Below are positions 1 through 64,000 of a DNA stretch of 64,000 nucleotides, piece by piece. Under the pieces are notes generated by a model. That model was given only the letters and a program-made list of their open reading frames with translations, did no database searches and was not told the origin of the DNA. The translations under genes and the position numbers were made by a program. The DNA lies in IMG/VR virus record IMGVR_UViG_3300031952_002809, positions 32,001 to 96,000 of that record; one strand, given 5' to 3'. This stretch comes from a virus. Each line of letters begins with the position of its first letter. The first letter of the stretch is position 1.

Positions 1-1581
1 AGATCCGCAAGCAAGAGATCGAGTACCATAGCCAAAGAAACTAAAAGTTCTTTTGAAACAATTCTTGGAGAAACAAAAGAGCTTGATAAGCTTATTACTG
101 AACGCGATGCAGTGATTCGTTCGTTAGAATGCGAATTGCAAAATATAAATACAGTCAAACACAAAAGAGATGAGAAAGCTACCAAAGTAGCTGCTTTGCA
201 GAATGTTAAAAATATACGAGTTACTCTGGTTGAGTATGAATCCTTAAAAACTAAAGGAATTCAGGAAGTAGCTAATCTCACTTCTAAAAAAACTGAAACA
301 GAGAATTCTTTAAAAAAAATAGCATCAGATTTTACTAAAATAAAAGAAGAATTCGCTTCATTCGAAAACTTCGATAGTTCTTCTGTTCAGTCTTCCCTCG
401 ATGTGCTCGCTCGTACACTTGATACGGTATCCATGCAAATGTCTTATGCGAATAAACAAATACAAGTTACTGTTGAAGAAATAGCATATAATAATGCTGA
501 ACTTAGCTTACTAGAGAAAAATAAAACAAATCTATCTGAAGGAATTTGTAATCAGTGTAAACAACCTGTGACGAAGGAACATATTGAAAAACTTTTAGCT
601 GATACTTCAGAGAAAAGTGTTCAATTACTTCAGATTAAGGAAACTCTTGAAAAAACAAGAAATACTATTCAAAAAGAAATAGATTTCTATTCAGCTGAAG
701 TTATGCAGACTCAAGAAGAGATTAAGTCTAATAAAGATAAACTAGATAAATATGTAGAATTGCACACTAAAATGGAAATTGCAGAAGAAACATATAAAAA
801 GCTCAATGATGACCTGATTCTTGCTCTAAAAAATATTAATACTCAGATTTTAAATGCACAAGTGGGCATTGAAGAGTACGATACTAAAATAAATGATCTT
901 AAGAAGCAAATACCTGAAAATGTACATATTGATATTAATGTGTTAAGTCAAGAACTGGATGCTTTGAATAGAACTGTAGAGGATTTGATACGAAAACAGG
1001 GAAAATTGCAAGAACTTGAGGAAAGTACGGAAATTCAAAAAAATGTTCTGAAGGATAAGAAAAATAAACTTAAAAAACTGCAGGAAAATCTATATTATTT
1101 GGAAGTACTGGGTGAGGCATTCAGAGATATTCCCGCCGAGCTTTTTAAGGAATCTGTAATTGATGTAGAGAACTATGCCAATGAGATAATTAGAGCAATA
1201 TATCATAAATTCAAAATAAAGATTTATGAAGATGAGACTAAGAAAAATCGTCCGCTCATGATTGCGTTTGAAGTCGATGGAAAATACAGAAATTACAAAC
1301 TTCTTAGCGGCGGCCAGCAAAGCATTTGCGCTATTGGACTGAGGATGGGATTTAACAGAATTTTATCCCAACGTTCGAAAGTTTCTCTTAATTTTTTGAT
1401 CCTGGACGAGATTTTTGGTTCCTTGGACAAATTCAACAGGGAAGAGGTTTTGCGCATGCTTAACGGCCTTACTAAATTCTTCCCTCAGATTTTGGTTATA
1501 ACCCATACAGAGGAAGACCATATATTTCCTAAGCTGATAAAGGTCAGAATGGATAGTATGGGAAACAGTTCGATAACATGA
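1..1581 (+). CDS. Rad50/SbcC/gp46-like SMC-family ATPase, 5'-truncated by window edge
   Basis: Frame is open from base 1. Long coiled coil with CNQC zinc hook, ABC signature LSGGQ, Walker B/D-loop LILDEIFGSLD and H-loop VITH. Confidence 0.9.
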   Translation, partial: RSASKRSSTIAKETKSSFETILGETKELDKLITERDAVIRSLECELQNINTVKHKRDEKATKVAALQNVKNIRVTLVEYESLKTKGIQEVANLTSKKTETENSLKKIASDFTKIKEEFASFENFDSSSVQSSLDVLARTLDTVSMQMSYANKQIQVTVEEIAYNNAELSLLEKNKTNLSEGICNQCKQPVTKEHIEKLLADTSEKSVQLLQIKETLEKTRNTIQKEIDFYSAEVMQTQEEIKSNKDKLDKYVELHTKMEIAEETYKKLNDDLILALKNINTQILNAQVGIEEYDTKINDLKKQIPENVHIDINVLSQELDALNRTVEDLIRKQGKLQELEESTEIQKNVLKDKKNKLKKLQENLYYLEVLGEAFRDIPAELFKESVIDVENYANEIIRAIYHKFKIKIYEDETKKNRPLMIAFEVDGKYRNYKLLSGGQQSICAIGLRMGFNRILSQRSKVSLNFLILDEIFGSLDKFNREEVLRMLNGLTKFFPQILVITHTEEDHIFPKLIKVRMDSMGNSSIT

Positions 1582-1611
1582 GATAATATAAAATGAACTA
1601 GGAGATGCACA

Positions 1612-3060
1612 ATGCTATTAGAAAAAGTATATGATGATTTTATCAGACACACAGGATTAGTTGATTCTGTTTATAAGACTGTGTTCATTAACATTTCTAA
1701 TATTCTTACAAAGATACAATCGATATCTTGGGATTACTTAAAGTATTCTACAGATACGGATGAAACATTGTATAAATTTGATGAGGTGACTAAAGTTCCT
1801 AGGTATGTGGTCGAACTTCTTCAAAATGTTTTTAAAAACTATTATACACTTCCATCAAATGCAATAATAGAAATCGGTGTTTCTATTGGGACAGATTCGT
1901 ATAAAATATTAAATTCTGAATCTGGTACAAAGATACCAACTGAGCTGGAATTTATCGATAAGTATGAATTATACAATATGTTCATTTTGGATAAACCAGT
2001 ATACGATTTATTTGGAGCATTTGATGATGAATTTAGATTTACTCGAGCGTTTCAAACAAGCATTAAAGATATTTTTCATCCTTTAAAAAAGAAATTTGAA
2101 CAATCCGATACAACTTCTTATATTATTGAGAACAATGTATCACAAAACACAGTAGCAACTGCGCAATTGCATGTTACTACACTACAAAGTAAAATACAGG
2201 AAATTCTTGTTGAGTTAGAAGCTCAAAGAAATAAAACAAGTATTCTTATGGATTCCCGAAATAAAATATTTTCTGGTGTTAATTCTCGTGAATCTTTAAT
2301 TATGGATAAAGAGAAGTATACTATCGAATATACTACTCTTAAAATTACTAAAGACGGTCATGATGAGAAACGTGATAAATTAAAAGCTATACTTACCGAT
2401 ATAAATGCTGAATTAAGCGATCTTGCAGCTAAAAAAGCTTCAGAAGAGCTTGTAGAGTTTCTTGTGCGAAAGAAAGCAACCTTCGAAAAAGAACTTACTT
2501 CAGTTGAATCATTAATATATGACTTTACTTCTTTTCTAGAGGATCTCGCAAATAAAATTAGAGATATTACTACCCATTTGTCTCAGATAGACACATACAC
2601 AACAAATGATATAACAGCTCTTGATGCACAAATACAAGCTTCAAATGAACGTCAGGATGATTTATACGGTGTTCTTGTTGGGCTTGAGACAGAATTGAAA
2701 CATCAGAATAAAATATCAGAAGAGATTGCTTTGAAAAATGAAAAGGCAAGTTCTTATGGTGATATCACAATCCAAAATATAGAAAACAGTGCAATTGTCA
2801 GCCATTTGGCAACATCACTAAATCCTTCATCTGTTATTACTGTTCTTAATTATCTTCGGTATTACTTTGCATACTATTCAACACAAATTGCGAATGATCT
2901 TATTACAGCTAATTCTGAGTTAGATTCTACTATTGCGCATGCTGTCGCTGCTAAATTATTTCTCGTTCGCTGCTTCGGTTTATATTTTAATCAAATGTTC
3001 TCTGCTGTAGATTTTGCTGATAATAGAATAGTTAAAGTAATATCGATAGTTAAGGATTAA
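1612..3060 (+). CDS. Hypothetical protein with long central coiled coil
   Basis: 482 aa ORF with AGGAG RBS; heptad-rich central ~190 aa between two globular-looking ends. Confidence 0.75.
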   Translation: MLLEKVYDDFIRHTGLVDSVYKTVFINISNILTKIQSISWDYLKYSTDTDETLYKFDEVTKVPRYVVELLQNVFKNYYTLPSNAIIEIGVSIGTDSYKILNSESGTKIPTELEFIDKYELYNMFILDKPVYDLFGAFDDEFRFTRAFQTSIKDIFHPLKKKFEQSDTTSYIIENNVSQNTVATAQLHVTTLQSKIQEILVELEAQRNKTSILMDSRNKIFSGVNSRESLIMDKEKYTIEYTTLKITKDGHDEKRDKLKAILTDINAELSDLAAKKASEELVEFLVRKKATFEKELTSVESLIYDFTSFLEDLANKIRDITTHLSQIDTYTTNDITALDAQIQASNERQDDLYGVLVGLETELKHQNKISEEIALKNEKASSYGDITIQNIENSAIVSHLATSLNPSSVITVLNYLRYYFAYYSTQIANDLITANSELDSTIAHAVAAKLFLVRCFGLYFNQMFSAVDFADNRIVKVISIVKD

Positions 3061-3063
3061 AAG

Positions 3064-3468
3064 ATGTTACCATTGCTTGAAAGACTATTTGTTTCTCAAG
3101 GAAAGAAGGCAGCTAAAACATTTGATGATACTAGAAAAATGACTGTTATACAAAATGCAATTTCGAAACATAGAAAGGAGTTAGATGAAGTTGAATATGG
3201 AATGCTTCTTGAAAAGAAGAATGAAGTATTTATATCTCTAAAAGATTTTCTTGATTTAATTGAATTAGAAGATCTATCGATGGATATCATCTTAAAGAAA
3301 TGCAAGCATATATCCGAGATAGACACAAAGTCATCCGTTGTTGAAATGTATTCTATTGTGGAAAATAATCATGTTGTTCTTTGTCCAGATGCTAAAAAGT
3401 GCGAAATACATAAATCAAGTCCAATGACTAAAATACGAATTGCTACTATTCGAGGGGTGCGCGAATGA
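3064..3468 (+). CDS. Hypothetical protein
   Basis: 134 aa ORF tightly packed in the operon; no recognised motif. Confidence 0.65.
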   Translation: MLPLLERLFVSQGKKAAKTFDDTRKMTVIQNAISKHRKELDEVEYGMLLEKKNEVFISLKDFLDLIELEDLSMDIILKKCKHISEIDTKSSVVEMYSIVENNHVVLCPDAKKCEIHKSSPMTKIRIATIRGVRE

Positions 3469-4247
3469 GTAATGATACCAGTCTTGCTGTAGTCAATAAT
3501 GCAGTTATTGTTTCTGAAGCCTTGGAAACATCATTTGGAAAGTATGTAAAGAAGAGCAGAATATGCAATATATGCATTAGAAATGACGCTATGGAGATAA
3601 ACCAGCTTCGAGCTCGAGATCACATGTCATACCACGACATATCAGCTCAGAAGCAAGTAACCATTGACGCGCTTACCGTTCATTTCAAAAATCATTTCAT
3701 TATATCTAAGAACAATCAACAACTCATCGATCTCCGAGAAAACTCAAGTCAAGAATCTAATGAAATCGTTCAGAGAATATTAGAAGGAGAGATTGATTTC
3801 TTTGGTGGGGCTCAAAGCGTCTTATTATCAAAGATACAACGGTTAAGTCCCATACAGAATCGTCTCAATCATCTTTCAGACCAGCAAGAAATCGATAACT
3901 TAGATGATATCGAAAAGCAAGAGTACATACTGCTTAACAAACTTGCTGAAGGTATTGAAAATTCTATAATGACCGTCCATCAAATTATGGATAAGAAGTT
4001 ATTTCCTTCAAACAAAGAGGAATTAGTAAAAGCAACGTTATCATACAAACTCAGTGTTCTTTCTAAATTTGTCGATGACATTGTCACCGTTCTTATTGAA
4101 TTTGAAAAGAACCCTGAGTATCAGGAATTGGTACATCAGATACGACAGGCTTTGTCACAGCGTGTATCTGCCATCGAAACAATAATACTAAAATCAGGTG
4201 GTGAACTTCGAGCAATAGATATAGTAGAAGGAGGTACGAGTGAGTAG
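3465..4247 (+). CDS. Zn-binding HTH protein (CxxC...H..H), possibly terminase small subunit-like
   Basis: CNIC...MSYHDISAQKQVTIDALTVHFKNH followed by a helical domain; ATGA overlap with the upstream gene. Confidence 0.55.
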   Translation: MSNDTSLAVVNNAVIVSEALETSFGKYVKKSRICNICIRNDAMEINQLRARDHMSYHDISAQKQVTIDALTVHFKNHFIISKNNQQLIDLRENSSQESNEIVQRILEGEIDFFGGAQSVLLSKIQRLSPIQNRLNHLSDQQEIDNLDDIEKQEYILLNKLAEGIENSIMTVHQIMDKKLFPSNKEELVKATLSYKLSVLSKFVDDIVTVLIEFEKNPEYQELVHQIRQALSQRVSAIETIILKSGGELRAIDIVEGGTSE

Positions 4248-4283
4248 AAATTTTTAAAATATACTTTTTTAGGAGAAATAATA

Positions 4284-6767
4284 ATGGCGATACAAGAGGG
4301 AAATCCGTTTGTGCAGCGCTTACCCCAGCAAGTTTGGATGGAGAATTATAAATGGGAGACCGATGAAACTGTATGGGATACATTTAGGCGGGTTGCAAAA
4401 TATGTTGCGTCAGTGGAGAAAGATAAAAAATATTGGGAAGAAAGATATTACAAATTGTTATCAGAGTTTAAATATATTCCTGGTGGAAGAATATTATCCA
4501 ATGCTGGAACAAATTTAAAAGGAACGTCACTTTTGAATTGTTACGTATCGGGATTCCGTGGTAAGAATCAAGATAGTATTTCAAGTATCTACGAGGAATT
4601 GGCGCGGCAGGCAAAGATTTTAGCATCTGAGGGAGGGTACGGCTGTAATTTTGACGTGTTGCGCCCACGGGGCTCCTTTGTTACGGGTATTGGTGTAGAA
4701 ACATCAGGAACAATTCAATTTATGGAATTATGGGACACATCTTCTACAGCACTAACTAAAGGAAGTGGCGGTTTTAAAAAAGATAACAAGGGTAAGAATA
4801 AAATAAGAAAGGGTGCTATGATGGCGTGCATGTCCTGCTGGAATCCGGGAATAGAAGAATTCATTACAGCGAAAAGAAATCCGGGGGCATTAACTAAATT
4901 TAATCTAAGCGTTCTTATAACAAAAGAATTTATTTCTTGTGTAAAGAAAAACTTACCGTGGAGTTTGGAGTTTCCTGATACCACTTTTGAGAAATACGAT
5001 GATGAGTGGGATGGTAATTTACGAAAGTGGAAGGAAAAGGAATATCCTGTTCGCACATGGAAAACTTTTGAGAGTGCTTGTGAACTTTGGGACTTGATCA
5101 TAACCTCGACCTATACAAGGAGTGAGCCGGGTGTTATTTTTATTGATAGGATTAATGAACTAAATAATTTATATTACTGTGAAGATATAACAGCTGTTAA
5201 TCCTTGCGCTGAAGAGCCATTGCCTATTGACGGATCTTGTAATCTCGGTTCAATTAACATAATTCAATATATAAATGAAAAGGGGGATGGAGTAGACTTT
5301 TCTAAGCTAAAAGAAGACATACCTGCCATTGTTAGATTTCAGGATGCAATTATTGATTTAACAAATTATCCTTTGGCGGGACAAAAAGAAGAAGGAATTA
5401 AAAAGAGACGGGTTGGGATAGGTTATACTGGATATGGATCTATGCTGTATTTGTTAAAAATTCCATATGCCTCAGAGGAAGCATTGAAATTTACAGAAAA
5501 AATGGTTAAGTTTATTACTAATCAAATATATCAAGCTTCTTCTGATCTAGCGCAGGAGAAGGGGTGTTTTCCTTCTTTCGATTCTGAGAAATACTTAAAA
5601 TCTAAATTTATAAAGCAAGCGCTTACTGAAGCTACTGTTGAGAAAATAAGACAGCATGGTATTAGAAATAGTCATTTGACAACTATAGCTCCCACAGGGA
5701 ACACTTCGATATTTGCTAATAATTGTTCAGGCGGTCTAGAGCCTGTCGTATCGGCAAAATATACTCGCACAATCATAGAATCTAACCCTCCAGAAGATTT
5801 AATACAACCTATTAATATTGATTGGGATTTACACACATATGAGGTAGAAAATGGTTGGGAATGGATTATGGAGGGGGATGAGTGGATACTTAGTAAAACA
5901 TTCAATGGCATAGTATATAAGATAGATAGAAACAGAGGACTCACCAGAGAAGAAGAAGTTTCTGATTATGCTGTATTACAGATGGGGAAAGATTTCGATG
6001 ATAAAGCTGAATATGCTAAAAATATATTTAATTTGAAAGTAGAAGAACATATAGAAACTATGAAAGTATTTGCTAGATATATTGATGCATCTATCTCAAA
6101 AACGATAAATGTTCCTAACAACTATGCGTATGAAGATTTCAAAAATGTTTATATGCAAGCATATGATTCTGGATATATCAAAGGCATTACCACATACAGA
6201 GAAGGAACGATGGCGAATGTTTTGTCTGTGAAAGGATCAGAGGCTAAGTACGATTGTGCGGAAAAAGAAACCCCCGAACGACCTAAGTCAGTACCTTGTC
6301 ACATTCATAGGATTACTGTCAAAGGGGAAAAATGGTTGGTGTTTGTAGGATTAGACGAAGGTCGTCCTTTTGAGGTTTTTGCTGGTAAGGTAGATTTGGT
6401 AGATGTACCTTCATCCATTACAGAGGGGAGCATTATAAGACTAAAAAGTGGAGTCTACCAATTAGAGTATGATGGTGAAATTATTATAAAAGATATTGGA
6501 AAGATATTTGATTCGAGTGCTGAGGAAGCTATTACAAGGTTAATTTCTCTACATTTAAAACGTAGAACGCCTATTTATGATCTTATTGATCAACTCAGTA
6601 AATCCTATGGAACGATTATTGATTTTAATAAATCTATAACGAGAGCACTTAAAAAGTATATTAAGGATCGAGAAACTACAGACAAGTGTCCGACTTGTGG
6701 GGCTAATCTTGTATATCAGGAAGGGTGTTTATCTTGCAGAAGTTGTGGAATGGCAAAGTGTGGATAA
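4284..6767 (+). CDS. nrdJ: Adenosylcobalamin-dependent (class II) ribonucleotide reductase
   Basis: PGGRILSNAG, NCYV, EPGVIFID, NPCAEEPL, CNLGSIN, TIAPTG, SISKTIN and KGITTYR motifs; C-terminal CPTC..CRSC zinc ribbon; no nrdB nearby. Confidence 0.92.
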   Translation: MAIQEGNPFVQRLPQQVWMENYKWETDETVWDTFRRVAKYVASVEKDKKYWEERYYKLLSEFKYIPGGRILSNAGTNLKGTSLLNCYVSGFRGKNQDSISSIYEELARQAKILASEGGYGCNFDVLRPRGSFVTGIGVETSGTIQFMELWDTSSTALTKGSGGFKKDNKGKNKIRKGAMMACMSCWNPGIEEFITAKRNPGALTKFNLSVLITKEFISCVKKNLPWSLEFPDTTFEKYDDEWDGNLRKWKEKEYPVRTWKTFESACELWDLIITSTYTRSEPGVIFIDRINELNNLYYCEDITAVNPCAEEPLPIDGSCNLGSINIIQYINEKGDGVDFSKLKEDIPAIVRFQDAIIDLTNYPLAGQKEEGIKKRRVGIGYTGYGSMLYLLKIPYASEEALKFTEKMVKFITNQIYQASSDLAQEKGCFPSFDSEKYLKSKFIKQALTEATVEKIRQHGIRNSHLTTIAPTGNTSIFANNCSGGLEPVVSAKYTRTIIESNPPEDLIQPINIDWDLHTYEVENGWEWIMEGDEWILSKTFNGIVYKIDRNRGLTREEEVSDYAVLQMGKDFDDKAEYAKNIFNLKVEEHIETMKVFARYIDASISKTINVPNNYAYEDFKNVYMQAYDSGYIKGITTYREGTMANVLSVKGSEAKYDCAEKETPERPKSVPCHIHRITVKGEKWLVFVGLDEGRPFEVFAGKVDLVDVPSSITEGSIIRLKSGVYQLEYDGEIIIKDIGKIFDSSAEEAITRLISLHLKRRTPIYDLIDQLSKSYGTIIDFNKSITRALKKYIKDRETTDKCPTCGANLVYQEGCLSCRSCGMAKCG

Positions 6768-6792
6768 AAAAATTTAATGAGAGGTATTTTTT

Positions 6793-6978
6793 ATGGAATG
6801 TGTAGTAATAACAGGAACAAGCGCAGCAGATCTTCAAACGAATATTAATGCATGGCTCGCTGCACCGGAATTTGAGATGACAGTTAAGTTTGTGTCTTTG
6901 TCTGAGGGAACTGTGGGAGCAGCTGTATTAAAGGCAATAATTTTCTATGAAAAAGCAACACATTCGGTTCGTAGCTAA
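6793..6978 (+). CDS. Small hypothetical protein
   Basis: 61 aa, GAGG RBS, beta-alpha-beta-beta pattern. Confidence 0.6.
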   Translation: MECVVITGTSAADLQTNINAWLAAPEFEMTVKFVSLSEGTVGAAVLKAIIFYEKATHSVRS

Positions 6979-6990
6979 GGGGTAGTTACC

Positions 6991-7476
6991 ATGCATACCA
7001 AGATAGATGAAAGTAATTTAATATATACGTATGAAAATGAAATTCCTATTGATATCGTACTTGATCCAGATTCGACAATACCTTCTTACGCTCATGTAGG
7101 GGACGCTGGTATGGATTTGGTAGCAAGTCAAGATACAACTCTTGCTGCATTTACTGCTCAAGCAGTTTCAACAGGAATAAAAATATCTATTCCTATGGGA
7201 TATGAAGGGCAAGTTCGTCCTCGTAGTGGGTTGTCTTTGAAAGGTGTTACTGTATATAACTCGCCAGGCACTATCGACGCAATTTTTCGGGGGGAAGTTA
7301 AGGTTATCCTTATGTACATACCACCATCTTCAGATAATATGGCATATGAAATAAAAAAGGGTGACAGAATTGCTCAATTGGTTATAGCTAAATGTTATCG
7401 TGCTCAATTGAATCCGGCACTGTTTCTTGTTGAAACTACAAGAGGTGCTGGGGGGCTTGGGTCAAGTGGGATATAG
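6991..7476 (+). CDS. dut: Trimeric dUTPase
   Basis: Motifs GDAGMDL, RPRSGL, GTIDAIFRGE, GDRIAQL and RGAGGLGSSG. Confidence 0.95.
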   Translation: MHTKIDESNLIYTYENEIPIDIVLDPDSTIPSYAHVGDAGMDLVASQDTTLAAFTAQAVSTGIKISIPMGYEGQVRPRSGLSLKGVTVYNSPGTIDAIFRGEVKVILMYIPPSSDNMAYEIKKGDRIAQLVIAKCYRAQLNPALFLVETTRGAGGLGSSGI

Positions 7477-7486
7477 GGAGGTAATC

Positions 7487-8170
7487 ATGGATTTGGTAAT
7501 GGATTTAACCGCATTAAAAACAGACAGGATTATTATTGTGGGTGAACTTCTTGGGGAATATGACAAACTCATTGGTTTGTTGTATCAACAAAAATTTTGC
7601 TTTAACGATACTCTTATCTTTACTGGAAATTTTATTGATGCTGATAAAGCTCTTGAACCCACAAATGAAAAGCAAATGAATGCTATAACCTTTGTACGGA
7701 ATACGATTAACACATATTCTGTTAAGGGTAAGAACGAATTTTCTTTTCTTAGAAAACTCGAAGATTCTGGAGATCCTCAATGGCTTTCTACCAACTCCAA
7801 AAGGGATGAAATCGTAAAATTTATTGATGAATTGCCCTTAATAATTAAGATTTCAGATTATATTTACATAGTGAATGCGGGAGTTCAACCTAATAAACCG
7901 CTCACTGAGCAAGATCCAGAGGTGTTTTACTCAATAAGTGAATATGATCCTGATAGTAGATTCTATCAGTTTGAGAATCCCTCTCATAAATCATGGTATG
8001 ATTTTGATATGTATGAGGGGGAAAGACTTCTTAAATTTTGCTTTGGTGGATCGGATTTGAATCAGATTGAGGTTCCTGCTGGGTATTGCCTTGGAAGAAC
8101 GGCAGGCAACCAATTGAAGGTTTTGGTATTTCGAAAGAATTATCCAAATCCTATTATACTGCAAGCTTAG
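7487..8170 (+). CDS. Calcineurin-like metallophosphoesterase fold, catalytically degenerate
   Basis: ATG at 7487 after GGAGG. Motif order is preserved but the motifs are altered: IVGELLG, FTGNFID, VKGKNE, IVNAG, FCFGGS. Confidence 0.7.
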   Translation: MDLVMDLTALKTDRIIIVGELLGEYDKLIGLLYQQKFCFNDTLIFTGNFIDADKALEPTNEKQMNAITFVRNTINTYSVKGKNEFSFLRKLEDSGDPQWLSTNSKRDEIVKFIDELPLIIKISDYIYIVNAGVQPNKPLTEQDPEVFYSISEYDPDSRFYQFENPSHKSWYDFDMYEGERLLKFCFGGSDLNQIEVPAGYCLGRTAGNQLKVLVFRKNYPNPIILQA

Positions 8171-8180
8171 GAGAAAAGTA

Positions 8181-8612
8181 ATGATGAGACAAATTCACCG
8201 CCATTCTATGAAAGAAGATGAGTACATTAATGAACTGTACCAACTGCTACGAAGAGGATCAGATGATTCTTCTATATCGGATTGGGTAGCTTCAAGAGGA
8301 CTTCGTCATTCAAATCAGATGCTTAAAAATACTTTTAAGTACGCTGGAAGAGAGGATTTGATTGAGTACCTTATCAAAGAGGAAGATATTGCTATAGGTG
8401 ATCCTATTCGCTCCCGATTTACTGGAAGATTCGGAAAAGTTACTGGCCTTCATAAAGATGGGTCTACCATTGAAGTTCTTTGGGAAGCTGGTGGCAGACA
8501 GCTTCTTAGCAAAGAATCTGTCTTTAAAATGAAAGAGAAGAATATTGATAGCGTGAAAGATCTGACCAAAGTGAAGTCAGTATATGATAATTACGGCGAC
8601 ATTGAGAAATAA
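8181..8612 (+). CDS. Hypothetical protein with C-terminal SH3/KOW-like domain
   Basis: IAIGDPIRSRFTGRFGKVTGL...IEVLW pattern; AGGAG RBS. Confidence 0.55.
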   Translation: MMRQIHRHSMKEDEYINELYQLLRRGSDDSSISDWVASRGLRHSNQMLKNTFKYAGREDLIEYLIKEEDIAIGDPIRSRFTGRFGKVTGLHKDGSTIEVLWEAGGRQLLSKESVFKMKEKNIDSVKDLTKVKSVYDNYGDIEK

Positions 8613-8923
8613 TGTATAGCCAAGAAGTTTATGATATCATTGAACGTTTGAAGGAACGTGTCAAAGATGATTTATTAGCAGATGATCTTAATATGCTTTC
8701 TCTTTATTCAGAAATGAGATCTAACGCATTATATGAATTGGAGAAGCATAATAAATCGCACATGCGCAATATTCAATCGCTTATGGAAAATTTAGATTCT
8801 GCTGAAGCTGCTTTTGATAATATGGAGATGAGTAATAAAACGCTTAAGGGTTTACTTCTTCGAGCTACAACAGATGCTGCAGCTGGAAAGAAACGGCCTA
8901 GCTCAGATGATGGTGAGGATTAG
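8612..8923 (+). CDS. Hypothetical coiled-coil protein
   Basis: 103 aa, TAATG coupling to the upstream gene. Confidence 0.6.
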   Translation: MYSQEVYDIIERLKERVKDDLLADDLNMLSLYSEMRSNALYELEKHNKSHMRNIQSLMENLDSAEAAFDNMEMSNKTLKGLLLRATTDAAAGKKRPSSDDGED

Positions 8924-8928
8924 TACTA

Positions 8929-10221
8929 ATGCAGAATAAGTATAGTGCATTCTCTCCTAAAGATATTGCAGAGTATGTTTCGAATCTCTATGAAAAATTA
9001 AGTCATGGTCTTGATCTTACATTTAAAGAAGAGGATTTTCTTGTTGAGCTTCCAGATGATTTTCTTGAGGATGTGGATGAACTTAAACAATTCAAAACTC
9101 CTCTTGAAGAACAACCCACACAGCCCCGAGTAAAGCGTGTTAAACAAAAAAAGCCAACAGATAAAAAATTAACTACAGAAGAGGCTGATGAGCTATTAGC
9201 AGCATCTCCTGAAATGACAGTTCTTAATCAGTTCTTTCCCCAGGTATTTGATAATGATATTTTCTTTGCTGAAGAAGACCCCAGTGATATCGATGCATCA
9301 ATAAACACATTTATCTATTTACGGGACCTTGGTTATAAAACAGGTATGTGGGTTATTGGTCCTGAACATAAAGCAGACCATTGCCATCCCACTGAAAGAA
9401 GTGGCGGATTACCTATTTGTGATTATCTTAATTCCGCTTCGATTAATTTAGATGATATAATAACACAGGCACAGTCGTATGCAGACGCACATTCATTTTT
9501 TCCTCCGAAAGCCCTTATCGCACAGAGTCATCCTGGTTGCAGGTGCCACCTGGTATGCTTCCAGCCCAACTCACCAGAGGAAATACCAGATACAGCACCA
9601 GGCCTTCCTACGTTCGGCGAGCCGGAAGAAATACTGAGTTATAAGAAGCAAATATTTGAGAAACTTCAGACATTCCCTGTTGACCGGTGGACAATGCTGT
9701 CACCACTTATCTATATGGAAGTTAATCAAGCCGATGCACATATTGTTGATGAAGGTGATGTGTATCAGACGACGCCATATGTTAAAGAACAAAAATTATA
9801 TAAACAGAAATATAAGTCATCCTTATTTGATGAAGAACGTTTGATACATAGTGCCTCTGATTGGATAGATGAGATACAACCAATAAAAATATCAAAGAGT
9901 TATTTATTCAAATCTAGTATGGGTCCAGTACGGCCAATACCAAACACATATGTTGGATTTCAGCTTAGTGTAACTGATACGCACGCCATGGTATTTCTTG
10001 GCGATATCTCCAGAACAATACTTGCTCCCCGAGATTGTGTTGAAGCTATTGATCTCCATCCAGTATCTTTAGAAGAGATGGATTCTAACTCTTTTATGAG
10101 AATAGATGATTCGTACGGTCTGGTAATCCGAGTACTTGAAGACGGCAAAGCACAATGCTACTTACCAGATTTTGATGAAATTGTTTCCGTATACCCCGAA
10201 TCAGCATTTAACGTATTATAA
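8929..10221 (+). CDS. Protein with Mu gpF/SPP1 gp7-like HPxCRC metal-binding motif
   Basis: ICDYL...HPGCRCHL in the central region. Confidence 0.5.
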   Translation: MQNKYSAFSPKDIAEYVSNLYEKLSHGLDLTFKEEDFLVELPDDFLEDVDELKQFKTPLEEQPTQPRVKRVKQKKPTDKKLTTEEADELLAASPEMTVLNQFFPQVFDNDIFFAEEDPSDIDASINTFIYLRDLGYKTGMWVIGPEHKADHCHPTERSGGLPICDYLNSASINLDDIITQAQSYADAHSFFPPKALIAQSHPGCRCHLVCFQPNSPEEIPDTAPGLPTFGEPEEILSYKKQIFEKLQTFPVDRWTMLSPLIYMEVNQADAHIVDEGDVYQTTPYVKEQKLYKQKYKSSLFDEERLIHSASDWIDEIQPIKISKSYLFKSSMGPVRPIPNTYVGFQLSVTDTHAMVFLGDISRTILAPRDCVEAIDLHPVSLEEMDSNSFMRIDDSYGLVIRVLEDGKAQCYLPDFDEIVSVYPESAFNVL

Positions 10222-10256
10222 AATTGGATAAAAATCTATTTTATTTTAAAAAATAT

Positions 10257-10284
10257 TTGACATATAATTATGTCTCGATAAAAC
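10257..10284 (+). promoter_or_regulatory. Sigma70-like promoter overlapped by a palindromic operator
   Basis: TTGACA (10257-62) and TAAAAC (10279-84) with an AT-rich UP region; inverted repeat GACATA-taat-TATGTC at 10259-10274. Confidence 0.55.
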
Positions 10285-10305
10285 GTAGGGTAGTTACGGG
10301 GGTAT

Positions 10306-10494
10306 GTGGTGCGGTATAAACTAAGTGACGAGAAAAGGAGCATGCCTGTTCCTATTTCTCTCAGACCAAAACATATTGAAATGCTCAAAGAACTTGAAAT
10401 TGCAAAACGAGCAAATCGATCCTCTGTAATACAAAATCTTATTGAAGCAGAGTACAAAGCATATATAAATTCACTCGTTGTGGAAAAGGATTAA
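10306..10494 (+). CDS. Ribbon-helix-helix DNA-binding protein
   Basis: PVPISLRPKHIEMLKELEIAKRANRSSVIQNLIE matches the RHH strand-helix-helix pattern. Confidence 0.75.
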   Translation: MVRYKLSDEKRSMPVPISLRPKHIEMLKELEIAKRANRSSVIQNLIEAEYKAYINSLVVEKD

Positions 10495-10496
10495 CT

Positions 10497-10973
10497 ATGG
10501 CTGAAGGATCTTTTAACATTGACTTGAAAGAATATAATGATAAAGTAGAATATGATGCATACATATCTAAATCTGTAGCATTTGATCCGGCCTGCCTTAC
10601 GTTAGAAAATGTTCATGATATTCAAACAATCATGCAGGAAATAAATGCATTGTCGTACAAATTATATTTTTATGGATATCTTTGTGACATGCAGGCACGG
10701 GTACTTCAAGAGATTGAAGATGAGTTTAGCAAATGGATGGCTCAAAAGTATTTTGTAGAGAGTGTTGATGATAAACAATTTAAAACAGAGAAATCAAAAG
10801 AACGTCACATTTATATGACATACATGGTAGAATATCAAAAATATGAGAAAGCAATCGCAAATGAGAAATACAAACTCTCTCTTCTTCAGAGAGTAGTAAA
10901 AAGTCTTGAAAATTATGGATATAAATTACATGATCTAAAAGACTACAATATGACCATCAGTCGTAACATGTAA
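10497..10973 (+). CDS. UvsY-like recombination mediator (putative)
   Basis: All-helical 158 aa protein placed before SSB and RuvC; KTEKSKERHI...YQKYEK...LENYGYKL resembles the UvsY-like pattern. Confidence 0.45.
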   Translation: MAEGSFNIDLKEYNDKVEYDAYISKSVAFDPACLTLENVHDIQTIMQEINALSYKLYFYGYLCDMQARVLQEIEDEFSKWMAQKYFVESVDDKQFKTEKSKERHIYMTYMVEYQKYEKAIANEKYKLSLLQRVVKSLENYGYKLHDLKDYNMTISRNM

Positions 10974-11071
10974 CACCCTTGAATATTTTTACCCTTTGGG
11001 GTAATATAGAAAGTCCTTATGGGGACATAAACATTGCTCAATATGAGCGCAAAAAAACAAGGAGTAGCTTT

Positions 11072-12223
11072 ATGGACAATCAACAAGATCGTTTTGCTGA
11101 TGAAACTAATCGTATTAACGATGACTCTGGTGGGGAGAAAGAATACCCTGCTGAGATTAAGACCCCCTCGGGAACCTCAAATGTACTTCGTCTTCTTGAC
11201 GGATCACAATCTTTCAGAAAATATTCAATTAGTTGGTGCTTGTGTGATGATGATCAGATACGTCCTTTTATTGTTGAGAACGAGACTCAAGGAAAAGGTG
11301 TACTTGCTCGTATGCTAGGTGATGCTGATAATTTCTTTAAAGGCGGCTACCTTGAGTCTCGGAAGGGACAGTTTGGTAAAGCATACGTTCACCAACAAAA
11401 AGATCCCGAACTCTTTAAAAGAATAACAGAATACTGGAATCCTGGATATAATGGTACAGGTACCGCCAGACCAAAGAAAGAATATGTTTTCAATGCTATC
11501 CATCGCAATCCTGAGACAGTTGATGGAAGAACATTTAACTGGTGTGCTGAAAACAAACATACGAAACTGATTCGTCTTGGCCAGAGAGCTATGAAATCTT
11601 TAAAAATGGTTCGAGACAATAGCGGTGAATTTACTGTGTATGATATTGTTTTTTCTAAACAAGGATCTGGAGCAGATACTATTTTTGGTTTTATGAAGGG
11701 CGATATTGGTACACAATATAATGTTGTCGGACCTCTTACTGAAGCTGAATTGCAATATGAAAGGTATGACCTTGATTATATAGCCTCTCTTGCAAGTGCC
11801 GGATATGTTCTTAAAAATCTACGAAATTCTATTGAACGTATAAGTGCTGTTATGAGTGTTGGTTGGGTAGCTGAACTTGAAAAACAACAAGCTATTGAAC
11901 AAGCTGCATATGAGGCAGCTAAAAATGGTCAAGTGGATCAACAAGTTCCTCCTATTGTAACAACACCTCCGGCTGCTTCTATGGCTGCCCCCGCAGCACC
12001 AGCAGCTTTTGTACGACAGCCTGCAGTACGTGTAGCTTCTCCTCATGTTGAAGGAATACCACTTCAGCCGTGTGGGCATTGTCAGCAACCTATACCAGAA
12101 GGATCAATTACGTGTCCACGTTGTGCTGGCGTTCTTTTGTCAGATTGCGATATCTGCCACAAACCATTCTCGGTATTTTCTACAAAATGCCCTTTTTGTC
12201 TGACAGAATATAAAACGGTATAA
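11072..12223 (+). CDS. gp32-like single-stranded DNA-binding protein with C-terminal double zinc ribbon
   Basis: ATG at 11072 after AAGGAG. NVLRLL, RPKKEYVFNAI and YDIVFSKQGSG motifs; Ala/Pro linker followed by four CxxC pairs. Confidence 0.7.
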   Translation: MDNQQDRFADETNRINDDSGGEKEYPAEIKTPSGTSNVLRLLDGSQSFRKYSISWCLCDDDQIRPFIVENETQGKGVLARMLGDADNFFKGGYLESRKGQFGKAYVHQQKDPELFKRITEYWNPGYNGTGTARPKKEYVFNAIHRNPETVDGRTFNWCAENKHTKLIRLGQRAMKSLKMVRDNSGEFTVYDIVFSKQGSGADTIFGFMKGDIGTQYNVVGPLTEAELQYERYDLDYIASLASAGYVLKNLRNSIERISAVMSVGWVAELEKQQAIEQAAYEAAKNGQVDQQVPPIVTTPPAASMAAPAAPAAFVRQPAVRVASPHVEGIPLQPCGHCQQPIPEGSITCPRCAGVLLSDCDICHKPFSVFSTKCPFCLTEYKTV

Positions 12224-12236
12224 GAATATACATGGT

Positions 12237-12803
12237 TTGAAAAAAAACAATGTAATCTTCCTTGGCATCGATCCAAGCTTGACAGGTACGGGGCTTGTTT
12301 TAATTAATGAAGATTATAGCATCTTAGACATGATTAAACTCTTTACCCCCGCAATGAGGGTAGAGAGACTTTTTCACTTACAAAATAAGCTTCTTGAAGT
12401 ACTGAACAAATATACTACCATACGACAAATATGTGTAGAAGGGCCAGCTTTGCGTGAAACAGGTAAAATATTCGATTTGGGGCAGTGGGCAGGAATACTT
12501 TATCTGGAATTATATAAACACGGATTGACCCCTACTATTGTTGCTCCTATGCAATTAAAGAAATATGTTTCCGGTTTAGGAAAAAACCAGGGAAAGCCAG
12601 TTGTTATGCTTGATGTCTTTAAGAACTTTGGGGAAGAGATTAGAGACAATGACCTTGCAGATGCATATGTTTTAGCACGAATAGCTCATGATTTTTATGG
12701 ATTGTGTAATGAAGCTGAACTACCAAATATAAAAAAGTATCAGCTGGAAGTTCTTAATAAATTGTTTGAAGCCAAGAAAGATAAAAGCGGGACGTTACTA
12801 TGA
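12237..12803 (+). CDS. ruvC: RuvC-like Holliday junction resolvase
   Basis: FLGIDPSLTGTG, ICVEG, PMQLKKYVSG and DNDLADAYVLA motifs. Confidence 0.88.
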   Translation: MKKNNVIFLGIDPSLTGTGLVLINEDYSILDMIKLFTPAMRVERLFHLQNKLLEVLNKYTTIRQICVEGPALRETGKIFDLGQWAGILYLELYKHGLTPTIVAPMQLKKYVSGLGKNQGKPVVMLDVFKNFGEEIRDNDLADAYVLARIAHDFYGLCNEAELPNIKKYQLEVLNKLFEAKKDKSGTLL

Positions 12804-15800
12804 CCAGTTCTACAAAAAATGTGTTTTGTAAGAAATGTAGATTACATGAAGCTGCAAAGCATCCTATGCTTCTTGGAAGGGGGAACCCCTCCGCATCTGT
12901 GTTGCTGTTAGGTGAGGCGCCTGGAAAATCAGAGGATGAGCAAGGACAAGTATTCATAGGTAAGTCAGGCCAACTTCTACAGAACAAAGTAAATCTCGTT
13001 GAACTTGACTGCTTTGTGTCAAATTCAGTGTTGTGCCGTCCATCTGACAAAGCTGGAGGAAATGCTACACCGACAACGACCCAGATAGAGTGTTGCAAAC
13101 CGACAACAATTGATCTTATTCTTACTATGAAACCTCGAGTTGTTGTAGCTCTTGGTGCAATAGCCATGCAGCAATTACTTGATTTTAACCTCAATATGGA
13201 AATTGCTCGAGGCAAGGAATTTTATCATACTGTGTTGGATACGACTATAATACCAACGTATCATCCGGCATATCTTCTTCGAACGAATGATGCTCGATTT
13301 ATGAAAGAATTCACGGATGATCTGGCACTTGCAAAAAGAGTTTCAAACAAGCCCCGCTCTCGTAGAATAGCCTCAGTGCCTGTATCGCATAAGGACAGAT
13401 TTGAAATAGAGAAGTACTTTAATGAACTTAAGCAGTCGGAGTCGCTCTCAGTGGACTTAGAGACAACCTCGCTCAATCCTAAAAAGGGAAGGATAACTGA
13501 CATTTCTTTTTGTAATTCTGCGGGTAAGGGTGTCCATATAGAATGGAAATATCTTACAGAGAGACCTGACCTTTTAAGTTCACTTAAGGAAGTATTGGAA
13601 TCCCCTGCTGAGAAAGTATTTCACAATGCTGACTTTGATATTCGTTTCTTACGCTCAGTTGGGTTCACTGTTCCCGGTAAAATATTTGATACGATGCTTG
13701 CTTATCATACTATGACTATGAGCTATGAGGGGGGAAAGTCGGCATCATTATACAAATTAAAGACAATGGCCTGGTACATGACACAGGAGGGTGGCTATGA
13801 AGATGTCCTTGATGAGCATGGTGGAATTGTTGGAATACAAAAAGAGGACAAGAAAAAAAAGAATGATGTTGAGCAAGGATCGTTGTTTGATTCTGCTGAA
13901 TTAGATACTGTCGCTGGTTTCGATCCAGAGTACAATGCAAGATTAGTATATTGTTCTACATATATTAAAGATACAAAAGAGGCACGGCTCAAAGCACTGG
14001 GACTCGATCGTAAGGCATTTTATTCCGCCATGGACGCCGATGTTACTTTTAGAATCTATAAGTATTTGAAGCAAACTATTGATACATTATATAATTATTC
14101 CTTTTACAATATTACAATGCCTCTGTGTAAGGTTCTTATTAGAATACATGAGAATGGAATTATGGTAGATGTTCCCTACATTGATAAAATGATTGAAGAA
14201 AACAATATTATAGCAGAGTCAGTCAAGACTGACTTTTTCAAAGAAGCTAAATATGAATTTAATCTCAACTCAGTAGATCAGCTACGTGAGTTTATGTATA
14301 CGAAACTAAAACTTCAGGTTAATAATAAATATATTACAACAAAGGGGAAGCGACCTTCTACAGACGAGGAAGCAATTACATTTTTTTCAGAAAAGAAACC
14401 AATCCTAAAAAAGATATTGGAGTATCGTGGTGTTAATAAACAGACATCAACATACTTTGAGGGGTATAAGAAACTTGCGGATGAAATAGGTAGAGTTTAT
14501 CCGAGTTATCTTCAAATAGGAACAGCAACTTCCCGATTATCCGCCCGAGATCCAAACCTTCAAAATATTCCAAAGGACAATCGAGTACGAAATATTATTA
14601 TAGCTTCACCAGGACATAAGATTGTGTTGGCTGACCTTTGCTTGGCTGAGGGAACTTTAATAACAACTCGACGAGGGAATATTCCAATTGAGCAGGTGAC
14701 TACTGACGATTCTGTTAGACAGGAGGATGGCTCCTTTAAGAAAGTAACGAATGTCTTTTTTCGTGGGGTAAAAGAGGTGGTGACACTTACTACAGAATTA
14801 GGATACTCTATAGAGTTAACAAAACATCATAGATTAAGAGTTATCGATGCAGATGGGAATTATGTATGGAAAAGAGTAGGTGAACTTTCTGAATTAGATT
14901 ATGTGGCCATACAACCACACGTAATAAGAAGTAATAAAAGAATAAAATTAAATAGTATTGAATATACTCACTTTAGCAATAAAAAAATAAACAATATTCC
15001 TAAATATATGACTGAAGACTTTTGTGAGTTTTTGGGTTTTATGTGTGGTAATGGGACATTTGGTGTGCCTTACATGGCATTACGTTGGGCTGTTTGCGAT
15101 AAAGATAAAGATACCAATGATTACTTAAAAATACTGTTTAAAAGAATATTTAATGAACGGATAAGAGAATCCACACAATATAGAGGAATATTTGATTCTA
15201 GATTTTGTTCTAAACCGCTAATTAAGTATCTTTTAAATATTGGATTATCTAAAGAAAGGGTTCCTAAATTTTTATTTGAAGCCGATTCTAAATTGATTTG
15301 TGCGTGGCTTAGAGGTTTTTTTGAGTCTGATGGTAGTGTGGGGGATAGAGTATCTTGTTCCTCTTCAAGAAGAACTTTAATAGAGGATATTCAAAAGCTA
15401 CTCTTATCTGTTGGAATAATTTCAAATATATGGCAGTATAAATATGAAAAGCAGGGTAAGCAATTTGAGGCTGATCTTCTTAGTATAAAATCTTATTGGA
15501 CAGATGTTTTTTATAAAAAAATAGGATTCATAGGTAAAAGAAAAAATTCAATCTTAAAAGTATTAGTTGGAAAAACTAAAAAAAACCCAACGTATGGAAG
15601 ACATCCTAATTTAGGAAAAAAATCTAAAAAATATACTTATATAGATGAATTAAAGAATACCCGAAACAGGGGTGGTTTTGTTTCAATAAAAACAGCAAAA
15701 GAATTAAAAATAAAATATCCAGATGTTTATACAGAACTTGGTTTGAATAAGATCACTGATTGGGGGCAGATATATGTTAAATGCAATATAGATGAAAAAA

Positions 15801-16564
15801 TATCGGTTAAAGTTAAGACATATGATATTGAAGTAGAGGAAACTCATTCTTTTATAGCAAATGGTTTTGTTAGCCATAATTCACAGGTCGAGCTACGTAT
15901 TCTGGCAATGATATCTGGTGACACTAATATGATTAATGCCTTTAAATCGGGGCATGACTTTCATACATACACAGCGTGTTCAATGTTTGGTATACCTTTG
16001 GATCAGTTTGATAAGAAAATACCAGAACATGCTAACAAGCGCGATGCGGCAAAAACTATCAACTTCGGAATTGTGTACCAGATGCGGGCAGAGTCTCTCG
16101 CAGAGTCATTAGGTATTTCTTTAGACAAAGCTAAAGCGTTTATGAGGAGTTTTTTTGATGCTTATCCAAGAGTATCAGAATGGGTTACCTACATAAAAGC
16201 ATTTGCTCGGGCGAATGGGTATGTCGAAACTATATATGGGAGAAGAAGGTATTTACCGGATATAAGAAGCAGTGATGATTTTGTTCGGGAGTCTGCCGAG
16301 AGAAGAGCTGTGAACTCACCGATCCAATCGAGCTCGGGGGATGTGTGTTTTACAGGACTTATCCGTTTTCAAGACTGGCTTGATACGAATAATAAGAAAA
16401 CTCGTATCATAGGAACTGTTCACGATAGTATTTTGACAGAAGCTCCTGATGAAGAAGTTGAGGAGATATCTATAATGTTGCCAAAAATAATGACAACAGA
16501 TATTCCTCGAATTACTATCGACATCAAGGCTGACGTTGATATACTCCAGAAATGGAAAAAATAG
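12800..16564 (+). CDS. polA: Family-4 uracil-DNA glycosylase domain fused to family-A DNA polymerase (3'-5' exo + pol), intein-containing
   Basis: UDG motifs CKKCRL, GEAPG, CRP and TYHPA. Exo motifs DLETT, FHNADFD and YSAMDAD. Pol motif A ADL|SQVELR, motif B RDAAKTINFGIVY, motif C TVHDS. Confidence 0.93.
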   Translation: MTSSTKNVFCKKCRLHEAAKHPMLLGRGNPSASVLLLGEAPGKSEDEQGQVFIGKSGQLLQNKVNLVELDCFVSNSVLCRPSDKAGGNATPTTTQIECCKPTTIDLILTMKPRVVVALGAIAMQQLLDFNLNMEIARGKEFYHTVLDTTIIPTYHPAYLLRTNDARFMKEFTDDLALAKRVSNKPRSRRIASVPVSHKDRFEIEKYFNELKQSESLSVDLETTSLNPKKGRITDISFCNSAGKGVHIEWKYLTERPDLLSSLKEVLESPAEKVFHNADFDIRFLRSVGFTVPGKIFDTMLAYHTMTMSYEGGKSASLYKLKTMAWYMTQEGGYEDVLDEHGGIVGIQKEDKKKKNDVEQGSLFDSAELDTVAGFDPEYNARLVYCSTYIKDTKEARLKALGLDRKAFYSAMDADVTFRIYKYLKQTIDTLYNYSFYNITMPLCKVLIRIHENGIMVDVPYIDKMIEENNIIAESVKTDFFKEAKYEFNLNSVDQLREFMYTKLKLQVNNKYITTKGKRPSTDEEAITFFSEKKPILKKILEYRGVNKQTSTYFEGYKKLADEIGRVYPSYLQIGTATSRLSARDPNLQNIPKDNRVRNIIIASPGHKIVLADLCLAEGTLITTRRGNIPIEQVTTDDSVRQEDGSFKKVTNVFFRGVKEVVTLTTELGYSIELTKHHRLRVIDADGNYVWKRVGELSELDYVAIQPHVIRSNKRIKLNSIEYTHFSNKKINNIPKYMTEDFCEFLGFMCGNGTFGVPYMALRWAVCDKDKDTNDYLKILFKRIFNERIRESTQYRGIFDSRFCSKPLIKYLLNIGLSKERVPKFLFEADSKLICAWLRGFFESDGSVGDRVSCSSSRRTLIEDIQKLLLSVGIISNIWQYKYEKQGKQFEADLLSIKSYWTDVFYKKIGFIGKRKNSILKVLVGKTKKNPTYGRHPNLGKKSKKYTYIDELKNTRNRGGFVSIKTAKELKIKYPDVYTELGLNKITDWGQIYVKCNIDEKISVKVKTYDIEVEETHSFIANGFVSHNSQVELRILAMISGDTNMINAFKSGHDFHTYTACSMFGIPLDQFDKKIPEHANKRDAAKTINFGIVYQMRAESLAESLGISLDKAKAFMRSFFDAYPRVSEWVTYIKAFARANGYVETIYGRRRYLPDIRSSDDFVRESAERRAVNSPIQSSSGDVCFTGLIRFQDWLDTNNKKTRIIGTVHDSILTEAPDEEVEEISIMLPKIMTTDIPRITIDIKADVDILQKWKK
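14639..15880 (+). mobile_element. Intein (414 aa) with LAGLIDADG endonuclease in PolA motif A
   Basis: CLAEGT...FVSHN|S splice junctions; FLGFMCGNG and WLRGFFESDG blocks. Confidence 0.93.
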
Positions 16565-16581
16565 TTTGGAGGTTGGGGACC

Positions 16582-16941
16582 ATGCTATCAATATTGATTT
16601 ATGTTATTATTTTCTCGGTTCTTGCAGGAATAACTTATTTGTATTACAGAGAGATAAAAAAACCTCTGCGTGATAAAATAGAGGTTGGGACTGTTCTAGG
16701 TATTTTATTTCTCGTTGGTTTATTAACAGCAATAAATATCTATGTATATAAACCGCCTTTGCAAAAAATAAGAAAGGATGCCGGAGGAGATCCATTTGAA
16801 TCAGTTGAGAGAATTATTGTGGATAAAGTTCCTGATGATAGAACACAGATTACAATTGTTTCTGCTGTGGCTGATTCATCGTATACGGTTATCATATCAA
16901 AAGAAGATGCCAAACGACTAAGGGCAGCTTTAAAGGAATAG
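16582..16941 (+). CDS. Membrane protein (2 TM)
   Basis: Two hydrophobic helices; ATG at 16582 after GGAGG/GGGG is the preferred start. Confidence 0.6.
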   Translation: MLSILIYVIIFSVLAGITYLYYREIKKPLRDKIEVGTVLGILFLVGLLTAINIYVYKPPLQKIRKDAGGDPFESVERIIVDKVPDDRTQITIVSAVADSSYTVIISKEDAKRLRAALKE

Positions 16942-16950
16942 AGTAATATT

Positions 16951-17208
16951 ATGCCTTTTGAGATAAAATTAACATTGTTTCAAATAATACTCTGCTGGCT
17001 CGCTTTGGGGTTCGTCGGATCATTAGTTTTATTGTTTGAGAAGTGGTATTCAGAAAAAGTTGTAACAGCGAGTGATGTAGTGATAGCTAGTATGTCTATG
17101 ATCTTTGGGATAATATTACTTGGATTATCAGTTATAGCTCTTTTCTTAAAATTTTTATCAAAGGGAGATCCTATTATTATACACGGTAAAAAAGAGATAG
17201 AGGAATAA
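16951..17208 (+). CDS. Small membrane protein (2 TM)
   Basis: Two long hydrophobic stretches. Confidence 0.6.
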   Translation: MPFEIKLTLFQIILCWLALGFVGSLVLLFEKWYSEKVVTASDVVIASMSMIFGIILLGLSVIALFLKFLSKGDPIIIHGKKEIEE

Positions 17209-17232
17209 TTTATAGTATGGGGGAAAGATATA

Positions 17233-17448
17233 ATGTGCCTACTGATCGGATTTGCAGTTCTCTGTGTAATATTTTTTATATTTCAGCATTGGTCAGTGTT
17301 ACCAACACCACATTTACACGATTGGAGTTTGTACGAGTCTGAAGTAGAAATACATAAGAATAAACAATATTCTTATACAATCAAAAAATGTACTGTGTGT
17401 GGTACTACGTCAATGGAAATAAATAGTCAACAGTATAAAGTGAGTTAG
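17233..17448 (+). CDS. Small membrane-anchored protein with HxHxW...CxxC Zn motif
   Basis: N-terminal TM segment, then HLHDW...KCTVCG. Confidence 0.55.
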   Translation: MCLLIGFAVLCVIFFIFQHWSVLPTPHLHDWSLYESEVEIHKNKQYSYTIKKCTVCGTTSMEINSQQYKVS

Positions 17449-17450
17449 GA

Positions 17451-18533
17451 ATGCAAGTACAGATATCGGCAAGAGAGCTGGAGGACTGCCTTATTTATAT
17501 ACGGAAGGCTGTCGTACGAACTAAGTCAGTGATATCATCATCTATTGGAATTCAATTCCTTTTTAAAGATGGTATTCTTCGTCTGTATAGTTCAAATGGA
17601 GTTCAACCTTGCGAAGTTACATTTGGTGCTATTGCTTGTTCCAACTTTAATTGCGTGTTGGAGTTTTCCGTTTTATATAAAATAGTATCTCTTTCAGAAT
17701 CAGGTATGCTTGAGTTAACATTTGAATCTGATTCACTTTCTATTGTTTCAGGTAAAAATGAATATAATTTGGTGTACCTGACTGAAAGAGATTACTCTTT
17801 GCTTATTAATGATATCAGAGTAGAGGATACACCAATTGTTGAAATTCCAATAGCAGAGTTACGGAAAGCCGTTTTATTTCTATCTATATGTATACCGTCT
17901 TCTGCAATGTATTCTCGTTTCAGAGGAGTAAATTTTGATGGAAATCTGGTAGCAACAAATACGCATGGATTTGCTTACTATACAATGAATTTGACTATTG
18001 CTGAACCACTATTTATTTCAATAGAAAGTTTTAATTTGCTGGCTGGTATGGAAATTGCTGATGGTACTATTCTCTTGCATAAGAATGGAAATTGTGTTAT
18101 CGCTTCAGTTGGAAGAGCTCGGTACCTTATATCACTTATGGCAAATGCATTTCCTAAATATGATAGGATTGTGCAACGATTGAATAAGCATACACATACA
18201 GTTAGCATACCGAAAGATTTGTTTCTAAAAGCTTGCAAAAAGCTATCCTCATTCGTAGATGCTGATAGAAAGAATGCTGTATTTATTACTATTACTTCGG
18301 AAGAGATGTCATTGGCTGCTCGAGCAGAAACGAGAAAAGGTAAAGAAGTAATCGCAGTAGAAACTGAAAATATTTCAAATGAAGTGTCATTCTCTGTAAA
18401 TCTTGTGGATATTCTTGGATATGCTACTCGAGTTTCAGATACTACTGTACGGTTATCTTTTAATGGTACTATTGATGACTACGCCATTCGGGATGGTGGA
18501 GCCTGGTATATAGACAGAACATTAACAATATGA
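17451..18533 (+). CDS. dnaN: DNA polymerase III beta-type sliding clamp
   Basis: 360 aa three-domain repeat pattern; GVNF...LVATN.HG and FPKYDRIV motifs typical of DnaN. Confidence 0.8.
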   Translation: MQVQISARELEDCLIYIRKAVVRTKSVISSSIGIQFLFKDGILRLYSSNGVQPCEVTFGAIACSNFNCVLEFSVLYKIVSLSESGMLELTFESDSLSIVSGKNEYNLVYLTERDYSLLINDIRVEDTPIVEIPIAELRKAVLFLSICIPSSAMYSRFRGVNFDGNLVATNTHGFAYYTMNLTIAEPLFISIESFNLLAGMEIADGTILLHKNGNCVIASVGRARYLISLMANAFPKYDRIVQRLNKHTHTVSIPKDLFLKACKKLSSFVDADRKNAVFITITSEEMSLAARAETRKGKEVIAVETENISNEVSFSVNLVDILGYATRVSDTTVRLSFNGTIDDYAIRDGGAWYIDRTLTI

Positions 18534-18543
18534 GAGGTTATAC

Positions 18544-20751
18544 ATGGATCTTCCTGATATCGTGAATGAGATAAATAAAAAGAAAAAGACTACTAAAATA
18601 ACAACATTAGATTTAGCTAAATCTTTCAGATTGAAGAGATTTTTTTCAGGATCATTTGGTACGGACTATATTACGGGTGGTGGGTTTGCTTACCGTAGAA
18701 TACAACTATTGTTTGGTGCAAAAAGCTGTATCGATGGGGATTCTTTTTTATGGTATGAGATTTGGAAAAACAATAAGAGGGCTAACAGTAAGGGCGGTAC
18801 TATACGAAATTTGTATAAAAGATTTACTGATGTAACCAAGACAGGTAGAAAACCTATGAGTAACGACTTGGCTACATACTATGTAAAATCAGTTGATGAT
18901 GAAGGATATGTAGTTAGGAATGAGATACTAAATGTGGTAAAAACAGGCAAGAAGAAATGTTTTGAGGTTTCTGTTTCTTCAGGAGAACAGCTTACGTCTA
19001 CAATGGAGCATAAATATTTAACTCCATCTGGATATAAAGAATTAAAGGATTTGAAAGTTGGAGATATTGTTTATGTGAATAGAAATAACAGAGTTAAAGG
19101 CAGGAAAAAGCATACTTCTCGACCAGCTATTTGTGTTAAATATCATCCTTATTTTCCTGTAAAGATAGTTAAGGATAAATATAAAGGGGTTGAAAAAGAT
19201 TACCCCTACTATAGAGGTCAGCAATCAAGAATAGTATATGAAGCGTGCTTAAATGACATGACGTATGATCAATATGTTTCTATACTCAATACTGCATCAA
19301 AGGAAGAAATCAATAAATTAAAATTCTTACCTGTAGATATACATGTTCACCATAAAGATGAAAATTTTTTAAATAATGATATATCAAACCTTGAGCTTAT
19401 TGATCCATCAGAGCATGGGAAATTGCATATGTTGGATAGGCTAAAGAATCTAATGATCATTGTAGATGAGGCTACGATACTGTCGATAGAGCCTGTTGGT
19501 GAAAGGGAAACTTTTGATATTCAATGCGCGTATCCATATAATAACTACATTGCAAATGGAATTGTTGTTCATAATTCAGGTAAGAATGCTTTGCTTAATC
19601 AAACTACAGCATACTTGCAAAGACAATGCAGGTGTTGTCACGGCGTTCACCCTGATTTCTTTAGTGGAGCTCAAGCAAAAGATCAATGGGCATTTATTTT
19701 GCACAGTGTTATGGGTTATGGAATTTGCAAATGTGAGGCACCTCAGCCAAAAAAAGTATTCATTCTTGATTTTGAACGCGCCCTGGCAATCGAAGAGACT
19801 CGCTCTATAAAGATATTGAATATTACCAACAATATAACCGGTGATGATATAGATGAGCTTGATTATAATGATGCTATTGCAACTATGGCTGAATTGCAGG
19901 TATCATCTATTCTTACACCTGAACAAAAAATAGAAATCAAAAAATGTGAAGATTTTATAAAGAATTGTTCTATCAAAGAACAAACTATAAATCAGATAGC
20001 CATAACCGATTATCTTAAAAAATGTGGTGTTGATATAAACCAACTTCTTGTTGCAGATCCTGAAGATACTGAAGAAGGTATTGAGCTTGTTCGAGATATG
20101 ATCCGTGCGAAAGAAGTGGATGCTATTATTTGGGATTCCCTTCAGGCAGCAATACCACGCTATGTAAAAGACCGTGCTGCTGATCAAGCAACAATGGGCG
20201 TTGAGGCTAAGCAAAATGGTTTGCTCATGCGGCATGTTTGTAGTGCTTTCGCTGCTGCAAATCTTTTAGATGAGAGTGAGGCGTATAAGCCAGCATTATT
20301 CATAACAAGTCAGGTTCGTGCTAGTTTGGGTGGGTTTGTTTCTACACCTGATACGTATTCTGGTGGTAACGCTATTCAACACCACATCTCATTAGCTCTT
20401 GAAGTTAAGCGTGAGAAGTTTCTCAAAGAAGACGGAACTGATGCTGAGTTCAAAGATGATTTTTATGGTCAAAGAGTGCGCCTTCGTGCTGATAAAAATA
20501 AACTGAGTTCTCCTGGAGATATGTATGAGTATGAATATTTCTTTAGAGAGGGAGAAAATTTCCCTGTAGGTATTGATTCAGTTGGCGAACTTATCAATCT
20601 TGGTGTAAAGGTTGGATTAATAGATAGAGCTGGTCCATACTACTCAGTAGGAGATAAGAAATTTCAAGGAATGAAAGCGCTGAAGGATGCTTTTAGAGGT
20701 GATAGTAAATTCGCTCAGGAAATTTATATACAATTAATACAGAAGTTATGA
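18544..20751 (+). CDS. recA: RecA recombinase with intein and extra insertions
   Basis: SGSFGTDYITGGG, Walker A GAKS|SGK, DFERAL, GVD, IIWDS, TSQVR, SGGNAIQH, KNK and GLIDRAGPYY motifs. Confidence 0.9.
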   Translation: MDLPDIVNEINKKKKTTKITTLDLAKSFRLKRFFSGSFGTDYITGGGFAYRRIQLLFGAKSCIDGDSFLWYEIWKNNKRANSKGGTIRNLYKRFTDVTKTGRKPMSNDLATYYVKSVDDEGYVVRNEILNVVKTGKKKCFEVSVSSGEQLTSTMEHKYLTPSGYKELKDLKVGDIVYVNRNNRVKGRKKHTSRPAICVKYHPYFPVKIVKDKYKGVEKDYPYYRGQQSRIVYEACLNDMTYDQYVSILNTASKEEINKLKFLPVDIHVHHKDENFLNNDISNLELIDPSEHGKLHMLDRLKNLMIIVDEATILSIEPVGERETFDIQCAYPYNNYIANGIVVHNSGKNALLNQTTAYLQRQCRCCHGVHPDFFSGAQAKDQWAFILHSVMGYGICKCEAPQPKKVFILDFERALAIEETRSIKILNITNNITGDDIDELDYNDAIATMAELQVSSILTPEQKIEIKKCEDFIKNCSIKEQTINQIAITDYLKKCGVDINQLLVADPEDTEEGIELVRDMIRAKEVDAIIWDSLQAAIPRYVKDRAADQATMGVEAKQNGLLMRHVCSAFAAANLLDESEAYKPALFITSQVRASLGGFVSTPDTYSGGNAIQHHISLALEVKREKFLKEDGTDAEFKDDFYGQRVRLRADKNKLSSPGDMYEYEYFFREGENFPVGIDSVGELINLGVKVGLIDRAGPYYSVGDKKFQGMKALKDAFRGDSKFAQEIYIQLIQKL
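18727..19575 (+). mobile_element. Intein (283 aa) with HNH endonuclease in the RecA P-loop
   Basis: CIDGDS...VVHN|S junctions; HVHHKDENFLNNDISNL...EHGKLH. Confidence 0.92.
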
Positions 20752-21248
20752 AAAAGATAAAGTTCTCACGAAAACGGGAAAATGATATAGCTGATGACAC
20801 TGGAGGGAAGAGACACGCTCGTAGTGGTGGATTGTGGTGGAAGAAGGGTGATGCTAGTACTGTAGATTTTCTATTTGAGGATAAATTTACAGAGAAGGAA
20901 CATTATTCTGTAACAGCATTAGTACTTCAGAAGATTGAAAAGGAAGCAATGACTATAGGAAAACTTCCTATTTTTCGTATAGGATTCATTTCAAGATATG
21001 GCAATGCTGACTACGCTATTCTTCGATTCAAAGATTGCAAGATTGATCCTATTGAATATACGAAAATACCTCTAGAGATATCAAAGAATAAAAGCATACG
21101 TCTATCTTCTGATAGATTGCGGGGATTGCAGATTACAGGAGATAAATTTGTAATGCGTTTTTGGCTCATTGAAAAGGAATATATAATCATGAATTGGTAT
21201 TTTTTTGTTTCGATAAAGCATAAAATAATAGTAGGAGAACAATTATGA
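20748..21248 (+). CDS. PD-(D/E)XK nuclease, phage Holliday-junction-resolvase-like
   Basis: RENDIA...SGG...KGD...LFEDK motif directly after recA. Confidence 0.7.
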   Translation: MKKIKFSRKRENDIADDTGGKRHARSGGLWWKKGDASTVDFLFEDKFTEKEHYSVTALVLQKIEKEAMTIGKLPIFRIGFISRYGNADYAILRFKDCKIDPIEYTKIPLEISKNKSIRLSSDRLRGLQITGDKFVMRFWLIEKEYIIMNWYFFVSIKHKIIVGEQL

Positions 21249-21946
21249 GTCGTTGTCTGGTATGTCATGGGAGTGGGTGGGCCATACGCTATAATGAAAA
21301 GAATAAACAAGATGAATCAGAGCCTTGTGAATGTCGTCGTGAACGGGATGAAAGAGATGCTTTTCGAACTAAATTGGTTAAAGCGTGCATACCTCCAGAA
21401 TATTGGGAGTATACATTGGAGAATTATTTAACTTTGCCTCTTGGGGACTCTATTGTAAATAAGGCGAATGCTCTCAGTGTTTACGAATTGAGAAAATATA
21501 TGACTGATCCATTACTATTTTTAAATAGCTACAATGTATTGTGGATATGGGGAAGAAAACCAAATGCTGGTCATACTTCTCTTGCAGTAATATTTGCTGT
21601 AGAACTATTGAAAAACAAATATAAAGTTCGTTTCATGCGCATGCAAGATTTAGTATCAGCGTTTACGGATTTCGAATCTAAAAAAGATTTCTTTACGTAT
21701 CTTGAAAAATTTGATGTATACTTACTTGATGATGCATTTGATGCGAATAGGTGTATTGTACCAGGAGATTATACAAATATTCATTTATTTAATTGGATGA
21801 GCGCTGCTATGTCAAACAAGAAGCATTTTATTTGTACATCGAAAGTAGATATAGTGCAGATAAGCGATAAGTTTGAACAATCGAAGCATCTTCTATTGAA
21901 GTCAAGGCTATCCTTGGAATTTCATGGGACGTTAAAGAGAGACTAA
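21245..21946 (+). CDS. DnaC/IstB-like helicase loader with atypical P-loop
   Basis: N-terminal CxxC..G.G...CEC zinc motif, ACIPPEY, LWIWGRKPNAGHTSLA and Walker B YLLDD. Confidence 0.75.
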   Translation: MSRCLVCHGSGWAIRYNEKNKQDESEPCECRRERDERDAFRTKLVKACIPPEYWEYTLENYLTLPLGDSIVNKANALSVYELRKYMTDPLLFLNSYNVLWIWGRKPNAGHTSLAVIFAVELLKNKYKVRFMRMQDLVSAFTDFESKKDFFTYLEKFDVYLLDDAFDANRCIVPGDYTNIHLFNWMSAAMSNKKHFICTSKVDIVQISDKFEQSKHLLLKSRLSLEFHGTLKRD

Positions 21947-21948
21947 TA

Positions 21949-22164
21949 ATGGCGAAGTTACTTACATATAAATGTGCTGGCATTGAATTTGATTTTTACG
22001 ATACAGAAAGAGTTCCGGTTATCAAGTCAGACGTAAAATATTTTATGACACCGGGGCGGCTGAAGGAAGTGTGCGAATGGATGAAGATTCGTACTGTTAC
22101 TTCAGTGACTACTTCTGATCACATGGAAGAATTGATTGCTATAGGATTACTTGGGGAATACTAA
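21949..22164 (+). CDS. Hypothetical protein
   Basis: 71 aa ORF coupled to the primase gene. Confidence 0.55.
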   Translation: MAKLLTYKCAGIEFDFYDTERVPVIKSDVKYFMTPGRLKEVCEWMKIRTVTSVTTSDHMEELIAIGLLGEY

Positions 22165-23105
22165 TGATCGATGTCGAAAAGATTCTGACTACCCTGGGTA
22201 TTGAATATCGTGGGGGCGGGACAAACAATTTTAAAATATTTTGCATAAATCCTGCACACCAGGAAAAGAAACCATCGATGTATATACATAAAGACAATGG
22301 TCAAATACATTGTTTTGGGTGTAATTATACTGGTTCTTTGTTTACTCTTCTTCGAGTAAGCAAAGGTGTTTATGGATTAGAAGCATTACTCTACCTTCAA
22401 AAGTTTGCTGTCGGTGGTCAGACTGAGAGTGAGGTACGAAAATCTTTGGAGGAGATAATACAATCACGCTCAGCTGAAAAATCCATTATTCGATACGCGT
22501 CTGTCGAGTTACCTGAGCATAGACTGCTTACAAACCATTTGTATCTCGATAAGCGCGGTATTACTTCTGCTGAGATACAAAATTGGGGAATGGCTGTTAT
22601 TACTGGTGGAAGAAACATTGGTTGGATTCTAATTCCCATCTACCAAGATGGTATCCTTCGAAATTATTTTATGCGAAATAGTTTTGGAGAAGGAAAATTG
22701 TATGGAAACTATCCAAGAAAAGACTTGTTGGCGGGATTAGATTATGCTTTAGACCTATCTCAGCCACTTTATATTTCTGAGGGTATTTTTGATTCTCTTG
22801 CTATTGGACGTACGGGTGTTCAATCAGTCGCTTGCCTGTCAAATAGACTATTACCCGAACAACTCGAGCGGTTAAAGCTATACAAAAAAATAGTTATTGT
22901 TCCTGATACCGACTCACGAGGCATCGATCTCGTTGAGAGTGCTGGCCCACTTATACATAATAGAGAAGTCGTTGTTTGTAAATTACCATCACATAAGAAG
23001 GATGCTGCAGAGTGTACCCATACTGAAGTAAAGCAGGCTTTACTTGAAGAAATACCATGGAATATCTATATGATTGAGAAGAAAATTATTTCAAAATTTA
23101 ATTGA
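22164..23105 (+). CDS. dnaG: DnaG-type primase (CHC2 zinc finger + Toprim)
   Basis: CINPAHQEKKPS...HCFGC, YLDKRGI, ISEGIFD, PDTDSRG and KKDA motifs. Confidence 0.88.
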   Translation: MIDVEKILTTLGIEYRGGGTNNFKIFCINPAHQEKKPSMYIHKDNGQIHCFGCNYTGSLFTLLRVSKGVYGLEALLYLQKFAVGGQTESEVRKSLEEIIQSRSAEKSIIRYASVELPEHRLLTNHLYLDKRGITSAEIQNWGMAVITGGRNIGWILIPIYQDGILRNYFMRNSFGEGKLYGNYPRKDLLAGLDYALDLSQPLYISEGIFDSLAIGRTGVQSVACLSNRLLPEQLERLKLYKKIVIVPDTDSRGIDLVESAGPLIHNREVVVCKLPSHKKDAAECTHTEVKQALLEEIPWNIYMIEKKIISKFN

Positions 23106-23133
23106 CTTTATACATCGAGTGAATGTATATGAT
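23102..23133 (+). promoter_or_regulatory. Promoter with palindromic operator upstream of the KTSC-RHH-tubulin operon
   Basis: TTGACT at 23102; perfect inverted repeat TATACAT-N7-ATGTATA (23109-23129) covering the spacer and -10 region; AAGGAG RBS follows. Confidence 0.55.
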
Positions 23134-23151
23134 TTTTAAGGAGACATATTT

Positions 23152-23391
23152 ATGGAATTAAAAAATGTTGTTTCTTCTAATATTGCCCAGGTTGGGCACG
23201 ACCCGAATCAGAATGTATTGATTGTTAGATTTAAGAATGGGGTATACTATCGTTATGATAATGTATCGGAACAGGTATATAATAATTTTATTACTGCTCA
23301 ATCAATTGGAAAATATTTTCAATCATACATTCGTAACGCCTATCCATTTAAAAAAATTGAGGTTAATGAAGGAGTTGAGATACGTCTATGA
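23152..23391 (+). CDS. KTSC domain protein
   Basis: VSSNIAQVGHD...LIVRFKNG..YRY.NV....Y..F..AQSIGKYF..YIR. Confidence 0.9.
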   Translation: MELKNVVSSNIAQVGHDPNQNVLIVRFKNGVYYRYDNVSEQVYNNFITAQSIGKYFQSYIRNAYPFKKIEVNEGVEIRL

Positions 23392-23543
23392 ATAGAAGAC
23401 AAATTTATCTTACGGATTATGAGGTCGAGGAAATTAAAAAATATGCATTTGAGCTAGGGATATCAATGTCTGAGTACATTCGAAGGGTAATAGATGACCA
23501 TCTTGAAAAAAAGAAGAAGAAGGTAGCCACTGCTGGGATATAA
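23388..23543 (+). CDS. CopG-like ribbon-helix-helix protein (51 aa; below ORF-track cutoff)
   Basis: Manual translation MNRRQIYLTDYEVEEIKKYAFELGISMSEYIRRVIDDHL...; GGAG RBS and ATGA overlap with the KTSC gene. Confidence 0.85.
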   Translation: MNRRQIYLTDYEVEEIKKYAFELGISMSEYIRRVIDDHLEKKKKKVATAGI

Positions 23544-23549
23544 ATATAC

Positions 23550-23966
23550 ATGAATGTTACTATAGATATCAACAAGATAGGTGAGAGTATAAGTAGTTTA
23601 ATTAAAAAAAAATTGAAAACTAAGAATCTACCTGAATGTCTTGGAAATATGGCACCACCTGTTACAAGAACTACACTTACTATAGAAGATACTATTTTTA
23701 AAATAAGACACAGCATTCCAAAGGAAAATGTTGTGGCGGATGATGTAAGAAGTATTGTGGTATATCAAAAATATGATACAGATCTTATGTATGATAAATT
23801 TGTTTTGGATATTAACGGAAAGAGCGTTATCGAGGCAATAAAAGAAGAAGCGGCAACTTCCTATGTTGATCACGTTAGCGCATGTGCTCTATGCAAACAT
23901 GTTGATGTGTGTGATAAACTTACCACTCACTATTTGCAAACCATTAAATTATTGGAGGATAAATAA
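23550..23966 (+). CDS. Hypothetical protein with C-terminal Cys cluster
   Basis: CALCKHVDVC; translationally coupled to the tubulin gene. Confidence 0.65.
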   Translation: MNVTIDINKIGESISSLIKKKLKTKNLPECLGNMAPPVTRTTLTIEDTIFKIRHSIPKENVVADDVRSIVVYQKYDTDLMYDKFVLDINGKSVIEAIKEEAATSYVDHVSACALCKHVDVCDKLTTHYLQTIKLLEDK

Positions 23967-25045
23967 TGTTAGAAATGTTTAACATAATTGCATTAGGACA
24001 ATGCGGCTGTCGTATTGCAAAAGAGTTTAACAGAATTGGATTTAAAGCATGCTATATAAATTCTGATGCTGTTGATATGAGGGACTTTAACGTTCCTTCA
24101 GATAAAATACTTATGTTAGGCACTACTGGTAGCGGTAGGAGTCCTCATAAAGGAAGACAAATACTCGAAAAAAGTTTCGATAAATTTGCAAAATTTATGG
24201 ATGCTAATATCGATAAAGACAATATGAATGTATTCATAATTGGTCTTGGTGGAGGCACTGGCGGGGGTATGATTCTTCCTGCTATCGAATATGCAAAAAG
24301 TAAAGATGTGAAGGTTGGTGTTATTGCAACACTTCCTCCAAAAATGGCAGGCATGCTTGATATGGACAATGCTATGCGTGGCCTTAAAGAATTAAAGAAT
24401 CTTACTTTAAATATGTTTATTCTTGCTGATAACGATTATCTAATAGAGAAAGTTGGTCTGAGTACTGATTGGTGGCAGAAGATTAATTATCATATTCTCA
24501 CAAAAGTTGCAACTGCGTTTGATTTACTCAGAGAAAATAAATCTAGTCAGAGTGGTGTAGGTTCAATTGATAAAGGTGAGCTTGCCCGTATACTCCAGTA
24601 TGGAAAAGGTCTTCTTGATATCAGAGATGTATATTTCAATCTTCCTGAAGATTTATCTCTTCCTGATGATGAAATTAAAAAGAAATTATTTGAACCTGCC
24701 TTGGTTTCTGGTTATACATATAAGGATACACTGTTCTACCTTATTAGCGTGGATACACCCAAAAAATCTGGGTATACCGAGTTTGCTTCAAAGATATTTA
24801 ATATTACAAAGAATACATATGGTAGTTCTTTGGCCAGGGTGGGAATGTTTAATGATCCTGTATTGGATAGAGTCCTTCGTGTTACTATGATATCAGCAGG
24901 ACTTAAACTTCCAAAAGTTCTGCGATCTAAGATAAATAATCTCAAACGGGATTCTGACAGGCATGAAGTTAAGAAAAACAAAGAAGAGAGTACTGACTTT
25001 TCACCCATGAATGATATAAAGATAGATGATGACTTTGATATTTAA
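23966..25045 (+). CDS. Tubulin/FtsZ-family GTPase (TubZ/PhuZ-like)
   Basis: T1 IALGQCGCRIA, INSD, GSGRSP, signature GLGGGTGGG, ADN and T7-like IDKGE; acidic C-terminal tail IKIDDDFDI. Confidence 0.9.
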   Translation: MLEMFNIIALGQCGCRIAKEFNRIGFKACYINSDAVDMRDFNVPSDKILMLGTTGSGRSPHKGRQILEKSFDKFAKFMDANIDKDNMNVFIIGLGGGTGGGMILPAIEYAKSKDVKVGVIATLPPKMAGMLDMDNAMRGLKELKNLTLNMFILADNDYLIEKVGLSTDWWQKINYHILTKVATAFDLLRENKSSQSGVGSIDKGELARILQYGKGLLDIRDVYFNLPEDLSLPDDEIKKKLFEPALVSGYTYKDTLFYLISVDTPKKSGYTEFASKIFNITKNTYGSSLARVGMFNDPVLDRVLRVTMISAGLKLPKVLRSKINNLKRDSDRHEVKKNKEESTDFSPMNDIKIDDDFDI

Positions 25046-25279
25046 ATGACAAAACAGAAACATATATACGTAAAAGACGAGACTGAGTTTGATGAACTAC
25101 AAACAGAGATAAAGATTCTCTGGTATCAGAAATATGGAGAGTCTTTATCAAATTCTGCTATACTCGTCAAAGCATATGAGAATTTAAGAGATAGCTTATC
25201 TGGCAGGGGCGACAGAACAGCATATGATATTAAGAGACAAAATATATATAAATACTGCAGAACTGGGATACAAGATTAG
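25046..25279 (+). CDS. Small RHH-like protein, candidate tubulin adaptor
   Basis: KQKHIYV strand, helix, then GESLSNSAILVKAY helix; ATG immediately after the tubulin stop codon. Confidence 0.55.
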   Translation: MTKQKHIYVKDETEFDELQTEIKILWYQKYGESLSNSAILVKAYENLRDSLSGRGDRTAYDIKRQNIYKYCRTGIQD

Positions 25280-27680
25280 CAATTTATGCGAACTATTTAC
25301 ATATAAGAATCCAGAGATTTTTCATAAAAAGCGACTCAAATTATCTATTCGTAATGTACCACCATACTTGTATCACTATAAATTAGCGGATACAGATGGT
25401 AAGAAAATTCTGCAGATACCTCGCGGTGGATTACCGCGTGTTATAGCTTTCTACAAACAGAATAATCTTCCCTTTAGACTTATCGATCAGCGCATCGAAT
25501 GTTTATCTATAGATGTGCATCTTATTGATACTACACTGGATAAGCACCAAGAACGAGTGGTTAATGTTCTCCTTCAAAACGATGGGGGTCTTATTGAAGT
25601 AAGCCCAGGCGGAGGTAAGACCATAAGTATGCTCGGTTTGATATCCATACTCAAACAGCCCACACTTATTGTTACACATGAACATCGCTTGAGTGCTCAA
25701 TGGATGACTGAGATACGTAATCGGTTGGGTGGTACTTATACTCTTGGGAAGTACGATGGTGATGTCAAAGAGGATGGGGATATCGTTGTTGGAATCATAA
25801 ATAGTTTATACAATCTCTATCAAGAAAACCCAGGTTTCTTTGACAAATTTGGTACTATAATAGTGGATGAGTGTCTTGATCCAGATACTGTTATAACTGT
25901 TCCTACAGGAATAAAGAAGCTTCGTGATATTAAAGTTGGAGATACTGTTATAACCCCAACCGGAGCAGCTTTGGTAAAAAGAATTTGGACTACAACAAAA
26001 GAAGCTTTTAAATATAAAATGACTAATGGTAATTATTTAATAACATCTAAAGAACACATAGTGCATACTTATAGAGATTTTAATACTGGGTACGCAAGGG
26101 GTACTGAGAACAAACAAATACAAAATTGTAGCGGTCTCTTGTTTTTAAAAGATATTCCCAAAGAGCGAATAATATCTGAATTTGATCTTATTAACTATTT
26201 GTACGGTTGGTTTATTGGGGATGGTACATGTGATAATAGCTATATAAACTTTTCTTTTAGAAAGAAAGAAAAAATAGAATGCTTTGAAAATGCTTTTTCT
26301 GGCTATGATATGTTTAATAAATTTGGTAATTCACGGGGGGACTCTGTTTATCGTCTAAAATCTGTTTATGAGGAGCAATTACACGACCGGTTTGATATTT
26401 ACCACGGAAGAAAATCTGTGGATATGCGGCTTCCTGACTTTATTTATGCTACAACAGATATTTCTTTTATTCGTGGTTTATTTGAAGCTGATGGCTGTCG
26501 GCATGCTGATACTGGTACACAAAAACAAAATTCTATAGAACTCTCTCTTATATTAAAAAATGTAATTTATCAAGTTGCAGATATGCTAAGGGGGATGGGT
26601 ATCTATAATACAGTTACAGGGCTCACACACAGTAACTCCCAAGCAAGTTTAGTGTACAGAGTATCTATTCCTTCTTTCTATATAAATACCTTTAATGAAA
26701 AAATAGGATGGTTTGGTTATAAAAATATAATTATGAATCCTCGAAAAATAAATAGAACTCCTTTCACTGCTCTTTCTATAAAATCAGTAGAACCTATGGG
26801 TAATCGTGATCTAATAGATATTGAATTAGAGGATGAAAATAAGCTATTTATAGCAAATGGTATAATTGTGCATAATTGCCATCATTTACCTGCTGAAATG
26901 TTTTTATCTGTTTTGAACAACATGCCAGCCAAATATAGAATTGGGGTAACAGGAACGGTTAAACGAAAGGATCAGAAGGAATTACTTACTTTTGATGTTT
27001 TGGGAAAAATACTTATAAAATTTGATGCTTCTGATTTGAAACATCGAATAACAACCTTTGATTATCGTATAGTAAACACCAATATTCGTATGGAAATACC
27101 AACTATTTTTCGTTGGACCGGACAAAAAAGAGAAGATGTCCTTAATATGACAGAATTGCTAACTAAACTTGTCGAAAATAATGATAGGAACGCTATTATA
27201 CTCAAGGAGGCGATTGACCTTATTCAGACTGGATACTTCCCATTGATACTGAGTGATCGAGTGCAGCATAATGAATATTTGCATGAACAACTTACTGCTT
27301 TGGGTATTAAAACTGTTCTGATGATTGGTAAAACTCGAAAGAAAACAAACTGGGATGTGACTAGAAATGATCAAACAATTCAATGTATTGTAGCCAATTC
27401 CAAAATAGCATCTGAAGGATTGGATCTTCCCAGATTATCTGCGTTAATATTAACATGCCCATCTACAAATGTGCATAAGTTGAAACAGCAGATAGGAAGG
27501 ATTCGAAGAGTTTGTGAGGGTAAACCTCTGCCAATGGTCGTAGATATCTGTGATAATTTAGCGTGTACTCGTTCTGAGGATGATCCTAATTATTTATTAC
27601 GGCATACCGCTAGAACGAGAATAAGATTTTATGAGAAATTAAAAAATGAATATGACGATGTTGAGGATACCGATTCGTAA
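25224..27680 (+). CDS. Superfamily II DExH helicase (UvsW/XPB-like), intein-containing
   Basis: SPGGGKT, DE|CHH, GVTGT, EGLDLP and QQIGRIRR motifs. Confidence 0.9.
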   Translation: MILRDKIYINTAELGYKISNLCELFTYKNPEIFHKKRLKLSIRNVPPYLYHYKLADTDGKKILQIPRGGLPRVIAFYKQNNLPFRLIDQRIECLSIDVHLIDTTLDKHQERVVNVLLQNDGGLIEVSPGGGKTISMLGLISILKQPTLIVTHEHRLSAQWMTEIRNRLGGTYTLGKYDGDVKEDGDIVVGIINSLYNLYQENPGFFDKFGTIIVDECLDPDTVITVPTGIKKLRDIKVGDTVITPTGAALVKRIWTTTKEAFKYKMTNGNYLITSKEHIVHTYRDFNTGYARGTENKQIQNCSGLLFLKDIPKERIISEFDLINYLYGWFIGDGTCDNSYINFSFRKKEKIECFENAFSGYDMFNKFGNSRGDSVYRLKSVYEEQLHDRFDIYHGRKSVDMRLPDFIYATTDISFIRGLFEADGCRHADTGTQKQNSIELSLILKNVIYQVADMLRGMGIYNTVTGLTHSNSQASLVYRVSIPSFYINTFNEKIGWFGYKNIIMNPRKINRTPFTALSIKSVEPMGNRDLIDIELEDENKLFIANGIIVHNCHHLPAEMFLSVLNNMPAKYRIGVTGTVKRKDQKELLTFDVLGKILIKFDASDLKHRITTFDYRIVNTNIRMEIPTIFRWTGQKREDVLNMTELLTKLVENNDRNAIILKEAIDLIQTGYFPLILSDRVQHNEYLHEQLTALGIKTVLMIGKTRKKTNWDVTRNDQTIQCIVANSKIASEGLDLPRLSALILTCPSTNVHKLKQQIGRIRRVCEGKPLPMVVDICDNLACTRSEDDPNYLLRHTARTRIRFYEKLKNEYDDVEDTDS
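25872..26876 (+). mobile_element. Intein (335 aa) with LAGLIDADG endonuclease in the helicase DECH motif
   Basis: CLDPDT...IVHN|C junctions; LYGWFIGDG and FIRGLFEADG blocks. Confidence 0.92.
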
Positions 27681-27703
27681 AATACAGTTCTCCAAACCTT
27701 CGT

Positions 27704-28483
27704 ATGAGGGGATTTGCAAAATATGGAATCCCTATGGAAGAGCAAGCGTGCTACAAAGAAGGAATGAGTATAAGCCGTAATTTCGAACATCGGGAAGAAA
27801 AAGAAACACGGAAATTATACGATATTATTAAAAGAGCCATTGTTCTCATTCAGGAGGGATCTCCCTATGAACGAGAGAAGGCTACTTATTTTTTAACTGA
27901 ATTATTTGAACCATACATACGAAAGATTTCTAACAAATTATATAGAAATCTACATGGGGCTCAGGATTACGCAGATATATTGCAGGAAACATATACGATG
28001 TTTCTTACATTATTAAATAAATATAATCCAAAAGTATCTGCTTTCAGTTATTATATAGGAATTATGTTGCCTCAGCACATGAATAGATGGGCTGAAAAGG
28101 AAATAGTATATACTAGTGTTAATACTCCCATTGACATTGAAGAATATTCCTTAGTAGATCCATCATTTAAAAATGCTAATGTTGTATCTGATTATTTGAA
28201 TGCATACGTTCTTACTCGAGAATACCAGGAATTTATAAAAAAAAGAGCTGAGCGTCAATCTCGTAGTGGAACAGTGAGTCAGGTTTGTTATAGATACTTT
28301 TTGGGTAGCGATACGTGCTCGGAGATTGCTCGAGACTTAGGAATCTCATACCACGCAGTCTATGAAATTATTGGAAAGATAAAAAAGGAATTGCAGCAAT
28401 TCTTCTATACTAGTGCTTTTTCTGGATGTGTTATTTCAAGTACAGGAATAGTTCAGAAGGATGTAACGTATGGACAGTATTAA
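27704..28483 (+). CDS. Phage RNA polymerase sigma factor (sigma70 family)
   Basis: Region 2 DILQETY...KYNPKVSAFSYY and region 4 HTH CSEIARDLGISYHAV. Confidence 0.8.
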   Translation: MRGFAKYGIPMEEQACYKEGMSISRNFEHREEKETRKLYDIIKRAIVLIQEGSPYEREKATYFLTELFEPYIRKISNKLYRNLHGAQDYADILQETYTMFLTLLNKYNPKVSAFSYYIGIMLPQHMNRWAEKEIVYTSVNTPIDIEEYSLVDPSFKNANVVSDYLNAYVLTREYQEFIKKRAERQSRSGTVSQVCYRYFLGSDTCSEIARDLGISYHAVYEIIGKIKKELQQFFYTSAFSGCVISSTGIVQKDVTYGQY

Positions 28484-28685
28484 ACATATACATGTTGCAA
28501 TACCAGAGCATGTGTATTTTCATTTTAAACATAAATGTTCTTTTTTTGAATTGTCTCGCTCGGATGTTTTAGTAACATTGATTGAGAAATTTATTGATGG
28601 CGATTTTGATACAGATTTCGGCTTAGAGGTGTTTTTACATGCGGGACATCGGGATACTGACGCATCCAATAGACAAAGAAAATGA
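28470..28685 (+). CDS. RHH-like DNA-binding protein
   Basis: KHIHVAIPEHVYFHFKHKC....LSRSDVLVTLIEKFI. Confidence 0.65.
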   Translation: MDSIKHIHVAIPEHVYFHFKHKCSFFELSRSDVLVTLIEKFIDGDFDTDFGLEVFLHAGHRDTDASNRQRK

Positions 28686-30111
28686 ATGTCTTGTTATTGC
28701 CAATGCTTTAAAAAATGCTGAAAACAGGGAAATCTTTGTTCGAAGAGTTGCGTATAATCTATTCAGACTAAAGGAATACCAAACACTCGCCTGGGGAATT
28801 CTTGAAGTAAGCAAATCTGGAATAGAATTTAATCCTGACGCAGTTCGACTTAAATCACAGGCATGCCCAGTTCGCTATACGGTTGATCTTCCATTTATTC
28901 AGAATCTGATAACTAACTATCCTGATATTCCTGTATCAAACTTCATCGAACATGTTGAAAAGCTGACTGTTGACAGTGTTAAGCAAAGCATGATCGATTA
29001 CATGACAACAACTATATTTCCTGCATGCACCAATCCAACAATAACTTTGGCTGAATTAGATCAAAGATTTCTATATGGTAAAACTATTATTGAGCGAGGC
29101 TACTCATCTTCAAAGATGGGATTTAAAACACTTTCTGAGGTTGCTGCAGAATACGATATAATGAAAGCTACCGGTACAAGTAAGCGTCCAACCGGATTTA
29201 TCCAACTCGATCGTTATCTTACTGAAGGATTTAAAGATGGTCAAATAACTACTGTCGCAGCCCTCGCATCTCACGGAAAATCTAGTTTATGTCTCTCCAT
29301 GATGAAGAATCTTAGTCAATTGGAACAACCTGTTCCTGTAGCACAATTTGCTTTGGAGATGAATAACACATCTCTATTCACAAAACTTCTTGCATTTCGA
29401 ACACATTTACCTATATCTACTATTGTAAAAAAACCGGAAGATTTATCCTCTGACGAATTAAGTATATATGAGCATGAAAAGCAACAGCTCGCATTGAACA
29501 GGCATATTTTTTTGAATGATAAGCCTTCTCAAAATATAGCCAGCGTTCGAGAACAGATTCTTCTATTACAGGATCATATTAAACAACAATATATGGTTGT
29601 TGTTATAGATCTTTTTGGTAAACTCAGCGACCTGCAATCAAGTGATAATTTTGCTCGAGATTATGAAAAGAAATTAAATGAGATTCAAGTTATGGTGAGA
29701 GAGCTTGGTGTACACATGATTCTTGTTGCACAGCTTAATAGAGAGGTTGGAAAGAAGAACAGACGACCTACTATGAATGATCTTAAAAACTCCCATGCTC
29801 TTACTGAAGTGAGTGATATAATATTTGGGATACATCGTCCTTATTATGATCCAGAAAAAACATTCAAACAATATCTTACCTATGGCATGCCTCAAGATAC
29901 AGACGATGAATATGAAGATGATAGTAAGATAATAGAGACAGATCCTAACCAGAACGTTGCTGAGGTTATTATTCTTAAACAACGAATGGGTCCAAAGGAT
30001 GTTCTCATAAATTTTACATTTGATCCTGTAACTACTTGTTTTTCTCCTGTTACTGAAATGTACCAGCAACAACTAAATATTCGTAAAATTGAAGAAGAAG
30101 ACGAAGAATAG
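28639..30111 (+). CDS. dnaB: DnaB-like replicative helicase
   Basis: PTGFIQLD, ASHGKS, FALEM, VVIDL, AQLNR, RPTMNDLK and KQRMG motifs. Confidence 0.92.
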   Translation: MRDIGILTHPIDKENECLVIANALKNAENREIFVRRVAYNLFRLKEYQTLAWGILEVSKSGIEFNPDAVRLKSQACPVRYTVDLPFIQNLITNYPDIPVSNFIEHVEKLTVDSVKQSMIDYMTTTIFPACTNPTITLAELDQRFLYGKTIIERGYSSSKMGFKTLSEVAAEYDIMKATGTSKRPTGFIQLDRYLTEGFKDGQITTVAALASHGKSSLCLSMMKNLSQLEQPVPVAQFALEMNNTSLFTKLLAFRTHLPISTIVKKPEDLSSDELSIYEHEKQQLALNRHIFLNDKPSQNIASVREQILLLQDHIKQQYMVVVIDLFGKLSDLQSSDNFARDYEKKLNEIQVMVRELGVHMILVAQLNREVGKKNRRPTMNDLKNSHALTEVSDIIFGIHRPYYDPEKTFKQYLTYGMPQDTDDEYEDDSKIIETDPNQNVAEVIILKQRMGPKDVLINFTFDPVTTCFSPVTEMYQQQLNIRKIEEEDEE

Positions 30112-30137
30112 ACTTAAAAAAGTCCCAAAAATATACT
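30109..30137 (+). promoter_or_regulatory. Sigma70-like promoter at the start of the lysis/structural block
   Basis: TAGACT-17 bp-TATACT. Confidence 0.45.
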
Positions 30138-30228
30138 TAAAAAATAACTCTTTCCACCTATATTTCCCCATTAGATAACACTCTTCACCCATCTGTATAC
30201 ACTGTACCTACTATGCTTGGAGGAATCA

Positions 30229-30897
30229 ATGAGCATTATAAGCAATATTAAGAATATATATAGTAAGAAATCCATTCAAATAGAGCCTCCCGAAACAATA
30301 AGTGTCCAGCCTTTAGTAGAAAGAAAAACCGTAGATATCATCATTGATCGCCAAATAAGAACTAAATATCAAGCTGGGTGGATAGACAAAATAAGAACTA
30401 ATCCGATAACTGAAATTGTTTTGCATGGAACAGCAGGCGGTACAACTGCCGAAGGACTTCTTTTGTGGATGCTTAGTGGGGAACGAGCAAAGGAGTATTA
30501 CAAAGGAATAGCGTTATTTCATTATGCAATAGATCGAGATGAGCCACATATTGTGGAAATAATCGACCCTTCATATTGGGTATACCATTCAAGTTCGGGA
30601 AGTCATGACAAAGAAACTATTGGTATTGAACTAGTAAATCCCTCTAAAACAAATAGAGCCGAGTATACAGATAATCAATATGAAATGGTTTTTAATTTAG
30701 TGTTCAAACATCTTCTTCCAACATACCCTTCTATAAATAAAATAGTTTCTCACGATTACAATATGAAAACATTTTCTGGATTACCTCCGAAGGGATGCCC
30801 TGGAACTGGTTTTGATTGGACTCTCCTTGAAAAAAAATTAACTAGCAATAACAAGAAATTTACTAAGATCGAAACTGGTTCATACCAGTTAGCTTAG
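30229..30897 (+). CDS. N-acetylmuramoyl-L-alanine amidase (Amidase_2) endolysin
   Basis: IVLHGT, HYAID, YHS, IGIEL, VSHD and CPG (His/His/Cys Zn ligands); ATG at 30229 after GGAGG. Confidence 0.85.
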   Translation: MSIISNIKNIYSKKSIQIEPPETISVQPLVERKTVDIIIDRQIRTKYQAGWIDKIRTNPITEIVLHGTAGGTTAEGLLLWMLSGERAKEYYKGIALFHYAIDRDEPHIVEIIDPSYWVYHSSSGSHDKETIGIELVNPSKTNRAEYTDNQYEMVFNLVFKHLLPTYPSINKIVSHDYNMKTFSGLPPKGCPGTGFDWTLLEKKLTSNNKKFTKIETGSYQLA

Positions 30898-30950
30898 TAT
30901 ATTCTGGTAGGATTTTTTGAAAAAGAAGTTATCACACAATAGGATACGTA

Positions 30951-32366
30951 ATGGCTACTAGTGGTTATATGGTAGGACCCGTAGGGCCGGTAGGACCAAA
31001 AGGAGTTCCCGGCCCCCAAGGACCCGTTGGGCCAGGAGGTCCTCCTGGATCTCGAGGACTCCAAGGACCATCTGGAGGACCTCCTGGTCCGCAAGGACTC
31101 CAAGGCATAAAGGGTGCCACTGGATCTCAAGGACCATCTGGACCTCAAGGTCCTCGTGGATTAGTAGGATATTCTGGAGCTCCTGGGCCTCCAGGAGTAC
31201 CAGGTCCTGCTGGTCTGCAGGGTGTTCAGGGAGAAAAAGGAGACACTGGTCCAGCAGGAGCTGATGGTGCCCCTCTTATATGGAAAGGATCTTTTTCGAC
31301 AGCGCCTCTTTCTCCACAATTAAACTGGGCATATTATAACACAACTGATAAGAAATCCTATGTTTGGAATGGGACTAGTTGGAATATTGTTGCTCAGGAT
31401 GGTCAAACGGGTGCTGAAGGTCCACAGGGGGATGCTGGTATATCTTTGCTGTGGCAAGGTTCTTTTGATACCCCTCCACCTGATCCTTTGCTTAACTGGG
31501 CTTATTATAATACTATCGATAAGAAATCGTATATTTGGAACTCTTCTGTCTGGACTCTCGTTGCACAAGATGGCGATACAGGCCCACAAGGTGTTCAAGG
31601 TCCTCCTGGGGTAGATGGTATTTCTATATTTTGGAAAGGTTCTCTTTCGGCACCGCCATCTGATCCTTTGCTTAACTGGGCTTATTACAGTATACCAGAT
31701 AAAAAATCATACATATGGGATTCTGTAAGTTGGACTATGCTTGTTCAAGACGGTGCGCAGGGGTCGCAGGGAGAACAAGGTATTCAGGGTATTCCAGGCC
31801 CCCCTGGGCATGGAAATGTAGATGGCCCTGGTTCAGCCATCGTAGGTCATATAGCAACTTTTGCTACTAGCAGCGGTGAATACTTAGCAGATAGCGGTTT
31901 TTTTGCACAGGATGCCACAACCTTCGATAAAGGCTTTGTTCAACTTTCTAATAACTATCTGGGAACTTCAGAAAGCCTTGCTGTGACTGAGCTTGCTCTG
32001 TCTGGCGGTATGGCATCAAAACAAACTGCTAGTCCTAATTTAACTGCCATCGCCGCTTGTTTTTCAGCGGGTGAAATTACTGCCACATCAACCGGTACGT
32101 ATCTATTAGATACGGTACCTCTTTTAGCTGGAGGGCACTCTGTTAAATGGTTATTAGGATATGCTGATTCTTCTAGATATAAAGCAGAGGAAGTATTGGC
32201 TGTAGAAATGAATGGATCGGTTACATATAACCGATATGCTAGTGTAGGGTATGATTTTAACGTATCCATTGACCTAATTTCAGATACAGTTAATATATAT
32301 TTATATATAACCTATGATGAGATGAACACTATGAAATTTTCGTTTAAACGATTTATCATTCAATAA
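30951..32366 (+). CDS. Collagen-like virion fibre protein
   Basis: Long Gly-X-Y run, three WKGS..P.LNWAYY..DKKSY.W modules separated by short collagen linkers, and a C-terminal beta domain. Confidence 0.85.
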
Positions 32367-32381
32367 GAGAGAGGTGCTATT

Positions 32382-33260
32382 ATGGCTAAAGATTATTTTA
32401 GAATTAGTAAGGGGCTGAGTATTGATAACATTACTGATATCCTGTACGGGTCGGCTGACCCCTCGGCTGGCGGTGGTGTCGTTGCTCCGATAAGTTCTAT
32501 TTATTGCAGGACTACTGATGGGTCAACCTGGCATAAAACCGGTGCTTTGGCTACAGACTGGGTTAAGTTTTTAGATGCGCAGGGAGCTAGTGTAGAAGAT
32601 ACCGATCAGAACTCATTCATGGGTAAAACCTCTACAGGTGCTATTCTGCCCATTTACACAGAGCAAAATCATGTGTTAACCAATGATTCTCTGATGCTTG
32701 CTGTTGACAAGTTGGATATGTATTTAGGTGCAGGTCCGTCAGTCAATGTCAGAACAAACTATCCAATAACAAGTACAGGTGATGTTAATGCTAACATCCA
32801 AGCATTAGATGATGCTATCGGTACAGATGCGCAGATGACATCTTTGAACTACATTGCTGTAGCTAATAGCATTGATAGTAACTTGTCTGCATTGGATGCT
32901 GCGATTAAAGCTAAGAATCCTTTTGCAATTGCAGCTACAAATCAACCTACTTCTACTGGTCTTGCAGCAGATACTCTTGCATTTGCTACATACTCCAGTG
33001 CTGAGTGGTTGGTTACTGTTCAGTCTACTAATTCAAGGCAAAACAGGGCTGTCTACAAAGTTGTTGCATTGAACGATAGTGTTTCAGCCATTGATTATAC
33101 TTTGTTTTCTATTCTTTATGTTGGTTCTGCTATCACCGGTCTGGCTATATCTGTGGATCTTAGCGAGGGTGACATGAGACTTCTCATTGCATGTGGTGAG
33201 AATATTGATTACGACATACAGAGAATAGCTCAAGCATCTCTGCCGGGAGCGATTACATAG
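32382..33260 (+). CDS. Virion structural/fibre-associated protein
   Basis: GSADPS...APISSIY..TDG..WHK fibre motif, ALDDAI repeats, and a C-terminal domain paralogous to that of 30951. Confidence 0.7.
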   Translation: MAKDYFRISKGLSIDNITDILYGSADPSAGGGVVAPISSIYCRTTDGSTWHKTGALATDWVKFLDAQGASVEDTDQNSFMGKTSTGAILPIYTEQNHVLTNDSLMLAVDKLDMYLGAGPSVNVRTNYPITSTGDVNANIQALDDAIGTDAQMTSLNYIAVANSIDSNLSALDAAIKAKNPFAIAATNQPTSTGLAADTLAFATYSSAEWLVTVQSTNSRQNRAVYKVVALNDSVSAIDYTLFSILYVGSAITGLAISVDLSEGDMRLLIACGENIDYDIQRIAQASLPGAIT

Positions 33261-33322
33261 GTATAGTATCGCTGGTAATGCATATGTCCACAGAATCTAT
33301 ATATTTAGATAAGGTTAGATGA

Positions 33323-36300
33323 ATGGCACTAATTGATCGAGCATTTGATGTACTGAATGGAATATCCCTCGGTGATACGGTAGGGATATTCTATTCGGAT
33401 GCGTCACCTAATACAAGTGGTTTAGATTCCCCTGAGGGGTCTATTGCTTTGCAAGTACCTCCTTCAGGAGAACCTCAGCTTTGGAAAAAGTTTGGATCAA
33501 GTTCTACAGCATGGAAAAAACTTCAAACTAAGACGTACACATCTACGGGAATTCCTACTACGAACAATGACGGTGTAGACACGGCTGGTATTGGTATTAC
33601 TTTTGAACCAGGTGATCTTTGGATAAATACCGATACCAGTACGGGTTTTTATGTTTGTTTTCAGAATACGACCGGTTCTGCTCTTTGGGGTCAGGCTGGC
33701 GGGGCTGCTAGCTTTGAGTCAAGCACAGCTAATATTAAGATGGATGGGACTGCTTCAGTTGGTGAACTGAACACAGTTCCAAGAGCCGATCACGTCCACC
33801 CTTCAGATACTTCAAAGCAGAATGCACACGCTATTGGAAATCTTACTACTTCAACTGGCTTACTTGTTTCTGGGGGAACCGGGGCGGTTATAGGAAGTGG
33901 AACAGTCTTATCTCTTCCACAACTACTTGGTCCTAGTGATTCTCCTACTTTTGTTGATGTAACTCTTTCAAGCATGCACAGAACTGTAAGTGCTCTTGGA
34001 ACTGATACTAAAATGGCAACAGGTGTTCCTTTTGGAGAAAGAGGAAAGTTTAAAGTTGCCTTTACATACAGCGCTCCAAACATTGTAGCTACCATTTCCT
34101 TTGTTGGAGCAAATACATCGTTTTCGTATTATATCAGTGGAAAGAAATTTACAGTAACCTCAACCGGACTTTCTGCATACACAAAATCAGCAACGGCAGC
34201 AGAAGGAACATGGTACTTTTATATAAACCAATCAACGACTGATGTTAATGCTCCCGACGTGTCTTTGTCTCAGATTCCCTGGACTATCTACGATCCAGAT
34301 GTTCTTTTATGGAATGCATACTACAACGCAACTGCTACTGATATAACCTGGGTTGGTGAAGAGCGTCATACCGCCGGTAGAGATATTTATAATCATGCAA
34401 GAAATCATGCTCAAGGTGCTATATATAAATCTGGATTGCTGTTTAGTCAATACAATGGGCTAACCGCTTTCTCATCAAATACTGACAACAATTTTGGAAG
34501 AGCGCAGGCTATAGTGAGCAGTGGCTCATTCTATGATGAAGACATCCAAAATACTATATCGCATACAGATGCTTCAATTACTTCCACTACTAGCTCACCC
34601 GCAACGGGTTGGAATTTAACAGTAAATCAATTTCTTGGATTCACTGCATTGGCTACCACTGGAACCAATGCAACAACGATAGTATTTACAACAACTCGAA
34701 CACTGGCTACCGGTCAAGCTGTTACAGTTATGACAGGAAATACAACGACTGTTCGTGGAACAACTACGATAACAACAGGTGGAACGAGTACATCGTTTAC
34801 TGTATCCTCAGTAACTGGATTAGCATCAGGTGACGCTATCGTAATTGGAGCACGAATTCCTATTTATTATATATCTGCCGTTGCTGGTGGAGTTTATACC
34901 TGGAGAAAGCTTACATCAACTGATTTTCTTGGTGTATCCGGTGGAGTGGCAATAACTGCTGCTACTATTGCGTCAGCAACATGTCAGTACAATAATGCTA
35001 CTGCTGGTGGCTTTGCAACAATAACTGCAAATAGATATTATCCAATGTATCTAATTGCAACGAATATGACTAGTGAACCTGTTATTGCTGTACTTGGGCA
35101 GGGACAATCAACAAATGCAACTCTAGCTACGGCGCTAGGAGAGGCTCCATTTCAATTTGCAAACGTAGCAGGATTATCTGGGTTAGGTATACAAGAAGCC
35201 GTACCATTTTATCGATTAACATATCATTACAATACGGGTGGGGCTTTTACCAATACTCGCATAAAAGTAGTTGATGTTACTTTTCTTAATTTACGTGTAT
35301 CAACTGTGTCTGGAACTGTTATAGGTTCTTCTCCGTCTACAATGGCAGCATCTCAGGTTACAACAGATACTACTAATTTCAGTAATGTACTTTCAACAAG
35401 TGATACCACTGTTCAGAACGCACTTGATACTATTGATGATCACGTTCACAATACGTATTGGGGCGGTACAGATTCAGGAAGCACAAACGCTTTTGTTGTT
35501 ACTCCTTCTCCAGCGGCTACAGCATATACTGCAGGAATGGTTGTTCGATTCAAAGCCAACTCAACAAATACCGGAGCAAGTACAATAAACGTAAATGCTC
35601 TTGGTACCAAAACAATAAAGAAAAATGGACTGAGTGATCTTGTCAGCAATGATATTGTTTCAGGTCAGATAGTAACATTAGTATATGATGGAACATATTT
35701 TCAACTTCAGGTTGTTGAAGGAATAGTTTCGTACGCTCTTGTATCTGATGCAGAAGCAGCAACTGGATTTGGAAACAATCTGTGCTATGTAGTTGCTACT
35801 GATACTTTATATCGATATATCGCTGCTGGTTCAGCATATACCGACGATAACAAATATGTTTTAAGCACAGGTTCTGGTGGAAACACAAGATGGGTTGGTG
35901 TTGCTGGTAGATATATTTATACGTCAACGAATGTATTCTATGGATTTGAATCTTCATTCTCCACAAGTTCTGGAATGTACAATACATCTTTTGGAACGAA
36001 TAGTCTATACACTAATTCGGCTGGTGGAGCAAACGTTGCTGTTGGGCATAATGCTTTATATTCTTCTAATGCCGACTCAAATACAGCTGTAGGCAAAAGC
36101 GCTGGTTCTTCTACTACAGGCGGATACAATACTTATATTGGAAATAGTAGTGGTACTAATGCCACGTCAGGGACAGGCAACACAGCGGTAGGCTTTTCAG
36201 CTTATTCTGGTGCAAGCGGACCAACATATGCAACAGGTTCCAGCAACGTTGCAATCGGCTACCAGGCGGCGCAAGCGGCATCGTCCGTTGCTAATAGCGT

Positions 36301-39300
36301 ATTTATTGGTTATCGTGCTGCATACAGTGTTACGAATTCTCCCGGACTACTTACTATAATTGGTTATCAAGCTGGCTACTCCACAACGTCTGGAAATAGC
36401 ACAACACTTATTGGTGGTAACGCTGGGTATTATCTTACTACAGAAAATTTTAATACATTCATTGGAGCTGCTGCTGGTTTTTATGTTACTGCTGCTAACA
36501 ATATTTTAATTGGGTATCGTTCTGGCTATGGAGCTTCTGGTCAGAGCACGGGTATTCAGAATGTTGCTATTGGAAATTATACTCTTGAAGATATAACTAC
36601 TGCTACTGAGAATGTTGTTGTTGGAAATAACGCAGGGCATGATATAACAACAGGAAGTTATAATGTTTTATTGGGCGGAACTGCCGGTAATGCATTAACT
36701 ACGCAAAGTTATAACATAGCAATCGGATTGTCTGCTCTTTATACTAATGCTGCTGATTATAATATTGCAATAGGATATAAAGCTGGTGAATTAAATGTTA
36801 GTGGAACTTCGTTAGTATATATAGGATATACCGCAGGAAGATATGCTACAGGAGCATCTAACCTTTATATAGGAGATTGCGCTGGAAGAGGGGTGTCCGG
36901 TCAAAGTACTGGTATAGCAAATATTGCTATCGGAGCAACAGCCTTATACGTGTATACAACAGGCCACGATAACACAGCAATAGGACTTCAGTCTTTACAA
37001 TCCCTCACGACAGGGAATTACAATACAGCTATTGGGGCTAATGCTGGATATGGTATAACTACAACTAATGGTAATATGCTACTGGGAACATACGCAGGAC
37101 AATATGTTGATGGAAACTATAATACTTATATTGGATATCAAACTGGTCTTGGGTCAAGTGGTGCTTCAACGGGTATTGGGAATGTTGGTATTGGATTCAG
37201 TGCCGCTGCTGCAACTACTATTGGAAGTTATAATATTTCTATAGGATATCTAGCCGCTTCAGCTCTTCAAAACATGACTGATACAATAATGATAGGAAGA
37301 TATGCTGGTGGTAAATCATTTGGAAATGATACCGGAAGTATTTATATGGGTGCATATTCCGGCCAATACTGTGTTGGCAATGCTGCTAATGTACTTATAG
37401 GATACAATATATTGACTGCTGGAGTAACAAATAGCAGTGTTATTATTGGATACAATGCATATAGAGGAAGTCAGGGAACTTCTGAAGTAACTAATATAAC
37501 GGTTAATAGTGCCACAATTGCAAATTATGTTGGTGATTGGTATCGCTTCTATAGTGCATATGATCCAGCAGCATTTACCTTTGATTTCTGGTTCGACACA
37601 ACTGGATCAGATTCGAAACCCGCCGGAGCAAATGGAACTGTTCAAACTAAAATAAATATTACGGGTTTAACAACTGTCCATCAAATTGCCACTGCGATTG
37701 CAACAGCAATGAATGGAATGACCTATTGTGGATTGCAAATATTTTCCAGCAGTAGCACAACGTCTCCAGCTATAATTACAGCTGTGCGACCTGGTACGGT
37801 TACTGATCCAGTCATGACTAATGCCAGCGAATTGTCTGCTACCGTTACAACACAAGGGGCTTCTGCTGCATACGGTGTTGCGAATGTGTATATTGGATAC
37901 CAAGCTGGATATTCTACAAGCTACGGTTATCATAATGTATATCTTGGATACCAAGCTGGGTATTCGGGGACATCTGCAGATTCTGGAATAGCAATTGGAT
38001 ATAATGCTGGATATGCAAATTCTACTCAAACGGGTTCTGTTTTTATCGGGCATTCTGCTGGGCAATATGCTACCGGTGTTTCTGTAACATTTGTTGGTTA
38101 TCATGCCGGTATGGGAGTAACTGGTCAAAGCTCGGGACAAGCTAATACTTTTATTGGATATAATAGTGGTCAGGCATTTACAACAGCTGCTCACAATACA
38201 TGTATTGGCGCTAATGCTGGATCAAATATTACTACAGGGCAAGGCAATGTTTTAGTTGGGACAGGAACTAGTCTTTACAGTGCGTCAGGAAGCTATAATA
38301 CAATTTTAGGAGGTTATGCAAACACAGGATACCCATACTTAGCAAATACTGTAGCTAGTAATGTAATGATTGGATATAATGCAGGATATTATTCCGTATC
38401 ATCATTATTGAATGTATTTATTGGAAATGAGTCTGGGTATAATGCTTTAGCAACTAGTTATAATGTATTTGTTGGTAATTACTCTGGAAGGAATGTTACA
38501 ACTAGTCGTAATATTGCAATAGGCTATCAAACATACGGCGGCACTTCAATAACAGTAGCGTATGAGAGTACCCGAGTATCGTGTGTAGCTGACGTAAGTG
38601 GGTCTTTAGCTGGAAAATATTTTTCATTTTCATCAACTACAACGACATATTGGTTATGGTATCAAGTATCGGGATCTGGTACTGCCCCAACTCCAGATGC
38701 TGGTCAGACATTAGTACAATGTAACCTCACAACTAACGATACTGCTATATCAGTAGCGACTAAAACTATTACAGCAATACAAGGAATTAGTGGTACTCCA
38801 GTCTATGCGTATCCTCTAACCGGTTCCGTGTATGTATATATTGTAAATAAATTAGCAGGCAATGTTACTGATGCTGCTAATGGTGCTGGCGGACTTTCTC
38901 CGGGATTTTCTTTTACATACACGCAAGGATCTGGTACTTCCACTACAGCTACAGAAGGAGTAGCATTAGGGCATCAAGCATTGACTGCAGTAACATCAGG
39001 TTCATCCAATACAGCACTTGGATACAGGGCAGGGTATACATTAACAACAGGAACAAATAACATTTTTGTTGGGCATACAGCAGACACAACGTCCACAGGG
39101 TTAGTAAATTCTATTGTTATTGGTTATGGGGCTACTACAGCTACAAGCAATCAAATATATGTCGGTAATGCTTCAACAACATCTGCAATCGTAAAAGGTA
39201 TTTATGGAAATACCAATGGAGCAAATTCCTTCGTACGTATAGGATCAGACGGTACTTTATATCAAGATAATAATCCTCCTACTGGTGGTGGAACATACGC

Positions 39301-39496
39301 TGAAGAGATATTCACCGCAACACCTGCACAGACAAATTTTTCATTATCCAATGCCCCGCTTGCTGAAGCATCAACATGGGTATTTATAGATGCAGCTTAT
39401 TCTGCAACAGACCAATATACAATATCGACTACGACATTAATACTGGGAACTGGATTGGCTGGTGGAGAGAAAGTAGTAATTAAGTACATTTATTAG
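33323..39496 (+). CDS. Giant tail fibre/spike (2057 aa) with YadA/Hep-Hag-like N.AIG..A beta-helical repeats
   Basis: Dozens of ~14-aa N(T/V)(A/F)IG.xAG repeats, PRADHVHP motif, YTAGMVVRFKA..NTGASTINVN.LG fibre motif. Confidence 0.85.
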   Translation: MALIDRAFDVLNGISLGDTVGIFYSDASPNTSGLDSPEGSIALQVPPSGEPQLWKKFGSSSTAWKKLQTKTYTSTGIPTTNNDGVDTAGIGITFEPGDLWINTDTSTGFYVCFQNTTGSALWGQAGGAASFESSTANIKMDGTASVGELNTVPRADHVHPSDTSKQNAHAIGNLTTSTGLLVSGGTGAVIGSGTVLSLPQLLGPSDSPTFVDVTLSSMHRTVSALGTDTKMATGVPFGERGKFKVAFTYSAPNIVATISFVGANTSFSYYISGKKFTVTSTGLSAYTKSATAAEGTWYFYINQSTTDVNAPDVSLSQIPWTIYDPDVLLWNAYYNATATDITWVGEERHTAGRDIYNHARNHAQGAIYKSGLLFSQYNGLTAFSSNTDNNFGRAQAIVSSGSFYDEDIQNTISHTDASITSTTSSPATGWNLTVNQFLGFTALATTGTNATTIVFTTTRTLATGQAVTVMTGNTTTVRGTTTITTGGTSTSFTVSSVTGLASGDAIVIGARIPIYYISAVAGGVYTWRKLTSTDFLGVSGGVAITAATIASATCQYNNATAGGFATITANRYYPMYLIATNMTSEPVIAVLGQGQSTNATLATALGEAPFQFANVAGLSGLGIQEAVPFYRLTYHYNTGGAFTNTRIKVVDVTFLNLRVSTVSGTVIGSSPSTMAASQVTTDTTNFSNVLSTSDTTVQNALDTIDDHVHNTYWGGTDSGSTNAFVVTPSPAATAYTAGMVVRFKANSTNTGASTINVNALGTKTIKKNGLSDLVSNDIVSGQIVTLVYDGTYFQLQVVEGIVSYALVSDAEAATGFGNNLCYVVATDTLYRYIAAGSAYTDDNKYVLSTGSGGNTRWVGVAGRYIYTSTNVFYGFESSFSTSSGMYNTSFGTNSLYTNSAGGANVAVGHNALYSSNADSNTAVGKSAGSSTTGGYNTYIGNSSGTNATSGTGNTAVGFSAYSGASGPTYATGSSNVAIGYQAAQAASSVANSVFIGYRAAYSVTNSPGLLTIIGYQAGYSTTSGNSTTLIGGNAGYYLTTENFNTFIGAAAGFYVTAANNILIGYRSGYGASGQSTGIQNVAIGNYTLEDITTATENVVVGNNAGHDITTGSYNVLLGGTAGNALTTQSYNIAIGLSALYTNAADYNIAIGYKAGELNVSGTSLVYIGYTAGRYATGASNLYIGDCAGRGVSGQSTGIANIAIGATALYVYTTGHDNTAIGLQSLQSLTTGNYNTAIGANAGYGITTTNGNMLLGTYAGQYVDGNYNTYIGYQTGLGSSGASTGIGNVGIGFSAAAATTIGSYNISIGYLAASALQNMTDTIMIGRYAGGKSFGNDTGSIYMGAYSGQYCVGNAANVLIGYNILTAGVTNSSVIIGYNAYRGSQGTSEVTNITVNSATIANYVGDWYRFYSAYDPAAFTFDFWFDTTGSDSKPAGANGTVQTKINITGLTTVHQIATAIATAMNGMTYCGLQIFSSSSTTSPAIITAVRPGTVTDPVMTNASELSATVTTQGASAAYGVANVYIGYQAGYSTSYGYHNVYLGYQAGYSGTSADSGIAIGYNAGYANSTQTGSVFIGHSAGQYATGVSVTFVGYHAGMGVTGQSSGQANTFIGYNSGQAFTTAAHNTCIGANAGSNITTGQGNVLVGTGTSLYSASGSYNTILGGYANTGYPYLANTVASNVMIGYNAGYYSVSSLLNVFIGNESGYNALATSYNVFVGNYSGRNVTTSRNIAIGYQTYGGTSITVAYESTRVSCVADVSGSLAGKYFSFSSTTTTYWLWYQVSGSGTAPTPDAGQTLVQCNLTTNDTAISVATKTITAIQGISGTPVYAYPLTGSVYVYIVNKLAGNVTDAANGAGGLSPGFSFTYTQGSGTSTTATEGVALGHQALTAVTSGSSNTALGYRAGYTLTTGTNNIFVGHTADTTSTGLVNSIVIGYGATTATSNQIYVGNASTTSAIVKGIYGNTNGANSFVRIGSDGTLYQDNNPPTGGGTYAEEIFTATPAQTNFSLSNAPLAEASTWVFIDAAYSATDQYTISTTTLILGTGLAGGEKVVIKYIY

Positions 39497-39504
39497 GAAA
39501 TGCT

Positions 39505-42405
39505 ATGGACAAAATAACAACAAAGTCCGTTGACTTTTTAAGCGACGATATAACTCTAGCTGCGGATAGTAGTACTTTAGTATCTACTCAGCATGCTACT
39601 AAACAATTCGTTGCGAATTACATTACATCAACAGGTATTCGAACTTTTACTACGGTATCTGCTGCGGAAACATCAACGGGAACTGATAATAACCTATGTT
39701 ATGTTGTAGAGACAGATACATTCTATAGATACACCTCAACAGGCTCTGCATATACTGACGATAATAAATGGATACTAAGTACTGGAGATGGTGGAGATAC
39801 TAGATGGATTGGTGTTAGTGGAAAGTATATTTATACAAATAATTATTATGCGGCAGATAATTTATTTTATGGATTTGGTGCTTTACCAAAATTAAATAAT
39901 CTTTATCAAGAAAATAATTTTGCTATGGGGCATAGTGCAGCAGCATTAATGGAATATGGAGCTAGTAATACAATTATTGGAAATCATGCACTTGAACATA
40001 CAGATGAAGGCTATGCTAGTATAATCATTGGTTATCAAGCTGGATATAATATTGATTATATAGAATATAGTATATTAATTGGGGAAACTACGGGGGAGAA
40101 TATTTCTAATTGTAATAGTAATATTGCAATTGGACATCAATGCTTGCGTGGCCTGACTGATAGTTCTGCTAATCATTCTATTGCTATAGGTAACGATGCT
40201 TTGGTTGGAGTAACAACAGCACAATATAATATTGCTATTGGTCATGCTGCAGGTTACATCTCCTCAGGTTCTAACAATGTACTATTAGGTTATGATGCTG
40301 ATGTCGCAACAGATACTAATTCCAACTCAATAGTAATTGGTTCAGGGGCAGTATCTATAGCAAATAATCAAACCTTTATAGGTAACGCTTCTACAACTTC
40401 CACAATTATAAAAGGAATTTATGGAAATACAGATGGTTCTAATCCTTATGTAAGGGTTGGCTCTAACGGCACACTATACGAAGATAATAATGCTCCTGTA
40501 TCTGGAGTTACAACATACACTACTGTTTCTGCTGCGGAAACATCAACGGGAACTGATAATAACCTATGTTATGTTGTAGAGACAGATACATTCTATAGAT
40601 ACACCTCAACAGGCTCTGCATATACTGATGATAATAAATGGATACTAAGTACTGGAGATGGTGGAGATACTAGATGGATCGGGGTTAGTGGAAAATACAT
40701 ATACACAACAGATAATTTATTTTATGGATTTGGTGCCTTATATAACATATTATATGGGGGAAATAATGTTGCAATAGGAAATAATGCATTATTCACTAAT
40801 GTTTATGGGGCAGCGAATATTGCAATTGGTAATAATGCTTTATTATACAATGATGGGGATGATGTTATTTCCATTGGATATAACTCTTTAGGTAATATTA
40901 CTGAGGGTTATACTTCGGTTGTAATTGGATCTAATGCTGGGTATAATGCTACAAGTGTTAATGGTAGTGTGCTTATTGGTTTCGAGGCCGGTTATAACTA
41001 TTCAGGTCCTGATGATGTGATTGCTATAGGCCGAGGAGCTGCATATGGGAACGCTAGTACTGCAAGTTATATAATTGCCTTAGGAGGTGATTCATTATAT
41101 TCTATTACTTCTGGATATTATAATACAGCTGTTGGGTTCAGTGCAGGATACGCACTTCAAACCGGAGAATCTAACGTAATGTTAGGAAATAATTCTAATT
41201 CTTCTAATATTAGTGGAAGTTATAATGTTGCTGTTGGTCGAGGAGCTTTACAGTACAATACTACAGATAATAATGTAGCAGTAGGCTATCTAGCAGGAGA
41301 TTTATTAACAACAGGAACAAATAATGTTATACTAGGTTATGATGCTGATGTCGCAACAGATACTAATTCCAACTCAATAGTAATTGGTTCAGGGGCAGTA
41401 TCTATAGCAAATAATCAAACCTTTATAGGTAATTCTTCTACCGGTTCTGCAATCGTAAAAGGTATTTATGGAAATACCAATGGAGCAAATTCCTTCGTAC
41501 GTATAGGATCTGATGGTACCCTCTATCAAGATAACAACCCACCTGCCACCGTAACTTTTGAAACATCAACTGGAAATATTAAACAAGATGGTGCTGTTTC
41601 TGTTGGAGTGCTATCAACAGTACCAAGGGCAGATCATATACATCCGACTGATACTTCTCGTCAAGCAGTGCTTACACCAGGTTCCATATCTGAAACCACA
41701 AGCTCTGTTCTGACTATAACTAATGGATCTAATTCTACTGTTGGTCCGAATGTTACAATACAAGTTGCACAAGCGAATACCAGCACTGGAGGATACCTTT
41801 CAGCAGCTGATTGGAATGCCTTTAATAATTCAGGTATTGTAAAATATAGCACAGTATCCGTTGCAGAAACTTCGACTGGAATAGACAACGATATATGCTA
41901 CGTAGTAGAAACAGAATCCTGGTATCGATATGAATCTTCGGGTTCTGCTTATACTGTTGATCATTTGTATGTACTTTCTACTGGTGATGCCGGAAACACT
42001 CGTCGGTTAGCTGTTTCAGGTAAATACACTAACGCTTCATCAGTTTATTTTAATGGTATTTATGCCAATACGAGTGCTTCTGAACCATATGTTCGGGTAG
42101 GGACTGATGGAAAACTCTATCGAGATAATTCATCCCTACGCTATAAAAAGAATATAACTGATATAGAAATTGATACTGCTAAAATATACAGCCTACGACC
42201 TGTATCGTACAATTCAATATCTGCTGAAGATACTAAACGTCATATTGGTTTGATAGCTGAAGAAGTGGCAGAGATACTTCCTGAAGTTGTTGGATATGCT
42301 GACGGAAAGCCGGATCATATTAATTACGATAGATTGGTTGTTCCATTAATATCTGAGATTAAGAAACTCAAACAAGAAATTGAAGAATTAAAAAAGAGAG
42401 TATAA
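39505..42405 (+). CDS. Tail fibre/spike with C-terminal Peptidase_S74 intramolecular chaperone
   Basis: Same beta-helical repeats; SSLRYKKNI...LRPVSY...IGLIAEEV...PEVV...INYDRL + coiled coil. Confidence 0.88.
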   Translation: MDKITTKSVDFLSDDITLAADSSTLVSTQHATKQFVANYITSTGIRTFTTVSAAETSTGTDNNLCYVVETDTFYRYTSTGSAYTDDNKWILSTGDGGDTRWIGVSGKYIYTNNYYAADNLFYGFGALPKLNNLYQENNFAMGHSAAALMEYGASNTIIGNHALEHTDEGYASIIIGYQAGYNIDYIEYSILIGETTGENISNCNSNIAIGHQCLRGLTDSSANHSIAIGNDALVGVTTAQYNIAIGHAAGYISSGSNNVLLGYDADVATDTNSNSIVIGSGAVSIANNQTFIGNASTTSTIIKGIYGNTDGSNPYVRVGSNGTLYEDNNAPVSGVTTYTTVSAAETSTGTDNNLCYVVETDTFYRYTSTGSAYTDDNKWILSTGDGGDTRWIGVSGKYIYTTDNLFYGFGALYNILYGGNNVAIGNNALFTNVYGAANIAIGNNALLYNDGDDVISIGYNSLGNITEGYTSVVIGSNAGYNATSVNGSVLIGFEAGYNYSGPDDVIAIGRGAAYGNASTASYIIALGGDSLYSITSGYYNTAVGFSAGYALQTGESNVMLGNNSNSSNISGSYNVAVGRGALQYNTTDNNVAVGYLAGDLLTTGTNNVILGYDADVATDTNSNSIVIGSGAVSIANNQTFIGNSSTGSAIVKGIYGNTNGANSFVRIGSDGTLYQDNNPPATVTFETSTGNIKQDGAVSVGVLSTVPRADHIHPTDTSRQAVLTPGSISETTSSVLTITNGSNSTVGPNVTIQVAQANTSTGGYLSAADWNAFNNSGIVKYSTVSVAETSTGIDNDICYVVETESWYRYESSGSAYTVDHLYVLSTGDAGNTRRLAVSGKYTNASSVYFNGIYANTSASEPYVRVGTDGKLYRDNSSLRYKKNITDIEIDTAKIYSLRPVSYNSISAEDTKRHIGLIAEEVAEILPEVVGYADGKPDHINYDRLVVPLISEIKKLKQEIEELKKRV
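39658..40679 (+). repeat. 152-bp direct repeat (39658-39809 and 40528-40679), 1 mismatch
   Basis: Direct comparison; offset 870 bp. Confidence 0.9.
40286..41432 (+). repeat. 100-bp identical direct repeat (40286-40385 and 41333-41432)
   Basis: Direct comparison. Confidence 0.9.
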
Positions 42406-42406
42406 T

Positions 42407-45400
42407 ATGGCCAAACGACATACCATCTTAAATGCATTAAAAGATAGCAATGGTTATAATAATGCATTACAAAAAATCTTTGGGGATACTGTTGGTTTGG
42501 TTGCTGATACAGAAAATCCTTACGCTCTATCAATAGCGGGGGGCTTTAATAAATACAATGAAGTAAATTATTTTTATGAATATAGAGATGAAGATTCTTT
42601 TCAAAAATGGGATTTACACGATTATCCTATTGGAGTATATCAATTATTATTTGATCCTGAAAATAACGCTGAAGATTTTAATACTTTTTATAATTATTCT
42701 GAACGTTCTTCGTCTGGGTTTGATGGTGCTACAAACACCATTGCCATTCAATCTGATGGAAAAATATTAGTAGGAGGTTATTTTATTACATACGATGATG
42801 GAATAATAGCCCCCTACGACTGTCCTGATTATCTATGTCGATTAAACTCTGATGGTACTTTGGATCAGACTTTTAATTATAGTGTTGGTAATGCAAGAGG
42901 TTTTGATAATATAGTTAAGGCTATAGCTATTCAATCTGATGGAAAAATATTAGTTGGGGGTAGTTTTACTACATATGCCGATGGAATTATCACAAATACT
43001 GACTGTCCTGATTATCTATGTCGATTAAACTCTGATGGTACTTTGGATCAGACTTTTAATTATAGTGTTGGTAATGCAAGAGGTTTTAATTTGAATGTTA
43101 ATACTATTGTTGTGCTATCGAATGGTAAAATATTAGTAGGTGGTTATTTTACTACATACGATGATGGAATTATCACAAACACTGACTGTCCTAAGTATTT
43201 ATGTCGTCTTAATGCAGATGGTACATTAGATCAAACATTTAATTATTCTGCTGGCAACACACGAGGGGGGGATGAGGAGGTCACATCCATTGTTGTTCAA
43301 TCAGATGGTAAAATAATAGTGGGGGGGTGGTGGACCGCATATTCTGATGGAATTATAACTCCAGCAGACTGTCCTAAGTATTTATGTCGTCTTAATGCAG
43401 ATGGTACTTTGGATCAGACTTTTAATTATTCTGCTGGCAACACGAGAGGTTTTAATGATGGTGCTTATTCTGTTGCTCTTCAATCAGATGGTAAGATAAT
43501 AGTATGTGGTAATTTTACATCTTATACTGATGAAATTATAACTCCAGCAGACTGTCCAGATAAATTATGTCGTCTTAATGCAGATGGTACTTTGGATCAG
43601 ACTTTTAATTATAGTGTTGGTAATGCAAGAGGATTTTCATCTCTTATGCATGCAGTTGCTATTCAATCAGATGGTAAGATACTAGTAGGTGGGACTGTCT
43701 CTGCAACCTATACCGACGGACTTATAACCCCAGGAGACTGTCCTCGTGGTATAAGTCGTATTAATACCAATGGAACATTAGATCAAACGTTTAATTATAA
43801 GGCTGGTATTACTGATAGAGGGCTTAATGGTGCTACAAACACCATTGCCATTCAATCTGATGGAAAAATATTAGTAGGGGGCAGTTTTACTTCATATACA
43901 GATGGAACTATCATGAATACATCATGTCCTGCTTTTTTATGTCGATTGAATACAACTGGAACGTTAGATCAAACATTTAATTATTTTCCTTTGAGAGGTT
44001 TTTTCGGTATTAATGGTACAGTTAGTGCTATAGCTGTTCAATCTGATGGTAAAATATTAGTAGGAGGTTTTTCTATTAAATATGCCGATGAAATTATAAC
44101 TCCAGCAGACTGTCCAGATAGATTATGTCGTCTTAATGCAGATGGTACTTTGGATCAGACTTTTAATTATAGTGTTGGTAATGCAAGAGGTTTTGATAAT
44201 ACTGTATTTTCCATTGCCATTCAATCTGATGGTAAAATATTAGTTGGGGGTAGTTTTTCTACATACGATGATGGAATTATAACCGCTACTCATGCTCCAG
44301 ATAGATTATGTCGTCTTAATGCAGATGGTACATTAGATCAAACATTTAATTATACCGCTTCTACAGGAAGAGGGTTTAATGGTGTAGTTTATGCTATAGC
44401 TATTCAATCGGATGGAAAAATATTAGTTGGGGGTAATTTTTCATCTTATACTGATGGAGTAATTACAGCTACCCACTGTCCCGATTATGTATGTCGTCTT
44501 AATACCAATGGGACTCTAGACCAGACTTTTAATTATACTACTGCTACGGGAAGAGGGTTTAGTAGTACAGTTAGTGCTATAGCTATTCAATCGGATGGTA
44601 AAATATTAGTAGGGGGAGCATTTGTTTCATATGCCGATGGAATTATAACCGCTACTCATGCTCCAGATAGATTATGTCGTCTTAATGCAGCTGGTACATT
44701 AGATCAAACATTTAATTATACTACTGCTACGGGAAGAGGGTTTGGTGGTACAGTTTATGCTATAGTTATTCAATCAGATGGTAAGATACTAGTGGGAGGG
44801 ACTTCTGTATCTTATACTGATGGAATTATAACTCCAGCAGATTGTCCAGATAGATTATGCCGAGTAAGCGCAGATGGAACATTAGATACTTCGTTTAATT
44901 ATAGTGTGGGAGTCACCACAAGAGGGTTTTCTGCTGGTACCGTGCAGTCAGTAGTAAGATTAAGTGACGATACATTTGTAGTTGGAGGATTCGGTTTAGT
45001 TGCTTATACTGATGCAACAGGAAGCTCTCTAACTATTTGTGATAATTTGTGTAGTATAGATACAGATGGAACATTAATACAATCCAGAAATTATAATGGA
45101 ATATGTAGCACTGCAGTAAATGCTATAGCTGTTGTACCTTATACTAATGAAATTTATTGTGGTGTAGCAAATACGGGTACTTCTCATTATTATACTCATA
45201 GTGAGACAACATATTATCGTATTAATAAGGGTCTTTTAAAACTTAAATATGATTTATCTCTTGATACTACATTTAATGGTTTAAGAGGGTTTACTTTTAC
45301 TGATGATATACTATATAAAACTATACTTCAATCTGATGGTAAAGTATTAGCTGGAGGGTCGCTGAGTTCTTATACCGATGGAGTTATAATTCCAGCAGAT

Positions 45401-47644
45401 TGCCCCAATTATTTATGTAGGTTAAATGCAGATGGAACCTTAGATACTACTTTCAATTATTCTGCTGGTAATACAAGAGGATTTGATAATACTTTACGCG
45501 CTATTGCTATTCAATCTGATAGTAAGATATTAGTTGGAGGAGCATTTACACAATACATTGATTCAACAGGAACATTAACCTCTTGTCCTGATAGATTTTG
45601 TAGAGTAAATTCAGATGGTACATTAGATCAGACTTTTAATTACGGTAGTGGTAGAGGTTTTAACGGAACAGTATATGCAGTTACAGCTAAATCAGATGGC
45701 AAAATATTAGTTGGGGGTAGTTTTTCTACATATGCCGATGGACTTATAACAGCAGCAGACTGTCCAGATAAATTATGTCGTCTTAACTCTGACGGTACTT
45801 TAGATCAAACTTTTAATTATGCAGAAAGTAGAGGTTTTGATGATTGGGTGTTATGTTTAGCAATTCAATCTGATAGCAAAATAATTGTGGGGGGCGGGTT
45901 TGCAGAATATGCTGATGGAGTCACAACGGCTTCTTACTGTCCTGATTCTCTATGTCGTCTTAACTCTGATGGTACATTAGATACTTCGTTTAATTATGCA
46001 GCCAGTAGAGGGTTTAATGATCAAGTACGTGCTATAGCTATTCAATCTGATGGAAAAATATTAGTTGGGGGTAGTTTTACTACATATGCCGATGGAATTA
46101 TAACTCCAGCAGATTGTCCAGATAGATTATGCCGAGTAAGCGCAGATGGTACGTTAGATAAAACTTTCAATTATTCTGCTGGAATTACTACAAGAGGTTT
46201 TGATGGTGCTGTATATTCCATTGTTATTCAATCAGATGGTATGATAGTGGTTGGGGGAGGTTTTACCTCGTATACTGATGAAAATGGAGCATTGACAAGC
46301 TGCCCCAATTATTTATGTAGATTAACCTCTACGGGAGCATTAGATCAAACATTTAATTCTGAGTTTGATAGCTCTGTTTATGATATACAAATTGATGCTG
46401 ATGATACTATATTTTGCGGAGGCTCTTTTACCCAATTAAATAATTTATCATGTAACAATAGATTAGTAAAACTAACTAAAGATGGGTATATAAAACCAAT
46501 AATATCAAATCAACCAATACAATATGGTATTACTCCTGTTTTAACAAATAATTGTATCTACCATTTAGACAATACATATACTGATGAGTATGGAAATACT
46601 TCATGGGCTGCTACTAATACTACATTTTCAAATACTGTTTCTAAGTTTGGAACATATTCATTATATTTTAATGGTACTACTGCGTATGCAACAAACTCTG
46701 GAATAACTTTAGGATCAAAACCGTTCACATATGAATGTTGGGTGTATTTTACTTCATCTGGAACTCATACTGTTATTTGTTCTGCGGCAGAATATGGAAT
46801 TTTAATACAAATTAATACTTCTGGTAAATTATTACATTATGCTAGTTCTGATGGGTCAACCTGGGATGTATGGAACGCTCTAGCTTCTGGTGCAACAACT
46901 ATGCAAATTAATAAATGGTATCATATTGTAATTGAATGGGATGGTTCATATATTAGTTCCTATATTAATGGAGTTCAACAATACAAAACAGCAACTATTA
47001 GAATATTTGAACAAACTTCTGGAATAAGAATTGGAGCACAATACACAACCCCTTCAGCATATTTTGTAGGTTATTTGAGTGAAATAAGAATTTCTCAAGG
47101 GTTTACAAGATATGGTGGGAATAACAGAACGGTATTTTCACCTCCATTATCATCATTCAATATTGAGCTATTATATTTCTTTAATATTCAAGAGATGCAA
47201 ATGTATAGATATAGGGCAACAGCATACTTACCATGCAAAGCGATTGGGATTGCTACAGTAGATAAAACTGCTGCTGGTACATATACGATTTATAATTATG
47301 CTATTCATAATGAATATATTGCTCCTCCTACTTTATTAAGTGTAAATACTACATATAGTTTTAATCACAATTTGGGAGTACCAATGGAATATATTAAAAT
47401 TGGTGGCTCATTAAAAAATTTAGCTACAGCAGAAACTTTAAATTTTACCCCACAAAGTAATTTTGATGCTTCTGTTAACTATAATAATTATGCAGGAACA
47501 AATCAATATTTAAATAATGTTAAAATGTGGGTGCGTACAGGAACAACTACTACAATGAATTATGTAAACTCTGGTGGTACTACAACTGCATTAATTACAG
47601 CTAGTAGAGCAAAATTAAACTTAATTTTAGAAAGATCTTTTTAA
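42407..47644 (+). CDS. Delta-60 (DUF5122-like) beta-propeller repeat protein with C-terminal LamG/ConA domain; receptor-binding/appendage protein
   Basis: 21 ~62-aa repeats AIQSDGKILVGG.F...LCRLN.DGTLD.TFN; LamG motifs SKFGTYSLYFNG, FTYECWVY, WYHI and GYLSEIRIS. Confidence 0.88.
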   Translation: MAKRHTILNALKDSNGYNNALQKIFGDTVGLVADTENPYALSIAGGFNKYNEVNYFYEYRDEDSFQKWDLHDYPIGVYQLLFDPENNAEDFNTFYNYSERSSSGFDGATNTIAIQSDGKILVGGYFITYDDGIIAPYDCPDYLCRLNSDGTLDQTFNYSVGNARGFDNIVKAIAIQSDGKILVGGSFTTYADGIITNTDCPDYLCRLNSDGTLDQTFNYSVGNARGFNLNVNTIVVLSNGKILVGGYFTTYDDGIITNTDCPKYLCRLNADGTLDQTFNYSAGNTRGGDEEVTSIVVQSDGKIIVGGWWTAYSDGIITPADCPKYLCRLNADGTLDQTFNYSAGNTRGFNDGAYSVALQSDGKIIVCGNFTSYTDEIITPADCPDKLCRLNADGTLDQTFNYSVGNARGFSSLMHAVAIQSDGKILVGGTVSATYTDGLITPGDCPRGISRINTNGTLDQTFNYKAGITDRGLNGATNTIAIQSDGKILVGGSFTSYTDGTIMNTSCPAFLCRLNTTGTLDQTFNYFPLRGFFGINGTVSAIAVQSDGKILVGGFSIKYADEIITPADCPDRLCRLNADGTLDQTFNYSVGNARGFDNTVFSIAIQSDGKILVGGSFSTYDDGIITATHAPDRLCRLNADGTLDQTFNYTASTGRGFNGVVYAIAIQSDGKILVGGNFSSYTDGVITATHCPDYVCRLNTNGTLDQTFNYTTATGRGFSSTVSAIAIQSDGKILVGGAFVSYADGIITATHAPDRLCRLNAAGTLDQTFNYTTATGRGFGGTVYAIVIQSDGKILVGGTSVSYTDGIITPADCPDRLCRVSADGTLDTSFNYSVGVTTRGFSAGTVQSVVRLSDDTFVVGGFGLVAYTDATGSSLTICDNLCSIDTDGTLIQSRNYNGICSTAVNAIAVVPYTNEIYCGVANTGTSHYYTHSETTYYRINKGLLKLKYDLSLDTTFNGLRGFTFTDDILYKTILQSDGKVLAGGSLSSYTDGVIIPADCPNYLCRLNADGTLDTTFNYSAGNTRGFDNTLRAIAIQSDSKILVGGAFTQYIDSTGTLTSCPDRFCRVNSDGTLDQTFNYGSGRGFNGTVYAVTAKSDGKILVGGSFSTYADGLITAADCPDKLCRLNSDGTLDQTFNYAESRGFDDWVLCLAIQSDSKIIVGGGFAEYADGVTTASYCPDSLCRLNSDGTLDTSFNYAASRGFNDQVRAIAIQSDGKILVGGSFTTYADGIITPADCPDRLCRVSADGTLDKTFNYSAGITTRGFDGAVYSIVIQSDGMIVVGGGFTSYTDENGALTSCPNYLCRLTSTGALDQTFNSEFDSSVYDIQIDADDTIFCGGSFTQLNNLSCNNRLVKLTKDGYIKPIISNQPIQYGITPVLTNNCIYHLDNTYTDEYGNTSWAATNTTFSNTVSKFGTYSLYFNGTTAYATNSGITLGSKPFTYECWVYFTSSGTHTVICSAAEYGILIQINTSGKLLHYASSDGSTWDVWNALASGATTMQINKWYHIVIEWDGSYISSYINGVQQYKTATIRIFEQTSGIRIGAQYTTPSAYFVGYLSEIRISQGFTRYGGNNRTVFSPPLSSFNIELLYFFNIQEMQMYRYRATAYLPCKAIGIATVDKTAAGTYTIYNYAIHNEYIAPPTLLSVNTTYSFNHNLGVPMEYIKIGGSLKNLATAETLNFTPQSNFDASVNYNNYAGTNQYLNNVKMWVRTGTTTTMNYVNSGGTTTALITASRAKLNLILERSF

Positions 47645-47654
47645 TGGGGGTAAT

Positions 47655-47969
47655 ATGAAATATTATATTACTGTAGAAAATAATTATTATGAAGGAGATC
47701 GAGTGCATCCTTCTGATATGGAAGTAACTCAGCGCCCATCATACTTATATAAATATAATCGAGAAACATCACAATGGGAAATCGATCTTGTTCAAGAAAA
47801 TGAAGATTTAAAAAGACAAATTGATAACTCAGATAAGGATGTAATTCGCATTATTGATGATTTATTTACAGTTTTAAAAACTAAAAACATTATTGTAGAT
47901 GAAGATTTTGATGCATCTGTAATTACGAAACTAACTAATAGAAAAAATATTAGGGATACACTACTATAG
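47655..47969 (+). CDS. Tail fibre assembly/chaperone-like protein
   Basis: RPSY.YKY....QWEID...SDKDVIR...R..IRD pattern right after the fibre gene. Confidence 0.6.
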   Translation: MKYYITVENNYYEGDRVHPSDMEVTQRPSYLYKYNRETSQWEIDLVQENEDLKRQIDNSDKDVIRIIDDLFTVLKTKNIIVDEDFDASVITKLTNRKNIRDTLL

Positions 47970-48143
47970 GGGGGACATTTATGTCACACACCCTGGTACG
48001 TCAAATGTAACTGTAATGGCACCTACTGTTGGATGACTAAATTAATTTTAATTATACTTAAAAAAAGCTGCCGATACTATACTAGCTACGAAGCATTCTA
48101 GTGTATACATTAGATATAACATTAAAAAACAGAGGTACTTCTT

Positions 48144-48377
48144 ATGGCAAAAACATATCAGTTTAGATTGTCGGATGAAGTCGACGAGGAAAAAAACAAA
48201 GTAAAAAGACAAATTATTGTGACAGAACCAATTACTACAACTGCTATTGTAGCAATAGAGGGGCTGCGTGAGGAGAAGGAAAGATTAAATAATCAGATAG
48301 ACACTCTTCAACTTCGCAAGGATGCAATAAAGGATGAAATAGATGCAATAAAAGCTGCTTTGTCTATAGTAGAATAA
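48144..48377 (+). CDS. Small coiled-coil protein
   Basis: 77 aa, GAGG RBS. Confidence 0.65.
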   Translation: MAKTYQFRLSDEVDEEKNKVKRQIIVTEPITTTAIVAIEGLREEKERLNNQIDTLQLRKDAIKDEIDAIKAALSIVE

Positions 48378-48406
48378 CTTATTTAAAATATAAGAGGAAA
48401 GATAAT

Positions 48407-48880
48407 ATGAAGAATAAAGATTTGTTAGATTTGTTTTCTGCTTTGGAATCTGTTAATTCTGATACCTGCAGCGCTAAGTTCAAGTATGGTATAGCTCGTA
48501 ACAAGAAGATTATTGAAAATCAAATAAAGATATTGCAGGATTTGATAAAACCATCTGACGCATACATACAAATTGAGAATGAGCGGTTAGCTATTTGTCA
48601 TAAGTATTGCGAAAGGGATGAAAATAATAATCCACGAATGATAAACAATATGTTTGTCATGAAAGAAGACACGCGAGCAGAGAGTGACACAGAGATTACA
48701 GAGTTTATGGCTAAAAATAAAGATATATTCGATGCAGCTGTAAAGAGATCTCAAGAACTAACTGCTCTTCTTGAAGAAGAAATAGATATTCCACTATATA
48801 GTATTCCAATAGATGCTATACCGGATACGATAAAACAATCAGAAATGGATGTCTTTGCCAGGTTGGACATGATTGTTTAA
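48407..48880 (+). CDS. Conserved phage helical protein
   Basis: KFKYGIARNKK...ELTALLEEEIDI pattern common next to fibre genes. Confidence 0.65.
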   Translation: MKNKDLLDLFSALESVNSDTCSAKFKYGIARNKKIIENQIKILQDLIKPSDAYIQIENERLAICHKYCERDENNNPRMINNMFVMKEDTRAESDTEITEFMAKNKDIFDAAVKRSQELTALLEEEIDIPLYSIPIDAIPDTIKQSEMDVFARLDMIV

Positions 48881-48908
48881 AAAGGGCACTGTGAAAAAGA
48901 AAAAAAAT

Positions 48909-49346
48909 ATGGCTTCTAAAAAGAGTTCCACTTCTAAAAAAGCAGATGCCCCTATTGCTAAACCAGAAGAGCGAAAGAGTAGGGTTTTATGGGTTGGCCA
49001 TTTTTTTCAATGGCTTGATGATAACATCCTCAGCAAGACAACAAGACTTCTAATGTACGTACTGGAGTTTTCGGGGGTCTTTGCTATCTGTATAATCATA
49101 TACGAGTTTAGACATGGGATAGCTTTAATTGAAATAGCTACTGACGATTTCTCTTTGAAAAAGGCGGAGTCAATTGTTGGCTCAGTTAAGGATTTTGCCA
49201 GTCCTCTTGCTATCATGGTTACAACTATTTGTGGTGCCGTTCCTACAGTAATGGGTGTATTTAGATCACTGAAAAAGAAATGGGGAGTGGATAAAGATTC
49301 GATAGCAGCTGCTGCTCAGGCAGCTATGAAAAATGCAACTCCGTGA
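48909..49346 (+). CDS. 2-TM membrane protein, holin candidate
   Basis: Basic N-terminus, two TM segments and a basic tail (start could be 48873). Confidence 0.5.
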   Translation: MASKKSSTSKKADAPIAKPEERKSRVLWVGHFFQWLDDNILSKTTRLLMYVLEFSGVFAICIIIYEFRHGIALIEIATDDFSLKKAESIVGSVKDFASPLAIMVTTICGAVPTVMGVFRSLKKKWGVDKDSIAAAAQAAMKNATP

Positions 49347-49361
49347 TGAGGGAGCATTGCC

Positions 49362-49736
49362 ATGAATTTTAAAGAAAAGTTTTCAGCGTTCATAGCAAGA
49401 ATTACATCTATCATTGATACTAAAGATGGGTGGTTCCCTTTTATAAATAACCAACTCAAATGGGCAGTTGGTTTTTTAATTAAAACCATAACACTTCTCT
49501 TAACATTGTACTTGGTTATCCTTCTAGTGAAGGGGCTCCAGATGGCATCGCTGCTACGCTCAGTTGTTGTCAAGGACGCTCTTGGTATAGTTCCTCAAGG
49601 GTCTACGGTAACATCATCCCCTGACATAAATTATACTGGGGATCTTAAGAGTATTGATGGGGTTGTTAAGATGCTGGAATCAAAAAAGAAAGGAACTCAG
49701 AAAGATGAAAAAGCTAATAAGAAGGTTGGTAAGTAG
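49362..49736 (+). CDS. Single-TM membrane protein, inner-membrane spanin-like candidate
   Basis: One long TM helix followed by a soluble tail; overlaps the next gene. Confidence 0.45.
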   Translation: MNFKEKFSAFIARITSIIDTKDGWFPFINNQLKWAVGFLIKTITLLLTLYLVILLVKGLQMASLLRSVVVKDALGIVPQGSTVTSSPDINYTGDLKSIDGVVKMLESKKKGTQKDEKANKKVGK

Positions 49737-50304
49737 CCTTACTTTTTTACTATTGGGGATTCCTCTGTATGCAAATGTTGTTCTCACTGATTCAGAATAC
49801 GATGCCTTGCTTCAGAGATTGAAGAGTGACAAATATTTATTGGGCATTGAGAACATTCGGTGGGAGGAATTAAAGAAGAGTAAGCCAAAAATAACATACG
49901 AGATAATAGATGACACAGTTGTAATTCAAACTATTGAAATACCCATCTACAATAGCAAGCCTCTTATTTATGAAGTTAAGTTTGCTATAGAAAAGAAAGA
50001 TACTCTTAAATGGGTTCCCTGGACATTTCAACTGTGCGGAATGTTTGAAACGAATTATTCAGTTGGAACCAAGTTCAATATATATCCAGATGCAAAGCTC
50101 GGCGTACGATTCTTTAGCACGGCTCCGGCGGGAATAAAGTTTCTTACTCTCGGGTTTAATGTTTTTGTTGGTATACGCTCGACAGGATTATCATTGAGTT
50201 ATTCATTACCAAAGCCACTGAAGAATACATCTATTCACTTTTATGTTGGTGTTGCTTATACAGCAAAGGTAGCATATGGCTTTGGAATAAGTTTAAACTT
50301 TTAA
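49705..50304 (+). CDS. Secreted protein with amphipathic beta strands and C-terminal Phe (outer-membrane protein candidate)
   Basis: MKKLIRR + hydrophobic signal peptide; ends YGFGISLNF. Confidence 0.55.
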   Translation: MKKLIRRLVSSLTFLLLGIPLYANVVLTDSEYDALLQRLKSDKYLLGIENIRWEELKKSKPKITYEIIDDTVVIQTIEIPIYNSKPLIYEVKFAIEKKDTLKWVPWTFQLCGMFETNYSVGTKFNIYPDAKLGVRFFSTAPAGIKFLTLGFNVFVGIRSTGLSLSYSLPKPLKNTSIHFYVGVAYTAKVAYGFGISLNF

Positions 50305-50307
50305 AGG

Positions 50308-53300
50308 ATGCATATGGGTATAGGTGATAGATTAGCCGATTCAAATTATATACCGAGTACAGCTTCTAACGTAAATCAATTTGATTATGTACAAGTAGTA
50401 AAGTGCCCCGTCACATTTACAAATGATCCTCTTGAATATGCTGAGGGATTTCTTCAATACAAACTAAAGCCTGTGCAGAGACAAGTTCTTGAGGATTTAT
50501 TTACTATCGGCGCTGATGGAATGCCTGTGTATAATCATGCTGTGTTCATAAGCGGAATGCGCTGCCTCGGTCTAGGAACAGAAGTTCTTATGTATGATGG
50601 CACTCTTAAAAAAGTTGAGGATGTTGCTACAGGTGATCTTCTCATGGGTCCAGATTCAAAACCGAGAACTGTCTTATCAACAACATCAGGAGAGTCAGAA
50701 TTGTACAAAATAGGGCAATCCTGTGCTATGGAATATGTTGTAAATGAAAGTCATGTATTATCCCTTAAAAAGGCTCAGTCAGCAAAAGGAGCAGCCTCTA
50801 ATGCATATGGAAATGCATTCGATAGATTTACTGATTACCCTGATATAGTAAATATATCTATAAAAGACTACTTAAGTAAATCAAATAAATGGAAATACTT
50901 TTTTAGAGGATACACAGCAGGATGTGTTGGGTTTGATTACCAAACAGTTCCAATTGATCCATACTTACTTGGTGTTTGGTTAGGAGACGGAGTCAGCAGA
51001 TGTTTACAGATATGCAGTGCTGATACAGAGATAGTAGACTGGCTAAAGAACTATGCAGTAGAACAAAATTTACTGGTTAACGCATATGAAAAGAAGGACA
51101 ACTTAGCTGTCGATTATACTCTTTCTAAAGAAAGAAAAGAATTTAGACATTCAAATCCAGTTTGGGAAGAATTTAGAAAACTAAAACTTGAACAAAATAA
51201 ACATATACCTGATTGTTATATAGCAAATAGTAAAGATATTCGTCTTAAGGTTTTGGCAGGTATTGTGGACACAGATGGTACCTATGTAAAGCACGGTTAT
51301 GAGATAACGTTAGCAAATGAAAAGCTGATTAAAGATGTTAAAAGATTAGCGGACTCCCTAGGATACCGAACTAATTTAAGAAAAAAGATAACAACATGTC
51401 AAGTTAAGAGTTTTGTTGGAGTTGCTTGGAGACTTTCCATACATGGTTCTGTATGGGAGATACCTTGTTTAATTGAGAGAAAGAAATATAAACATACTGG
51501 AAAATATTCTAATAAAGAAAATGGATTATCTTCTTTAAAAGTTGAGTCAATTGGTAAAGGGAAGTACGCCGGATTTACTGTGGATGGTGACAATTTATTT
51601 TGTTTGTCTGATGGGACAGCCACCCACAATAGTGGTAAGAGCGTAACTGGGGGTATAATAGGATCATTTCTTCTTCAAAAACTTCTTGCTATGGATAATC
51701 CTGGTGAACATCTCGGGCAAGTTCCTGGCCAAAAGTTTGTTGCAGAATACATCGCTACATCAGAACAACAATCGAAGCAGACCGCGTACGCATCGTTCGT
51801 AAATATTATTTCCAACACAGACTGGTGGAGAAAATATATTGGATATCTTCGAGAGCGAGAGCTCAAGGAAGGAAAAGAAACTCTTGTACGAATATTGGAC
51901 AAGAGTATTATATTTCCATCAAAGAATCTTGAGGCGCATAGCCTTCATAGTAATAGTGCATCCATAGCTGGCTTTACGGCATTCTTTGTGTGCTTTGATG
52001 AGATGTCTCGATTTGATGTGAGTGATACTGATGTGCAACAGCAGAGTGAAAAACGATCCGCTCAGGCAGTTTATTACACTGCCGCTCGAGCAGCAAAGAC
52101 ACTTAATGGATTCAGTAAAATATTAACGATCACTTCTCCTATGTATGAGACTGACTTTGGTATGCAGTTGCTGTATATGTCCAAAGAAGTCAAAGCAGGA
52201 CCATCCACAAAAAAGATAATTGATGCGTTACGAACTAGATATACAACCCGTGTTGATGATATAATAGGATACCATTATTGTACATATGAGGCTAACCCAA
52301 AAACAGATGCTGATAAGTTTGGATATACTTCAAAATCATTTGATGCTGAGAAGGCCGCTAACTACTCAGCTTTCATGCGTGACTATATGGCTATTCCTCC
52401 TGCTGCCATTAGTCCTTTCTTTGAACTTCCTGAGCGTATAGATAGGTCTGTATACACTGGAAGAGATCCTCTTGTTATATTTACTGATGAGTTTATTCAC
52501 AAGCAAGTAGGTTCTGAATTAAGGAAATATATAGGGAAGAGAATACAGGTAATCAATTCAAATAAAATTCAGAAGTACTTTATCTGCTGTGACCAGGGTG
52601 CTGTGAAAGACAGCTTCGTTGTTGCTATGGGGCATGGAGAAACTTCCGTTGTTAAGATACCCGATGCTCGTGGAAATATGGCTGAAACAACACGTCACAA
52701 AGTAATAATAGATTTCGTTGAAGCGTGGAAACCTAATAAGGAAGAACGTATTACAGTATCGTTTGAGAATGTTGAGGATGTCATTAAGGTTCTTAACAGT
52801 TGCTATTATATAGACCGCGTAGTATTCGACCAATGGAGTTCAATTGAGAGTATTGAACGTCTTTTCTCTGAAGGAATTATGACAAAGAAGTTAGGAGCTG
52901 ATCTTGAGATGTATGAAACGTTCAAAATACTTCTTTACAGCGGAATGATTGATCTTCCTGACAATGATAAGTTGCTGACAGAATTACGACAACTTAGTAT
53001 AATTAAAAACAAGAAGATAGACCACCCTCCAGAAGGTTGTTTCTCTCAAGAAACACGAATTCGATTGCTTAATGGAACAGCACCAACTATTGGAGAACTG
53101 GCTGCCTTAGGACCTGAAAATGAATTTTGGGTATATTCTTGTTTGCCAGATGGAACAATTGTTCCAGCACGCGCTTATAATGCACATAAGACAAAAGATG
53201 TTACAGAGCTAATTCTTGTAAAATTAGATAACGGAGAAACAATTCGTTGTACGCCTAATCATTTATTTATGATACGTGATGGTACATATGTACAAGCTAT

Positions 53301-54408
53301 GGATTTAAAGAAAAATTATTCTCTTATGCCGTTGTATACAAAATATAAAAAAGTATCAAAGAGCAAGAAGCTATATGAATTAGTTAAGATAAAATCAGAT
53401 TGGCGGTACACACATAGGGTTGTTTTTAAATTTCTTAATGGTTGGGCAAAAAGAAGTGGTCATGCTATACACCATGCTGATTTAAACCCATTGAATAATT
53501 CTCCAGATAACTTAAAAGCAATGCTTGTGAAGGAGCATGCTCTACTGCATGCAAAATTAGTAGAATCAACAAATTCTCCAGAGAGAAATAGGAAACGATC
53601 AGAAACTCTTAAAAATATGTATAAAAATAATCCAGAATTTAAAAAGTTGAAAAAGAAAAATCTCATTGATGCTGCAAAAAATTATTGGGATTCACCTGAA
53701 GGTAAGGCACGAAGGAAAGAACTATCTAAAACTCAACTAAAAGAAGCTCAGAAAAAGAGATGTTCTACTATATATAAAAAAAGGATAGAAGCTCTTGGAG
53801 ATAGTTTTAATTACATAATTTCATATAAACAATTAAAGGCTGTTGGGGGAGACTTACTATACTGGAAAAAACGTTTTTCAAAGGAAGATTTTATAAAAAA
53901 TTCTAAAAAGTTGGAAAATTTGAATATTGAAGATATTGAAAGTAAGACACGACTTCAGTTTACTTCTGTTAAAAGAATCATAAAAAGATTAAATTATCCT
54001 GAAAAGAATAATCATAAAGTTGTTTCTATTAAAAAAATAAAATTAAAGTCTCCTATACCTGTTTATGATATAACAGTTCCTGTTTACAATAACTTTGCAT
54101 TGGATTCAGGTATTTTTGTACACAATAGTAAAGACTTAGCTGATGCTATTATAAGAGTAGTTTGGTGTGTCTATCTCGATTCTATCCGAGATGCTGTCCA
54201 TGGTAAATTTATGCTTCCTATTGGTCAGCAGCTGTCTACAGTCAGATCGGTAGCTACGGCTTTTGAAATAATGAAAAGTGATATAAGAGATGAGATGCCA
54301 AACTATGGAATCTTTGCTCCAGCCGGTTCAAGCAAGAGTGTATTTGGAAAATCGACTATTGTTCAGGGAAATGTTATCCCCAATATAGGGGACACGTATT
54401 TAAAATAG
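50308..54408 (+). CDS. terL: Terminase large subunit with two inteins
   Basis: LKPVQ, Walker A GMR|SGKS, Walker B CFDE, ITSP, nuclease CCDQG..KDSF, FDQW and IDHP.EG|SKDLADA. Confidence 0.92.
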   Translation: MHMGIGDRLADSNYIPSTASNVNQFDYVQVVKCPVTFTNDPLEYAEGFLQYKLKPVQRQVLEDLFTIGADGMPVYNHAVFISGMRCLGLGTEVLMYDGTLKKVEDVATGDLLMGPDSKPRTVLSTTSGESELYKIGQSCAMEYVVNESHVLSLKKAQSAKGAASNAYGNAFDRFTDYPDIVNISIKDYLSKSNKWKYFFRGYTAGCVGFDYQTVPIDPYLLGVWLGDGVSRCLQICSADTEIVDWLKNYAVEQNLLVNAYEKKDNLAVDYTLSKERKEFRHSNPVWEEFRKLKLEQNKHIPDCYIANSKDIRLKVLAGIVDTDGTYVKHGYEITLANEKLIKDVKRLADSLGYRTNLRKKITTCQVKSFVGVAWRLSIHGSVWEIPCLIERKKYKHTGKYSNKENGLSSLKVESIGKGKYAGFTVDGDNLFCLSDGTATHNSGKSVTGGIIGSFLLQKLLAMDNPGEHLGQVPGQKFVAEYIATSEQQSKQTAYASFVNIISNTDWWRKYIGYLRERELKEGKETLVRILDKSIIFPSKNLEAHSLHSNSASIAGFTAFFVCFDEMSRFDVSDTDVQQQSEKRSAQAVYYTAARAAKTLNGFSKILTITSPMYETDFGMQLLYMSKEVKAGPSTKKIIDALRTRYTTRVDDIIGYHYCTYEANPKTDADKFGYTSKSFDAEKAANYSAFMRDYMAIPPAAISPFFELPERIDRSVYTGRDPLVIFTDEFIHKQVGSELRKYIGKRIQVINSNKIQKYFICCDQGAVKDSFVVAMGHGETSVVKIPDARGNMAETTRHKVIIDFVEAWKPNKEERITVSFENVEDVIKVLNSCYYIDRVVFDQWSSIESIERLFSEGIMTKKLGADLEMYETFKILLYSGMIDLPDNDKLLTELRQLSIIKNKKIDHPPEGCFSQETRIRLLNGTAPTIGELAALGPENEFWVYSCLPDGTIVPARAYNAHKTKDVTELILVKLDNGETIRCTPNHLFMIRDGTYVQAMDLKKNYSLMPLYTKYKKVSKSKKLYELVKIKSDWRYTHRVVFKFLNGWAKRSGHAIHHADLNPLNNSPDNLKAMLVKEHALLHAKLVESTNSPERNRKRSETLKNMYKNNPEFKKLKKKNLIDAAKNYWDSPEGKARRKELSKTQLKEAQKKRCSTIYKKRIEALGDSFNYIISYKQLKAVGGDLLYWKKRFSKEDFIKNSKKLENLNIEDIESKTRLQFTSVKRIIKRLNYPEKNNHKVVSIKKIKLKSPIPVYDITVPVYNNFALDSGIFVHNSKDLADAIIRVVWCVYLDSIRDAVHGKFMLPIGQQLSTVRSVATAFEIMKSDIRDEMPNYGIFAPAGSSKSVFGKSTIVQGNVIPNIGDTYLK
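50563..51630 (+). mobile_element. Intein (356 aa) with LAGLIDADG endonuclease in terminase Walker A
   Basis: CLGLGT...ATHN|S junctions; LLGVWLGDG and LAGIVDTDG blocks. Confidence 0.93.
53038..54126 (+). mobile_element. Intein (363 aa) with HNH endonuclease in the terminase nuclease domain
   Basis: CFSQET...FVHN|S junctions; YTHR, HHADLNPLNNSPDNL...EHALLH. Confidence 0.92.
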
Positions 54409-54418
54409 GATATTTATT

Positions 54419-54778
54419 ATGGCAAGACAATCACCGCAGCAAGGACCTTCAGAAAAAATGCCTACCCTTGTTCTTCTGGCAACAACAGGGGCTGCAGGAA
54501 CAACAAAAAACTACAACTTCATAGACGGATCAATTGTTTACTATGAAAAAATCTTGAAGAGTGCTTTCTCATATACAATGATCGACAATATCGGTGCAGG
54601 AGAGATTCGAGTAACATACAATAGGCCAGCCTTAAGTTTAGTTACATACATAAATGGCGCTAAAACTCTAAAAGCTGGGGATTCCTTGTACGTAGAAGAA
54701 GACGTATGGCACATTAAAATATACTTTGTACAGGATTCCACTGTCGAATTGGTTTTAAAATCTGACAAAGATATTTAA
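54419..54778 (+). CDS. Hypothetical beta-rich protein
   Basis: 119 aa ORF directly after terL. Confidence 0.65.
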   Translation: MARQSPQQGPSEKMPTLVLLATTGAAGTTKNYNFIDGSIVYYEKILKSAFSYTMIDNIGAGEIRVTYNRPALSLVTYINGAKTLKAGDSLYVEEDVWHIKIYFVQDSTVELVLKSDKDI

Positions 54779-54855
54779 TTTTTACATTATTATACTGGAA
54801 TTTCGACGAGTCTAGCCTTAAAAACTCCCTCAACCGCAGTATTTTTTTCTTTTAG

Positions 54856-55236
54856 GTGATTTACATGAATCAACGAAACCCTTTTATGATGCGATCTCAA
54901 TTTGTACAGGAGTCATCTGACCAAGTTAGACAGCCTGTTCAACAAATTGAAGTTGCTATGAAGCCCTCGTGCCAGCCCCAGGGTAGCTCACGGGAGAATC
55001 AGCTTCTTGCTGACCTTGCATTTGAAAGAAAGCGCTACGCTGAAGTTGAATTAGCGCTACTCAATCAGAAAGTAAATGCAGTGCACTTACTTATTCAGAA
55101 TTTTGAGATGAAGATTATGCAACTGAGGCGAGACGCTACAACCTATACTAATGAAATCGCGGATAAAAAAAGAGAGATTACTGCGCTATCCAAAGACTAT
55201 GAGGATAGAAAAAAAATAATTACTGAGTCTGTTTAA
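54856..55236 (+). CDS. Coiled-coil hypothetical protein
   Basis: 126 aa helical ORF (start may be 54865). Confidence 0.6.
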   Translation: MIYMNQRNPFMMRSQFVQESSDQVRQPVQQIEVAMKPSCQPQGSSRENQLLADLAFERKRYAEVELALLNQKVNAVHLLIQNFEMKIMQLRRDATTYTNEIADKKREITALSKDYEDRKKIITESV

Positions 55237-55267
55237 CAACTAATGATGTGTAATAAAGTGGAAGGAA

Positions 55268-55567
55268 ATGTTTATAAAAGCACAGTCTGCAAAAATAGCG
55301 TTACATCGGCGGTCAGCAGGATCATCGCCGACAACAGCAACATGGTACAATGAAATATTTGATGTAACACTGGGGGTAGTCACTAACAAAAAAATTACAT
55401 TAGCAGTTGCTCCGATAGTGGGTAGCGAGTCTATCATGTTAAACGGACTTGTTTTGTATAAGGCAGCAGACTGGGATTATTCAACAATGAATGGAAATGA
55501 AATTATATTTTCAAATGATTTAGAGCTGACGGTAGGAGATACGATTAGATCAAAATACCAAGCTTAG
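55268..55567 (+). CDS. Small virion protein consisting of one L...P..GSE...LNG...DY...I.F...GD module
   Basis: Paralogous to the C-termini of 55660 and 33323. Confidence 0.7.
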   Translation: MFIKAQSAKIALHRRSAGSSPTTATWYNEIFDVTLGVVTNKKITLAVAPIVGSESIMLNGLVLYKAADWDYSTMNGNEIIFSNDLELTVGDTIRSKYQA

Positions 55568-55659
55568 ACTAGAAGATGAAATGATACAATATTAACCCCA
55601 ATAAGATGATGCATTAGAAATTGTTTGAACAATTTTTGCTTCTTTAAGGGAGAAAACGC

Positions 55660-57195
55660 ATGAATACAAAAATTCGCGGAAACTCCCAAATTATGGATCT
55701 CACCATTGATTTGGGAAGACTACAGCAAAGCTTTATAAATTCAAGTACAGGTGACTGGAATATTACTAATGGTACACAAGATGCACTCATTACCGGTTTA
55801 AAATTACAACCTTTAAATGATTCAGACGCATCATCAAAATGGTATGTTGACCAAAAAGCCTTGTATGCAACTGAGTGGAAATTTTCTGTTCAATTTGCTA
55901 CTTCGACGGGAGGTGCTGGTACATACAGTCCAACAGGTGGAGCTTCTGGAACCGGTGCATTTACCAGTGTAGATTTTACAGGTGCTTCTGTATTTGATCT
56001 TGGTGGGCACACTGTTCTTGTCGGCGACCGTGTTCTCGTTAAAGACCAGGCTGATGCTAAACAAAATGGTATCTATACTGTAACATCAACAGGTGCTACT
56101 GGAGGGCTTGATCGAGCACTAGATCAAGATGGTGCACCAAGTGCAGAAGTTTCTATTGGTAATGCTACCTATATTGAAAACGTAACTAGCGGAGCTACAG
56201 GAACTCACTGGGTAGTTGTCAAACCTGCAGGATATGATGGATCAGGTGTTCTTGTACTTAACGTTGATAATATTGAGTGGACCCAGTTTTCTGGTATCGG
56301 TACGTACACAGCAGGAGATGGTATCGCTATTTCGGGTACTACCATATCTGTTAAGGCAAGTGATATTATTGATACGGCGTATGGTTTAACTACAAATCTC
56401 AATGATATCCGAGTTAATCTTGATGCTGCTGGAGCACTTTCATTTGATGTCGGAGCCATTCAAGTTAATGTAGACGACTCTTCAATAGAGATCAACATTT
56501 CTAATCAGCTTCAAGTTAAGGCTGACGGTATTAAAGATAGTATGATCGATTGGGGAACATCAACTGGACAAGTTTCCGGTGGAGATATTCCTCTCGTAGA
56601 TGCTGGTGACTACTTTGCTATTAATAATGTTGAAGATGCACTCCAACAGATAGGGTCATCTTTAGCAAGTAACTATGCATTCGGAACATTCGTTCCTACT
56701 GCAGGTGCTTCTATTGTTGCAGAGACAACTGCTGATACAGCGACTCTTACTGCATCTGATGGTGCTATTAGGATAACCGGTACTGCTCTGACAGACACCC
56801 TTGATTTTACGATTACTTCAACGGGTATCAAAGACTATATGATTTTTTTCAGCACCTCTACCGGTGGTGTGAGTGCAGCAGATATTCCAGTTCTTGATAC
56901 TGCTGATTACTTTACAATCAATAATGTCGAAGCAGCGCTTGCTGAGTTAGCAGCAAATACACCAGGTATTGCATACATAGAAGTAATTGGAGAGCTTCCA
57001 ACACTGAATACTAACTTGGAAACAGCAACGTTATTGAACAGTCCTATTGCTGGATCTGAACAAGTCTATCTCAATGGCGTTCGCCAGATTAGCGGATTAA
57101 GTTATGACTACACATTAGCAACGAATGTTATAACATTCACTGCTCCAGGACTTCGTCCAGGTGATATTGTTGTCGTGGACTATCGTTACTTATAA
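55660..57195 (+). CDS. Virion fibre/decoration protein
   Basis: ASKWYVD-like motif, GDRVLVKDQ....QNGIY, WTQFSG..YTAGDGI.ISG and NNVE.AL repeats. Confidence 0.8.
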   Translation: MNTKIRGNSQIMDLTIDLGRLQQSFINSSTGDWNITNGTQDALITGLKLQPLNDSDASSKWYVDQKALYATEWKFSVQFATSTGGAGTYSPTGGASGTGAFTSVDFTGASVFDLGGHTVLVGDRVLVKDQADAKQNGIYTVTSTGATGGLDRALDQDGAPSAEVSIGNATYIENVTSGATGTHWVVVKPAGYDGSGVLVLNVDNIEWTQFSGIGTYTAGDGIAISGTTISVKASDIIDTAYGLTTNLNDIRVNLDAAGALSFDVGAIQVNVDDSSIEINISNQLQVKADGIKDSMIDWGTSTGQVSGGDIPLVDAGDYFAINNVEDALQQIGSSLASNYAFGTFVPTAGASIVAETTADTATLTASDGAIRITGTALTDTLDFTITSTGIKDYMIFFSTSTGGVSAADIPVLDTADYFTINNVEAALAELAANTPGIAYIEVIGELPTLNTNLETATLLNSPIAGSEQVYLNGVRQISGLSYDYTLATNVITFTAPGLRPGDIVVVDYRYL

Positions 57196-57201
57196 TGCCC
57201 A

Positions 57202-57243
57202 AAAAGTAGCCGTGAAAAGGATCTTGCGGCTACTTTTACTTTT
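57202..57243 (+). terminator. Intrinsic terminator (possibly bidirectional)
   Basis: AAAAGTAGCCG...CGGCTACTTTT stem followed by T-rich tract, right after the 55660 stop. Confidence 0.8.
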
Positions 57244-57258
57244 ATCTAGGATATTACT

Positions 57259-57702
57259 ATGAAAGAAAAAGAATTTGCACACACAGCTTCGCTCGACCAA
57301 CTAATAAAGCAAGCGCATACTAGTAGATATATCTCAAGAATGTTTGTCTCTGTAACATTCGATGTGTCAGCAGATACCTATACTATAGATACTTTGGTTA
57401 ATAATATATTTCTTGAGGTTATTCGTAATGATGCTAGTACACTTAATGACCTAGCTCTTCTTATGCAAGAGCAGACCATGAAAGAAAATGTGGATAAAAT
57501 TTACAATGAATATTTAAAATCTCTTATGAATGATGTAAGCGATACTCTTAACAATGCAGGTGAGGGTGATGTAAATTTATCGGTAGCAAGCCAACCAAAG
57601 TTTGAATTAGATAGATCTTTTGAAACAGATGTTAAACTCTATATCGAAAGAGTCTATCGAGACGACTTTGAATTATATAGGGATGATTTTAAAACACTAT
57701 AA
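57259..57702 (+). CDS. Hypothetical protein
   Basis: 147 aa, AGGA RBS. Confidence 0.65.
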   Translation: MKEKEFAHTASLDQLIKQAHTSRYISRMFVSVTFDVSADTYTIDTLVNNIFLEVIRNDASTLNDLALLMQEQTMKENVDKIYNEYLKSLMNDVSDTLNNAGEGDVNLSVASQPKFELDRSFETDVKLYIERVYRDDFELYRDDFKTL

Positions 57703-57720
57703 TAAAAAAGGATTACTGTC

Positions 57721-58233
57721 ATGCATTTTAAAAGAATAAAAAATCTTGATGAACTTATTAAAAAAGCTATCGAAAAGAAACAAGAACCTTCAGCCGAAGA
57801 TATTCATGGGAGAGATGAAGACCTTCCAGAACCACCAGATCCTGACCTTACAGAGTTTGAAGAACCTACTGATGAAGAAATTGATGCTGCTATCTCCAGA
57901 GAAGAAGCTCGGCATGAGAACATATTTGGATCTTCTCTCAATAATAAAACAGCAGTTACTGATCCAGATGAACTTTCTGCAAAGGATACTTTAGAAGAAA
58001 AAGATAAATCGTTACCAAAAAATATGGTAAAGGATTATGAAGGGCGTGCTCGATCAGAACGAGAGGCTGGAGGAACTATAGAAATAAATGAGCGTCTTCC
58101 ATACATAGCTATTAACATGTCAGATGGATCTGAATATTTCTTTCAGGATGAGGAAGCAAGTATGCTGCTTGACGAAGTTCCTGATAATATACATGCAGAA
58201 GATTTTATATTAGCTATAGCGCAGGGATGGTAA
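57721..58233 (+). CDS. Acidic hypothetical protein
   Basis: 170 aa with a disordered acidic N-half and small globular C-domain. Confidence 0.65.
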   Translation: MHFKRIKNLDELIKKAIEKKQEPSAEDIHGRDEDLPEPPDPDLTEFEEPTDEEIDAAISREEARHENIFGSSLNNKTAVTDPDELSAKDTLEEKDKSLPKNMVKDYEGRARSEREAGGTIEINERLPYIAINMSDGSEYFFQDEEASMLLDEVPDNIHAEDFILAIAQGW

Positions 58234-58291
58234 TCTGTGGAATGTGCATTACCATTAGTAACTGAGGAGTAAGGGTGGCAGCAATTTTTCC

Positions 58292-58708
58292 ATGGCTGCT
58301 ATCATACAGAACTGCTCTTGTACTATGGGGGTGATCGCAATGACTATGAAGGATCTTCAGAATATAGTGCTAGAAATTCGGGATTGTCGAAGGGAAGTAG
58401 GGGATTCTATATCTAAAATTTCAGATAAGCTGGACATCCAAAGTGAAAGAATAACTTCAGCTGAGAAAGACATTGAATACTTATCAGAAAAATTAAATGA
58501 AAAAGAGGGGCATGTTCATAAGGATATTGATGCTTGTATTGAAGCGTTACAGAAATTCAAAAAAGAGGAAGTTTGTGAATTAGTAGTAAGAGCGGTTAAA
58601 GAAGAGTCATTAAACATAAAATTCTGGGTTGCAATAAATTTTGTAGGCGTTGTATGTTTTCTACTCTGGTCACTAAGAGATTTCATTTCAGCTATACTTA
58701 CTAAGTAA
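58292..58708 (+). CDS. Coiled-coil protein with C-terminal TM helix
   Basis: Heptads followed by FWVAINFVGVVCFLLW; true start may be 58340. Confidence 0.6.
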   Translation: MAAIIQNCSCTMGVIAMTMKDLQNIVLEIRDCRREVGDSISKISDKLDIQSERITSAEKDIEYLSEKLNEKEGHVHKDIDACIEALQKFKKEEVCELVVRAVKEESLNIKFWVAINFVGVVCFLLWSLRDFISAILTK

Positions 58709-58719
58709 AGGGGGATGCT

Positions 58720-59034
58720 GTGGAAATTCATAGTAACAATTTAACAGATTCTGATATAGAAGTAGCTGTTCTGGTTGCCCCTTCAATTTTTGATAAATTA
58801 CGCCTTGATAGGTTTCTTCCAGCTCCAGCCTCACAGGAAATCCAGGTTATTTATTATATAAGGTTGATACTAAGTAGTATTGTAGCAGTAACAATGACAT
58901 TCTTGCTTATTTTTATATTGGTGGGTATAAACGAAAGTAATGCACTTCTAAAAGAACAGAGCAGAATTTTAGAAGAGCAACGTAGGGCATTAGACAGACA
59001 AAATATTATTTTGTCTATCGATAAAACTAAATAA
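58720..59034 (+). CDS. Single-TM membrane protein
   Basis: Hydrophobic helix followed by a short coiled coil. Confidence 0.55.
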   Translation: MEIHSNNLTDSDIEVAVLVAPSIFDKLRLDRFLPAPASQEIQVIYYIRLILSSIVAVTMTFLLIFILVGINESNALLKEQSRILEEQRRALDRQNIILSIDKTK

Positions 59035-59045
59035 GGGAGGAAAGC

Positions 59046-59294
59046 ATGAGTATGACTACGATGGGTTTCGATGAAGCATTAAAAAAGATAAAGGAGGATA
59101 TGAAGGCATATCGTATTGGCTGGGCGGTTCCTGGTAAATATGTTATTCTTTATAAGCCAACTAGTGGAGATCCAATACGCAAACCGTATATTGCGCAATG
59201 GAGTCCATATAGCGAGCTGACTCCTTGGGTTCCATCAACGACTGATGTGTTGGCAAATGATTGGGTTGTCGGAGAACCGGTTCGAGAAGATTAA
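59046..59294 (+). CDS. tad2: DUF2829 family protein (Tad2-like signal-sponge candidate)
   Basis: MGFDEAL..IK...KAYR.GW...PYI...PWVPSTTDVLANDW matches the DUF2829 consensus. Confidence 0.75.
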   Translation: MSMTTMGFDEALKKIKEDMKAYRIGWAVPGKYVILYKPTSGDPIRKPYIAQWSPYSELTPWVPSTTDVLANDWVVGEPVRED

Positions 59295-59322
59295 TAAATT
59301 AAATTTTTTAAGGGGGTACGTC

Positions 59323-59829
59323 ATGACATTAGAAGAATTAAAAGCATTAAGGGACAAAATAAAAGCTGCAACAGAAGCTCTTCAGGCTCAGAATGAGCAG
59401 TTGGTGAGTGAGAATGCAAGTCTCACTGCAGATATTGCTGACTTAAACTTGAGAATTATTGGGTTAGAGGGAGAGCTTCTGCAAAAAGATGCGGAGATTG
59501 CTGCAAAAGAAAGTGAATGCGCTTTAATTATTCAGCAAAAAGAAATTGATTTTGCTCTAAAAGAAAGTCAATTCGCTATAGTTATTCAGCAAAAAGACAT
59601 GGAAATTGCTGCAAAGGAAGGTCAATGCGCTTTAGAGATTCAGTCAAAGGATCTAGAGATTGCAGCACTGATACAAGCAAATACTTTTGAACTTGCTGCA
59701 AAGGACCAAGAACTTGAAGCACTTAGGGCGCAGGTTGATGCAGCACAAGCGGAAGTAGATGAGTTACTGGAAAAAGTGGCAACCATGGAAGAGATAATTG
59801 CTACATTACAGGAATGGCTTGGCCTTTAA
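59323..59829 (+). CDS. Long coiled-coil protein with 18-aa internal repeats
   Basis: ATG at 59323 after AGGGGG; QKDAEIAAKESECALIIQ-like unit repeated about 4 times. Confidence 0.7.
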   Translation: MTLEELKALRDKIKAATEALQAQNEQLVSENASLTADIADLNLRIIGLEGELLQKDAEIAAKESECALIIQQKEIDFALKESQFAIVIQQKDMEIAAKEGQCALEIQSKDLEIAALIQANTFELAAKDQELEALRAQVDAAQAEVDELLEKVATMEEIIATLQEWLGL

Positions 59830-59865
59830 TTTTGTAGTATTAATTATTTTTTAATACTTACTTAT

Positions 59866-59908
59866 ATTTTAGTATGGTAGGTCTGCTGATTTACCATACT
59901 AAAATTTT
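59866..59908 (+). terminator. Long stem-loop / terminator-like hairpin
   Basis: ATTTTAGTATGGTA...TACCATACTAAAAT forms a 14-bp perfect stem, extended by G-U pairs to a TGCT loop. Confidence 0.6.
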
Positions 59909-59962
59909 AAGGTGGGGGGCTCGAAGCAGGATATAAAGAAGAGGAGATTCCTAAGAAATAGT

Positions 59963-60469
59963 ATGCCACGAACAGGAATTACAGGTGATCAAGTCCAGGA
60001 TGGGACACTTACTGGAGAGGATATAGAAGATGGCGGTATTTACCGCCAAGATCTTAACATAACTTCAACAGGAAAAGCTGTTGTTCGTAAAGTTACTACG
60101 AGTACCGGTCTATCATACACATATACAGGAGTTGATGCTGGAACTGGAGATGTTATCCTTACAGTCTCAACGGGGTATGTGGCAGTAGTGCACCGCCCAC
60201 TTGATCAATTAGTTCATAACATAGCAGAGACAGCTTATTACGAAATAACTCGTTCAGGAACACAGATTTCTAAGGAGACTTGGTGGACTACTGCTGGGAA
60301 GACTATTAAAATTCGAGAGATTGATTATACATACTCAGGTGCATTTGTAACTCAAATGGTCACAAAGCAATATGATACCTCAGGTAATCTTATTGTAGGG
60401 GAAACCTTAACTGAGATAATTACCAGAACAGGCGTAAATGTAGATTATATAACATCTGTTCTGAGTTAA
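59963..60469 (+). CDS. Virion accessory protein
   Basis: ATG at 59963; MPRT.I.G.QV.DG.LT..DI N-terminal fibre-anchor-like motif. Confidence 0.65.
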   Translation: MPRTGITGDQVQDGTLTGEDIEDGGIYRQDLNITSTGKAVVRKVTTSTGLSYTYTGVDAGTGDVILTVSTGYVAVVHRPLDQLVHNIAETAYYEITRSGTQISKETWWTTAGKTIKIREIDYTYSGAFVTQMVTKQYDTSGNLIVGETLTEIITRTGVNVDYITSVLS

Positions 60470-60484
60470 ATAGAGAGATATAAT

Positions 60485-61540
60485 ATGAGTGGTGTAGTAG
60501 TATTAGATCCCATTCTTGTACAGAGTTCTACAGGAAATATTTTAAATATAACTGAGGGTTCAGCACATGTTGTAGTAACCTCAAGTGGGATTATGCAAAC
60601 AGAGACTCCCCCTGCTACTGATATTATCGTTACAGGGACTATTACTACATCTGGTGGATCTGTTCAAGTAGCTATTGCAGGATATAATTCCATAGGCATT
60701 GTAATAAGTGGTACTTGGGTAGCCACACTAACATGTGAATTTTCTTCTGATGCAGGCACTAGTTGGATATCAATGCCTGTTAGATCCAGTGTTTATAACG
60801 TCAATCAAGGTATTGTTCTTCCTGTTGTTTCTGGAACAATAACTACAAATGGAACATATGCACCGAATGTGACAGGAAGTATTACTCATATAAGAATACG
60901 TGCGTCTGCATTTACGTCTGGAACTGTTGACGTTTTAATAATGAAATCTGAGTCTGTTCCGACATTTACAGTTGGGCAGGTGGCTATAACACAAAATGCT
61001 ATTGTTTTATATAGTAACAGCACTTCTGTGAACCTTCCAGCTTTTGGAATGTATACAGGAACAGCAGAATTAACACTAGGTGCTAATTCAATTCAAGTAA
61101 ACTTTGTGTGTAGTAATGATTGTTCAGTATACATACAGCAGTCAGATGATTCTTTGTTATGGGATATACAAGATAGTTATTACGTACCAAATGGATTCTC
61201 TGATGCAAGAACGATTCAAGTAACAGGAATGTATGTAAGAGTAATAGTTACAAATGCTAGAAATAATGAAACAACTTTTTTAAGATTATCAACTGTGCTA
61301 CGCCCTATGGCTGAACCACTACCAAGAGCACTTACTCAAAAAGGATATTTGAAAGTAGCTATTCAAGAGATGCATCCAACTGAGATTGAGGGTAGCTCCG
61401 AAAGAGTTCAAGTGACTGATACTAGTGTAAGACGATTGCTTAATGATATGTTGAAGCAGCTTATGAAAATGAACACATATCTTGAAGTTATGACAGATGA
61501 ACATCTTAATGAACATGATTATGATGTAGATAAAATTTAG
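60485..61540 (+). CDS. Virion protein with two jelly-roll-like beta domains
   Basis: GTW.ATL..E.S.D.G..W...IRIRASAFTSG; second domain QSDD...WD...YVRV.VTN. Confidence 0.65.
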   Translation: MSGVVVLDPILVQSSTGNILNITEGSAHVVVTSSGIMQTETPPATDIIVTGTITTSGGSVQVAIAGYNSIGIVISGTWVATLTCEFSSDAGTSWISMPVRSSVYNVNQGIVLPVVSGTITTNGTYAPNVTGSITHIRIRASAFTSGTVDVLIMKSESVPTFTVGQVAITQNAIVLYSNSTSVNLPAFGMYTGTAELTLGANSIQVNFVCSNDCSVYIQQSDDSLLWDIQDSYYVPNGFSDARTIQVTGMYVRVIVTNARNNETTFLRLSTVLRPMAEPLPRALTQKGYLKVAIQEMHPTEIEGSSERVQVTDTSVRRLLNDMLKQLMKMNTYLEVMTDEHLNEHDYDVDKI

Positions 61541-61552
61541 GAGGTTATCTCT

Positions 61553-62122
61553 ATGCCGGATATTCTAAAGGATGGAACAGGTTCTGGTTATTTAGCTAAA
61601 GTCAACTCTTCAAATCAATTGACTACTTTTTCAACTTCTATTGCAACAGTAGGAACGTGTAGTATATTAGGAGATGTATTTTTTATTCCAATGCTATTTA
61701 GACAAGTCAGTGGAGGAACAGAAGAATTAGCTGCGGTTGTGACGTATACAGGAGTTAGAACTTGTATATTTCAACTATTTATAGTATCCTCACAAGATGC
61801 AAATACATGCGTAGCTACGATATATGGAGGTACTACATACGCAAGTGGAGGATATACGTCTTCAGCTGCTAATTTAAATACATCATCATCAAAAACATTT
61901 CCGGGTACGATTAAAATTCAAGCTGACCAACTTGCATCCTTTGTAACTCCATCTTTTGGCAGTCATATGTTCTCATGTGCTCTTACTGGATACAGCACAT
62001 TTCAATTAGATACAAGGGATGCTTTAATTATTAGACCAAATCTACCAATTGGATTGTCTATTAAAGCTCAAAATACTAACTCATACGTTCGTGCATATGG
62101 AACGATGTATGAGACCGATTAA
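61553..62122 (+). CDS. Virion accessory protein, paralog 1 (I.DG.G...AKV...NQ N-terminus)
   Basis: GGAGG RBS; shared N-terminal motif. Confidence 0.7.
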   Translation: MPDILKDGTGSGYLAKVNSSNQLTTFSTSIATVGTCSILGDVFFIPMLFRQVSGGTEELAAVVTYTGVRTCIFQLFIVSSQDANTCVATIYGGTTYASGGYTSSAANLNTSSSKTFPGTIKIQADQLASFVTPSFGSHMFSCALTGYSTFQLDTRDALIIRPNLPIGLSIKAQNTNSYVRAYGTMYETD

Positions 62123-62136
62123 GGAGGTAATTAACT

Positions 62137-62682
62137 ATGTTTATAGATGATGGCGGAGGAAACGGACGTCAAGCAAAAGTAAGTAGGAATAATCAAGTAC
62201 TTGTTCTTAGTACAATAACTTCTTTTAGTGCCTGGACTAGCAAGGAGTATGGTCAAGACTTTGGTTGGGTGAGCTCATATGCAGCGACTGCGGCTGATTA
62301 TGTCGTGTATATTATGAATCTAGATACAACAAATTATTTAAGAGTAAACAGACTGATTTTTAGCAGCACAGTCGCAACTTTGTGGACTCTCATAAAGGTA
62401 ACGGGTGGAACACCAGCAGGTACAACAATTACTGGAACCAACACGAATTTCTCTTCAGGAAAAACTGCATTGGTAACAGCATTAGGAAACGCTGCCGTCA
62501 CAGGATCCCCAACGGGAACTGTTATTAATAAAATACATACTGCGATAAGCACTCCATTTGAATATAGAGTAGAGGGTTCGATTATTCTTCCTGTTAATAC
62601 AGCAATAGCAGTTCAAGCGAGTGCTACAGGAACAATAGCAGTATTTATATCGGGATGGTTTGAAGATATTACAGGTGTTTAA
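62137..62682 (+). CDS. Virion accessory protein, paralog 2
   Basis: AAGGAGG RBS; shared N-terminal motif. Confidence 0.7.
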   Translation: MFIDDGGGNGRQAKVSRNNQVLVLSTITSFSAWTSKEYGQDFGWVSSYAATAADYVVYIMNLDTTNYLRVNRLIFSSTVATLWTLIKVTGGTPAGTTITGTNTNFSSGKTALVTALGNAAVTGSPTGTVINKIHTAISTPFEYRVEGSIILPVNTAIAVQASATGTIAVFISGWFEDITGV

Positions 62683-62688
62683 AATATA

Positions 62689-63342
62689 ATGTCATTACTC
62701 AGTAAAATAATAGATGGAACTGGAAGTAAATCTGCTGCTAAAGTAACAGTAAATAATGAACTGCTTGTTACAACTGGTTTAGGTATTCCTCCTTTTGGAC
62801 TTACTCAACGAGTAGTTCCATTCAGGCAGCATCTCACAACAAATGGAGAAGCTACTGGTACATCAAGTATGCTTGTAAATGGATCGAGTACTAACGTTGA
62901 GTATTATGTTCAAGCAAATTCTACAAATGATAGGTATGTCTCTGTTATGCAGTTTTTAATTGCAGATACAGTTATGACATTAAATAAATTTGGAGGAATA
63001 ACTGCGTTAACAAATGGTTGTCAGTTATTTTACTCGAGTAAGTTAACGGGAGTTCAATATTTGCATTTAGCACTAAAATCAAATTTTGATTTCATACGAC
63101 TTTCTAGAGGAAATCCTTCTTTCGGAGGAGGAGCTGCTGATGCATTTTTAGCGGGAGATGTTATTGGTAATTCAGATGCGTATATACCAAATATAGATAT
63201 ATCTCAAATAATTCCACCCTATGGATTAAAATTAGATGCTGGTAGTGATCAAAAATTAACATTTAAAATACGTGATAATGTTAGTACTATAGATGCGTTT
63301 GATTGTATTGTATCTGGTTTTGAGAGGTTACCTGATTTATGA
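62689..63342 (+). CDS. Virion accessory protein, paralog 3
   Basis: Shared N-terminal motif; MLVNGS...FGGITALTNG body. Confidence 0.7.
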   Translation: MSLLSKIIDGTGSKSAAKVTVNNELLVTTGLGIPPFGLTQRVVPFRQHLTTNGEATGTSSMLVNGSSTNVEYYVQANSTNDRYVSVMQFLIADTVMTLNKFGGITALTNGCQLFYSSKLTGVQYLHLALKSNFDFIRLSRGNPSFGGGAADAFLAGDVIGNSDAYIPNIDISQIIPPYGLKLDAGSDQKLTFKIRDNVSTIDAFDCIVSGFERLPDL

Positions 63343-64000
63343 TAACATACACAGAATTTATTTCAATATGCATTTCTAAAAAACTAAAAATACAATATAG
63401 AGAGTTAGTAGACGCTATAAGAAAAACATATAGTTTATTCGCTTATGATGGTTATAAATGTTATAAATGCATTATCGATGAGGTAGCAGATGTCTCTGAG
63501 TTTGAAACTATATACAAAGCCACCTCAAATCAACCAATAGATCCTCGTGATGAAAGTACAGGTGCTGGACTAGTAACATTAAATAACACGTCTATTTCTA
63601 CTCGTTTAAATTACCCAGTGGAATCGTTAACAAGTTGGGTAAAGGTTAGGCCAAGAAAAATTGCAGGAGATTTATATGTAAACTTTGTATATTTTACTAC
63701 AACCAGTACAGGAAGCTTTGATGCAGGAAATGATTCCCACTTTAGTATGTCACTCAGCTCAGATCATACAAAAACATATATTGATTTTTGTCCTGACTAT
63801 ACATATGAAGCTGGTGGAGGTGGAGCTATTATATTAAGTAGTATATCTACTGGCGAGTGTAAAGTAGCATTTATTGGTGCTCCTGACTACCCGCCTGAGT
63901 ATGGGGGCAGCGTTGAGTTTGTCCGAAATAAGAAACTTTCTTTGGTAAGAAACGAATGTATTTTAAATGACATTGATCCTAAATTAATGAGATACTCTGC
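63339..64000 (+). CDS. Hypothetical virion protein, 3'-truncated by window edge
   Basis: ATGA overlap with the previous stop; MITYTEFISIC...FETIYK..SNQP; appears open to the window end. Confidence 0.65.
   Translation, partial: MITYTEFISICISKKLKIQYRELVDAIRKTYSLFAYDGYKCYKCIIDEVADVSEFETIYKATSNQPIDPRDESTGAGLVTLNNTSISTRLNYPVESLTSWVKVRPRKIAGDLYVNFVYFTTTSTGSFDAGNDSHFSMSLSSDHTKTYIDFCPDYTYEAGGGGAIILSSISTGECKVAFIGAPDYPPEYGGSVEFVRNKKLSLVRNECILNDIDPKLMRYS

Follow-up and report, generated by a model that had tools for sequence, protein, structure and literature searches.

Organization of the polymerase locus

The window, a 64,000-nt stretch comprising positions 32,001 to 96,000 of the IMG/VR virus record IMGVR_UViG_3300031952_002809, contains a series of replication genes on one strand (Table 1). 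The product of the intein-split polA gene combines three domains identified by Pfam: a UDG domain, a 3′–5′ exonuclease domain (PF01612, E 7.4e-21) and a family-A polymerase domain (DNA_pol_A, PF00476, E 4.3e-99). This is the UDG–PolA architecture named in the original prediction, which had been made from the sequence alone. The UDG domain contains the sequences GEAPG and HPAYLLR, which we take to be its catalytic motifs, and PF03167 is found in 30 of 32 polymerases of the clade. The exonuclease motifs Exo I (DLETT, residues 219–223), Exo II (HNADFD, 275–280) and Exo III (YSAMDAD, 408–414) are intact: D219, E221, D280, Y408 and D412 are invariant or nearly so among 26 aligned sequences. The intein interrupts polymerase motif A (DL/C...HN/SQVELR), and relatives without an intein exist (830–870 aa). 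No member of the DnaE/PolC or PolB families was found in five records, two of them complete, which argues that the polA product is the replicase.

A nucleotide search with polA gave no match among 50,697 phage records. At the protein level, identity to any of 1152 matching phage records is 23–29%; of the relatives with a name, the SPO1 group (~23–26% identity) is among the closest. Judged by sequence, the polA clade is a separate uncultured lineage, without close kinship to the SPO1-group polymerases. Its members came from alignment-based scans of viral contigs; single-protein scans of viral contigs with the PolA N-terminus or with P0025 returned no relatives.

Table 1. Features of the replication region, with positions in the window
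Feature	Position	Strand	Basis
polA: UDG, 3′–5′ exonuclease and family-A DNA polymerase, 1254 aa, intein-split	12800..16564	+	Pfam
Family-4 UDG domain, residues 26–175	12875..13324	+	PF03167, E 4.8e-25
Proofreading exonuclease core, Exo I to Exo II to Exo III	13454..14041	+	PF01612 and motif positions
Charged flexible linker QKEDKKKKNDVEQGSLFDSAE, residues 347–367	13838..13900	+	Translation, alignment
QGSLF, candidate beta-clamp-binding motif, residues 359–363, then acidic DSAE	13874..13888	+	Column conservation
Intein with LAGLIDADG homing-endonuclease domain, residues 614–1027	14639..15880	+	Pfam
Three small ORFs (129, 85 and 71 aa) between polA and dnaN	16552..17448	+	
dnaN-like gene, three-domain beta sliding-clamp homologue, 360 aa	17451..18533	+	Profile, AF2, Foldseek, PHROG
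recA with HNH intein	18544..20751	+	Pfam
DnaC-like helicase loader, weak match	21245..21946	+	PHROG 50, E 2.9e-9
DnaG-type primase, zinc ribbon and Toprim	22164..23105	+	PHROG 47, E 2.7e-36
DnaB-type replicative helicase	28639..30111	+	PF03796, E 1.1e-38

A conserved QxxLF island in a disordered exonuclease loop

The linker carrying QGSLF is placed between Exo II and Exo III, and both its coordinates and the surrounding exonuclease motifs agree with the site originally proposed. The flexibility ascribed to this charged insert is borne out by the AF2 model of an intein-free relative that is 78% identical (P0006; mean pLDDT 89.8). The only segment of that model with pLDDT below 50 is the equivalent one, residues 356–365, with coil extending to residue 369, and it overlaps the QGSLF of this relative (residues 364–368).

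QL[SD]LF is one form of the beta-clamp-binding consensus. QGSLF fits the pentapeptide version, QxxLF, as quoted in passages of PMC12926913. Shuffling the sequence of this polymerase yields a strict Q..LF in 12.6% of cases, so a lone match means little; the island is more than chance because it is conserved in relatives. Across 32 related polymerases it reads Q-x-[ST]-L-F-D-acidic, embedded in a linker that varies in both sequence and length (from a few residues to ~130). Gln is present in 22 of the 32 sequences and Leu in 26 (plus three Ile and one Val), while the Phe column holds 23 Phe, three Tyr, one Trp, two Leu and one Ile; the following D364 is kept in 17. In the flanking columns 349–358, the top residue occurs in at most 11 of 32 sequences. 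The Leu and Phe are retained even among sequences that are only 43–57% identical overall.

We also considered a PCNA-type PIP box. Its consensus has an aromatic pair at +7/+8, which is missing from the peptide, and this assignment was rejected.

The downstream gene encodes a beta-clamp homologue

The original prediction placed a DnaN-like gene ~0.9 kb downstream of polA. The gene starts 886 nt past the polA stop, and its product is a genuine beta-clamp homologue. On its own the sequence is a weak match (PF02768, 24.1 bits, under the Pfam cut-off of 27). In contrast, a clamp-family profile built from 34 sequences aligns with positions 1–357 of the 363 of 1vpk_A in the PDB (E 1.5e-45), and all 55 PDB matches at E ≤0.01 are beta clamps. 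The AF2 model (pLDDT 92.5, pTM 0.86) has the E. coli beta clamp 3pwe_A as its top Foldseek match (E 6.7e-28, TM 0.84), and PHROG 947, 'processivity factor', is matched with E 3.9e-28. The best-kept blocks of the family are F-V-A-T-D at 166–170, which reads L-V-A-T-N in the clamp of the window, and F-P-x-Y at 234–237; T169, F234, P235 and Y237 are kept in 30–33 of 34 sequences. In an alignment with a bacterial clamp, these blocks correspond to VATDGHRLA and FPDY, and they presumably line the peptide cleft. A tblastn search of the clamp against 50,697 phage records gave no match, and a scan with a reduced clamp alignment (A4) found a single locus (L122), with no polymerase within reach.

None of the three small ORFs between polA and dnaN has a Pfam or PHROG match above threshold. 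The 85-aa ORF has a sub-threshold match to PF06837 (18.9 bits against a Pfam cut-off of 27). All three are conserved at 48–66% identity in L084, a relative lacking dnaN. In relatives without dnaN, recA follows polA directly or after small ORFs.

The bacterial-type DnaB, DnaC and DnaG that had been predicted are all present by Pfam and PHROG, with a weak match for the DnaC-like protein, whose Pfam matches to IstB and nSTAND3 are weak as well. The original prediction had found no clamp loader in the window, and the wider search agrees: none was detected in the window, in the whole 121,553-bp record (~49% complete) or in complete relatives. PF13177 and PF06144 had no match in the source record, nor in any relative searched, the complete, dnaN-containing genome G005 among them. 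The AAA+ matches that might have represented a loader proved to be HerA-like, MoxR-like, PIF1-like or generic AAA proteins; among the latter, a 332-aa protein of G005 could conceivably still be a clamp loader.

Co-occurrence of island and clamp gene among relatives

To relate island and clamp gene, we tabulated 22 distinct clade loci with readable context. Duplicates were dropped (L008, L009, L113 and L114, equal to L014; L094 to L002; L090 to L089; L101 to L016; L105 to L093; L103 to L012; L097 to L004; L116 to L108; L083 and L086 to P0006), as were loci with less than 1.7 kb downstream (L088, L091, L099, L102, L106, L109). L104, in which the clamp is present and the polA N-terminus absent, and loci outside the clade (below ~37% identity) were left out of the context count. 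For L084, L092, L095, L098 and L100, 'dnaN-minus' denotes absence from the syntenic slot and from 8–10 kb downstream.

In 12 of the 22 loci, which represent every one of the three PolA subclades, dnaN directly follows polA, often overlapping it. All 12 keep the island. Gln is absent from three relatives with dnaN (IDPLF, CNSLF, SVEMF), and another reads QDYVI. Conversely, all three island-less loci are devoid of dnaN. They include G001, a complete genome of 252,876 bp without a clamp anywhere, and L004, which is sister to the QGNLF-bearing, dnaN-containing L108 (SH-aLRT 96). The remaining seven of the ten distinct dnaN-minus loci nonetheless retain the motif, as KDTLF (L084), QGQLF (L092), QGTLF (L095), QMELF (L100), QGQLW (L093 and L016) or QGLLW (L098), and in each of them recA follows polA and the dnaN slot is empty. 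L084 is collinear gene for gene and 71% identical; the whole 77-kb record of L016 contains no clamp. Of the dnaN-minus records, only the motif-less G001 is complete; the others are fragments with 14–65% completeness.

The PolA tree calls for at least four changes in the presence of dnaN, which indicates that the gene is expendable. Four phylogenetically independent pairs differ in dnaN; the motif shifts in the same direction in two and is unchanged in two (p 0.5), a paired sign test that has no power at four pairs and requires at least six informative ones. The expectation that QxxLF would be conserved only together with dnaN fails in part: in these loci the motif is kept wherever the clamp gene is present and missing only where it is absent, but most dnaN-minus loci keep it too. 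Since seven of them do so, the motif does not depend on a phage-encoded clamp only, and docking on the host clamp has to be reckoned with. What stands of the predicted link is a conserved motif and a widespread adjacency of polA and dnaN; tethering specific to the phage ring does not follow, and the host clamp may be a partner.

Predicted complex of clamp and peptide

The complex model proposed for checking the interaction was run with two copies of the phage clamp and the motif peptide, with the peptide alone being scored. It reached 0.60, compared to 0.00 for the best of three controls, including one in which the clamp was swapped for an unrelated 367-residue protein (0.00). The runs share at least 55% of contacts, and partner pLDDT is at least 52. 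Of 80 solved complexes, 58 attain the pass mark of this score, as do 2 of 110 mismatched pairs, but scores of 0.60 or lower came from only 7 of the 80 solved complexes and from both passing mismatches. The separation from the controls therefore gives weak support to docking, at a level where the passing mismatches fall. As clamp–peptide complexes have already been solved, a pass may also reflect likeness only.

Comparison with known polymerases

Family-A polymerases are usually viewed as clamp-independent, and the thioredoxin of T7 is the textbook route to processivity. In T7 gp5, a flexible thioredoxin-binding insertion recruits a separate processivity factor. That insertion lies in the thumb, and its partner is host thioredoxin rather than a ring, whereas the phage enzyme studied here has an insertion in the exonuclease domain and a candidate beta-type ring as partner. 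The thioredoxin-binding loop of gp5 is also discussed in passages of PMC10201439. In domain layout, the enzyme resembles the PolAs of SPO1- and SP15-like phages, where an N-terminal family-4 UDG is fused to exonuclease and polymerase domains (PMC13697223, PMC10201439). As far as the same passages go, processivity of those polymerases is credited to DNA-gripping insertions or to the UDG domain, not to a clamp, and SPO1-like phages are reported without such partners (PMC13697223, PMC10201439).

The closest parallels for the peptide are cellular. Streptomyces coelicolor PolA2, of the Actinobacteria PolA2 or APEX polymerases (NAR 2026), has a QSSLF clamp-binding motif (PMC12926913). Like the phage enzyme, it is a family-A polymerase with QxxLF in an unstructured loop of the 3′–5′ exonuclease domain, the two loops being likened by description, and its evidence too comes from sequence analysis and structure modelling in the passages concerned (PMC12926913). 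PolA2 differs in being cellular and probably low-fidelity, with a dead exonuclease and the cell's own clamp (PMC12926913). The phage polymerase, in contrast, has intact exonuclease motifs and a fused UDG, is the sole polymerase of its phage and is encoded near an adjoining phage clamp gene. For Mycobacterium tuberculosis Pol I, clamp binding by 457-QLSLLDD-463 has been demonstrated with cryo-EM, a crystal structure and mutants (bioRxiv 10.64898/2026.09.19.751633). By description, this motif is likewise internal rather than C-terminal, close to the exonuclease domain and followed by acidic residues. However, it lies between a vestigial exonuclease domain and the palm, occurs in Mycobacteriales only, ends in Leu-Leu and serves the cell's own clamp, according to that study.

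Among phages, Ma-LMM01 and RSL1 encode homologues of PolA, polIII-beta and polIII-gamma, and their clamp was proposed to serve PolA (Kazlauskas and Venclovas 2011, PMC3201878). Accordingly, the hybrid replisome of the original prediction stands as an idea that was already in print (PMC3201878). Like the phage described here, these are large phages with a family-A polymerase and a bacterial-type clamp (PMC3201878). They differ in carrying a clamp-loader subunit and, in the passages of PMC3201878 concerned, in having no docking motif mapped on the polymerase; for our phage the searches gave no loader, and a candidate peptide for docking can be placed on the polymerase. Full-text searches of the literature turned up no paper that reports a clamp-binding motif in a phage family-A polymerase.

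A proposed docking peptide on a phage replicase

The reading we favour, with some confidence, is that the QGSLF-type island docks the sole polymerase of the phage on a bacterial-type sliding clamp, making it a processive replicase. QGSLF and its acidic tail would constitute a short linear beta-clamp-binding motif displayed on the disordered loop of the proofreading exonuclease domain, and the Leu-Phe pair would enter the hydrophobic cleft between clamp domains II and III. The partner would be the DnaN of the phage itself, whose gene belongs to one string with polA; in relatives without dnaN, the host clamp is probably a partner too. Tethered in this way, an enzyme of the Pol I type could act as a processive replicase alongside the phage DnaB, DnaC-like and DnaG proteins. 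Loading of the ring presumably falls to the host DnaX complex, as the searches revealed no loader encoded by the phage. A docking-type peptide on the only polymerase, together with a clamp gene just downstream, suggests that the phage probably copies its genome riding on the clamp.

This extends known ideas and is not a new principle: a 2011 proposal based on gene content already paired PolA with a phage beta clamp, and clamp motifs in cellular family-A polymerases came only in 2026. What the clade would add is a candidate docking peptide, mapped and conserved, in a phage replicase that can apparently proofread, a clamp gene in one string with the polymerase gene, and naturally occurring relatives from which the clamp, the peptide or both have gone. 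It thereby lends itself to comparative and biochemical work on how a Pol I-type enzyme can become a replicase, and on whether a host loader can load a phage clamp.

Alternative explanations

The motif might instead dock on the host beta clamp in all these phages. The phage DnaN would then be a dispensable accessory with some other role: it could divert or soak up the partners of the host clamp, offer a platform to transcription or repair factors, or serve as a back-up ring. The seven motif-bearing loci without syntenic dnaN, among them the collinear L084, and the repeated changes of state of dnaN fit this explanation, and the missing phage loader means that host machinery is needed anyway; phage Mu is reported to use the host clamp for other purposes (PMC12867686). 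However, all three motif losses fall in dnaN-minus lineages, whereas losses unrelated to dnaN would be expected if only the host clamp mattered. The direct succession of polA and dnaN in 12 distinct loci, often with overlap, also speaks against it, and the incompleteness of every dnaN-minus record save G001 makes a clamp gene elsewhere possible. We therefore regard exclusive use of the host clamp as unlikely, if well worth considering. A related and similarly doubtful idea is that the loop peptide is a dual-use handle, with which the polymerases of these jumbo phages ride either host or phage clamp. In this case, dnaN would be a dispensable extra, lost several times over, that makes the replisome independent of the host clamp supply, for example when this is limiting, and lineages without clamp and peptide would have become clamp-free. 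If true, the clade would be a natural series of a Pol I-type replicase gaining and losing clamp dependence.

Docking on the phage clamp, as we favour, also has to be weighed against readings without any clamp. Leu-Phe followed by acidic residues resembles the acidic, aromatic-ended tails of single-strand-binding proteins. The island might thus dock another partner, for instance SSB, helicase, primase or RecA, or mimic an acidic-aromatic tail that folds onto the polymerase's own DNA-binding groove. The absence of Gln from 10 of 32 sequences and the persistence of the motif without an adjacent dnaN would be in line with this. On the other hand, Gln stands at the clamp-consensus spacing in the other 22, losses of the motif go along with an absent dnaN, and the clamp model outscores the one with the unrelated 367-residue protein, a weakly supportive result given its calibration. 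In addition, the exonuclease-loop motif of bacterial PolA2 has been modelled in the clamp pocket (PMC12926913). Taken together, a different partner appears improbable. It is more improbable still, and very much so, that the island has no binding function and persists through common descent or because it caps a helix where the spacer ends. The chance rate of one Q..LF in this protein and a clade possibly young enough for leftover shared sequence would allow it, but the neighbouring linker columns have fully diverged and the linker ranges from a few to ~130 residues, yet the Leu and Phe persist at low overall identity.

A conserved motif in the polymerase linker

The acidic residues of the exonuclease motifs and the Exo III tyrosine of the window polymerase are invariant or nearly so across relatives (Table). 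QGSLF lies where the original prediction placed it, in the linker between Exo II and Exo III. By itself, the match is no more than chance: shuffling this polymerase yields a strict Q..LF in 12.6% of cases, and across the record's 135 ORFs the looser Q..L[FWY] is counted 8 times, compared with 9.7 ± 3.3 after shuffling. Among these ORFs, the strict form is confined to the polymerase. The case for the motif is made by conservation across relatives.

Thirty-two proteins (P0003-P0034, 43-100% identity) came out of a word-indexed search as one clade; beyond them, identity drops sharply to 32% and lower, mostly in bacterial Pol I. In the 32-sequence alignment, the linker that follows a conserved G-G-I-V-G-x-Q is anywhere between a few and ~130 residues long, and one island is the only sequence in common. 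There, column Q359 is Q in 22/32, L362 is L in 26 (plus 3 I and 1 V), F363 is F in 23 (plus 3 Y, 1 W, 2 L and 1 I) and D364 is D in 17; in the ten preceding columns, the top residue reaches at most 11/32. The island is absent from three short-linker sequences (P0027, P0032, P0033) and ambiguous in two with long linkers (P0031, P0034). In the AlphaFold model of P0006, a 78%-identical, intein-free relative (mean pLDDT 89.8), pLDDT falls below 50 only at 356-365, and coil continues to 369; QGSLF occupies residues 364-368. With a drifting linker around it and low pLDDT in P0006, the island is a conserved short linear motif borne by a disordered loop. Clamp-binding motifs usually sit on such loops.

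Table. Features of the polymerase, its neighbourhood and the replication module
Feature	Position	Strand	Remarks
polA, UDG/3'-5' exo/family-A polymerase, 1254 aa	12800-16564	+	ORF, Pfam
Family-4 UDG domain	polA residues 26-175		Pfam
GEAPG; HPAYLLR	12911-12925; 13262-13282		in UDG domain
3'-5' exonuclease domain	13454-14041 (Exo I through III)		Pfam
Exo I DLETT; Exo II HNADFD; Exo III YSAMDAD	residues 219-223; 275-280; 408-414
Linker QKEDKKKKNDVEQGSLFDSAE	residues 347-367		QGSLF at 13874-13888
Family-A polymerase domain			Pfam E 4.3e-99
polA intein with LAGLIDADG endonuclease	residues 614-1027, 14639-15880		splits polymerase domain in motif A
Three small ORFs (129, 85, 71 aa)	16552-17448		between polA and dnaN
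dnaN-like gene, 360 aa	17451-18533		next sizeable gene after polA; 886 nt and the small ORFs between
recA, intein with HNH domain	18544-20751
Tubulin/FtsZ-family GTPase	23966-25045		PF00091 E 1.8e-13; inside replication module
SNF2/ResIII helicase, LAGLIDADG intein	25224-27680
DnaB helicase; DnaG-type primase	window
DnaC-like loader	window		weak match
RNR, dUTPase, RuvC, resolvase	window
Three very large ORFs (2057, 1745, 1366 aa)	33323-39496; 42407-47644; 50308-54408		downstream of replication module
HerA-like ATPase	G000:C1:100358-101611	-	source record, outside window; PF05872 E 1.8e-155

The downstream gene encodes a beta clamp

As a single sequence, the dnaN-like product scores below the Pfam cut-off (PF02768, 24.1 bits), matches the PDB by phmmer at E 1e-4 and matches PHROG 947 ('DNA polymerase processivity factor') at E 3.9e-28. 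Among 1.84 billion representative proteins, 119 relatives were identified. A profile of 34 of them matched 55 distinct PDB sequences full-length, all beta sliding clamps (best 1vpk_A, E 1.5e-45). The AlphaFold model (pLDDT 92.5, pTM 0.86) has E. coli beta clamps as its top Foldseek matches (TM 0.84, E 6.7e-28). The DnaN-like gene noticed near polA is thus a genuine beta sliding clamp homologue. The best-kept blocks of the phage family, F-V-A-T-D (166-170) and F-P-x-Y (234-237), are matched by VATDGHRLA and FPDY in a bacterial clamp, segments that we take to line the peptide-binding cleft; the window's own clamp reads L-V-A-T-N at 166-170. The three small ORFs preceding the clamp gene have no family match above threshold, and they are kept at 48-66% identity in locus L084 though dnaN is absent there.

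For the tethering envisaged in the original prediction, we modelled two clamp copies (full clamp alignment, A2) with polymerase residues 338-385 (linker alignment, A3). The score was 0.60 (runs 0.60, 0.60, 0.59) versus 0.00 for the best of three controls, with at least 55% contact agreement and partner pLDDT of at least 52. The mark reached here is also reached by 58/80 solved complexes and 2/110 mismatched pairs, but only 7 of those 80, together with both passing mismatches, scored 0.60 or less. The model weakly supports binding; since many clamp-peptide complexes have already been solved, the pass may only reflect likeness to these.

Motif and clamp gene across relatives

Scanning viral and metagenome contigs with alignments gave 80 + 38 loci, at which all ORFs were compared with a clamp HMM and the polymerase linker was read. 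Once duplicates, non-clade loci and those with too short a downstream stretch had been removed, 22 distinct polymerases with readable context were left. In 12 (the window, L096, L087, L085, L089, L002, L007, L005, L108, L014, L111, L117), dnaN directly follows polA, often overlapping its stop codon, and all 12 retain the hydrophobic pair. Q stands at consensus spacing in nine (five QGSLF, plus QHALF, QGVLF, QLSLY and QGNLF; QDYVI in L111 is degenerate), and three have no Q (IDPLF, CNSLF, SVEMF).

Ten of the 22 loci lack dnaN. Three of these, L003, L004 and L012, are also without the island, and seven keep the motif: L084 (KDTLF), L092 (QGQLF), L095 (QGTLF), L093 and L016 (both QGQLW), L098 (QGLLW) and L100 (QMELF). 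In these seven, recA comes next after polA and the dnaN slot is empty; in L084, recA follows the three small ORFs, and each gene of the locus lines up with its counterpart in the window (48-92% protein identity). Comparing L084:13263-14865 with the window, dnaN is cleanly missing between the homologue of the 71-aa ORF and recA. Close, collinear relatives are polymorphic for the presence of dnaN. Nothing in the complete 252,876-bp genome of L003, which has terminal repeats, matches the clamp profile, and the complete 236,368-bp genome of L014 contains the clamp. The other dnaN-minus records are fragments, for which absence refers to the slot and nearby DNA, so a clamp gene may lie elsewhere in those genomes.

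On a quick IQ-TREE PolA tree (25 rows), dnaN-bearing loci occur in all three subclades and the dnaN state changes at least four times. L004, lacking both features, is sister to L108, which has both (SH-aLRT 96), and six of the seven motif-bearing dnaN-minus loci form one clade. In a paired test of only four independent pairs, the motif shifts with dnaN in two, against it in none and is unchanged in two (p 0.5), numbers too small to give the test power.

On balance, we favour a mechanism in which the loop peptide would dock the polymerase on a beta-type ring and raise its processivity. Phages with dnaN would use a ring of their own, and those lacking the gene probably that of the host. The original interpretation is partly supported: the observation, the clamp and the conservation of the motif stand, but its exclusive link to dnaN does not. 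No clamp occurs without the motif and each motif loss is in a locus without a clamp, yet the motif outlives the clamp gene in seven loci. That survival would also suit the main rival, a host clamp acting as the real partner everywhere with the phage clamp doing something else, a rather unlikely reading to be set beside the lack of any clamp without the motif. A different partner for the loop peptide is less probable still. That the peptide has no function would fit the chance-level match in the window, but is very improbable given the conserved island.

Comparison with known systems

Phages Ma-LMM01 and RSL1 encode PolA with polIII-beta and gamma homologues, and the clamp was proposed to serve PolA (Kazlauskas and Venclovas 2011, PMC3201878); in the available text of that report the motif on PolA is unmapped, whereas here a candidate, QGSLF, is located. 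A 2026 survey with AlphaFold models (PMC12926913) reports a QxxLF motif on an unstructured loop within the inactive exonuclease domain of actinobacterial PolA2 and calls it the first such motif in a bacterial family-A polymerase. M. tuberculosis Pol I was found experimentally to bind the clamp via QLSLLDD between its exonuclease and polymerase domains (2026 preprint, 10.64898/2026.09.19.751633). For UDG-fused phage PolAs, processivity is ascribed, in the accessible passages, to insertions or the UDG domain rather than a clamp (PMC13697223, PMC10201439). Searches of the literature turned up no account of a clamp motif on the family-A polymerase of any phage. What is added here to these systems is a putative exo-loop clamp handle on a proofreading, UDG-fused phage replicase whose operon includes an expendable beta clamp but no loader.

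Among bacterial Pol I sequences (P0035-P0122), 26/88 carry Q..LF (for example QLDLF, QLSLF, QMSLF and QGSLF) near residues 297-324, or at 209 in one shorter protein, a region that is apparently the linker joining the 5'-nuclease and exonuclease domains. This is a possible clamp handle outside Mycobacteriales, in contrast to what the survey in 10.64898/2026.09.19.751633 reports.

The replication module

The source record spans 121,553 bp (CheckV completeness ~49%; the window is its bases 32001-96000). Neither DnaE/PolC (PF07733) nor PolB (PF00136) is found in it or in any of four relatives, of which two are complete, which makes UDG-PolA the phage replicase. Clamp-loader families (PF13177, PF06144) were found neither in this partial record nor in the relatives searched, which extends the earlier observation of no loader in the window. 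Since no phage loader family was found, the phage clamp, if used, would presumably be opened by the host loader. AAA+ matches were HerA-like, MoxR-like, PIF1-like or generic and were rejected as clamp loaders, less firmly so for a generic 332-aa protein of one complete relative; in the source record, the HerA-like ATPase is the sole AAA-type match from the clamp-loader search.

The UDG domain retains GEAPG and HPAYLLR, with C79 and C99 invariant and C10 and C13 nearly so. We take the two motifs to be catalytic and the cysteines to be Fe-S ligands, as in family-4 UDGs; with them retained, glycosylase activity like that of SPO1-like enzymes is possible. PolA, recA and the SNF2/ResIII helicase contain one intein each; intein-free polA versions of 830-870 aa occur among relatives. 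The tubulin/FtsZ-family GTPase is kept at 53-92% identity in relatives.
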